Positions 1-32,000 of a DNA stretch of 32,000 bases are shown here, piece after piece. Made by a program: the position numbers and the translations under genes. The stretch comes from Xylanibacter ruminicola 23 (GTDB lineage: Bacteria; Bacteroidota; Bacteroidia; Bacteroidales; Bacteroidaceae). The notes beneath the pieces are model-generated. The model was not told where the DNA came from. It searched no databases and saw nothing but the letters and a program-made list of their open reading frames with translations. The DNA is taken from the NCBI RefSeq assembly GCF_000025925.1, contig NC_014033.1, forward strand, positions 3,060,001-3,092,000. Direction: 5' to 3'. Position 1 is the stretch's first letter, and each line of letters opens with the position of its first letter.

Positions 1-1350
1 TATAAGGACGACATGCCTTACATGATTCCAAAGGAGTGTCTGCCTCTCGAGTTGCCTGAGATTGATGAGTACAAGCCAACCGAGACTGGTGAGCCACCAT
101 TGGGACGTGCTAAGATGTGGGCTTGGGATACTAAGACCGACAAGGTGGTATCAAAGGACGAGATCGACAACAAGACCGTATTCCCACTCGAGCTGAACAC
201 CATGCCTGGTTTCGCAGGTTCATCAGCCTACTATCTGCGCTATATGGACCCCAAGAACGAGCAGGCGCTTGTTAGCAAGGATGCCGATGAGTACTGGCGT
301 AACGTAGATCTGTACGTAGGTGGTACAGAGCACGCTACAGGTCACCTGATTTACTCACGTTTCTGGAACAAGTTCCTCTTCGATTCAGGTTACAGCTGCG
401 AGGACGAGCCATTCAAGAAACTGGTTAACCAGGGTATGATTCAGGGTCGTTCTAACTTCGTATATCGTATTGAGGACGAGGGTGCCGACAAGGGTAAGTT
501 TGTAAGCTTGAACCTGAGAGGTAACTATAAGGAAACCACTCCTATCCACGTAGATGTAAATATCGTATCGGCTGATATTCTGGACATTGAGGCCTTTAAG
601 GCTTGGCGACCAGATTATAACAATGCTGAGTTCATCCTCGAAGATGGCAAATACATCTGTGGTTGGGCTATCGAAAAGATGTCGAAGTCGATGTTCAATG
701 TGGTTAATCCCGATATGATTGTAGAGAAGTATGGTGCCGACACCCTGCGTCTTTACGAAATGTTCCTGGGTCCTGTTGAGCAGAGTAAGCCTTGGGATAC
801 CAACGGTATCGATGGCTGTCACCGCTTCCTGAAGAAGTTCTGGAACCTCTTCCAGAATGGATTCGACGAGGGCGCTGCTACACCCGAGAACCTGAAGAGC
901 GTACACAAGCTTATCAAGAAAGTATCTACCGATATCGAAACATTCAGCTATAACACATCTATCTCGGCCTTCATGATTTGCGTGAACGAGCTGGGCCAGC
1001 AGAAGTGTAAGAACAAGGAGATGCTGAAGACACTTGTTATACTGATTGCTCCTTTTGCACCCCATATGGCCGAAGAGCTTTGGGAGATGCTGGGTGAGCA
1101 GGGTAGTGTATGCGACTCACAGTGGCCAAAGTGGGAAGAGAAGTATCTGGTTGAGAGCGAGGCCAAGCTTGGTGTTGCCTTTAACGGTAAGACTCGCTTT
1201 GATATGACTTTCCCTGCTGACGCCGACAATAAGACCATCGAGGAGGCTGTACTGGCCGATGAGCGCGCTCAGAAGTACCTCGAAGGTTTCCAGGTAGCAA
1301 AGGTTATCATCGTCCCTAAGCGTATGGTGAACATTGTTTTAAAGAAATAA
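1..1350 (+). CDS. leuS: Leucyl-tRNA synthetase, C-terminal part (5' end lies outside the window)
   Basis: Frame 1 is open from base 1. The translation shows class I aaRS features: the 'KMSKS' signature ([13 protein letters not shown]), '[16 protein letters not shown]' and an anticodon-binding-type C-terminus. Codon usage looks like that of a highly expressed gene. Confidence 0.95.
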
Positions 1351-2867
1351 TGACTATCGATCATAAGATTATTTGGAATGAGGTCAAGGACTATATGTTT
1401 ATAGCCCTTGGCCTTTTTCTCTATACCATCGCCTTCACAGTATTCCTGATGCCCTATCAGATTGTGGCAGGAGGTGTCACTGGTTTATCAGCTATCATTT
1501 ACTATGCTACAGGCTTTCATCTGGAAAACACCTATATCATCATCAACGGTCTGCTACTGATAGTGGCCCTGAAGATACTGGGGTATAAGTTCCTGATGAA
1601 GACTATCTTTGCCATTTTTACGCTTTACTTCATGCTGCGATTTGCGCAAGACATCATCCCAAAGCAGGATAATGGCTTGCCATTCAAGCTCATGGGTGAA
1701 GGACAGGATTTCATGTCGATGATCATCGGCTGTGTGATTACAGGTATCGCCCTGGCTACCGTATTCCTGCATAATGGCTCTACTGGTGGCACGGATATCA
1801 TCGCAGCATCAGTCAACAAGTATCACAACGTGTCTTTGGGCTCTGTACTGATAGCAGCCGACTTCTGTATCATCGGTTCGTGTATGTTCTTCCCACAGTT
1901 CGGCACCTATCTGGAGCGTGCTCATAAGGTGATGTTCGGTTTCTGTGTGATGGCCATGGAGAACTACGTACTCGACTATGTCATGAATGCCCGCAGGCAG
2001 TCGGTACAGTTCTTTATATTCTCTCGCAAATGGCAAGAGATAGCCAACGCTATCGGCACCCAGATGAATCATGGTGTGACTATTCTTGATGGTCATGGAT
2101 GGTACACTGGTAAACAGATGAAAGTGCTCTGCATCCTGGCCAAGAAGAACGAGAGTGTAAACATGTTCCGACTCATCAAGATGATAGACCCTAACGCCTT
2201 TGTATCGCAGTCGAGTGTAATCGGTGTATATGGCGAGGGATTCGATGAGATGAAAGTAAAAATCAAGAATATCGAAGAAAAGAAAAAGATGAAAATAGTA
2301 TTTGCCACCAATAATCTGAATAAACTCAGCGAGGTTAGAAAGATTCTTGGCAACAAGTTCGAAGTACTGTCGCTTGGCGAGATAGGCTGTCACGACGACA
2401 TCCCTGAAAAAGGTCAGACACTGAAGGATAATGCCCTGATAAAAGCCCAATGGGTTTACGATAAGTATCATGTTAACTGCTTTGCCGACGATACAGGCTT
2501 AGAGGTAGATGCACTTGGAGGTGCACCTGGTGTTTACAGCGCCAGATATGCCGGCGGTGTAGGACACGACTCTGAGGCTAACATGAAAAAGCTGCTCTCC
2601 GAACTCGAGAACAACGATAATCGCAAAGCCCGATTCCGCACCGTTATCGCCCTCATCATCGATGGAAAGGTAACCACCTTTGATGGTATCGTAAACGGTG
2701 TAATTACCGAAGGTAAACGAGGCGGCGAAGGTTTTGGATACGATCCTATCTTTATGCCCGAAGGTTATAACAAAACATTTGCCGAGCTGGGTACGGGTAT
2801 TAAGAATAACATCAGTCATCGCGCCAAAGCCGTGCAGAAACTGGCCGATTATCTATTAAAAAGGTAG
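1350..2867 (+). CDS. Single ORF fusing a YitT-family membrane protein (DUF2179 C-domain) to a RdgB/HAM1-type non-canonical purine NTP pyrophosphatase
   Basis: The N-terminal ~300 aa are polytopic and hydrophobic and end in 'VIGVYGEGF', which is YitT/DUF2179-like. The C-terminal ~190 aa begin '[16 protein letters not shown]' and contain 'FGYDPIF' and 'SHRAKA', which are RdgB/ITPase hallmarks. An internal in-frame ATG lies at 2289. The start overlaps the leuS stop (TAATG). Confidence 0.8.
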
Positions 2868-2870
2868 TGT

Positions 2871-4775
2871 ATGAAGAGGTTGCTTGCCATCGTATTTACA
2901 GTATGCTATTGCTACTTGGCAACAGCGCAAATAGGTACATGGCGCAACTATCTGGCCTACCATGATGTTCAGCAGATATGCAAGGCTAACAACGAGCTGT
3001 TTGTGCTGGCATCGAACAATCTTTACCAGTATAATATTGATGATGCGAGTATCACTACCTACGATAAAGTAAACGGGTTAAGTGATACCCGCATCACTCA
3101 TATAGCCTGGAACCAAAAAGCCAAGCGATTGATAGCCGTTTACGAAAACTCGAATATCGACTTGATAGAACCCGATGGCGACATTATTAATATATCGGCC
3201 CTCTATACCAAATCGATAACCGAGGATAAAACAGTTACAGCCATCTCTATCGATGATGTGTATGCTTATCTCACCACCAGCTTTGCTATCATTAAAGTAA
3301 ATATGCTGAAAGCTGAGATATCGGATACTTATACCAAAAATCATCCCGATTATCCGCACAATCTGCAACCTTATCAGGATGATTACGATAAGTATATCGC
3401 TACCGTATCAACCCTGATCCCAGAAGGACCGGCTTATAACCGCTTCTACCAGTCGAAATTCATTAATGGCCGACTCTATACCACAGGTGGTTATTTTCTG
3501 CCTGCAATGCCCGATAATGAACTTCCTGGCACCATTCAGGTGTATGATGGTAACAACTGGACGCTGTATCAGGAGCAGATTAACGAGATTACAGGTTATG
3601 CTTATGTGGATATCTGCTGTATTGATGCCGACCCTAACGACCCGGAACATGTATTTGCGGGAGGCAGATGCGGACTCTACGAATTTAAGAACGGCAAGCT
3701 TATTAACTATTATAATAAGGAGAATAGTCCGTTAATGGCTGCACTCGACAGAGGTAATCAGCTCGGAAATGATTATCTTTTAATATTAGGTATAAAGTTC
3801 GATGCTAAAGGTCATCTATGGGTGCTTAACAGCTTGGCTAAAGGGGTAAGCTTACTGGAGCTTACATCCGATTATCAATGGATAAGTCATCACCACCAAG
3901 AGCTTACCGACGAGAAAGGAATTACAGTACCAGGATTATCGAATATGATGTTTGATAGTCGTGGTTTACTTTGGTTTACTAATAACAACTGGGAGAATCC
4001 ATCGGTATTCTGTTACGATACCGATCAGGACGTGATACTTAAATACGATCAGATATTAAACCAGGACGATACAAAATATACCATCTACCATATCAACTGT
4101 ATTACAGAAGATAAAGAAGGTAATATATGGATAGGTACCGATGTGGGCCCATTTATGATTCAGAAATCAGAGATAGGACAATCTCAAGTTACCTTCTATC
4201 AGGTTAAAGTGCCACGTAACGACGGTACGAATTTTGCTGACTATTTGTTGAACGGCATAGCCATTAGCAGTATAGCTGTAGATGGTGGAAATCGTAAATG
4301 GTTTGGTACCGAAAGCGCTGGCGTTTTTCTTATTTCGTCAGATAATTTGATACAGGAGCATAACTTTAATATAGATAATTCAAAGCTGCTGTATAACAAT
4401 ATCTCATCTATCGCTATAAACCATCAATCAGGCGAAGTATTCTTCCTGTCGGATAATGGCTTATGTTCTTATCAGAGTAATGCTGTAGAACCTAACGAGC
4501 AGATGACTAAAGATAACGTGATAGCTTATCCTAATCCAGTTACACCCGATTTTACTGGCATGGTTACCATTACTGGATTAAGTTATGACGCTGATGTGAA
4601 GATTACAACAGCTACAGGTGCCATTGTAGCCGAAGGACGTAGTAATGGCGGTATGTTTAACTGGGATTGCTGTAATAAGCAAGGAAAACGCGTAGCAAGC
4701 GGTGTTTATATGGTGATAACAGCTACATCGGATGGTAAGAAAGGTACCGTTTGTAAAATTGCCGTTATCAATTAA
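2871..4775 (+). CDS. Secreted beta-propeller protein with a T9SS C-terminal sorting domain, PorZ-like
   Basis: There is an N-terminal signal peptide (MKRLLAIVFTVCYCYLATAQ). Repeated 'two-component regulator propeller'-like blades are present (GNIWIGTDVG, GLLWFTNNN, GHLWVLNS, NRKWFGTESAG). The last ~80 aa (AYPNPV...GVYMVITA...KIAVIN) look like a type-A Por/T9SS CTD. Confidence 0.65.
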   Translation: MKRLLAIVFTVCYCYLATAQIGTWRNYLAYHDVQQICKANNELFVLASNNLYQYNIDDASITTYDKVNGLSDTRITHIAWNQKAKRLIAVYENSNIDLIEPDGDIINISALYTKSITEDKTVTAISIDDVYAYLTTSFAIIKVNMLKAEISDTYTKNHPDYPHNLQPYQDDYDKYIATVSTLIPEGPAYNRFYQSKFINGRLYTTGGYFLPAMPDNELPGTIQVYDGNNWTLYQEQINEITGYAYVDICCIDADPNDPEHVFAGGRCGLYEFKNGKLINYYNKENSPLMAALDRGNQLGNDYLLILGIKFDAKGHLWVLNSLAKGVSLLELTSDYQWISHHHQELTDEKGITVPGLSNMMFDSRGLLWFTNNNWENPSVFCYDTDQDVILKYDQILNQDDTKYTIYHINCITEDKEGNIWIGTDVGPFMIQKSEIGQSQVTFYQVKVPRNDGTNFADYLLNGIAISSIAVDGGNRKWFGTESAGVFLISSDNLIQEHNFNIDNSKLLYNNISSIAINHQSGEVFFLSDNGLCSYQSNAVEPNEQMTKDNVIAYPNPVTPDFTGMVTITGLSYDADVKITTATGAIVAEGRSNGGMFNWDCCNKQGKRVASGVYMVITATSDGKKGTVCKIAVIN

Positions 4776-4782
4776 ATAAAAA

Positions 4783-4809
4783 GCTGGAGTTAATTAACTC
4801 AACTCCAGC
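4783..4809. terminator. Hairpin between convergent genes, likely the nadA terminator and possibly bidirectional
   Basis: GCTGGAGTT (4783-4791) is the exact reverse complement of AACTCCAGC (4801-4809), with a 9-nt loop. On the minus strand it is followed by a TTTTT run (complement of 4778-4782). The right arm overlaps the last nadA codons. Confidence 0.45.
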
Positions 4810-5741
4810 ATTCTATTAATTGGCTTAACAGCTTCTTTAGCTATCTCAGGATCAACCTCAATCTGAGGGCTCATAGTCTTTAAACAGTTATAAACCTTCT
4901 CGAGTGTATTTAATTTCATGTAATTACACTCATTACAACTGCATTCTAAGCCACTCTCGCTTATTTCTGGAGGTACAGGGATAAATTCCTTATCAGGACA
5001 AGTACGTTGCATCTCGTGCAGAATACCAGCCTCTGTAGCCACAATAAACTGCTTTTTATCGCTCTGCTGGGCATAATTCAGCATCGTAGCTGTACTTCCC
5101 TTAACTTCAGCCACAGCCAATACTGGTGCCTTGCACTCCAAGTGTGCCATCACTACTGCATCGGGATACTGCTTTTTAAGCTCCAGAATCTTTGAAACCG
5201 AGAAACGCTCGTGCACATGACAACCACCATTCCAAAGCAACATCTTTCTACCTGTCACCTCATTGATATAGTTACCAAGATTATAGTCAGGACCAAATAT
5301 CAGCTTAGCATCCTTTGGCAACTGATCAACCACCTTCTTTGCATTTCCACTGGTCACCACCACATCAGTCAGCGCCTTAACAGCTGCTGTGGTATTTACA
5401 TAACTGATAACCTGATAACCAGGATGCTCATCCTTAAACTTCTTCAGGTCTTCGGCCTTACAACTGTCGGCCAGCGAACAGCCAGCTGCCAGATCAGGAC
5501 AAAGCACAATCTTATCAGGCGATAGCAGCTTACAGGTTTCGGCCATAAAGTGCACACCACACATTACCATTACTTTGGCATCAGTCTCGGCAGCCTTACG
5601 CGCCAAAGCCAACGAGTCACCTACAAAATCGGCGATATCCTGAATATCACCAATCGTATAATAGTGAGCCAGGATGATGGCATCTTTTTCCTCACACATC
5701 TTACGAATCTCAGCTTTCAGCTCCTTTGTTGTCAACACCAT
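4794..5741 (-). CDS. nadA: Quinolinate synthase
   Basis: 315 aa. It contains 'VMCGVHFMAETCKLL', 'VNTTAAVKA' and conserved Cys-containing segments typical of NadA. Confidence 0.93.
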   Translation of the reverse strand: MVLTTKELKAEIRKMCEEKDAIILAHYYTIGDIQDIADFVGDSLALARKAAETDAKVMVMCGVHFMAETCKLLSPDKIVLCPDLAAGCSLADSCKAEDLKKFKDEHPGYQVISYVNTTAAVKALTDVVVTSGNAKKVVDQLPKDAKLIFGPDYNLGNYINEVTGRKMLLWNGGCHVHERFSVSKILELKKQYPDAVVMAHLECKAPVLAVAEVKGSTATMLNYAQQSDKKQFIVATEAGILHEMQRTCPDKEFIPVPPEISESGLECSCNECNYMKLNTLEKVYNCLKTMSPQIEVDPEIAKEAVKPINRMLELS

Positions 5742-5800
5742 ATTATTTTTATATTTCTTTTTTTATTTATTTTTTAAAAATAGAATAAGTAGTATGATAT
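5742..5800. other. Almost pure A/T tract, a candidate DNA-unwinding element or promoter region
   Basis: The sequence attatttttatatttctttttttatttattttttaaaaatagaataagtagtatgatat contains very few G/C. It lies immediately upstream of nadA on the divergent side. Confidence 0.4.
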
Positions 5801-5922
5801 GCCGTGAATATCTTGATAACTTTTTAGCGTTTTTATTGTATAATTGACTATTAACTACAAAAAATCACTTATTAACCATTACTGTTAATTCTTTCTGTCT
5901 GATAATGAACCACTAAGCATAC

Positions 5923-6108
5923 TTATCCACAATTTCCAATTTCGGTGCAAAATTAATAAGTTTATTATTTATTTTGGCATAAAAGTGTGGAAAACTTGCG
6001 AAAATATACGTAATAAACCTGTGGATATCCCCAAATGTAAGAGTGTAGGGTATAATTAACAAGTTATTAACATAGTTATCCACACACTTATCAACAGGTT
6101 TTTCCACA
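5923..6108. promoter_or_regulatory. Cluster of six DnaA-box-like 9-mers
   Basis: There are two perfect TTATCCACA boxes at 5923-5931 (+) and 6076-6084 (+). Four 1-mismatch variants are present: TTTTCCACA at 5986-5994 (-) and 6100-6108 (+), ATATCCACA at 6020-6028 (-), and TTATCAACA at 6088-6096 (+). The last three boxes are head-to-tail with starts exactly 12 bp apart. Confidence 0.6.
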
Positions 6109-6152
6109 ATTATTTGGTAGTTTGTTTTCTATGTAGTAACTTTGCAGGCAGA

Positions 6153-6683
6153 ATGAAGAAGTTACGTACAATAGAAATGGATCGTCTGACTGTCGACGAG
6201 TTTAAGCAGGCAGACAAGTTGCCACTCATTGTGGTGTTAGATGATGTGCGATCAATGCATAATGTGGGTAGTGTTTTCCGTACGGGTGATGCTTTCCGTA
6301 TCGAGGCAGTTTATCTTTGTGGTATTACCAGTACACCACCTATGGCCGAGATTCATAAAACAGCTCTTGGTGCCGAGGATAGTGTAACATGGAAATACTT
6401 CGATACGGCACTTGAGGCAGTTGAGACATTAAAGGCTGAAGGCTATGAAGTTTATTCTGTTGAACAAGCTCATGGTTCAACCATGCTTCAGAACTTTACA
6501 CCTATTAATAATAAGAAGTATGCTGTGGTGTTAGGCAACGAGGTAAAAGGTGTTCATCAGGAAGTCATCGATGCTTCGGATGGTTGTTTAGAGATACCTC
6601 AGTTTGGCACCAAACACTCCATGAATGTATCAGTAACAGGTGGCATCATCATCTGGCATTTTGCAAAAAATATCATTCTTTAG
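6153..6683 (+). CDS. TrmH/SpoU-family RNA 2'-O-methyltransferase
   Basis: SPOUT motifs are present: 'NVGSVFRTGDAF', 'VVLGNEVKGV' and 'LEIPQFGTKHSMNVSVTGGI'. I prefer the ATG at 6153 (MKKLRTIEMDRL) over the TTG at 6114 given by the ORF track, which yields 176 aa. Confidence 0.85.
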   Translation: MKKLRTIEMDRLTVDEFKQADKLPLIVVLDDVRSMHNVGSVFRTGDAFRIEAVYLCGITSTPPMAEIHKTALGAEDSVTWKYFDTALEAVETLKAEGYEVYSVEQAHGSTMLQNFTPINNKKYAVVLGNEVKGVHQEVIDASDGCLEIPQFGTKHSMNVSVTGGIIIWHFAKNIIL

Positions 6684-6757
6684 TAAAAAAGTTGTTGCTT
6701 TGATGTCACATTTCTAAACTTTCTGCGTATTAAGGATAAAAGCAACAAAGAAAAAGA

Positions 6758-7435
6758 ATGACAACTGACGAGTTTAAACAACAGGCAGAAGGGCTTAGGC
6801 TTCAATTAATCAGTGTGGCTCAGAAATATCTGGGTACTACTGATGAGGCTGAGGACATCGTACAGGATACGATGGTGAAACTCTGGCTGATGCGCGAACA
6901 ACTGAAATCGCCTATTTCAGCTTTTGCCTGTATGGTAACTCGCAACCTATGTATCGATTGTCTGCGCAGAAAGCATCCCACAGTAGATATCACTCAATTA
7001 TCTTACGAAGATGATCTGAGCGATGATGGCGAGCAGATAGAACAGATGCTACGCGTTATCGACACACTTCCTTCTACACAGCGAACCATTCTGCGTATGC
7101 ATCATCTACAAGGTATGAAAACCAAGGAGATTGCTATCGTGCTTGGCTCAACCGAGGTGGCTGTGCGTAAAACGCTGAGTAGAGCCAGATCGATGGTACG
7201 TAAACGCTTGATAGCTATATTCGCAGCCGCATCGTTACTGATAGGCATATCGATGGTAACAGTTCATGTGCTGAAAGTAGAAAACAGCGATGAATGTGTA
7301 GCTTATGTATATGGTAAGAAATATACCGACCAGCAGACTGTTATGGCTGAGATGAAGCGAACGATGGGTGAGATGACTGAGGATAATACTCAGAATGAGA
7401 TAGAACAACAGTTGAACGATTTATTTAGTAATTAA
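6758..7435 (+). CDS. ECF-type sigma-70 family factor with a C-terminal transmembrane helix and a short extracytoplasmic tail
   Basis: Region 2 is seen in 'AEDIVQDTMVKLW...RNLCIDCLRRK'. Region 4 (HTH) is seen in 'LPSTQRTILRMHHLQGMKTKEIAIVLGSTEVAVRKTLSRAR'. A hydrophobic stretch 'LIAIFAAASLLIGISMVTVHVL' follows at aa 151-172 (nt 7208-7273), then about 53 polar residues. Confidence 0.85.
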   Translation: MTTDEFKQQAEGLRLQLISVAQKYLGTTDEAEDIVQDTMVKLWLMREQLKSPISAFACMVTRNLCIDCLRRKHPTVDITQLSYEDDLSDDGEQIEQMLRVIDTLPSTQRTILRMHHLQGMKTKEIAIVLGSTEVAVRKTLSRARSMVRKRLIAIFAAASLLIGISMVTVHVLKVENSDECVAYVYGKKYTDQQTVMAEMKRTMGEMTEDNTQNEIEQQLNDLFSN

Positions 7436-7440
7436 GAGAT

Positions 7441-7887
7441 ATGAAACGAGTACTGATGATTTTCATGGCGTGTTTTTGGATGCTGCTTACAACCAATGCA
7501 CAGAGTGGACTGAACATAGAACCACTCTTTGCAGGAAAGATTATCCCACAGCAGCGAATGGTTGAAACACGAGTAAAAGGTAAGATGCTCTCTAAGTATC
7601 AGCTTACCTTATTTCGCAGTGTGCGCTTTCAGGCCAACAATAAGCAGGAGATAACTCGTGTACACGATCTGATTGAACTCGATAAGAAAAAGCATCCTAA
7701 CAATATCTATTCTGAAAACTACTCAAGCACCAAGAGTCGTTCGAAGGAAACATTGATGCTACAACTATCCAAAGAGGGCAACCATAACCGTTTTCTGTGC
7801 TATAAACGAAATAACGAGGAGGTTACGGTTATCTATATGGAAGGTACGCTCAATTCGCTGGATACATTACGAGAATTAATTAAATAA
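7441..7887 (+). CDS. Small secreted protein of unknown function in the sigma cassette
   Basis: It has a signal peptide (MKRVLMIFMACFWMLLTTNAQ) and starts 5 nt after the sigma gene. I recognise no catalytic motif. Confidence 0.6.
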   Translation: MKRVLMIFMACFWMLLTTNAQSGLNIEPLFAGKIIPQQRMVETRVKGKMLSKYQLTLFRSVRFQANNKQEITRVHDLIELDKKKHPNNIYSENYSSTKSRSKETLMLQLSKEGNHNRFLCYKRNNEEVTVIYMEGTLNSLDTLRELIK

Positions 7888-7899
7888 AGATATAACGAT

Positions 7900-8784
7900 A
7901 TGAAAAAGCTATTTATTCTTTTCCTCTTGGCTGTTTCGGCCACAGTAAATGCAACTACAGTTGCCGATAACGACACCCTGACCATTCTTAAGCCTCAAAA
8001 GGTGCGTATCATCACTGGTGATTCAATCCAAAAAGTAAAAGTTTACGGACGTGAGAATGATGATAAGTACACCTACGAAAGTAAAATTCTGTTGGTTGAC
8101 TCTAACTATGTGAGCGAGACCAATATTAATAAAGATACCTGGAACTTTGATTTTGTAAAGAAACATAGCAGAGGTACAGGTTATCCATTAAAAACTAATA
8201 ATGCCAGTATGCGTCTGGCTGTTGGTCTTACATATGGTGCTGATGCAAAATACAATAGTTCACAGTCGGTAGGCAGTTCATGGGAAATCATGTGGACCAT
8301 TATGGAGTGGGAGAAATTTAAGTACGGACAGCACAATGGATTCTCAATAGGCTTTGGTGTTGATTGGCGTAATTTCCGTATCGATGGTCGTCAGTATTTT
8401 TACAAAGCCAATGATGGTATGCTGTCAGAGCAGAGTTATCCTGCAGGCTATGAGGCCGATTTCTCGCGTATAAAGGTGTTCAGTCTGCAGATTCCTATGA
8501 TGTGGAAATATCGTACCAAGAAAACAACTTTTGGCTTAGGTCCTGTCATCAACTTCAATACCTATGCCAGCATTAAGAATAAATATCGCGATGCTGATGG
8601 TAATAAACACAAGGATGTGTATAAGCAAATTCACCAGCGTCCTATCACAGTAGATATCATGGGTGAGGTAAGTATCCATAACTGGGTTAGCATCTATGCC
8701 AAATACTCGCCAATGAGTATTCTGAATTCCACCTATGGTGATGGTATTAATTTCCACCCCGTATCGTTTGGCGTATATTTCTGA
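7900..8784 (+). CDS. Outer-membrane beta-barrel protein (putative)
   Basis: It has a signal peptide (MKKLFILFLLAVSATVNA), alternating aromatic/polar beta-strand patterning, and a C-terminal aromatic residue ('VSFGVYF') typical of OMPs. Confidence 0.65.
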   Translation: MKKLFILFLLAVSATVNATTVADNDTLTILKPQKVRIITGDSIQKVKVYGRENDDKYTYESKILLVDSNYVSETNINKDTWNFDFVKKHSRGTGYPLKTNNASMRLAVGLTYGADAKYNSSQSVGSSWEIMWTIMEWEKFKYGQHNGFSIGFGVDWRNFRIDGRQYFYKANDGMLSEQSYPAGYEADFSRIKVFSLQIPMMWKYRTKKTTFGLGPVINFNTYASIKNKYRDADGNKHKDVYKQIHQRPITVDIMGEVSIHNWVSIYAKYSPMSILNSTYGDGINFHPVSFGVYF

Positions 8785-8809
8785 TACTGTTTAGGTAATA
8801 ATAACAAAG

Positions 8810-8847
8810 AAATCCCACAGAAGTTTTGTTTTCTGTGGGATTTTTCG
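8810..8847 (+). terminator. Rho-independent terminator of the sigma cassette
   Basis: A 13-bp perfect stem pairs AAATCCCACAGAA (8810-8822) with TTCTGTGGGATTT (8831-8843), with an 8-nt loop and a trailing T run. Confidence 0.7.
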
Positions 8848-8855
8848 TAATTTTG
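8848..8855 (+). promoter_or_regulatory. Bacteroidetes-type -7 promoter element (TAnnTTTG) upstream of metG
   Basis: TAATTTTG lies at 8848-8855, 32 nt upstream of the metG ATG. Confidence 0.4.
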
Positions 8856-8886
8856 CAGCCAAAATAATAAATACGTATTTAAGGAA

Positions 8887-10953
8887 ATGGAAAACAAGAC
8901 TTACAAGCGTACGACGGTGACGTCGGCGCTACCATACGCTAATGGCGGCGTACATATCGGACACCTGGCTGGTGTATATGTACCTGCTGATATCTATGTG
9001 CGTTATCTTCGTCTGAAGAAGCGCGAGGTATTGTTCATCGGCGGAAGTGATGAGCATGGTGTGCCCATTACCGTTCGTGCCCGCAAAGAGGGTATCACTC
9101 CTCAGGATGTGGTTGACCGCTATCATAAGATGATTAAGGATTCGTTCGAGGAGTTTGGTATCTCGTTCGATATCTATAGCCGTACTACCAGTGAGACTCA
9201 TCATAAGTTTGCTGCCGAGTGGTTTAAGAAACTCTACGACGAGGGCAAGCTGACTGAGGAGACTACTGAGCAACTGTACGATGAGGAGGCTAAGCAGTTC
9301 CTGGCCGACCGCTATGTAACTGGTGAGTGCCCACACTGCCACAACGAGGGTGCCTATGGCGACCAGTGTGAGAAGTGTGGACGCGACCTTTCGCCAACAG
9401 AGCTGATTAACCCAAAGTCAACTATCTCTGGTTCTACTCCTGTACTGAAGAAGACCAAGAACTGGTATCTGCCTTTGAACGAGTATCAGGACTGGTTGAA
9501 GCAGTGGATTCTGGAGGAGCACAAGGAGTGGCGTCCAAACGTATATGGACAGTGTAAGAGCTGGTTGGATATGGATCTGCAGCCACGTGCGATGACTCGC
9601 GACTTGGATTGGGGTATCCCCGTACCTGTAAAGGATGCTGAGGGTAAGGTACTTTATGTTTGGTTTGATGCACCTATCGGCTATGTATCAAACACCAAGG
9701 AGCTTTGTGAGAAGGAGCCCGAGAAGTGGGGCAACTGGGAGAAGTGGTGGCAGGATGAGGATACTCGTCTGGTTCACTTCATCGGTAAGGACAACATCGT
9801 GTTCCACTGTATCATCTTCCCTGTAATGATGAAGGCTCACGGCAAGTATATCATGCCTGATAACGTACCTGCCAACGAGTTCCTGAATCTTGAGAACGAT
9901 AAGATTTCAACCTCTCGTAACTGGGCTGTATGGCTCCACGAGTATCTGGTTGATATGCCTGGTAAGCAGGATGTATTGCGCTATGTACTGACAGCCAATG
10001 CACCTGAGACAAAGGATAATAACTTTACTTGGAAGGATTTCCAGGATCGCAATAACAACGAGCTTGTAGCTGTTTACGGTAACTTCGTAAACCGTGCCCT
10101 CCAGCTCACCAAGAAGTACTGGAACGGTGTAGTTCCTGCTTGTGGCGAGTGGCTTGACGTTGACCGTCAAGCAATTGAAGAATTTAAAAATGTAAAAATT
10201 AAGATAGAAGAGAATCTGGAGCAGTTCAAGTTCCGCGATGCTCAGTTCGAGGCTATGAACCTGGCTCGTATTGGTAACCGCTATATCACAGAGTGCGAGC
10301 CTTGGAAGGTTTGGAAGACTGATCCAAAGCGTTGCGAGACTATCCTGAACATCTGCTTGCAGTTGACAGCTAACCTGGCTATTGCCTTTGAGCCATTCCT
10401 GCCATTCAGCAGTAAGAAGCTTCGCGAGATGCTGAACATCAGCAACTTCGAGTGGGAACAGTTGGGTTCTACCGATCTCCTGGAGGCTGGTCATCAGCTG
10501 GGTGAGCCTGCTCTGCTGTTCGAGAAGATTGAGGATGAGGTTATCCAGAAGCAGCTGGATAAGCTGGAGGCTACTAAGAAAGCCAACGAGGCAGCTAACT
10601 ATAAGGCTGCTCCTATCAAGGATACCGTTAGCTTCGAGGAGTTCGAGAAGCTTGATATCCGTGTAGGTCTGGTTAAGGATTGTCAGAAGGTTAAGAAGAG
10701 TAAGAAACTCCTGCAGTTTACCATCGACGATGGTTCTGGTACCGATCGTACCATCTGCTCGGGTATTGCTGCTTTCTACGAGAATCCTGAGGAATTGATT
10801 GGTAAGCGTATCCTCTTTGTGGCCAACTTTGCTCCACGTAACATGATGGGTATCGAGAGTCAGGGTATGATTCTGAGTGCCGTTGATGCCGACGAGAGTC
10901 TGAGTGTGGTTACAACCACTAAGGATGTAAAGCCAGGAAGCCAGGTAGGATAA
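8887..10953 (+). CDS. metG: Methionyl-tRNA synthetase with a C-terminal tRNA-binding (Trbp111-like) domain
   Basis: It has a HIGH-type motif ('[10 protein letters not shown]'), a zinc knuckle ('[18 protein letters not shown]'), a KMSKS-equivalent ('KISTSRN') and the C-terminal segment 'LDIRVGLV...ESQGMILSA'. Confidence 0.95.
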
Positions 10954-10967
10954 TATCTGTTCAATGG

Positions 10968-12410
10968 ATGGAATCTTTGAAGGAAAAAACAGCTAAGGGC
11001 CTGTTTTGGGGTGGAATGAACAATGGCGTTCAGCAATTGCTCGGCCTCATCTTTGGTATCATTCTGGGTCGTTTGCTTAATCCTTCCGACTATGGTCTTA
11101 TAGCCATGATTACCATCTTTTCGCTGATAGCAACCGCTTTGCAGAATAGTGGTTTCTCTACAGCGCTGGTTAACGAAAAAGAGCCAAAAGACAGTGACTA
11201 TAATGCTGTCTTTTGGTTCAATATTTTTATGGGTGGCGTTATCTACTTAACGCTTTTCTTCTCAGCACCATTAATAGCTGATTACTATGATGAGCCCCGA
11301 TTGGTTGCATTATGTCGTTATGCCTTTATCGGGCTGTTATTCAGTTGTAGTGGTGTAGCGCAGGCGGCTTATCTTTATAAGAATCTCAGAGCCCAGCAAC
11401 TGGCTAAGGCTAGCATTACGGCTACTATCCTATCCAGTAGTGTGGCTGCTGTGATGGCTTGGCAAGGTTTTTCTTATTGGAGCTTGGCCACTCAAACTAA
11501 CCTCTTTATTTTGATATCTACCCTGCTGCGCTGGCATTATAGCGATTGGCGCCCTACGCTGAAGGTTGATTTTACGTTTATCCGTAAGGCATTTCCGTTC
11601 AGCGTAAAGATCCTGATTAGCGATGTGCTGACACAGGTCAATAACAACGTGATGAATATGTTGCTGGGTCGTTACTTTAGCGCACATGATACTGGTAACT
11701 ATAACCAGGCCTATCAGTGGAACAACAAGTGTACATCGCTTATCCAAGGTATGGTAAAGCAGGTAGATCAGACGGTGCTGGTAAGCGTAAGGGATGATCG
11801 CGAGCGCCAACTGGCTGTACTGCGTAAGATGGTGCGTTTTGCTGCATTTATCTCGTTCCCTTTGTTGTTGGGATTCGGCTTAGTAGCAAAAGAGTTTATT
11901 GTGCTGGCCATAGGCGAGAAGTGGCTTATATCAGCACAATATCTGCAGTGGATATGTGTGTGTGGTGCTGTGCTACCCATCAGCACATTAATGGCCGATT
12001 TCCTGATAAGTAGAGGTAAATCAGGTACGTTTATGGGCTGTACGTTAGCGTTGGGTTTGCTTCAGATTGTAGCCATGCTAACGCTTTACCCCTATGGTAT
12101 TGCCACGATGGTTAAGACTTACGTAGTACTTAATTTGTTTTGGCTGTTTGTGTGGTTTTTCTTTGCCTGTAAGGATACCAGCTATACCTTATTGCTGATG
12201 CTGAAGGATATCATGCCTTTTGCTTTGGCTGCTGCAGGTGTGATGTTTGCTACAGGTTATATCACCTCGAATATTGGAAACCTGGTGCTGCTGCTCATCA
12301 GTAGATGTATATTGGCAGCTGTACTCTATTATGCTGTGATGCGCCTGGCTGGTGCGCAGATACTGAAGGAGACTACAGATTTTATGATGAACAAAATTAA
12401 AAAACAATAA
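10968..12410 (+). CDS. Polysaccharide/oligosaccharide flippase of the MOP (Wzx-like) family
   Basis: 480 aa with about 12-14 hydrophobic segments. The N-terminus 'KTAKGLFWGGMNNGVQQLLGLIFGIILGRLLNPSDYGLIAM' is typical of polysaccharide-biosynthesis (Wzx) proteins. Confidence 0.85.
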   Translation: MESLKEKTAKGLFWGGMNNGVQQLLGLIFGIILGRLLNPSDYGLIAMITIFSLIATALQNSGFSTALVNEKEPKDSDYNAVFWFNIFMGGVIYLTLFFSAPLIADYYDEPRLVALCRYAFIGLLFSCSGVAQAAYLYKNLRAQQLAKASITATILSSSVAAVMAWQGFSYWSLATQTNLFILISTLLRWHYSDWRPTLKVDFTFIRKAFPFSVKILISDVLTQVNNNVMNMLLGRYFSAHDTGNYNQAYQWNNKCTSLIQGMVKQVDQTVLVSVRDDRERQLAVLRKMVRFAAFISFPLLLGFGLVAKEFIVLAIGEKWLISAQYLQWICVCGAVLPISTLMADFLISRGKSGTFMGCTLALGLLQIVAMLTLYPYGIATMVKTYVVLNLFWLFVWFFFACKDTSYTLLLMLKDIMPFALAAAGVMFATGYITSNIGNLVLLLISRCILAAVLYYAVMRLAGAQILKETTDFMMNKIKKQ

Positions 12411-12413
12411 GAT

Positions 12414-13136
12414 ATGAACTATGCTTTGATTATTGCCGGCGGCTCTGGAAACAGAATGGGACAGGATATTCCCAAGCAGTTTATCAACGTTTACGATAAG
12501 CCTGTACTCATCTATACATTGGAGAGTTTTCAGCGTCATCCTATGGTAGATGCTATCGAAGTAGTTTGTCTTGATGGCTGGCATGAGGTGCTTTGGGCCT
12601 ATGCTCGCCAGTTTAATATTACCAAACTTCAGGCTGTTGTAGCTGGTGGAAACAGTGCTCAGGAGAGCATTCGTAATGGTGTGTACGACTTAGAAAGCAA
12701 GGCTTCTGACGATGATATCATCATTATCCACGATGGTATCCGTCCCCTGGTGGATGATACCGTACTTACTGATGTTATCCAGAAAGCTATGCAGTATGGT
12801 AATGGAGTAACATCGTTGCCTTATAATGAACAGATATTCATTGTAAATCCTGACGATGAAACAACCACTAAGCAGTATATTCCTCGCGAAACCTTGCGAC
12901 GTGTATCTACACCTCAGGCCTATCAGTTCAAGAAGCTTGATGCTGCCTATCACGAGGCTTTCGAAAAAGGCATAGGTATTCATGGCTCGTCTTACACCAA
13001 TACCATGATGGTAGAATTGGGTGAGACGCTGCATTTTGCAGCAGGTTCGGATAAGAACATCAAACTTACCACTAAGGATGATCTGGAGATGTTCAAGGGT
13101 TATATGAAAATGGATAAGGACACATGGCTGAAGTAA
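12414..13136 (+). CDS. IspD/TarI-family cytidylyltransferase, predicted ribitol-5-phosphate cytidylyltransferase
   Basis: The N-terminal 'ALIIAGGSGNRMGQDIPKQF' is the nucleotide-binding signature. 'VAGGNSAQESIRNG' is also present. The genomic context is an SDR plus a LicD-family gene. Confidence 0.8.
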   Translation: MNYALIIAGGSGNRMGQDIPKQFINVYDKPVLIYTLESFQRHPMVDAIEVVCLDGWHEVLWAYARQFNITKLQAVVAGGNSAQESIRNGVYDLESKASDDDIIIIHDGIRPLVDDTVLTDVIQKAMQYGNGVTSLPYNEQIFIVNPDDETTTKQYIPRETLRRVSTPQAYQFKKLDAAYHEAFEKGIGIHGSSYTNTMMVELGETLHFAAGSDKNIKLTTKDDLEMFKGYMKMDKDTWLK

Positions 13137-14176
13137 TATCACTCTATAAGCAGCATCCTCTTTATCAGGAGGATTTGGATCGTATCACTCAGTTGGGTGA
13201 TATCAACCGTCTTTATGGCAAATCGTTTATGATATCTGGTGCTACAGGTTTGATTGGCGTTTGCTTGATAGATGCTTTGATGCATCTGAATAAGAAAGGC
13301 GCTAACATCACTATTTATGCCTTGGGGCGTAATCGCGAAAAAGCAGCCTTGCGACTTGGTGAGTATTTTGAGGACAGCAACTTCCATTTTGTGGAGCGCG
13401 AAGCCTCAGAGTCGCTTTTAGAGTTGCCTAAGGTTGATGTAATTATTCCTTTGGCATCTAACACCCATCCATTAGCTTATTCAAAGTATCCCATCGAGAC
13501 TATCAATATTAATGTGAAAGGTGCTGAACAGGCGCTCGAGAAAGCTTTGGCTTGTAATGCGATGGTGCTCTATCCATCAACAGTCGAGGTGTATGGTAAT
13601 GCCCGTGGTGATGATGATTTTACTGAGGATTACACTGGAAAGCTGAACTTAGCTACTTCGCGTGCCTGCTATACAGAGTCAAAGCGACTGAGTGAAGCCC
13701 TCTGTCAGTCGTATATTGCTGAACGTGGTGCTCAGGTTAAGATTGTAAGACTGAGCCGTGTGTTTGGTCCTACCATGCTGATGAGCGATAGTAAAGCCTC
13801 ATCGCAGTTTATCCAGAAGGCTTTGGCTGGCGAGAATATCGTACTGAAGAGTAAGGGCGAACAGCTCTTCTCTTACACCTATGTGGCTGATGCTGTAGGA
13901 GCTATGTTGCACGTGTTGCTGCATGGCGAAGAGGGTGTAGCTTATAATATAGCCAACGAGGCCTGCAATGTGCGCTTAAAGGACTTTGCTCAGCTGTGTG
14001 CCGAGTGGGCCGATAAGCAGGTTGTATTCGAGTTACCTTCAGAAACAGAACAGAAGGGCTTTTCGATTGCTATGCGTGCCGTACTTGATAACAGCCGCCT
14101 TAAGGGATTGAATTGGCATCCTCAGTATGCGATGAAGGATGCAGTGTGTCGTACATTATCAATATTAAAGTCATGA
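13124..14176 (+). CDS. Extended SDR (NAD-dependent epimerase/dehydratase family), candidate reductase partner of the cytidylyltransferase
   Basis: It has a Rossmann 'ISGATGLIG' motif and a catalytic 'YTESK' (YxxxK). It overlaps the upstream gene by 13 nt. Confidence 0.8.
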   Translation: MAEVISLYKQHPLYQEDLDRITQLGDINRLYGKSFMISGATGLIGVCLIDALMHLNKKGANITIYALGRNREKAALRLGEYFEDSNFHFVEREASESLLELPKVDVIIPLASNTHPLAYSKYPIETININVKGAEQALEKALACNAMVLYPSTVEVYGNARGDDDFTEDYTGKLNLATSRACYTESKRLSEALCQSYIAERGAQVKIVRLSRVFGPTMLMSDSKASSQFIQKALAGENIVLKSKGEQLFSYTYVADAVGAMLHVLLHGEEGVAYNIANEACNVRLKDFAQLCAEWADKQVVFELPSETEQKGFSIAMRAVLDNSRLKGLNWHPQYAMKDAVCRTLSILKS

Positions 14177-14979
14177 ATAATCCATATCTGCAGAAGTTCA
14201 AGGAACAGCAACTGCGTGCCTGCCAGCTGAAACAGTTGTCTATTCTCGAAGAGATCGACCGTATCTGTAAGAAGCACCAGATTGGCTATTGGCTTGATGG
14301 TGGTACACTATTAGGTGCAGTTCGCCATGGGGGCTTTATTCCTTGGGATGACGATATCGATATTGCCATGCGTCAGGAGGATCTGGACCGTTTTGTAAGT
14401 GTGGCACCATCCGAACTTCGCGAAGGTTTATTCCTGCAGACACCACAGATTGAACCGCAATCAAAAGAGCCTATCGTAAAGGTGCGCGATCTGAATTCTT
14501 TCTATGTTGAAGGTTCAGATAACTTTGCGGCCGACTATCAGAAAGGTCTTTATGTTGATATATTCCCAATGGTAGATTATCCTACGCTGTCCAAAAAGTG
14601 GGTAAAGCGTATTACATTGGGTATTTCAAAGAGTTATTCTATCCTGCACAAGTCGCATTACTATTCATTTAATGCGTTTGCTGAGTTCTTCTGGTTTGGT
14701 GCCAAATATGCCGTTAATAAGTGCCTTTGGAGTTTGCTTTGCGCCGTTCGTCCTAAGAACGTGTACCTGTCGAATATCCTGATTAATAATGGTTATGGCA
14801 TTATGCATCGCCAGGATTCTGTTTTCCCATTGGGTACTATTAACTTCGAGGGGAAATCATTTAGTGCGCCTTGCAATCCTGATGCTTATCTGAGCGATCT
14901 CTATCGTAACTACATGGAGATTCCGCCTAAAGAGAAGCAAAAGATTCATTCTGTATTCATTATGCCCGAACTGATATGA
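14173..14979 (+). CDS. LicD-family phosphotransferase (LicD/fukutin-type nucleotidyltransferase fold)
   Basis: 'WLDGGTLLGAVRHGGFIPWDDDIDIAM' is the LicD signature. I prefer the ATG at 14173 (MNNPYLQ), which forms an ATGA overlap with the SDR stop, over the ORF-track start at 14113. Confidence 0.8.
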   Translation: MNNPYLQKFKEQQLRACQLKQLSILEEIDRICKKHQIGYWLDGGTLLGAVRHGGFIPWDDDIDIAMRQEDLDRFVSVAPSELREGLFLQTPQIEPQSKEPIVKVRDLNSFYVEGSDNFAADYQKGLYVDIFPMVDYPTLSKKWVKRITLGISKSYSILHKSHYYSFNAFAEFFWFGAKYAVNKCLWSLLCAVRPKNVYLSNILINNGYGIMHRQDSVFPLGTINFEGKSFSAPCNPDAYLSDLYRNYMEIPPKEKQKIHSVFIMPELI

Positions 14980-16001
14980 AACAACCCGCAAAGACTGATA
15001 TTGCTGTTCTGCTGCTGTTCTTTAATCGTGCAGATACTTTCCGCCAGGTTTTCGAGGCGGTTAAGGAGGCTCGCCCCTCAAAGCTGTTTCTCTACCAGGA
15101 TGGTCCTCGTGGCGAACGTGATATGGCTGGCATAGAGGCTTGTCGTGCGATTGTGAGCGATGAGAACATCGACTGGGAGTGCGAGGTGCATCGTATGTAT
15201 CAGGAAAAAAACTATGGCTGCGATCCTTCTGAGTATATCTCGCAGAAATGGGCTTTCTCTATCGTTGATAAGTGCATGGTGCTTGAGGACGATGATGTGC
15301 CCTCACAGTCGTTCTTTCCTTTCTGTAAGGAGATGCTTGATAAGTACGAGAACGACGAGCGTATCAGTATGATTTCGGGCTTTAATATCGATGAGGTTAC
15401 AGAGGATTGTCCTTACGATTACTTCTTTACCTCAACATTTGGCATCTGGGGCTGGGCGTCGTGGCGACGCGTTATCGATCAGTGGGACGGTCAGTATTCA
15501 TTCCTCGACGATGCGTATAATATGGCACAGCTAAAGGCTTTGGCCGAGCAGCGCAAATACAGAAAGGATATGATTAAGATGTTCGCCAATCATCGTGCTA
15601 CTGGCAAGGAGTACTACGAGAGTATTTTCTGGGCATCCATGCTGTTTAATTCTGGTCTGGCCATTCTTCCTTCAAAGAACCAGATAAATAATCTGGGTTT
15701 AATGGCCGATTCTACGCATTTTACCGCTTCGGCCAAGACCACACCCAAGCGCTTCCTTAAAATCTTTACCATGAAGCGTTATGAGTTGGAATTTCCACTT
15801 AAACACCCTAGATATGTGATTGAGAATGTAGGTTATAAGGACAGACTATACAAGATTCTTGCATGGCGTCATCCTTTAACCAAGATCAGCTATTCGTTAG
15901 AGGAGTTGTGGCTTAATATCCGATATGGCCAGTTTGGTAATATATCGAAAGCTTTTTCGCGACGTATCCGTAAGTGGTTAGGCACAGAAAAGCATGCCTG
16001 A
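14976..16001 (+). CDS. GT-A-fold glycosyltransferase (GnT-I / 'HlpA-like' nucleotide-diphospho-sugar transferase family), putative
   Basis: 'DIAVLLLFFNRADTFRQVFEAV...LFLYQDGPRGERD' together with an acidic 'LEDDD' motif resembles this family. It forms an ATGA overlap with the LicD gene. Confidence 0.6.
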   Translation: MKQPAKTDIAVLLLFFNRADTFRQVFEAVKEARPSKLFLYQDGPRGERDMAGIEACRAIVSDENIDWECEVHRMYQEKNYGCDPSEYISQKWAFSIVDKCMVLEDDDVPSQSFFPFCKEMLDKYENDERISMISGFNIDEVTEDCPYDYFFTSTFGIWGWASWRRVIDQWDGQYSFLDDAYNMAQLKALAEQRKYRKDMIKMFANHRATGKEYYESIFWASMLFNSGLAILPSKNQINNLGLMADSTHFTASAKTTPKRFLKIFTMKRYELEFPLKHPRYVIENVGYKDRLYKILAWRHPLTKISYSLEELWLNIRYGQFGNISKAFSRRIRKWLGTEKHA

Positions 16002-16020
16002 TATTGAGGCATGCTTTTTT
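15988..16020. terminator. Bidirectional-looking terminator between convergent operons
   Basis: The stem pairs AGCATGCCT (15991-15999) with AGGCATGCT (16007-16015) and is extendable by A:T pairs. The loop is 7 nt and is followed by TTTTTT (16015-20). It sits between the stops at 16001 (+) and 16023 (-). Confidence 0.7.
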
Positions 16021-16022
16021 CG

Positions 16023-17426
16023 TTATATGATAGCTTTGATAGGCGATAGCAGGAAATCGGTCAGCAGATAGCCGTTATATATTAATAGGTATATAGTCAT
16101 AGCTGCCACTACCCATCTTAGCCAGCTTGTTTGTACGGCTTTAAATAGATAGGCTGTAGCAATGGGCAGTACAAATGCCCAGTGTGGCGTCATGATATAT
16201 ATCTCGTTAAGGCCGAAACCTAAGCCGATGTGTATCAGCATGTCGAAGGCAAATCCAGACAGGCAGAGCCAAAGGAAACGGCTTTTACGTCCCATCCACA
16301 CGCCTATCACAAAGAACAGCAGTATAAGTGCTTCGATGATATAACTGAATACCCAGTTGTAACGTACAAATACTGGACGATGAACCAGCACATCCTCTAG
16401 GAAGTAGTCCTGATGGAACTGCAGCGACTCGCCAAACAGGTTCTCATAGGTAGATTGCCAGCGCGATGTAGAGATGTCTGTCCACTTCAGGAAACCGTAA
16501 TTCTCCATAGGCTTACCAGTCTTGGCTGCCTGGCGCTGTAATACCTTATCGCGACGGGCTTTCTTGGCCTCGTACTGCTCTTTCTGTTCAGCAGTCATCT
16601 GGGCCACACGTGCCTTTTGCTGTTCTGCTTTCTTTGCTTTCTGTTCTGCGCGTGCCTTTTCTTTGGGCAGCACATACGTGCGATACTCCCATTGTGCCGT
16701 TCCCCACAGCAAGGCAGCTGGCAGGATAACAGCCAACAACAGGTATTTTGGACGGAAGAAATCGCGCAGATTTACAAAGAATCCTGATAAGAAAACCTTC
16801 ACACCATTGCTCAGCGTAACACCTGCTGTGATATAGAACAGAATGGCCGACTGCCACCACTTGAACTCACGGCGCTTTTTGATGCATACACCTGAGATAT
16901 AGAGCGTGATGAGCAGTAGGAACATGGATATTGTAAAATGGTCGGGCACGATGGCTGCCATCAGAATATATGCCATCGAGAAGAAGTAGGTCGTGAGCAG
17001 CGTTGCATCCTTTTGTCCTAACTCTATCACCTCGCGATGAATGCGATACAGGAAGATGTATGAGTAGAAAGTACAGAATATCAGCAATCCTGCTACCAGA
17101 TACTGCACGCAGTTAACGCCTAACAGCCAAGTAAGCCCCTCGTTAATAACCCACAGCGGCCATATCATAAACGACAGCAACGGGTGGCGATACACCTGAT
17201 ACACCACATCCCAGTTGGTTACGCCCAGATAGGTAAGCGGGTCGTAGCCCGACAGATGCAGCTCGTGTTCGAAAGCCTTCCAATAGGGGCCGAAACCTGG
17301 TTGCATAAACAACTCGTGCATACGGAAGATAAACATAGCGTTGAGGGCTATGATAACCATAAGAGCAATCGTCGACTGCCAGCGTTCTTCGGGTTTAATC
17401 TTGAATATCTTAAGTGGATTTCTCAT
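16023..17426 (-). CDS. Polytopic membrane protein of unknown function with a K/A/E/Q-rich charged insert
   Basis: 467 aa with many hydrophobic segments. A soluble insert is present: 'PKEKARAEQKAKKAEQQKARVAQMTAEQKEQYEAKKARRDKVLQRQAAKTGKP'. It forms an ATGA overlap with the HAD gene. I can assign no family motif with confidence, and a GT-C-like role is only a guess. Confidence 0.7.
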   Translation of the reverse strand: MRNPLKIFKIKPEERWQSTIALMVIIALNAMFIFRMHELFMQPGFGPYWKAFEHELHLSGYDPLTYLGVTNWDVVYQVYRHPLLSFMIWPLWVINEGLTWLLGVNCVQYLVAGLLIFCTFYSYIFLYRIHREVIELGQKDATLLTTYFFSMAYILMAAIVPDHFTISMFLLLITLYISGVCIKKRREFKWWQSAILFYITAGVTLSNGVKVFLSGFFVNLRDFFRPKYLLLAVILPAALLWGTAQWEYRTYVLPKEKARAEQKAKKAEQQKARVAQMTAEQKEQYEAKKARRDKVLQRQAAKTGKPMENYGFLKWTDISTSRWQSTYENLFGESLQFHQDYFLEDVLVHRPVFVRYNWVFSYIIEALILLFFVIGVWMGRKSRFLWLCLSGFAFDMLIHIGLGFGLNEIYIMTPHWAFVLPIATAYLFKAVQTSWLRWVVAAMTIYLLIYNGYLLTDFLLSPIKAII

Positions 17427-18007
17427 TGTCTGAATGGTTTAAAATATGATTCGTCGGCAAATGCCAGCATTTCTTTGTCGCCACGACTATCGCCAAAGGC
17501 AGTCAGGTGATAATCCTTTCTGTCGGGAAAGAGGGTCAGGATACGGCTCACCTTTTCCTGGCCATAGCAGTTCTTGGTAAGAAAGCGTCCTGTCAGCTCG
17601 CCATCAATCACTTCAATCTGTGTGCCCAGCACTTTTACATCAGTAAAGAAAGGCTGCACCCAGTTATCGATAGATGCGCTTACTATCAGCACCTCCGCCC
17701 CCTCGTTCTGGGCTTGCTGTATGGCCTTGATGCCTGCAGGGCGTAGCAGATACTGCGATGAGGCTGCAAAGGCTTGGCAGAGGGCGTTAAAATCCTCGAT
17801 AGTCATACCCTTAAAGAAGTATGCAAACACCTTTTGTTTGGCTTTCCAGTTAGGATAGAGCCCCAGTTTCATCAGCACCAGCAGATGGGCATAGCGTGCA
17901 AAGCCCCATCCAAAGGCCAATGTGCCCTTGGCAAAACGGATAAACTCTATCAACGTATCCTTAGTTGTCAGCGTTCCGTCGAAATCGAAGGCGTATATCT
18001 TCTTCAT
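17423..18007 (-). CDS. HAD-IB family hydrolase/phosphatase
   Basis: Motif I is 'YAFDFDGTLT'. The C-terminal 'FGDSRGDKEMLAFAD' is motif IV. A cap-domain insert is typical of subfamily IB. Confidence 0.85.
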   Translation of the reverse strand: MKKIYAFDFDGTLTTKDTLIEFIRFAKGTLAFGWGFARYAHLLVLMKLGLYPNWKAKQKVFAYFFKGMTIEDFNALCQAFAASSQYLLRPAGIKAIQQAQNEGAEVLIVSASIDNWVQPFFTDVKVLGTQIEVIDGELTGRFLTKNCYGQEKVSRILTLFPDRKDYHLTAFGDSRGDKEMLAFADESYFKPFRQ

Positions 18008-19032
18008 ACTCTAACGATGAGTTTCAGTATCTTTTGTAGTGCCCATGCCAAAGGGATGGTAATCACGATGGTGAGTAAGGCCGTAAGCCAGTATCCCAGA
18101 TGGTAGGGGATGAGGTAGGTCATCACAAAGTGATCGTGTATCAGATAGGCCTCCAGACTGAGGGCACCAAAGAAAGCGCAGAAGCTGTTGAACCATCGCG
18201 GCGTGCGACGGAACACACGGTTCAGCATCATAATCAGCGTGATGGTAAACGGTATGTATATCATACGCTCTACAAACAAGGGGAATCGTCCGTGCGAAAT
18301 CTGCTCCAGATACACACACGAACTGAAGGTAGCCACAAAGATAGCCACTATCATCCAGATGCCTGCACCATCAATCTTGGTTTGTTTTCGCACCAGTTCG
18401 CCGCAGTTAATGCCGATAAAGAAGATGGGCACGCGGCTCCAGAATATCTCGATATGCCCTACGGCCTGATGCAATGGGGCTATCCATTGCACCCAGATGC
18501 ACCATAGAATCATAACTACAGGCATCCATCGGTAAACGGGATGGCGCTGAATCAATCGCATGTAAGGCGGGGCCCAGAGGTAGAGCATCATAATGGCTGG
18601 GATATACCAGAAGGTGAGCTCGTCGTGCAACCAGAAGTCCCAGTTAATGGCGATGTCGCCAATCAGGTCGATATAATCGCCGTTTGTCCAGTCGAATCGT
18701 GGCAGATAGAAGAGCGATGCCATTACCAGCCAGGCAGGATAAATACGCAGCAGGCGGCGCTTGTAGAACTGCCACAAAGCTGGATTCTTTACCCACGAGA
18801 ACCAAAGGCCGATACCACTCAGGAACAGGAACATATCTACCCCCACATTACCACATCGCCTTAATCCGAAGAACTCGTTACTACGAGCCAGCGGCACGTG
18901 GAACAGGATGATGAACAGCATAGCTGCTCCCATCAATTCAGCGCGATAACGGCTAATGTTGGCCAGTTCTATATCCTTTATCTTCACAGTTTGGGACTTG
19001 GCAGTTGGTCTATCAGCTTCTTGAATAACCAC
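18004..19032 (-). CDS. Acyltransferase family 3 (membrane O-acyltransferase)
   Basis: It is polytopic, and 'RAELMGAAMLFIILFHV' is the N-terminal acyltransferase-3 signature. An alternative GTG start at 18987 would give a 4-nt GTGA overlap with the upstream stop instead of a 49-nt overlap. Confidence 0.8.
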   Translation of the reverse strand: MVIQEADRPTAKSQTVKIKDIELANISRYRAELMGAAMLFIILFHVPLARSNEFFGLRRCGNVGVDMFLFLSGIGLWFSWVKNPALWQFYKRRLLRIYPAWLVMASLFYLPRFDWTNGDYIDLIGDIAINWDFWLHDELTFWYIPAIMMLYLWAPPYMRLIQRHPVYRWMPVVMILWCIWVQWIAPLHQAVGHIEIFWSRVPIFFIGINCGELVRKQTKIDGAGIWMIVAIFVATFSSCVYLEQISHGRFPLFVERMIYIPFTITLIMMLNRVFRRTPRWFNSFCAFFGALSLEAYLIHDHFVMTYLIPYHLGYWLTALLTIVITIPLAWALQKILKLIVRV

Positions 19033-20072
19033 GAGAGGAACAGCGTTGCTACCACGTAGAGCAGCAACCCTGCATACATATCATCATAAATGTAAGGTCG
19101 CACAATGATTTTTCGAACCAGCGGATGGGCCACAAAGATAGCTGACGAGATACCACCCACCCAGACGCTGTACGACAGCATCCATTCGGGCATTACTTTT
19201 ACAAGTGCAATGGTGCCAACAACGATAAATGCAGGAACCCATAGCCAGCCTTGGAAGTTTGAACTCAAAGCTACGATGAGGGCAACAGCGAGTAATAAGG
19301 CTATAATATATTCCCAGTTAGGGAATATTTTGTTCCCAACGTGGGAATGTTTTGTTCCCAACGTGGGAATAATTGTTGGTATTCTAGCTGCCAACAAGCC
19401 TAAGCCGAAAGGCAGCACGCCGCCAATCAAGTTATAACGTAATCGCTCCAGCAAAACAGCATCGTCCTGGCAGGAAAGTTGCCACAACCAGCACAGAACT
19501 ATCATACCTGCAACTACACCCCAGTGGCGCCAGCGATAAAGTACCAGGCGATAGAAAATGTAAAGCTGCAAGGTAATGCTGAAGTACCAGTAAGGACCAG
19601 GCCAAACCACATGCGAGGGATCCTCGAACAGGTTGGCAAACATGCCCAGCATACCAACCACCGCTGTCCAGGTATAGCGATGCATGCCTGGGGTGATGGC
19701 ATCGAGCAAGATAAAGGCCACAAAGCCTACGATAAAAATGCGGAACAACTTAAGATAGTTGTAGCGTACAAATCGCCACAAACCTACCTCGGGTAACTTG
19801 CCCTGTTCGTATTTCTTAACCAGTCCGTAACCACTCAGAAAGAGGAATACGGGCACGCCATAGTGGCCGAAGAACGACACCAGATGCATGGGTAACTGTT
19901 CATCTGGATTAAGAGTGAGGCGCCACAGCTCATCGAACTTGAATTGTTGCCAGGTATATTCGTTCTCTCTCACGATGCCCCTGAGCCAGTGGCAATAGTT
20001 GTGCAGCATGATGGCCAGGATGGCAACACCACGCATGGCAGAACACTCTTTTCTTGATAACAGTTCTTTCAT
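18984..20072 (-). CDS. Acyltransferase family 3 (membrane O-acyltransferase), second paralogous-type gene
   Basis: 'MRGVAILAIMLHNYCHW' and the C-terminal 'GGISSAIFVAHPLV' fit the family, and the protein is polytopic. It forms an ATGA overlap with the upstream gene. Confidence 0.8.
   Translation of the reverse strand: MKELLSRKECSAMRGVAILAIMLHNYCHWLRGIVRENEYTWQQFKFDELWRLTLNPDEQLPMHLVSFFGHYGVPVFLFLSGYGLVKKYEQGKLPEVGLWRFVRYNYLKLFRIFIVGFVAFILLDAITPGMHRYTWTAVVGMLGMFANLFEDPSHVVWPGPYWYFSITLQLYIFYRLVLYRWRHWGVVAGMIVLCWLWQLSCQDDAVLLERLRYNLIGGVLPFGLGLLAARIPTIIPTLGTKHSHVGNKIFPNWEYIIALLLAVALIVALSSNFQGWLWVPAFIVVGTIALVKVMPEWMLSYSVWVGGISSAIFVAHPLVRKIIVRPYIYDDMYAGLLLYVVATLFLSWLFKKLIDQLPSPKL
19308..19370. repeat. 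Three phased palindromes (TTCCC-N-GGGAA cores) including a 21/22-bp perfect tandem duplication, inside the acyltransferase ORF
   Basis: The units are ATATTCCC-agtta-GGGAATAT (19308-19328), TTCCCA-acg-TGGGAA (19333-19347) and TTCCCA-acg-TGGGAA (19355-19369). Their centres at 19318, 19340 and 19362 are exactly 22 bp apart. The 21-mer TTTTGTTCCCAACGTGGGAAT occurs at both 19328-19348 and 19350-19370. Confidence 0.8.
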
Positions 20073-21907
20073 TGCTTCTTTAACTGGTTATAATCTGTTA
20101 CGCCTTTCAGGATACGTGGACGTTTGGTGTCGTAAGCCGGACTCACGATGTTATACTGCTCGTGATAGAGAGGCGAGGCAATACCGCCAAAGTACATCAG
20201 CAGGTGTGGCAGCACATCTGTCATCATCGGACGGTTTCTGGCCTCCTGGATAGCTGTCCAGCCGTATGGGTGGTTTTCGCGATACTTTGGCGATCCCCAT
20301 ATCCAGAACGGAATCTCCATCTCGTTGCGTGCCAGGCGGTAATCGATGTTGGCGCCATGCATACGTCCGTACATATATGGCTCGCCATCAAATATCTCTT
20401 CGGCATGATCGGGCATGTAGATTACTATAGCATCCTTATCGGCAAAGCGCTGGGTAACTGCCCATACAATCGAGTCGTTATAACGTACAGAGTTGTCGTA
20501 ATCGGCCAGAATCATACGCTGTTTTTTGGTAAGTTCAGGACGATTGTACATATCCTCCTTCAGATACTTATGGGTAGCATTCTGCGGATATCGCGACTTG
20601 TACATCAGGTGCGAACCCATCAGATGCAGGATAATCAGATTATGCTCCTTATCCTCCTTCTTCAGACGGTCGTACTCCTGCAGCACGCCCTCGTCATAAG
20701 GATAAAGACGGGTGTTACGTGTATCAAACAACTTTTTGCTCAGATCAGGATTGTTCAGGAAGAAACCTCCGCTGAAGTCGTAAACAGCCTCGTTAGCCTT
20801 CGACTGGAACTGGTTGGTGATAAACGTAACGTGATAGCCTGCCTTGCGGAATACTTCTGGGAAGAGTGGTTTATCGCACCATTCCTCTTTTTCGCCGATG
20901 GCCTGCAGCGACAGGATGTTCTTGAACACAAAACTGGTAAGATTCCAGGGTGCTACCACATCGGTAAATGGTACCAGCGTGCCCTCTTGTGCCAAAGCCT
21001 TCTGCTTGGGTGTGGTGGGCATGTTGTAGCCATACAGCTGCGAGTGGTGCTTGTTGTAGCTCTCGCCGATAATCAATACGATGTTAGGCACACGATAACT
21101 ACAGCTATCTATCTGCACCTTCTCGCTGGCAGCTTCGAGCTGTACTAACTGGTTGTCGGCCAGGTGGTTGGCGTACATGCTGAATACCAATCGGTAGATA
21201 GGTACATAGAATTCGGCCTTGTCCTTACGCGTAAGCTCGTGCTCCATCTGACCCACGGTGGTGTGGGTAAACATGCGGTGCATAGCCTCTTTGTTGGGCC
21301 AAACAAGTGTTACACAAGAGCAGAGTGCCCAAGCTACGATTACACCTACAATGGCGTTGTAGCCCTCGATAACAATGGGGGTCATCTTGGGCAGAATCAG
21401 CCTGTTGCTGAGATGTCTGGTCATTCGGCGAATCACCGTCCAAGCGATGTGCACCAGCGCCAAGAGCAGTACCCAGCCTACTTTTGATGTAACTACATCC
21501 CATGTAATATAGCCACGCAGAAACTCGCTGGCCTCCTGACCTGTGGTTTCGTTAGCCAGCATCAGCATGGTGGGGGTAAGAGTCGACTCAAAACGTACGT
21601 AGCAGTACATATCCACAATGGCTGTGGTGTATAGCAGGATGTAGAGTAGCGCTCGCACCCAATAGCGAACCTTTCGGGGTATCAGCGTAAGCACTACGCA
21701 TACGGCGTAGATATCCAGAAACAGTTCGGGTTCGGAAAACTGGTATGGTTCGGCACCTTTGCCTACCAGATAGACGGGCATCAGTTCCAGTTGTGTACAA
21801 ATCATTCCCAGCGCAAACATAAACACAAAGAATGCGCTGTTTTTCTGGATGGGCATAAACAGGGCGCCAATCCACTTTAATGGGTTTATTTTCAGTCCTT
21901 TAAGCAT
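20069..21907 (-). CDS. Phosphoethanolamine-transferase-like enzyme (N-terminal TM domain plus sulfatase/alkaline-phosphatase superfamily domain)
   Basis: The N-terminus has about 5 hydrophobic helices. It is followed by 'NIVLIIGESYNKHHSQLYGYNMPTTP', which is an EptA/CptA-type motif, and 'YMPDHAEE', which is a metal-binding-region motif. Confidence 0.8.
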   Translation of the reverse strand: MLKGLKINPLKWIGALFMPIQKNSAFFVFMFALGMICTQLELMPVYLVGKGAEPYQFSEPELFLDIYAVCVVLTLIPRKVRYWVRALLYILLYTTAIVDMYCYVRFESTLTPTMLMLANETTGQEASEFLRGYITWDVVTSKVGWVLLLALVHIAWTVIRRMTRHLSNRLILPKMTPIVIEGYNAIVGVIVAWALCSCVTLVWPNKEAMHRMFTHTTVGQMEHELTRKDKAEFYVPIYRLVFSMYANHLADNQLVQLEAASEKVQIDSCSYRVPNIVLIIGESYNKHHSQLYGYNMPTTPKQKALAQEGTLVPFTDVVAPWNLTSFVFKNILSLQAIGEKEEWCDKPLFPEVFRKAGYHVTFITNQFQSKANEAVYDFSGGFFLNNPDLSKKLFDTRNTRLYPYDEGVLQEYDRLKKEDKEHNLIILHLMGSHLMYKSRYPQNATHKYLKEDMYNRPELTKKQRMILADYDNSVRYNDSIVWAVTQRFADKDAIVIYMPDHAEEIFDGEPYMYGRMHGANIDYRLARNEMEIPFWIWGSPKYRENHPYGWTAIQEARNRPMMTDVLPHLLMYFGGIASPLYHEQYNIVSPAYDTKRPRILKGVTDYNQLKKQ

Positions 21908-22448
21908 AGAGTTCGTGTTCCTTTATATATTCAGCCACAGCCTTTGGCACCAGATGATTGATAGGCTTGCCTGCCTGGATGCACTCGCGTATTTCGGTGC
22001 TCGAAATGTCGATGAGGTCGAGTCCGTCGATACCACCTTCGCAACCACGACGGGGATAAACGATAATCTGGTACTGATTGCGGATATCATCGGCACGATA
22101 CCACTTGTCAAACAGCTGCCAGTTGTCGCCACCTATCATCAGTACAAACTCGCGGTCGGGATAATCTCGCTTCAGGGCCTCGAGTGTGTTCCAGGTGTAC
22201 GATGGTTTGGGCAGATGCATCTCGTAGTCGCTGGCTATGATGCCAGTTTCGCCTTCAACAGCCAGGCGGGCCATCTCCATGCGTATCTGGTCGTCCAGCA
22301 AATCGGCTTGGGCTTTCAGGGGGTTCTGTGGCGAAACCATCAGCCACACTTCGTCGAGCCCAGCTTTTTCACAAAGCTGACGAGCCAACGAAATGTGACC
22401 GTTATGAATGGGATTGAACGATCCGCCAAAAATCCCCGTTCTTATCAT
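21900..22448 (-). CDS. nadD: Nicotinate-nucleotide adenylyltransferase
   Basis: 'GIFGGSFNPIHNGHI' is the (H/T)xGH nucleotidyltransferase motif. The protein is 182 aa, and 'ISSTEIR' is present near the C-terminus. Confidence 0.92.
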   Translation of the reverse strand: MIRTGIFGGSFNPIHNGHISLARQLCEKAGLDEVWLMVSPQNPLKAQADLLDDQIRMEMARLAVEGETGIIASDYEMHLPKPSYTWNTLEALKRDYPDREFVLMIGGDNWQLFDKWYRADDIRNQYQIIVYPRRGCEGGIDGLDLIDISSTEIRECIQAGKPINHLVPKAVAEYIKEHELYA

Positions 22449-23023
22449 TCGATATCTAAAAAATCCTTGATTATTTCCAAAGCATCAGCCTCGGCATATT
22501 CCAACTTGTCGTTGATAACCACCTTATCGAACTTATCGGCAAACGAGAGTTCGAACTCGGCACGGGCAATACGCTGGTCGATAACCTCGGGGGCATCTGT
22601 TGCACGACCTTCCAATCGTTTGCGAAGTTCGTTGATTGATGGGGGCTGGATAAACAGGCTCAGCGCCTTGTCGCCATAGAATTTCTTGATGTTTACGCCA
22701 CCTTTCACGTCAACGTCGAACACCACGTTCTGTCCAGCTTCCAACTGGTTCTCAACCTGCGACTTCAGCGTGCCGTAAAAGCGGTCGGTATATACCTCCT
22801 CGTACTCCAGGAATTCGTCGTTCTCAATACGCTGGCGGAATTCCTCTGGTGTCAGGAAGAAATAGTCTACCCCGTTCTGCTCTGTGCCGCGAGGAGCTCG
22901 CGATGTGCACGAGATAGAGTAGGCCAGATTCAGTTCCTTGTGCTCTCTCATCAGCCATGAGATAATGGTACTCTTGCCTGTGCCCGATGGAGCCGATATA
23001 ATAATTAATTTACCTTTTGCCAT
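22445..23023 (-). CDS. gmk: Guanylate kinase
   Basis: It has a P-loop 'ISAPSGTGKST' and the motifs 'TSRAPRGTEQNGVDYFF' and 'EYEEVY'. Confidence 0.95.
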   Translation of the reverse strand: MAKGKLIIISAPSGTGKSTIISWLMREHKELNLAYSISCTSRAPRGTEQNGVDYFFLTPEEFRQRIENDEFLEYEEVYTDRFYGTLKSQVENQLEAGQNVVFDVDVKGGVNIKKFYGDKALSLFIQPPSINELRKRLEGRATDAPEVIDQRIARAEFELSFADKFDKVVINDKLEYAEADALEIIKDFLDIE

Positions 23024-23026
23024 CGT

Positions 23027-23902
23027 TTAAAGTGCGTTAAGAACCTGTTCCTTAATCTGCTCCAGCTCGTCCTTCATCTTAACCACGATGTTCTGCATCT
23101 CGGCCTGATTACTCTTCGAACCGGTTGTGTTAATCTCACGACCCATCTCCTGAGCGATAAAGCCCAGCTTCTTACCCTGTCCGGCAGGCTCGTTCATGGT
23201 GTCGCGGAAATACTTCAGGTGGTTGGTCAGTCGCTGCTTCTCCTCGCTGATGTCCAGCTTCTCAATATAGTAAATCAGCTCCTGCTCCAAGCGGTTCTTA
23301 TCATAGTCGGCTGTTGGAATCTGCTGCAAGCCATCTATGATACGTGCCTTAATCTTCTGAACACGACTCTTCTCGTATGGCTCAATCTCGCCCATCAGCT
23401 TGGCAATATTGTCAATCTTCTCAGTAAACTTCTTCTGCAAGGCAGCACCCTCTTGAGTACGGAAGTCAACCAGGTTCTTCAGGGCCTCGGCTACACCGCC
23501 TTTCACTACCTTCCACTCCTCGTCGTCCAGCTCTTCAACATCAGTCTTAGTCATTACGTCTGGCATGCGGAGCAGGGTATAGAACCAATCCTCAGGAGTT
23601 GGAATACCAGTCTTGTCGGCGATGGCCTTAATCTGCTGGTAGTAGTTTTCAACCAGCTGTGCGTTGATAGGGGTTGGATCTACCGATGTATCCTTCTCAA
23701 CCCAAACGCTCATGTCCACTTTTCCGCGAATCAGAGCCTCTGCCACCATCTGGCGCATCTCCATCTCTTTCTCACGATAGAGAGGTGCAATACGTGTGTT
23801 CAAGTCGAGCTGTTTTGAGTTCAGCGACTTGATTTCTACGTGAATTTTCTTCTCCTTAAATGCCACGACCGCCTTGCCGTAGCCTGTCATCGATTGTATC
23901 AT
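23027..23902 (-). CDS. yicC: YicC/YloC-family stress-induced protein
   Basis: It has the N-terminal 'MIQSMTGYG' and the C-terminal DUF1732-type 'EMGREINTTGSKSN' motif. Confidence 0.9.
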   Translation of the reverse strand: MIQSMTGYGKAVVAFKEKKIHVEIKSLNSKQLDLNTRIAPLYREKEMEMRQMVAEALIRGKVDMSVWVEKDTSVDPTPINAQLVENYYQQIKAIADKTGIPTPEDWFYTLLRMPDVMTKTDVEELDDEEWKVVKGGVAEALKNLVDFRTQEGAALQKKFTEKIDNIAKLMGEIEPYEKSRVQKIKARIIDGLQQIPTADYDKNRLEQELIYYIEKLDISEEKQRLTNHLKYFRDTMNEPAGQGKKLGFIAQEMGREINTTGSKSNQAEMQNIVVKMKDELEQIKEQVLNAL

Positions 23903-23930
23903 GCTATACCTATTTAATAATATTTGGCTG

Positions 23931-23938
23931 CAAAATTA
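23931..23938 (-). promoter_or_regulatory. Bacteroidetes-type -7 element (TAATTTTG on the minus strand) for the yicC operon
   Basis: The plus strand reads CAAAATTA at 23931-23938, about 29 nt upstream of the yicC ATG at 23902. Confidence 0.4.
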
Positions 23939-23990
23939 CAAATAACTGCGTAAAAAACCAAATAAAAATGCTTTTTTCCGAATATTTGAT

Positions 23991-23998
23991 TATCTTTG
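23991..23998 (+). promoter_or_regulatory. Bacteroidetes-type -7 element (TATCTTTG) upstream of the phosphatase gene
   Basis: It matches TAnnTTTG, 28 nt upstream of the ATG at 24026. Confidence 0.4.
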
Positions 23999-24025
23999 CA
24001 CATCAATATCAAACAATAAAGGATT

Positions 24026-25363
24026 ATGAAACGAAAACTATTAATTCTGGCCATCGGTTTTTCGATGACTTTGCAGGCGCAAGGGCTACGGGTAGGCGAG
24101 CAAGGCTCAGGGATGAATGCACCTGTTTTTGAGACTTCGGCTAAAGATGAGATTGCAACAAATCGTTTTTTGGCAGGTAGTAACTATTTGGATTACGATC
24201 GTCAACTTACTGACAAGGCGCTGACGCCCGCTCCTAAGAATTATGAACCTTACTATATGAGTCATTATGGTCGTCATGGATCGCGTTGGCTCATCAGCGA
24301 TGGCAATTACTCAAAACCCCTTGCAACGCTGAAGGCAGCTAAGGAGCAAGGGAAACTTACGCCATTAGGTGAGAAAACACTCGCAACTATCGAAGCTATC
24401 TACACTACAGCCCATAAACGTTTAGGCGATTTGACTGCTGTCGGTGAACGTCAGCATCATGGTATCGGAAAGCGCATGGTGCAGCATTTTCCTGAGATTT
24501 TCAAAACCAAGAATCTAAAGATAGATGCCCGTAGCACCACGGTGAACCGTTGTATTCTGTCGATGATTGCTGAGTGCGAAGAGCTGGCTGCTGCTAATCC
24601 TACAGCCCAGATTCATAACGATGTAAGCGAGAGTCTGCAGTACTATCTCAATCAGCCTTGGGATGGACTGGTAGCGAAACTTGGACGCACCACTGGCGAT
24701 AAGGAAGAGCGCGAATATGCCTATAAGTACACCCACCCAGAGCGCTTGATGAAAGCGTTGTTTAACGACGAGGCCTACGTATATAATAATGTGAATGCAG
24801 GTTCGCTGATGCGCCAGCTGTTCCATGTGGCTTGCAATATGCAGAGTCACGACACCGATCTGGAGCTCTTCTCGCTGTTTACCGATGAGGAGGTTTACGA
24901 CCAGTGGCGTCAGAAGAATGTAGGTTGGTATCTCGATTATGGTGCATCGCCTGTTTCGGGTGGTAAGATGCCTTTCAGTCAGCTTAATCTGCTGAAGAAC
25001 ATCATAGCTACTGCCGACACCGTTACTCAGACACAGGCCACTTTGCGATTTGGCCACGAGGTTTGTGTAATGCCTCTGGCTTGTTTGTTGGAGTTGGATA
25101 ACTGCGGCATGGTTGTGAACAATCTCGATGAACTCGATAAGTATTGGCGTAACTATCGCATTTTCCCCATGGGCTGCAATATCCAGCTGATATTCTATCG
25201 CCCCAAAAAGGGAAAGACTGGCGATATTCTTGTAAAGGCCCTGCTGAACGAGCGCGAGGCCTATCTGCCTATCAAGACCAACCAGTGGCCTTACTATAAC
25301 TGGCAGGAGCTACGTACATATTATAAAAATAAGATTGCCGCCTTTGAAGCAGAAAACAAGTAA
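24026..25363 (+). CDS. Secreted histidine-type (acid) phosphatase, phytase/MINPP-like
   Basis: It has a signal peptide (MKRKLLILAIGFSMTLQAQ), the catalytic 'RHGSR' motif (HYGRHGSRW) and a downstream 'HD' (QSHDTD). Confidence 0.8.
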   Translation: MKRKLLILAIGFSMTLQAQGLRVGEQGSGMNAPVFETSAKDEIATNRFLAGSNYLDYDRQLTDKALTPAPKNYEPYYMSHYGRHGSRWLISDGNYSKPLATLKAAKEQGKLTPLGEKTLATIEAIYTTAHKRLGDLTAVGERQHHGIGKRMVQHFPEIFKTKNLKIDARSTTVNRCILSMIAECEELAAANPTAQIHNDVSESLQYYLNQPWDGLVAKLGRTTGDKEEREYAYKYTHPERLMKALFNDEAYVYNNVNAGSLMRQLFHVACNMQSHDTDLELFSLFTDEEVYDQWRQKNVGWYLDYGASPVSGGKMPFSQLNLLKNIIATADTVTQTQATLRFGHEVCVMPLACLLELDNCGMVVNNLDELDKYWRNYRIFPMGCNIQLIFYRPKKGKTGDILVKALLNEREAYLPIKTNQWPYYNWQELRTYYKNKIAAFEAENK

Positions 25364-25415
25364 CATCTGTTAAAAATCCATATTTATAGGGATTGCACAG
25401 CTTTTTGATTTGTCG

Positions 25416-25423
25416 TACCTTTG
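25416..25423 (+). promoter_or_regulatory. Bacteroidetes-type -7 element (TACCTTTG) upstream of hemE
   Basis: It matches TAnnTTTG, 51 nt upstream of the ATG at 25474. Confidence 0.4.
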
Positions 25424-25473
25424 CACCCGAAATAAGTTAAAGGTGTTTAGGAACACAAGAATTAATAATAAAT

Positions 25474-26499
25474 ATGTATAGCAATCCCTTCTTTGCGGTT
25501 ATCAATCACCAACCAGCCTGTCGCCCTCCAGTATGGATGATGCGACAGGCTGGTCGCGTATTACCCCGTTATCGCCAGCTCACTAAGATGCTGCCTTTCC
25601 GTACCATCATGTCGTATGCCAATCTGGCTGCCGAGGTTACCTTGATGCCAATTGACGATATGGGTATGGATGCTGCCATCTTGTTTAGCGATATCTTGGT
25701 AATCCCTGAGGCGTTGGGCGTCAAGGTGGAATGGACCAACGAAGGGCCTGCTTTTCCCCATCCGCTGATGGATGTAGAGCATCCTGCGGCAGAATTAAGC
25801 TTTAGCCCCTCGCATCTTAATCATGTGGCCGATACGCTGGATGAGATTATGGGCCAGAAAAGGGCCGATACACCTGTGATTGGTTTTTGTGGTGGCCCGC
25901 TTACCTGCTTGTGTTACATGTTGGGTGGTCGCGACAAGACGATGCAGTTTACCGATGTGGTACGCTATCTCTACACCCATCGCGAGGAATCGCTCCAGTT
26001 GCTCGATGCCATCACCAGCGCCAGCGAGACTTATGTGCATTTGCAAGCAGCTCATGGTATCGATACCTTCCAGATATTCGAGTCGTTTGCTGGTGTGATA
26101 TCTGCCGAGCTTTATCAGGATATGATTATGCCCTTTGTGCGCCGTATCACAGCTGCTGTAAGGCAGCATGGCTTGCCTATTATCTTCTTCCCCAAGGGAT
26201 TTGGGGCTGGCCTGCAGATGCTCACCCCTGAGGATTGTGATTTTGTAAGTATCGATTGGCAGACACCCTTGTTGGTGGCTCGTCATCTGGTTAATCCGGC
26301 CATAGGTATTCAGGGCAATATGGATCCACGTATACTGTTTGCCCCTCAGGCTGTTATCGAGCAGCATCTGCAGCAGTATCTGGCTTTCTTCCGAGAGCAT
26401 CCCAATTATATCTTTAATCTGGGTCATGGCGTTCACAAGGATACGCCATTGGAGAATGTACAGTTCGTAACAGAATGGTTCAGACAAGCACAAAAATAA
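25474..26499 (+). CDS. hemE: Uroporphyrinogen decarboxylase
   Basis: 'PPVWMMRQAGRVLPRYR' is the URO-D signature 1. 'FESFAG' and the C-terminal 'IFNLGHGV' are also present. Confidence 0.9.
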   Translation: MYSNPFFAVINHQPACRPPVWMMRQAGRVLPRYRQLTKMLPFRTIMSYANLAAEVTLMPIDDMGMDAAILFSDILVIPEALGVKVEWTNEGPAFPHPLMDVEHPAAELSFSPSHLNHVADTLDEIMGQKRADTPVIGFCGGPLTCLCYMLGGRDKTMQFTDVVRYLYTHREESLQLLDAITSASETYVHLQAAHGIDTFQIFESFAGVISAELYQDMIMPFVRRITAAVRQHGLPIIFFPKGFGAGLQMLTPEDCDFVSIDWQTPLLVARHLVNPAIGIQGNMDPRILFAPQAVIEQHLQQYLAFFREHPNYIFNLGHGVHKDTPLENVQFVTEWFRQAQK

Positions 26500-26521
26500 T
26501 CATTATAAATTAACAAAAGGT

Positions 26522-28621
26522 ATGTTTTTAGGATTACTATTATCAGCAATGTTGGTGGTTGAAGGACCAGAGGTTACACCCGCCGACACAACCACAGCCC
26601 GCTCGTACAAGCTCGACGAAGTGGTGGTTAGTGCGTTTAAAACAAACAAATACGAGTTGGTGCCTGCATCGCGTTCGGCTTTGTCGGCTCGTCAGCTCAG
26701 TAATCAGCAGATAACAGGACTTAAGGAGTTAACTGCCGTTATTCCCAATTTCTATATGCCCGACTATGGTTCGAGAGCCAGTTGCCCCGTGTTTGTACGC
26801 GGTGTGGGTAATAAGTCGGATGGAACAGGTATCGGCTTTTATGTAGATGGTATGCCTTTCTACGAGCCCCTCTCGTTTGATTGCGATCTGGGCGATGTTG
26901 CCTCGGTTGAGGTGCTACGTGGTCCGCAGGGTACATTGTATGGTAGAAATGCCATCGGTGGTATTGTAAACATCAGTACCCGTAACCCATTGGAGTATCA
27001 GAACACCCGTGTTCGTCTGGGCTATGGTAAATATAACGATTTGCGCACGCAGATATCTAATTACACCAAGGTATCGGATAAGTTCGGTTTTACCTTTGGT
27101 GCACTCTATCATCATAACGATGGCGCCTTCCGTAATAGCTATCTGAACGAAAAGGTAGATAAGATGAACGAGACCGAGGAGCGTATAGGATTGTATTATA
27201 AGCCATCTGATAATTGGTTGATACGCCTTAACAGCCATTTTTCCTACAGCGATCAGGGAGGTTATCCCTATGCCCCAGTGAATGTTGAAACCAATACGTT
27301 GCAGGATATCAACTACAACCGTTATAGCTCATTCCGTCGCCTTATCAGCACCAATGGTCTGGGTATTACTTATAATGGTCCTGTGGTTAGCTTTAATAGC
27401 CAGACATCGTTCCAGTATATCAACTCAAAGCAGGCTATCGATCAGGACTTTACTGTTAACGACAAGTCGTTTGTAGAGAATGCCCGCCACCAGAATATGG
27501 TGTCGCAGGAGTTTACTCTCAAGTCGAATAACGATAGCCGTTACCAGTGGGTGGTTGGTGCCTTTGGCATGATGGAGCATGTGGATCGTACAGTTGATAA
27601 CTTCTCACCATCAGCAGGCTCGCTCAGTCATACCAACTATTGTGTTCCAACCAGTTCGTTGGCCCTGTATCACCAGAGTACCTACAACATCTGGCAGGGA
27701 CTTTCGGCTACAGCTGGTATCCGTTTTGATTATGAGCATGCAAAGACCAACTATGATAATCTAAAAGTAAAAGCCTCGCCACTATCCGATGGAGGTTTTA
27801 CGTTGGTTGATCCCAGTCAGATGTCTTCGGCTACAGGCGAATCTTTCGAGAGCAGCAAGGATTTTACACAGGTAACACCTAAGTTTACGCTTCAGTATCT
27901 TACTACCGAGGATAACCTCTACTATGTGTCAGTTACTCGTGGCTATAAACCAGGTGGTTTCAATAAGTCGTTCTCTACATTCGATGAGCGTTCGTACGAG
28001 CCGGAATACAGTTGGAACTACGAGGTTGGCGCCAGCATTAACCTGCTGAACAATCTGCTTACCCTGAGTGCCGACCTGTTCTATATCGATTGGCGTCACA
28101 TGCAGATTACTTCTACCATTACAGGCGTGGGTAATATCACCACCAATGCTGGTCATACAGATAGCAAGGGTGCTGAGTTGAATGTAATCGTGCGTCCTGT
28201 TGAGGGCCTGCAGTTCACGGCTAACTATGGATATACTTATGCCCGTTTCCTCTCTTATGTAAAGAGTGCCACAGTAGATTATACTAATAATCGCCTGCCC
28301 ATGGTGCCCAACCACACGCTAAGCCTCGATGCCAACTACACCATCAACCCCACAGGTTGGTTAGATCGTGTGATGTTCAATGTAGGTTTGCGTGGCTTGG
28401 GTCGTATCTACTGGGCCGAGGATAATCTGGTAAGTCAGGATTTCTATACCACACTCAACGCCAAGGTAGCCTTTACCAAGGGTATTGTTACCTGGGAGGT
28501 ATGGGGTAAGAACCTGACTGATACCAACTATATGGCTTACGGCTTTAAGTCATCTACCGGCAACTATGCCCAGGCAGGCAAGCCATTGATGTTTGGAACC
28601 ACTATCGAGTTAAATTTCTAA
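26522..28621 (+). CDS. TonB-dependent outer-membrane receptor
   Basis: It has a TonB-box-like 'LDEVVVSA', a plug domain ('VEVLRGPQGTLYGRNAIGGIVNI'), a long beta-barrel and a C-terminal 'TTIELNF' ending in an aromatic residue. Confidence 0.9.
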   Translation: MFLGLLLSAMLVVEGPEVTPADTTTARSYKLDEVVVSAFKTNKYELVPASRSALSARQLSNQQITGLKELTAVIPNFYMPDYGSRASCPVFVRGVGNKSDGTGIGFYVDGMPFYEPLSFDCDLGDVASVEVLRGPQGTLYGRNAIGGIVNISTRNPLEYQNTRVRLGYGKYNDLRTQISNYTKVSDKFGFTFGALYHHNDGAFRNSYLNEKVDKMNETEERIGLYYKPSDNWLIRLNSHFSYSDQGGYPYAPVNVETNTLQDINYNRYSSFRRLISTNGLGITYNGPVVSFNSQTSFQYINSKQAIDQDFTVNDKSFVENARHQNMVSQEFTLKSNNDSRYQWVVGAFGMMEHVDRTVDNFSPSAGSLSHTNYCVPTSSLALYHQSTYNIWQGLSATAGIRFDYEHAKTNYDNLKVKASPLSDGGFTLVDPSQMSSATGESFESSKDFTQVTPKFTLQYLTTEDNLYYVSVTRGYKPGGFNKSFSTFDERSYEPEYSWNYEVGASINLLNNLLTLSADLFYIDWRHMQITSTITGVGNITTNAGHTDSKGAELNVIVRPVEGLQFTANYGYTYARFLSYVKSATVDYTNNRLPMVPNHTLSLDANYTINPTGWLDRVMFNVGLRGLGRIYWAEDNLVSQDFYTTLNAKVAFTKGIVTWEVWGKNLTDTNYMAYGFKSSTGNYAQAGKPLMFGTTIELNF

Positions 28622-28636
28622 ACCAATAATAGTTTC

Positions 28637-29863
28637 ATGGCAACAACCACCAGCGTAGATAATGTAAGGAGATTGAATCTCGCTACGTTTTTCTGTCTCT
28701 ACATAGCGCAGTTCATCCCCTCAACGTTTATCACTACTGCCATGCAGGTAAGTATGCGCCAGGCCAATTATGGTCTGGCCACTATCGGCCTGCTACACTT
28801 AGTGCATATCCCCTGGCTCGTTAAGTTTCTTTGGGCCCCTATGGTAGATCGCCAGTGTTCTCATCTGGCCAGCTATCGCCGTTTCATCCTGCTAATGGAG
28901 TCGGTCTATGCCCTTTCAATCATGTGTATCGGATTCTTGGATATCTCCTCCGATATCTACTTTATCTTTGTGTTAGTTTTTATATCGATGTTTGCATCGG
29001 CTACACAGGATATTGCTACCGATGGTTTGGCGGTGAGGGCTTTTGGTAAGGGTGATCATAGTGCTGTGAATAGTATGCAGTCGATGGGACGTTACGCTGG
29101 TGCTTTCTTAGGTAGTGGTATCTTTATCGTGATGCTCGACCATTTTGGTTGGAGTGTTGTTTTCCCGCTGTTGGGATTGGTGGCTTGGTTCATGGTGGTG
29201 CCTTTGCAGTTTAATAAGAAGATACATATCGAGCCACGTTCGCCCAAACAGCGTGCCAAGCTGATGGATTTTATGTGGTTCTTCTCGCGCAAGGAAATTA
29301 TCCCACACGTGATCTTCCTGTTGCTCTACTTTATGGGTATCATCGGCATTATTGCCAATGTGCGCCCTTATATGGTTGACTTGGGCTATAACATGAAGGA
29401 GATTGGTGTGTGGTTTGGTATGGTGGGTACAGCCACATCGTTTGTGATGGCTTGGGTGGCCCATGTGCTAATCCGTCGTATCGGTATGTATCGAGCTCGC
29501 TTGATGGTGGCCTTCATGATTGTTACAGCTCCGCTATATTTCCTGCTGCTAACGTTTATTTCGCCTACACTCCCCCTATTGGTAGGTGGTTTGCTGCTGG
29601 TAAAAACATGTCATGCCTTTGCGTCGATTGTGGTTTATACCACAGCGATGGATTGTGTACGCGATGGACGTGAGGGAACCGATTTCACCATCCAGGTGGT
29701 TGTGGTTCATCTCAGTTCGTCGCTCATCTCGATTATCTCAGGTGGTGTAGGTGAGTGGCTCGACTATCGTGGCCTCTATCTCATCGAGCTTGGCATTGCG
29801 CTCGTAAGTCTGATTTATGTAATTCGTGTGTTTAAACCTAATCAGATGCTGGCCAAATGGTAA
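28637..29863 (+). CDS. MFS transporter of the AmpG / acetyl-CoA-transporter-like (PAT) family
   Basis: It has about 12 hydrophobic segments. 'HIPWLVKFLWAPMVDR' matches the AmpG-family 'FKFLWSPLMDR' region as I recall it. Confidence 0.8.
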   Translation: MATTTSVDNVRRLNLATFFCLYIAQFIPSTFITTAMQVSMRQANYGLATIGLLHLVHIPWLVKFLWAPMVDRQCSHLASYRRFILLMESVYALSIMCIGFLDISSDIYFIFVLVFISMFASATQDIATDGLAVRAFGKGDHSAVNSMQSMGRYAGAFLGSGIFIVMLDHFGWSVVFPLLGLVAWFMVVPLQFNKKIHIEPRSPKQRAKLMDFMWFFSRKEIIPHVIFLLLYFMGIIGIIANVRPYMVDLGYNMKEIGVWFGMVGTATSFVMAWVAHVLIRRIGMYRARLMVAFMIVTAPLYFLLLTFISPTLPLLVGGLLLVKTCHAFASIVVYTTAMDCVRDGREGTDFTIQVVVVHLSSSLISIISGGVGEWLDYRGLYLIELGIALVSLIYVIRVFKPNQMLAKW

Positions 29864-30639
29864 AACGTATTTTATTTACAGCTCCCGACACCTATCATGT
29901 AAGTTTGCACGAGGCTTTTGGCAAACGCCCCACATGCAGCTTTCATCCCATGTTTGTGCCTTTTATCAGCAGTACCTTACTGCCCCCTGGTGGCACTTTC
30001 CTGCCGTTCTGTAATCAGTTGGCATCGTACGATTATATTATCTGCACAAGCATCATGGCCGTCAGGGCACTTTCCTCTGCTGGTGTCGACAGATCGCTTA
30101 TTGATGGTAAGGTAGTAGCCATAGGTAAAGATCAGAAAGTCGTGCAGGAGTTTCTGGGTGTTACAGTGGCATTACCACATGCCAAACCCAGTTTGATGGG
30201 GATTATCGAGGCTTTGGAAAGCGAACAGGCACTACAGTCGAAGCGTATTGCTGTGCTGTGGCCTAAATATAGCGGACTGCCTGTTCCGCCAACGATCACC
30301 AATTTCCAGAATGCCCTAAGCGCAACAGGTGCCGACGTATCATATGTATATTGCTATCGTACCACAGCTATGAGCGATGAGTACTATGCCGAAACAGCCG
30401 ATGCCCTACGTAGCGGTAATATAAGCGCTGTAGCCCTCACCAGTGGTGGCGAGGCCTACGTATTATCAAGAATTATGAAATTTGCCGAAACACAGGGCCA
30501 GCCTGTTAACGTGCCTATCTACTCGTTTGGTCCTTACACCACACGATGCGCTGAGGAGGCTGGCTTAAACGTAACAGGCACCTCCCCCAATCAATATAGC
30601 TTTTCTGACTTTATTGATTATCTCGAAACGGAGATATAA
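29857..30639 (+). CDS. hemD: Uroporphyrinogen-III synthase-like (HemD fold) protein
   Basis: It shows the two-lobed HemD pattern: 'YDYIICTSIMAVRAL', 'VVAIGKDQKVV', 'KRIAVLWPK...VSYVYCYRT', 'ISAVALTSGGEAYVL' and 'IYSFGPYTTRCAEEAGL'. It overlaps the MFS gene by 7 nt. Confidence 0.65.
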   Translation: MVKRILFTAPDTYHVSLHEAFGKRPTCSFHPMFVPFISSTLLPPGGTFLPFCNQLASYDYIICTSIMAVRALSSAGVDRSLIDGKVVAIGKDQKVVQEFLGVTVALPHAKPSLMGIIEALESEQALQSKRIAVLWPKYSGLPVPPTITNFQNALSATGADVSYVYCYRTTAMSDEYYAETADALRSGNISAVALTSGGEAYVLSRIMKFAETQGQPVNVPIYSFGPYTTRCAEEAGLNVTGTSPNQYSFSDFIDYLETEI

Positions 30640-30641
30640 CC

Positions 30642-31451
30642 CTATTTGATTTTCGAGGTCATCGCGCTGCGAACACCTTTATAATTATTCAGGTAGGCCT
30701 TGGCACTTCCGAACGAAAGGAACATGTCGAGGCGTACTGGTATATGGTTCTGATCGTCGGTGATATAGAAGCGGATAAGCTCGTGACTTTTTCCGTCCTC
30801 GCGCTCATAGAACGACATTACCAGGCAACGGAATTTCTCCTTTGAACCATTCATCTTGAAGGTTTCGCGACCACGGAACTCCAACCACGAGTTAGACAGA
30901 TTACGTGCATCGCTGATAGGGGTGGGGATAACCTGACCCTTCTTCAGTTTGGTGGCATCGAAGTTGCGGGCACGCAGGAAGATCGACATCATATCGTAAA
31001 TACAGTTACGATAGGTGCTGGTTTTCCAATGCTGTTCGCCATCGGCATCAATACGGTGCTTCTTCAGCTGACAGTTGCCATTAGGATAGGTGTACCATAT
31101 CTCATCTACATAGTATCTGCTACCTTCACGGGCGCCTTTGCGGAAATACATTGGCGAAAGATCGGGATTGCAGTACGACAGCAAGGTATCGCGCATAGTG
31201 AAGTACTTGTCGAGCTTAGAGTTTCCACGTGTAATCAGGTACGATTTCCACGCATCCTTGCCCTCAAACTTGGTCATCTTTGTATCCATCTGGGCCGATC
31301 CAACCTTTACCCAAATAAACTGCCAGTTAAAGTAAAGGTCGTACTCCAGGCTCTCGCCGCTCTTAAAGGCGGTATTGGCAATTCCACACTGGGCATGGGC
31401 CGAGAGGCCTGTGCCAAGCATAATCATCAGCGAAAGAATTATCTTCTTCAT
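30642..31451 (-). CDS. DUF3108-like secreted protein
   Basis: It has a signal peptide (MKKIILSLMIMLGTGLSAHA). 'GESLEYDLYFNWQFIWVKVGSAQMD' resembles the DUF3108 N-terminal pattern. Confidence 0.65.
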   Translation of the reverse strand: MKKIILSLMIMLGTGLSAHAQCGIANTAFKSGESLEYDLYFNWQFIWVKVGSAQMDTKMTKFEGKDAWKSYLITRGNSKLDKYFTMRDTLLSYCNPDLSPMYFRKGAREGSRYYVDEIWYTYPNGNCQLKKHRIDADGEQHWKTSTYRNCIYDMMSIFLRARNFDATKLKKGQVIPTPISDARNLSNSWLEFRGRETFKMNGSKEKFRCLVMSFYEREDGKSHELIRFYITDDQNHIPVRLDMFLSFGSAKAYLNNYKGVRSAMTSKIK

Positions 31452-32000
31452 TTCTTGCTATCTACATTTATGCCCTTATCCTTCAGGTATTCTATACCCA
31501 TTTGGCGGGCGCGTTCTACATTTCTGTTCTTTAGTTTCTTGGCAGCCTCTGGTTTCTGTTTGGTAATCTTCTCTGGCTTTTGTTTGTACACGGGTACAGC
31601 CGTTACATTCCAGTTAAGATTCAAATCCCATTTGGCTTTGCCTTCTATCTCTTTGGGATAGTAATAAACAGCCTCTGCCTGTCGGCCTTCGGCATAGTCT
31701 CCTGTATCCCAGATGCCGTTACCATTACTATCGATAAAGGCACTTACGTAATACTTCTCGGGTTTAAGGTATTTAAATTCGGCCACATGGTTATTTACAT
31801 GGGCCAGTTTTACTACTTTATCCGAACCGTTAAGCAACTGAACCACCATGGCAGAATCTTCTATACCCGAGATGTTAAGTTTCAGCGTGCCGTATTCGTC
31901 TTCGCCCTTAACCTTGATGCCTTGTTTATAGGCATTAGATACTTTGCCATAGATATCTACGAAAGCTGCAGAATCTATCTCAAGGCTATACTCTATGCCT
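31448..32000 (-). CDS. C-terminal part of a larger, probably Ig-like-domain, protein (5' end lies outside the window)
   Basis: The frame stays open upstream of the listed Met, all the way to base 32000 (my hand translation: ...IEYSLEIDSAAFVDIYGKVSNAYKQGIKVKGEDEYGTLKLNISGIEDSAMVVQLL...). 'IDSNGNGIWDTGDY' is typical of Bacteroidetes Ig-like/SbsA-type proteins. It forms an ATGA-type overlap with the DUF3108 gene. Confidence 0.5.
   Translation of the reverse strand, partial: GIEYSLEIDSAAFVDIYGKVSNAYKQGIKVKGEDEYGTLKLNISGIEDSAMVVQLLNGSDKVVKLAHVNNHVAEFKYLKPEKYYVSAFIDSNGNGIWDTGDYAEGRQAEAVYYYPKEIEGKAKWDLNLNWNVTAVPVYKQKPEKITKQKPEAAKKLKNRNVERARQMGIEYLKDKGINVDSKK

Follow-up and report, generated by a model that had tools for sequence, protein, structure and literature searches.

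The intergenic DNA between nadA and trmH, at positions 5742-6108, is very probably the chromosomal oriC of Prevotella (Xylanibacter) ruminicola, a prediction from sequence that places the origin far from dnaA. The initial annotation of this DNA had proposed a candidate oriC here, and the proposal is supported by the sequence elements of the region, among them a basal unwinding system (BUS) module, by their conservation in related species, by a switch in strand composition (skew) at the site, and by identity with the DoriC-predicted oriC and the BUS predicted there. Positions throughout are those of a 32-kb stretch of strain 23 (NC_014033:3,060,001-3,092,000), here called the window, which was placed by the published BUS coordinate.

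An origin between nadA and trmH is already known as a DoriC prediction, and its unwinding module has already been called (PMC8287927). DoriC entry ORI93030288 is the predicted oriC of P. ruminicola 23, NC_014033 (Table S1 of Pelliciari et al. 2021, PMC8287927). It concerns the same locus, and the database entry is an automatic prediction; the present analysis adds how the cluster is conserved over the family, how the skew behaves around it, a promoter motif inside it, and the variability of its right border.

The nadA-trmH locus and its neighbors

The predicted origin and the two genes that bound it are as follows:

4794..5741, - strand: nadA, quinolinate synthase (Pfam PF02445, E 7e-120)
5742-6108: predicted oriC of P. 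ruminicola, between nadA and trmH
6153..6683, + strand: SpoU/TrmH RNA methyltransferase (Pfam PF00588), an incidental right-hand neighbor

Both NadA and TrmH match proteins of Xylanibacter (Prevotella) ruminicola with full identity, ADE81198.1 among them.

Neither dnaA nor dnaN was found among the 29 ORFs scanned against Pfam (the larger, non-overlapped ORFs of the 32-kb window), which for dnaA agrees with the initial annotation. Adjacency to dnaA/dnaN, typical of many phyla and non-defining for oriC, is therefore not a feature of the nadA locus. The missing dnaA/dnaN are no argument against an oriC because this is usual for Bacteroidetes (PMC4755523). The initial annotation had stated that the origin is not linked to dnaA in several Bacteroidota, and a dnaA-distant origin is described as common in Bacteroidetes (PMC4755523).

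One annotated gene overlaps the region. In GCA_019973335.1, a 64-amino-acid ORF at 5913-6107 on the - strand spans the DnaA-box cluster; it has no Pfam match and shows interspecies indels, and we rejected it as a gene, the annotation probably being spurious.

Farther to the right, the window holds a surface-glycan block (10968-16001 and 16023-22448) that encodes a Wzx-like flippase, an IspD-like cytidylyltransferase, an epimerase, LicD, and DUF6080, as well as a HAD hydrolase, two acyltransferases, a sulfatase-family protein, and a cytidylyltransferase. This block (10968-22448) varies by strain, in the orientation of LicD and in the glycosyltransferases present in loci L002 and L004. Beyond it, at 25474-30639, hemE (uroporphyrinogen decarboxylase), a TonB-dependent receptor, an MFS transporter, and a HemD-like protein are grouped, and may form a tetrapyrrole uptake or salvage cluster.

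A cluster of DnaA boxes

The boxes of the region, from the nadA side outward, are as follows:

5803-5811, - strand: weak DnaA box ATATTCACG, 3 mismatches, in tandem with the next and overlapping it by 1 nt
5811-5819, - strand: weak DnaA box TTATCAAGA, 2 mismatches
5869..5877, + strand: degenerate box TTATTAACC, 3 mismatches
5923-5931, + strand: perfect DnaA box TTATCCACA, the best conserved box of the predicted origin
5986..5994, - strand: DnaA box TTTTCCACA, 1 mismatch, present in most species as (T/C)GTGGAAAA
6020..6028, - strand: DnaA box ATATCCACA, 1 mismatch, kept about 280 nt from nadA in relatives
6076..6108, + strand: three DnaA boxes, TTATCCACA (6076-6084, perfect), TTATCAACA (6088, one mismatch), and TTTTCCACA (6100, one mismatch), head-to-tail with a 12-bp period, forming the outer edge of the origin

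The initial annotation had listed six DnaA-box-like 9-mers within 186 bp, and all six were recovered at the coordinates and on the strands it gave; the head-to-tail arrangement at 6076, 6088, and 6100 with its 12-bp period can be read directly from the sequence. It had also called two exact copies of one 9-mer in about 400 bp very unlikely by chance, and the 32-kb window has no perfect box besides those at 5923 and 6076. Missing from its list were the tandem boxes at 5811-5819 and 5803-5811, both on the - strand, with two and three mismatches.

Matches with at most one mismatch number 20 in the window, versus 8.7 expected, and 0 of 100 shuffles reached 20. Six such boxes per 186 bp compare with an expectation of 0.05 (Poisson P of about 2e-11), or a P of about 4e-9 after correction for 172 windows. 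The nadA-trmH intergenic region thus contains a DnaA-box cluster above chance, which is one of the features we looked for in an oriC.

An A/T tract and a predicted unwinding module beside it

Between the tandem weak boxes and nadA lie the following elements:

5742..5774: A/T-only tract, the proposed DNA unwinding element (DUE), which is also the final part of the putative nadA leader
5775..5798, + strand: eight DnaA-trios, 3'-NAN-5', with the central A at 5776, 5779 ... 5797
5799-5802: 4-nt gap between the trios and the tandem weak boxes, reading GCAT on the - strand

The tract of about 60 bp at 5742-5800, described in the initial annotation as almost purely A/T, has an A+T content of 91.5%, rising to 97.6% over 5742-5782, and the segment 5758-5782 is the sole A/T-only run of at least 20 nt in the 32-kb window. 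Among the 30-bp duplexes of the window, that at 5740-5769 is the least stable (-26.3 kcal/mol versus a mean of -39.4), so that by sequence an A/T-rich candidate unwinding element adjoins the boxes. The tract is A/T-rich across all aligned species and lies directly distal to the DnaA-trios. Its suggested role as an unwinding element gains from both the duplex stability and the box-spacer-trio module beside it, and 5742-5800 may well be where the origin would open.

Read on the - strand from 5819 toward nadA, the order is TTATCAAGA, ATATTCACG, GCAT, the eight trio complements (ATC ATA CTA CTT ATT CTA TTT TTA), and the A/T-only tract. The published definition of a BUS asks for 3 or more trios of the form 3'-NAN-5' on the correct strand, separated by no more than 16 bp (mode 10-13) from a DnaA box that has up to 2 mismatches; a second box, which is optional, may have up to 4 (PMC8287927). 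At 5775-5819 we found 8 trios, a spacer of 12 bp between them and the upstream box, and two boxes that depart from the consensus at 2 and 3 positions. Table S1 gives the same values for the BUS of NC_014033 (mismatches 2 and 3, spacer 12, 8 trios), listed as AATAGTTCT ATAAGTGC CGTA TAGTATGATGAATAAGATAAAAAT from 3,065,819 to 3,065,774 (PMC8287927). When reversed, this published 45-nt string has a single occurrence in the window, at 5775-5819 on the + strand.

The boxes that feed the trios are weak in P. ruminicola, with 2 and 3 mismatches, and this counts against the oriC reading. In many relatives the two module boxes are near-perfect (at most 1 mismatch, about 64 and about 72 nt from the nadA ATG), and the module box is present in 63 of 74 aligned sequences. 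Trio-like periodicity arises more readily by chance in A/T-rich DNA, and a shuffle control speaks against chance here: the mean trio run in the relatives was 5.1 versus 2.4 in shuffles, and runs of at least 5 trios occurred in 60% of species versus 4.9% of shuffles. The module is thus kept in relatives and is longer there than chance would give.

Conservation across the Prevotellaceae

A NadA alignment scan with one genome per species yielded 80 Prevotellaceae loci with NadA identities of 73-97%, including those of Segatella copri and Hoylesella pleuritidis; P. intermedia was absent from the set. Conservation of the box array in related genomes, a check suggested by the initial annotation, was clear. 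In 73 of the 80 species, 3-11 boxes with at most 1 mismatch lie within 650 bp upstream of nadA, and in nearly all of these 73 no other 300 bp of the 20-kb locus are as dense in boxes. Five related nadA loci were without a box cluster.

The box positions are fixed as well, so the region is kept as non-coding DNA in related genomes, which is another mark of an oriC. Counted from the nadA start codon, boxes are kept at offsets of about 64(-), 72(-), 126(+), 182(+, usually perfect), 280(-), 318(-), and 336/348/360(+). Nearly every species has an equivalent of box 5923, mostly a perfect one, at about 180-186 nt from the nadA ATG. At the position of the degenerate TTATTAACC, about 126-130 nt from nadA, box maps and consensus reveal a box with at most 1 mismatch in many relatives, and the family consensus of the 12-bp array is AGTTATCCACA, three times, at about 336/348/360 nt from nadA.

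The gene on the far side, opposite nadA, differs between species, with trmH there in a minority only. In two metagenomic contigs of the window's own species, whose NadA is identical (L003 and L007), homology with the window ends right after the last DnaA box. Since the far-side gene is variable and homology stops after the last box, the cluster travels with nadA and not with trmH. From these sequence comparisons, the outer border of the origin, after 6108, appears as a strain-level rearrangement or insertion point. What replaces the trmH side in those contigs (L003:1-9630 and L007:1-9630) is a TPR protein, a TonB-dependent receptor, and a RiPP-like set of YcaO, nitroreductase, and ABC transporter genes.

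Such a border, and the A/T-richness of the intergenic DNA, might suggest an integrated plasmid or mobile-element origin, or chance box-like words. However, the region sits among housekeeping genes with the same architecture family-wide, a plasmid collection searched with the nadA-trmH intergenic DNA gave zero matches, and the chance probability is about 1e-9. Because of the family-wide conservation, a mobile or chance origin of the cluster is effectively refuted and retains next to no probability.

A separate observation concerns an uncultured Prevotella sp., hRUG878 (OMUH01000049.1). Its locus contains a mostly ORF-free stretch of about 2.5 kb (L087:16700-19300) with about 20 same-strand DnaA-box-like 9-mers (GTTATCAACA, GTTTTCAACA, and GTTATAAACA), 7-9 kb from a nadA-linked cluster that is without a perfect box. 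This field could be a second DnaA-binding (titration) field, or a relocated or second origin.

Strand composition switches at the cluster

Skew was tested locally, over about 10 kb per side, with G and C at third codon positions (GC3), which were used because they separate replication bias from coding bias. Within the window, which by itself shows the pattern that the pooled loci give, + strand genes left of the cluster have GC3 skews of +0.04, -0.16, and -0.10, and nadA, on the - strand, has +0.45; right of the cluster, + strand genes mostly have +0.1 to +0.3 and - strand genes are near zero. For the comparison of species, 73 loci were oriented with nadA as + and the cluster to its left. The coding-sense GC3 skew of these loci was +0.096 for + strand and -0.158 for - strand genes on the right, and -0.100 for + strand and +0.032 for - strand genes on the left. 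These values by side and strand indicate that the G-rich strand changes at the cluster regardless of gene orientation.

The pooled plus-strand GC3 skew in 1-kb bins was negative in 9 of 10 bins on the left and positive in 10 of 10 on the right, with the jump exactly at the cluster (-0.132 to +0.126). The right side exceeded the left in 57 of 63 loci, a count drawn from related species and hence from non-independent samples. The switch persisted for all three classes of far-side neighbor and with nadA excluded, and no GC3 switch was seen at the 5 related nadA loci without a cluster. Its polarity is that of an origin (a cumulative-skew minimum), not of a terminus. A strand-bias switch, as expected of an oriC, is therefore found locally, with its sign stable over 10 kb on each side, and the DoriC prediction bears indirectly on the chromosome as a whole. 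The cumulative GC3 minimum of the individual loci is noisy, falling within 1.5 kb of the cluster in 18 of 46; single 20-kb loci are too short, so only the pooled profile is convincing.

Gene orientation on the nadA side goes against the oriC reading. There, leuS (3' part), a YitT-DUF2179-Ham1 fusion, and porZ (type IX secretion), at 13-4775 on the + strand, all face the proposed origin and would run head-on to a leftward fork. The GC3 skew of these genes is zero to negative, which is lagging-strand-like.

The initial annotation had also offered a DnaA-titration site as an alternative, that is, a titration or reactivation locus (datA-like or DARS-like) near, but not at, the origin. A dense cluster of strong and weak boxes outside the dnaA region would suit such a locus, and with a second box field 7-9 kb off in L087, extra DnaA-binding loci may exist in the family. 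The skew switch, however, maps to the cluster at 1-kb resolution, and in most species the 10 kb to each side contain no stronger cluster. Moreover, the unwinding module and the least stable duplex are both present, and titration sites need neither. With these observations at hand, titration is disfavored and we consider it highly improbable.

An invariant block with an internal promoter motif

Within the origin, and just outside it, three further elements were noted:

5941..5975, - strand: near-invariant 35-bp block GGTGCAAAnnTAATAAGTTTATATCTTTTTT, about 90-100% column conservation in 74 sequences
5947-5955, - strand: Bacteroidota -7 motif TAATTTTGC (TAnnTTTGC), pointing toward nadA
6137..6144, + strand: TAACTTTG, a -7 motif for trmH, belonging to the neighbor gene and outside the conserved origin

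The block at 5941-5975 is the best conserved part of the region, above the DnaA boxes themselves. The Bacteroidota -7 promoter consensus is TANNTTTGY (PMC12632263), and the only conserved -7 motif of the intergenic region is that at 5947-5955, found in 56 of the 74 sequences. An extended -7 pattern is present in 64 of 74 with 8 different NN dinucleotides and fixed flanks, so TANNTTTGY is kept and its NN is variable, as would be expected of a Bacteroidota promoter. As to the -33 TTTG of the Bacteroidota housekeeping promoter, GCAAAA (- strand TTTTGC) stands about 22 nt upstream of the -7 motif in many species, but the window has GCATAAAA there. The motif is flanked by box 5986, just upstream, and by box 5923, about 15-25 nt downstream. 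Upstream of the -7 motif, 20 nt (reading TAATAAGTTTATATCTTTT on the + strand) also hardly vary among the 74 sequences, which is more conservation than is normal for a promoter spacer.

We infer promoter activity for this motif. A transcript from about 5935-5942 on the - strand would probably reach nadA by way of box 5923, the two weak boxes, the trios, and the A/T tract, giving a leader of about 195 nt. An Rfam scan of 5500-6400 returned nothing above threshold, its sole match being to a snoRNA (E 0.13), so the putative leader of nadA shows neither a riboswitch nor another known RNA. If the internal promoter is real, origin opening and nadA expression may influence each other, and part of the conservation at the -7 motif could serve nadA transcription instead of replication. 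That the block at 5941-5975 is a Prevotellaceae-specific origin-control element beyond the nadA promoter, or the site of an origin-specific protein, is an unlikely though conceivable extension.

The A/T-rich DNA at 5948-5976 was also considered as a second BUS running rightward from box 5923. It was rejected, since the first run of at least 3 trios is 30 nt away, with a limit of 16, and the -7 promoter motif accounts better for this block. A role of 5948-5976, the fourth least stable site in the window, as a secondary easily melted site is possible.

The internal motif bears directly on another alternative from the initial annotation, in which this is merely a DnaA-regulated promoter region for nadA and/or trmH and the boxes serve transcriptional control. 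The near-invariant -7 motif at 5947-5955 is aimed at nadA with boxes 5923 and 5986 on either side of it, no other conserved -7 motif lies nearer nadA, and the -7 motif of trmH abuts the last box. Yet the flank at 6137-6144 is not conserved between strains or species, trmH is not the neighbor in most species, and nadA stands without any boxes in 5 related species. A promoter alone also leaves unexplained the origin-polarity GC3 switch exactly at the cluster in dozens of species, the 10 or more boxes over 370 bp, the box-spacer-trio-A/T module, and the DoriC oriC at this site. A promoter without an origin is thus very unlikely. DnaA control of a nadA promoter most likely holds in addition to the origin, not in its place, and so this part of the proposal probably stands as an added layer on the strength of the motif at 5947-5955; the part concerning trmH falls away, trmH being an incidental neighbor.

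Comparison with known origins

The predicted unwinding module is like that of Bacillus subtilis (boxes 6/7), in which tandem boxes overlap by one base, a gap of 4 nt follows, 8-9 trios with A at their center begin 12 bp from the upstream box, and A/T-rich DNA comes after them (Table S1 rows, PMC8287927). The Table S1 rows for P. melaninogenica, P. denticola, and P. intermedia 17 hold unrelated low-scoring strings and are neutral on homology (PMC8287927). Unlike the oriC of B. subtilis, which flanks dnaA/dnaN, that of P. ruminicola lies between nadA and a variable neighbor, far from dnaA. As far as a sequence comparison goes, the feeding boxes of P. ruminicola are weaker and its proximal trios are TAG/TAT instead of GAT.

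The oriC of Escherichia coli is compact (about 250-370 bp), has strong boxes at its edges with weaker ones between, a DUE at one end, and no linkage to dnaA, and it has the flanking or internal promoters gidA and mioC. The P. ruminicola origin resembles it in compactness, box layout, the lack of dnaA linkage, a proposed DUE at one end, and putative promoters. However, the E. coli oriC sequence is not homologous, and GATC/SeqA and IHF/Fis sites were not identified in the P. ruminicola origin. Low-affinity box arrays in E. coli have an 11-bp period, whereas the arrayed boxes of P. ruminicola have a 12-bp period.

Closer to the present organism, an origin was assigned in P. intermedia OMA14 by Ori-Finder from a DnaA-box cluster and a GC-skew transition, about 480 bp long, at 1,498,452-1,498,927, and far from dnaA (PMC4755523), and by this description it can be likened to that of P. 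ruminicola. A literature search found no experimentally characterized oriC for Prevotella, Bacteroidales, or any Bacteroidota.

A proposed order of events at the origin

By analogy with B. subtilis, we infer how DnaA would bind, in what order, and where the duplex would open. DnaA would first occupy the strong boxes at 5923 and 6076. As ATP-DnaA builds up, the weaker sites at 5986, 6020, 6088, and 6100 and the tandem pair at 5803-5819 would be filled, and a DnaA oligomer would presumably grow from the tandem pair toward nadA over the + strand trios at 5775-5798. The A/T-only tract at 5742-5774 would then open, allowing helicase loading and bidirectional replication. The internal promoter, with its -7 motif at 5947-5955 on the - strand, would probably drive transcription into nadA that passes over box 5923, the trios, and the A/T tract.

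Implications

Metagenomic estimates of growth rate for Prevotella of the rumen and gut, which use peak-to-trough ratios, take the origin as their reference point, and knowing where it lies also serves replichore-aware genome analysis and the design of replicating vectors for bacteria that are difficult to manipulate. These data leave the accepted view of how replication initiates in bacteria unchanged, and what the invariant block with its internal promoter motif and the variable outer border add to the known prediction is modest. The comparative data add that a nadA-linked origin is common to the Prevotellaceae, including Segatella copri, that its predicted unwinding module is like that of B. 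subtilis, and that its outer border appears to be a rearrangement point. In the less likely case that the invariant block is also an origin-control element, transcription from inside oriC through a DnaA box, the trios, and the unwinding element would couple the initiation of replication to the expression of nadA, a gene of NAD biosynthesis, or vice versa.

Follow-up and report, generated by a model that had tools for sequence, protein, structure and literature searches.

The window analysed here is a 32,000-nucleotide stretch of the rumen bacterium Xylanibacter (Prevotella) ruminicola 23 (NC_014033.1, positions 3,060,001-3,092,000, forward strand), and coordinates refer to positions within it unless given as contig positions. 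Its relevant part carries six genes and a terminator:

8887-10953, + strand: metG (methionyl-tRNA synthetase), opening the operon (NF001100, 871 bits)
10968-12410, + strand: wzx, MOP flippase, probably of the O-glycosylation type (PF13440, 247 bits; NF058658, 647.7 bits)
12414-13136, + strand: IspD/TarI-family cytidylyltransferase, 240 aa, type A (PF01128, 128 bits)
13124-14176, + strand: extended SDR, 350 aa, type A (PF01370, 132 bits)
14173-14979, + strand: LicD-family phosphotransferase, 268 aa, soluble (PF04991, 143 bits)
14976-16001, + strand: GT-A glycosyltransferase, GnT-I/GT13-like, 341 aa, soluble (AlphaFold2 model and Foldseek)
15991-16020, + strand: intrinsic terminator closing the operon (9-bp perfect stem, 15991-15999 / 16007-16015, then a T-run)

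Short gaps and overlaps at the junctions, together with hairpin terminators on either side, make the six genes (8887-16001) a single operon. Direct reading of the junctions gives a gap of 14 nt between metG and wzx and one of 3 nt between wzx and the cytidylyltransferase gene. The latter and the SDR gene are two ORFs in different frames that overlap by 13 nt, while the SDR stop and LicD start, and likewise the LicD stop and the start of the 341-aa ORF, share a 4-nt ATGA overlap. The candidates for donor synthesis (cytidylyltransferase and SDR) lie immediately 5' of LicD, with overlapping starts and stops (translational coupling). A hairpin terminator precedes metG at 8808-8845; the one closing the operon was found by reading the sequence directly and is absent from the listing of the consensus scan. 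The initial annotation had placed the ORFs at exactly these positions, and its gene overlaps and ATGA coupling, its TarI/IspD, extended SDR and LicD family calls and its Wzx-type flippase directly upstream were all borne out by the junction reading and the profile scores listed above.

The arrangement is not due to chance, since an SDR gene directly adjoins the IspD-like gene in every one of 48 related loci, which come from several phyla and include loci without a GT13-like gene. LicD adjoins this pair in most of the 48, and the resulting cytidylyltransferase-SDR-LicD triad recurs across phyla, with the order LicD-IspD-SDR in Firmicutes relatives. The glycosyltransferase accompanies the X. ruminicola-type LicD orthologue in 25 Prevotellaceae-type loci.

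The cytidylyltransferase, its putative partner reductase and the predicted alditol

The genome of X. ruminicola contains three PF01128 genes. One of them, adjoining recG (contig positions 2333673-2334335), is a canonical ispD that clears the family cut-offs (NF001186, 340.8 bits against 253; TIGR00453, 203.5 bits against 181.3). Its presence rules out the cytidylyltransferase of the operon as the MEP-pathway enzyme and removes an objection raised in the initial annotation, that this might be the only IspD homologue in the genome. The two proteins are 28% identical, and the one encoded in the operon stays below every NCBIfam cut-off, with 153.6 bits for NF001186, 157.3 for TIGR00453 and 132.7 for the TarI subfamily model NF001183 (cut-off 166). 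Its best PDB match is S. aureus TarI (6xhp, 91 bits). We predict that it acts on a ketopentose-5-phosphate or a pentitol-phosphate.

For the SDR, a search of the PDB gave two tied best matches, human UXS1 (2b69, 116.7 bits) and the C. jejuni CDP-6-fructose reductase HS5.17 (8v4g, 115.4 bits). The alignment with HS5.17 covers residues 26-341, near full length, at about 30% identity, and begins within the 38 residues that precede the GxxGxxG motif. It places Y183/K187, R69/K73 and R180 on Y167/K171, R56/K60 and R164 of HS5.17, and E155 is kept as well. Y183/K187, R69 and R180 are invariant across the relatives compared, and only one of these has neither K nor R at the K73 position. In HS5.17, R56 and K60 bind the NADP 2'-phosphate and Arg164 contacts the CDP beta-phosphate (PMC10918830). 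Five other contacts, S100, M139, Q196, R208 and R233, are replaced by P116, V154, R212, K224 and F249, the type A signature; since all polyol-contact residues (S100, M139, Q196 and R208) are among them, the substrate of the SDR cannot be read from 8v4g. F249 lies where HS5.17 has Arg233, which binds the pyrophosphate, and where UXS1 has Arg277, so that the SDR may bind CDP differently from HS5.17. A second signature in the family, type B, keeps most of the glucitol and CDP contacts (S, M/L, Q and R, with the R of R233 in two proteins) and is found beside wzx in sister species and also in Collinsella. The cytidylyltransferases sort into classes A and B that match those of the SDRs.

The SDR is predicted to be an NADPH-dependent CDP-ketose reductase, and its resemblance to HS5.17 suggests that cytidylyl transfer probably precedes reduction. 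Here our reading departs from the initial annotation, which had modelled the pair on TarI/TarJ or Bcs1: the SDR is like neither TarJ nor Bcs1, and the pair resembles those in which cytidylyl transfer comes first, namely C. jejuni HS5.18/HS5.17 and, by description only, pneumococcal Mnp/Abp.

A clue to the alditol comes from the epa variable region of an E. faecalis strain other than V583; the agreement of this region with V583 is limited to how the first seven genes are ordered. Its IspD-family enzyme is 67% identical to the X. ruminicola cytidylyltransferase, its SDR is 46% identical and shares the type A active-site signature, and its LicD protein is 23% identical. EPA decorations of V583 contain ribitol-phosphate, and no TarJ is named there (PMC7188991). 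Considering the type A SDR without the HS5.17 contacts, the close epa cytidylyltransferase and the ribitol-phosphate of V583, we favour by analogy a pentitol, probably ribitol.

The alditol might instead be a hexitol, glucitol or mannitol, with fructose-6-P as the precursor on the model of C. jejuni HS:5 and pneumococcal 35A, which would give a HexNAc-P-hexitol branch of the P. intermedia type. We consider this unlikely while taking it seriously: HS5.17, the sole solved relative, reduces CDP-6-fructose, the network of Raushel predicts that PF01128-PF01370 pairs lead to CDP-glucitol or CDP-mannitol (PMC10918830), and the Prevotella O-glycan of known alditol bears a hexitol (PMC10897501). However, the X. 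ruminicola SDR has none of the glucitol-contact residues of HS5.17, most of which persist in type B SDRs, and the type A pair matches the epa pair that is linked to ribitol-P. Two weak likenesses to the pneumococcal arabinitol genes also speak against a hexitol, as abpA encodes 240 aa, the length found here, and primer 9758R, placed in abpB by inference, translates as G-A-S-G-L-I-G (PMC10118250).

Transferases, flippase and the probable target glycan

LicD reaches 143.1 bits with PF04991 (gathering score 22.6) and contains the motif WDDDIDI; no hydrophobic segment was found in the protein. Its sole PDB sequence match is FKRP (6kaj), across the DxD region. We predict an alditol-phosphate transferase that uses a CDP-alditol. 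The 341-aa ORF that follows gave no Pfam match and did not reach the gathering score of the GNT-I model PF03071, which weakly matches 7 of 81 homologues (best, 2.9e-5). An AlphaFold2 model built on the 81 homologues (pLDDT 95.9) confirmed at the level of the fold that this is a GT-A glycosyltransferase, as initially labelled: Foldseek against the PDB returned GnT-I (1fo8/1foa, E 1e-11, TM about 0.5), followed by POMGnT1 and GnT-II (5ggf/5ggi, 5vcr). In the acidic motif E104-D105-D106, E104 and D106 are invariant among the homologues and D105 is nearly so. We predict a HexNAc (GlcNAc) transferase that would act together with LicD.

In Bacteroidales lfg O-glycosylation loci, metG comes first and wzx second (PMC12871550, PMC8698959), and the X. 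ruminicola operon begins in the same way. Wzx, with about nine or more hydrophobic segments, matches NF058658 (Oglyco_Wzx) over its full length. The initial annotation had proposed a flipped glycan that could be LPS, capsule or glycoprotein; the flipped glycan stands, and the lfg-type start narrows the choice to the general protein O-glycan as the most likely target.

It is rather doubtful that the same enzymology serves LPS, capsule or exopolysaccharide, with the metG-wzx linkage being incidental. Such a role would fit the occurrence of the triad in EPS, CPS or teichoic-type loci on Lactiplantibacillus plasmids, in E. faecalis epa, in Collinsella and at a second site of the X. ruminicola genome, as well as the score of wzx below the curated NF058658 cut-off of 720 bits. 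It would also fit the single glycosyltransferase gene, of GnT-I-like fold, that precedes the terminator, unlike Bacteroides lfg loci, where several glycosyltransferase genes end in a conserved BF4306-type fucosyltransferase gene. Yet wzx is by far the best candidate in the genome for an O-glycosylation-type flippase (647 bits, runner-up 245), and cassettes of Prevotellaceae stand repeatedly, in several gene orders, beside flippases of this type, which score 577-731 bits with NF058658, one of them above the cut-off at 731. Polyol-phosphate is moreover present on O-glycans of two related genera: the P. gingivalis O-glycan carries HexNAc(P-glycerol) and that of P. intermedia HexNAc(P-hexitol), in reports that assign no genes (PMC8729774, PMC10897501).

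These published branches make such chemistry less of an oddity among Bacteroidota than had been claimed. In a proteome table of P. intermedia, three expressed genes in a row, BWX39_02810-02820, bear the annotations SDR, second IspD and LicD, a triad recognised by annotation and protein mass rather than by sequence and not located beside metG. The enzymes of the operon are of already known kinds, and the cassette genes are candidates for the polyol-phosphate branches known chemically on Bacteroidota glycoproteins.

Proposed pathway

On balance, and with moderate confidence in the pathway as a whole, we propose that the operon makes a CDP-alditol and attaches alditol-phosphate to the O-glycan flipped by Wzx. 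The IspD-family enzyme would use CTP to activate a ketose phosphate, the likeliest being D-ribulose-5-P or D-xylulose-5-P, and the SDR would use NADPH to turn the CDP-ketose into a CDP-alditol, our best guess being a CDP-pentitol with ribitol favoured. Working on the cytoplasmic side, the soluble GT-A enzyme of GnT-I-like fold would extend the undecaprenyl-linked outer glycan by a HexNAc. Soluble LicD would transfer alditol-phosphate from the CDP-alditol to the glycan, and analogy suggests this HexNAc as the acceptor. Wzx would then flip the completed unit, which would end up on periplasmic and membrane glycoproteins. Every computational test run, including the separate ispD, the recurrence of the triad and the epa identity, agrees with the core of the initial annotation, a CDP-alditol pair with LicD decorating a Wzx-flipped glycan.

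An improbable alternative makes the SDR an unrelated nucleotide-sugar enzyme, a UXS-like decarboxylase or dehydratase supplying the glycosyltransferase, while the cytidylyltransferase activates an alditol-phosphate that another enzyme has already reduced (reduction first, as with TarJ). UXS1 is indeed the highest PDB score, and the E. faecalis authors assigned the neighbouring SDR there, EF2171, to UDP-rhamnose synthesis as a guess at its role (PMC7188991). The constant adjacency of SDR and cytidylyltransferase (48/48 loci, also where a GT13-like gene is lacking), the parallel sorting of both proteins into types A and B and an N-terminal extension that is probably like that of HS5.17 speak against this reading, as does the Phe that the SDR has in place of Arg277, which is essential in UXS1. 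That LicD moves phosphocholine or another amino-alcohol phosphate, after whose choline form the family is named and to which its top NCBIfam match belongs (cholinephosphotransferase, 79 bits against a cut-off of 225), is very improbable, as genes of the LicA, LicB or LicC type are absent from the operon and the linked nucleotidyltransferase is of the IspD/TarI type and paired with a predicted reductase.

Comparison with known systems

C. jejuni HS5.18/HS5.17, the pair for CDP-6-D-glucitol, likewise consists of a PF01128 cytidylyltransferase adjoining a PF01370 extended SDR. HS5.17 and the X. ruminicola SDR share the catalytic Tyr/Lys, the Arg that contacts the CDP beta-phosphate and the residues that bind the NADP 2'-phosphate; an N-terminal extension ahead of the Rossmann domain is probably a further likeness. 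The two differ in all glucitol contacts. S. pneumoniae Mnp1/Mnp2 (CDP-mannitol) and AbpA/AbpB, which we take to make CDP-D-arabinitol, are likened by description and not by sequence; the pneumococcal order wcxG-abpA-abpB resembles the LicD-IspD-SDR order of Firmicutes relatives (PMC10118250).

In E. faecalis epa, as in X. ruminicola, LicD (EF2175/EF2168) lies in the same locus as the pair (TarI homologue EF2172, epimerase/dehydratase EF2171). What these genes would act on there is the decoration of a Gram-positive wall rhamnopolysaccharide rather than a protein O-glycan, and the enzyme roles are proposals, not assays. TarJ is a zinc-dependent medium-chain alcohol dehydrogenase (MDR family). 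TarI/TarJ of S. aureus and S. pneumoniae and the fused Bcs1/Acs1 of H. influenzae share with our system an IspD-fold cytidylyltransferase that depends on a reductase partner, and a likely CDP-pentitol product. In contrast to these, the predicted X. ruminicola reductase is an extended SDR of the NDP-sugar type (PF01370) and not a zinc MDR, cytidylyl transfer probably comes first, the TarI-subfamily score is under its cut-off, and the two activities reside on separate ORFs and not in one polypeptide.

The mammalian enzymes ISPD (CRPPA), FKTN/FKRP and POMGnT1 similarly bring IspD-fold, LicD-fold and GT13-fold, GlcNAc-transferase-like proteins together on a protein O-glycan, that of alpha-dystroglycan. 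The parallel is one of analogy only, with remote sequence similarity, another glycan and another cell compartment, and in X. ruminicola the glycan would be assembled on a lipid carrier and only then passed to protein. The closest setting is the lfg locus of Bacteroides fragilis and the general O-glycosylation of Bacteroidota, with the same metG start, then a wzx that is probably of the O-glycosylation type, and genes for the outer glycan. Genes beside the flippase are exchanged among related species, and the X. ruminicola operon, with its one glycosyltransferase gene, adds to this scheme a CDP-alditol/LicD module that published lfg descriptions do not mention (PMC12871550, PMC8698959).

The metG-to-ORF341 operon and its enzymes

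The initial annotation had placed reading frames for a Wzx flippase, an IspD-family cytidylyltransferase, an extended SDR, a LicD protein and a 341-aa protein (ORF341) in this region of the complete, 3.62-Mb genome; their positions are exact, and Pfam profiles bear out the families it assigned to the first four.

Features of the operon and of its convergent neighbour
8808-8845: strong hairpin terminator, 5' of metG
8887-10953, plus strand: metG (NF001100, 871 bits), separated from wzx by 14 nt
10968-12410, plus strand: wzx (PF13440, 247 bits)
12414-13136, plus strand: IspD-family cytidylyltransferase (PF01128, 128 bits)
13124-14176, plus strand: extended SDR (PF01370, 132 bits)
14173-14979, plus strand: LicD (PF04991, 143 bits)
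14976-16001, plus strand: ORF341, 341 aa, without a Pfam match
15991-16020: hairpin with a perfect 9-bp stem and a T-run, 3' of ORF341, read from the sequence
16023-17426, minus strand: DUF6080 polytopic membrane protein, converging on the operon
16023-23902, minus strand: convergent operon yicC-gmk-nadD-CptA-like phosphoethanolamine transferase-two Acyl_transf_3-HAD-DUF6080

At the junctions, read directly, wzx and the cytidylyltransferase gene are 3 nt apart, the latter overlaps the SDR gene by 13 nt, and both SDR/LicD and LicD/ORF341 overlap by ATGA. Given these gaps and overlaps and the flanking terminators, metG to ORF341 constitute a six-gene operon. Membrane segments are absent from the four enzymes encoded 3' of wzx; the SDR, which shares 98-99% identity with its counterparts in the Xylanibacter (Prevotella) ruminicola strains Ga6B6 and D31d, contains one hydrophobic window (KD19 maximum 1.87) that is most likely a strand of its Rossmann fold.

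The layout recalls lfg, the general protein O-glycosylation locus of Bacteroidales, in which metG and a wzx flippase gene are followed by species-specific outer-glycan genes with transcription linked to metG (PMC12871550, PMC8698959). On NF058658, the O-glycosylation flippase model, the window wzx scores 647.7 bits against a cut-off of 720, with the next family at 171, and it is the best match in the genome, the runner-up reaching 245 bits. Compared with the lfg of Bacteroides, the operon differs in having only one glycosyltransferase gene.

An isoprenoid role for the cytidylyltransferase can be ruled out, since a canonical copy lies elsewhere and the window copy stays below the family cut-offs. 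The initial annotation had raised the question of a second, canonical ispD, and one was found among the three PF01128 genes of the genome: the gene adjoining recG clears the cut-offs of both IspD models (NF001186, 340.8 bits against 253; TIGR00453, 203.5 against 181.3) and is the canonical IspD. The window enzyme, 28% identical to it, falls under all curated cut-offs (NF001186 153.6, TIGR00453 157.3, TarI subfamily 132.7 versus 166). The third copy is 86% identical to the window's and belongs to a second CDP-alditol module, in a GT1/GT2/acyltransferase polysaccharide locus of the same genome (G000:C1:~1704400-1707000, on the source contig; L055:10438-12981 in the retrieved locus), where LicD is 29% identical to the window LicD and the SDR, spread over three reading frames, is apparently a frameshifted pseudogene.

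A phosphocholine system was rejected for the window LicD: the operon carries no LicA-, LicB- or LicC-type gene, and its nucleotidyltransferase is of the IspD/TarI type and comes with a reductase. On the same contig, a third full LicD gene lies at G000:C1:3580606-3581256 (minus strand), near a weak nucleotidyltransferase match at 3578887, and a LicD fragment (G000:C1:113966-115896, plus strand) directly precedes the second wzx-like gene, the one with 245 bits on NF058658.

ORF341 belongs to a large family (8954 representatives at E<=1e-3), and a protein-language look-up placed it among 'hemolysin activation protein'/GNT-I-like clusters. A fold model based on 81 diverse homologues reached a pLDDT of 95.9; one built from 11 close homologues was discarded at 54.7. 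Foldseek against the PDB returned GnT-I on top (1fo8/1foa, E 1e-11, TM about 0.5), followed by POMGnT1 (5ggf/5ggi) and GnT-II (5vcr), and a profile search of PDB sequences likewise placed POMGnT1 and GnT-I first, weakly (E 0.013 and 0.39). Pfam GNT-I is touched by 7 of the 81 homologues; across the 81, E104 and D106 never vary and D105 hardly does. These matches and this conservation make ORF341 a GT-A enzyme, closest among solved structures to inverting UDP-GlcNAc transferases.

Two SDR classes and the probable alditol

Two structures tie as the best PDB matches of the SDR: the human UDP-glucuronate decarboxylase UXS1 (2b69, 116.7 bits) and Campylobacter jejuni HS5.17 (8v4g/8v4h, 115.4 bits), aligned over residues 26-341. 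HS5.17 is a CDP-6-D-fructose reductase acting after the fructose-6-P cytidylyltransferase HS5.18, and Mnp1/Mnp2 carry out the equivalent steps to CDP-mannitol (PMC10918830). The published ligand contacts of HS5.17 were mapped onto the window SDR through the printed pairwise alignment. Retained (HS5.17 numbering in brackets) are Y183/K187 (Y167/K171), E155 (E140), T114 (T98), R180 (R164, contacting the CDP beta-phosphate) and R69/K73 (R56/K60, contacting the NADP 2'-phosphate); changed are P116 (S100), V154 (M139), R212 (Q196), K224 (R208) and F249 (R233). F249 also stands where the aligned UXS1 has Arg277, a residue needed for UXS1 activity, which argues against a decarboxylase. A UXS-type function was rejected on this ground and because the SDR gene adjoins the cytidylyltransferase gene in all 48 loci compared and the two proteins fall into matching classes (below). 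The same substitution may mean that CDP is held differently in the window SDR.

Across homologues these positions define two classes. Type A (P/V/R/K/K-S/F-or-Y) comprises the window SDR and those of Palleniella, clostridial and bacillar MAGs, C. beijerinckii, L. plantarum and E. faecalis. Type B (S/M-or-L/Q/R/H-or-N-T/R-or-G), which includes the SDRs of Collinsella and of two sister species in the window genus, has most HS5.17 contact residues, not those at the T195 and F226 positions. The partner cytidylyltransferases divide alike, with 65-76% identity within type A, 51-76% within type B and 35-38% between them. The type A pairs of Palleniella-type loci (L031-L034, L037) are preceded, at a distance of 0.2-2 kb, by another IspD-family gene, which shares 28-31% identity with the window's and may be the canonical ispD. 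Homologue searches with the window SDR, a Bacilli MAG SDR and an L. plantarum plasmid SDR returned generic names only and no Mnp2 or AbpB.

Because the HS5.17 glucitol contacts are present in type B, this class is the natural candidate for a hexitol. The best chemical correlate of type A is the epa locus of E. faecalis, to which the search with the L. plantarum plasmid SDR led. Its variable region runs Bac_transf, GT2, LicD, GH25, IspD, SDR, GT2..., in agreement with EF2177, EF2176, EF2175, EF2174, EF2172, EF2171 and EF2170 described for V583, and its pair is 67% (cytidylyltransferase) and 46% (type A SDR) identical to the window's. Enterococci use the mevalonate pathway, and the epa IspD homologue is therefore not an isoprenoid enzyme. 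NMR identified ribitol-1-phosphate units in the EPA decorations of V583, and CDP-ribitol was credited to the 'TarI homologue EF2172', with no TarJ named (PMC7188991). The pneumococcal CDP-arabinitol pathway adds two weak hints: abpA encodes 240 aa, the length of the window cytidylyltransferase, and the PCR primer 9758R, which would sit in abpB, translates to G-A-S-G-L-I-G, near the type A Rossmann motif (PMC10118250). Based on the epa match and these hints, the alditol of the window is probably a pentitol, with ribitol favoured over arabinitol.

Linkage to the flippase and variation within the genus

An IspD-like gene lies directly upstream of the SDR gene in all 48 loci compared that encode an SDR relative. 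The 25 Prevotellaceae-type loci among them also contain an orthologous LicD (52-99% identical), a GT13-like gene (52-100%) and an O-glycosylation-type wzx, and metG is seen upstream in 10. The other 23 are spread over other Bacteroidales, Firmicutes, Saccharibacteria and Collinsella; in these, the LicD accompanying the pair is divergent or missing, and the GT13-like gene is absent. An L. plantarum EPS plasmid is annotated with a LicD-IspD/TarI-SDR triad too. In Prevotellaceae relatives the cassette of cytidylyltransferase, SDR, LicD and glycosyltransferase stands beside a wzx only 41-44% identical to the window's and in different gene orders; these cassette-linked flippases score 577-731 bits on NF058658, one over the cut-off.

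No close type A SDR orthologue turned up in 40 other species of the genus, and six of them have homologues 36-40% identical. This search, for which the window SDR was used at E<=1e-60, undercounts relatives, type B homologues falling short of its threshold; at E<=1e-70, type B SDRs occur in nine of the 40. Of three genomes inspected, two have a type B triad of LicD, IspD and SDR no more than 3 kb away from an O-glycosylation-type wzx, accompanied by DUF6080 and by the envelope operon that also neighbours the window locus; the third has wzx and DUF6080 only. The cassette is thus a part of the locus that varies and can be swapped.

The surroundings of the flippase recur as well. DUF6080 is found next to O-glycosylation-type wzx under different gene orders too: it immediately follows wzx in two retrieved loci (L022, 11908-13218; L058, 12876-14312) and is duplicated in that of a sister species (L059:5491-8270), where the yicC-to-DUF6080 operon is kept beside wzx. 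An atlas look-up of DUF6080 returned its own family only. To our knowledge, the O-glycan ligase and the oligosaccharyltransferase of Bacteroidota O-glycosylation are still unknown, which makes DUF6080 a candidate partner in this system. By analogy to the acetylated glycerol-phosphate of P. gingivalis, one may speculate that the Acyl_transf_3 enzymes O-acetylate the glycan or its polyol.

A possible route to polyol-phosphate on O-glycans

From the gene content, linkage and folds observed here we infer the substrates, order of steps and acceptor of a pathway. A ketopentose-5-phosphate would receive a cytidylyl group from the CTP-using IspD-family enzyme, and the SDR would reduce the resulting CDP-ketose with NADPH. 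The GnT-I-like glycosyltransferase would add a HexNAc, LicD would move the alditol-phosphate onto the lipid-linked outer glycan on the cytoplasmic side, and Wzx would then flip the glycan.

Polyol-phosphate chemistry on such glycans has been described before: HexNAc bearing glycerol-phosphate in P. gingivalis (PMC8729774) and HexNAc bearing hexitol-phosphate in Prevotella intermedia, the latter in a study that presents the sugar alcohol as novel without pointing to any genes (PMC10897501). According to a 2025 review, how phosphate, glycerol and sugar-alcohol modifications arise on O-glycans is not known, and in the literature searched LicD or cytidylyltransferase genes are nowhere linked to polyol-phosphate modifications of O-glycans. 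Three consecutive gene products, all detected, appear in the proteome table that accompanies the P. intermedia study (PMC10897501):

BWX39_02810: 'dTDP-glucose 4,6-dehydratase', 38.7 kDa
BWX39_02815: second 'MEP cytidylyltransferase', 26.8 kDa
BWX39_02820: 'LPS cholinephosphotransferase', 32.9 kDa

Judged by name and size, they would be an SDR/IspD/LicD triad as in the window; it does not adjoin metG. A degenerate back-translated pattern of the published P. intermedia glycopeptide DGAVYFLQANDSTLR gave no matches in 400 family genomes. The supplement further documents a second LicD cluster of strain ATCC 25611, BWX39_00760-00780, detected as proteins (PMC10897501); with a 'CDP-glycerol glycerophosphotransferase', an aminotransferase and a 51-kDa 'glycerol-3-phosphate cytidylyltransferase', it is a phospho-alcohol system distinct from the triad.

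We tentatively suggest that the cassette and its type B counterpart might supply the genes behind the polyol-phosphate branch borne by the HexNAc of protein O-glycans in Bacteroidota, and that rumen Prevotella might diversify a glycoprotein epitope by exchanging CDP-alditol cassettes (pentitol or hexitol) at one locus. In Bacteroidota one species-specific O-glycan is attached to hundreds of periplasmic and membrane proteins, and the operon offers a concrete, testable answer for one species, in which a cytoplasmic LicD would draw on a dedicated CDP-alditol ahead of flipping by Wzx. A type A or type B pair beside an O-glycosylation wzx would be a genomic marker that could predict which Prevotella have pentitol- and which hexitol-phosphate.

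The enzymes themselves are ordinary: a CDP-alditol pair with LicD is common in capsule and teichoic-type loci, and the enzymology is not new. What is new relative to the literature searched is their placement in an O-glycosylation operon, the co-travelling GT13-like gene and the alternation of type A and type B beside wzx, three features that, if the proposal is true, jointly provide a gene assignment for chemistry seen by mass spectrometry.
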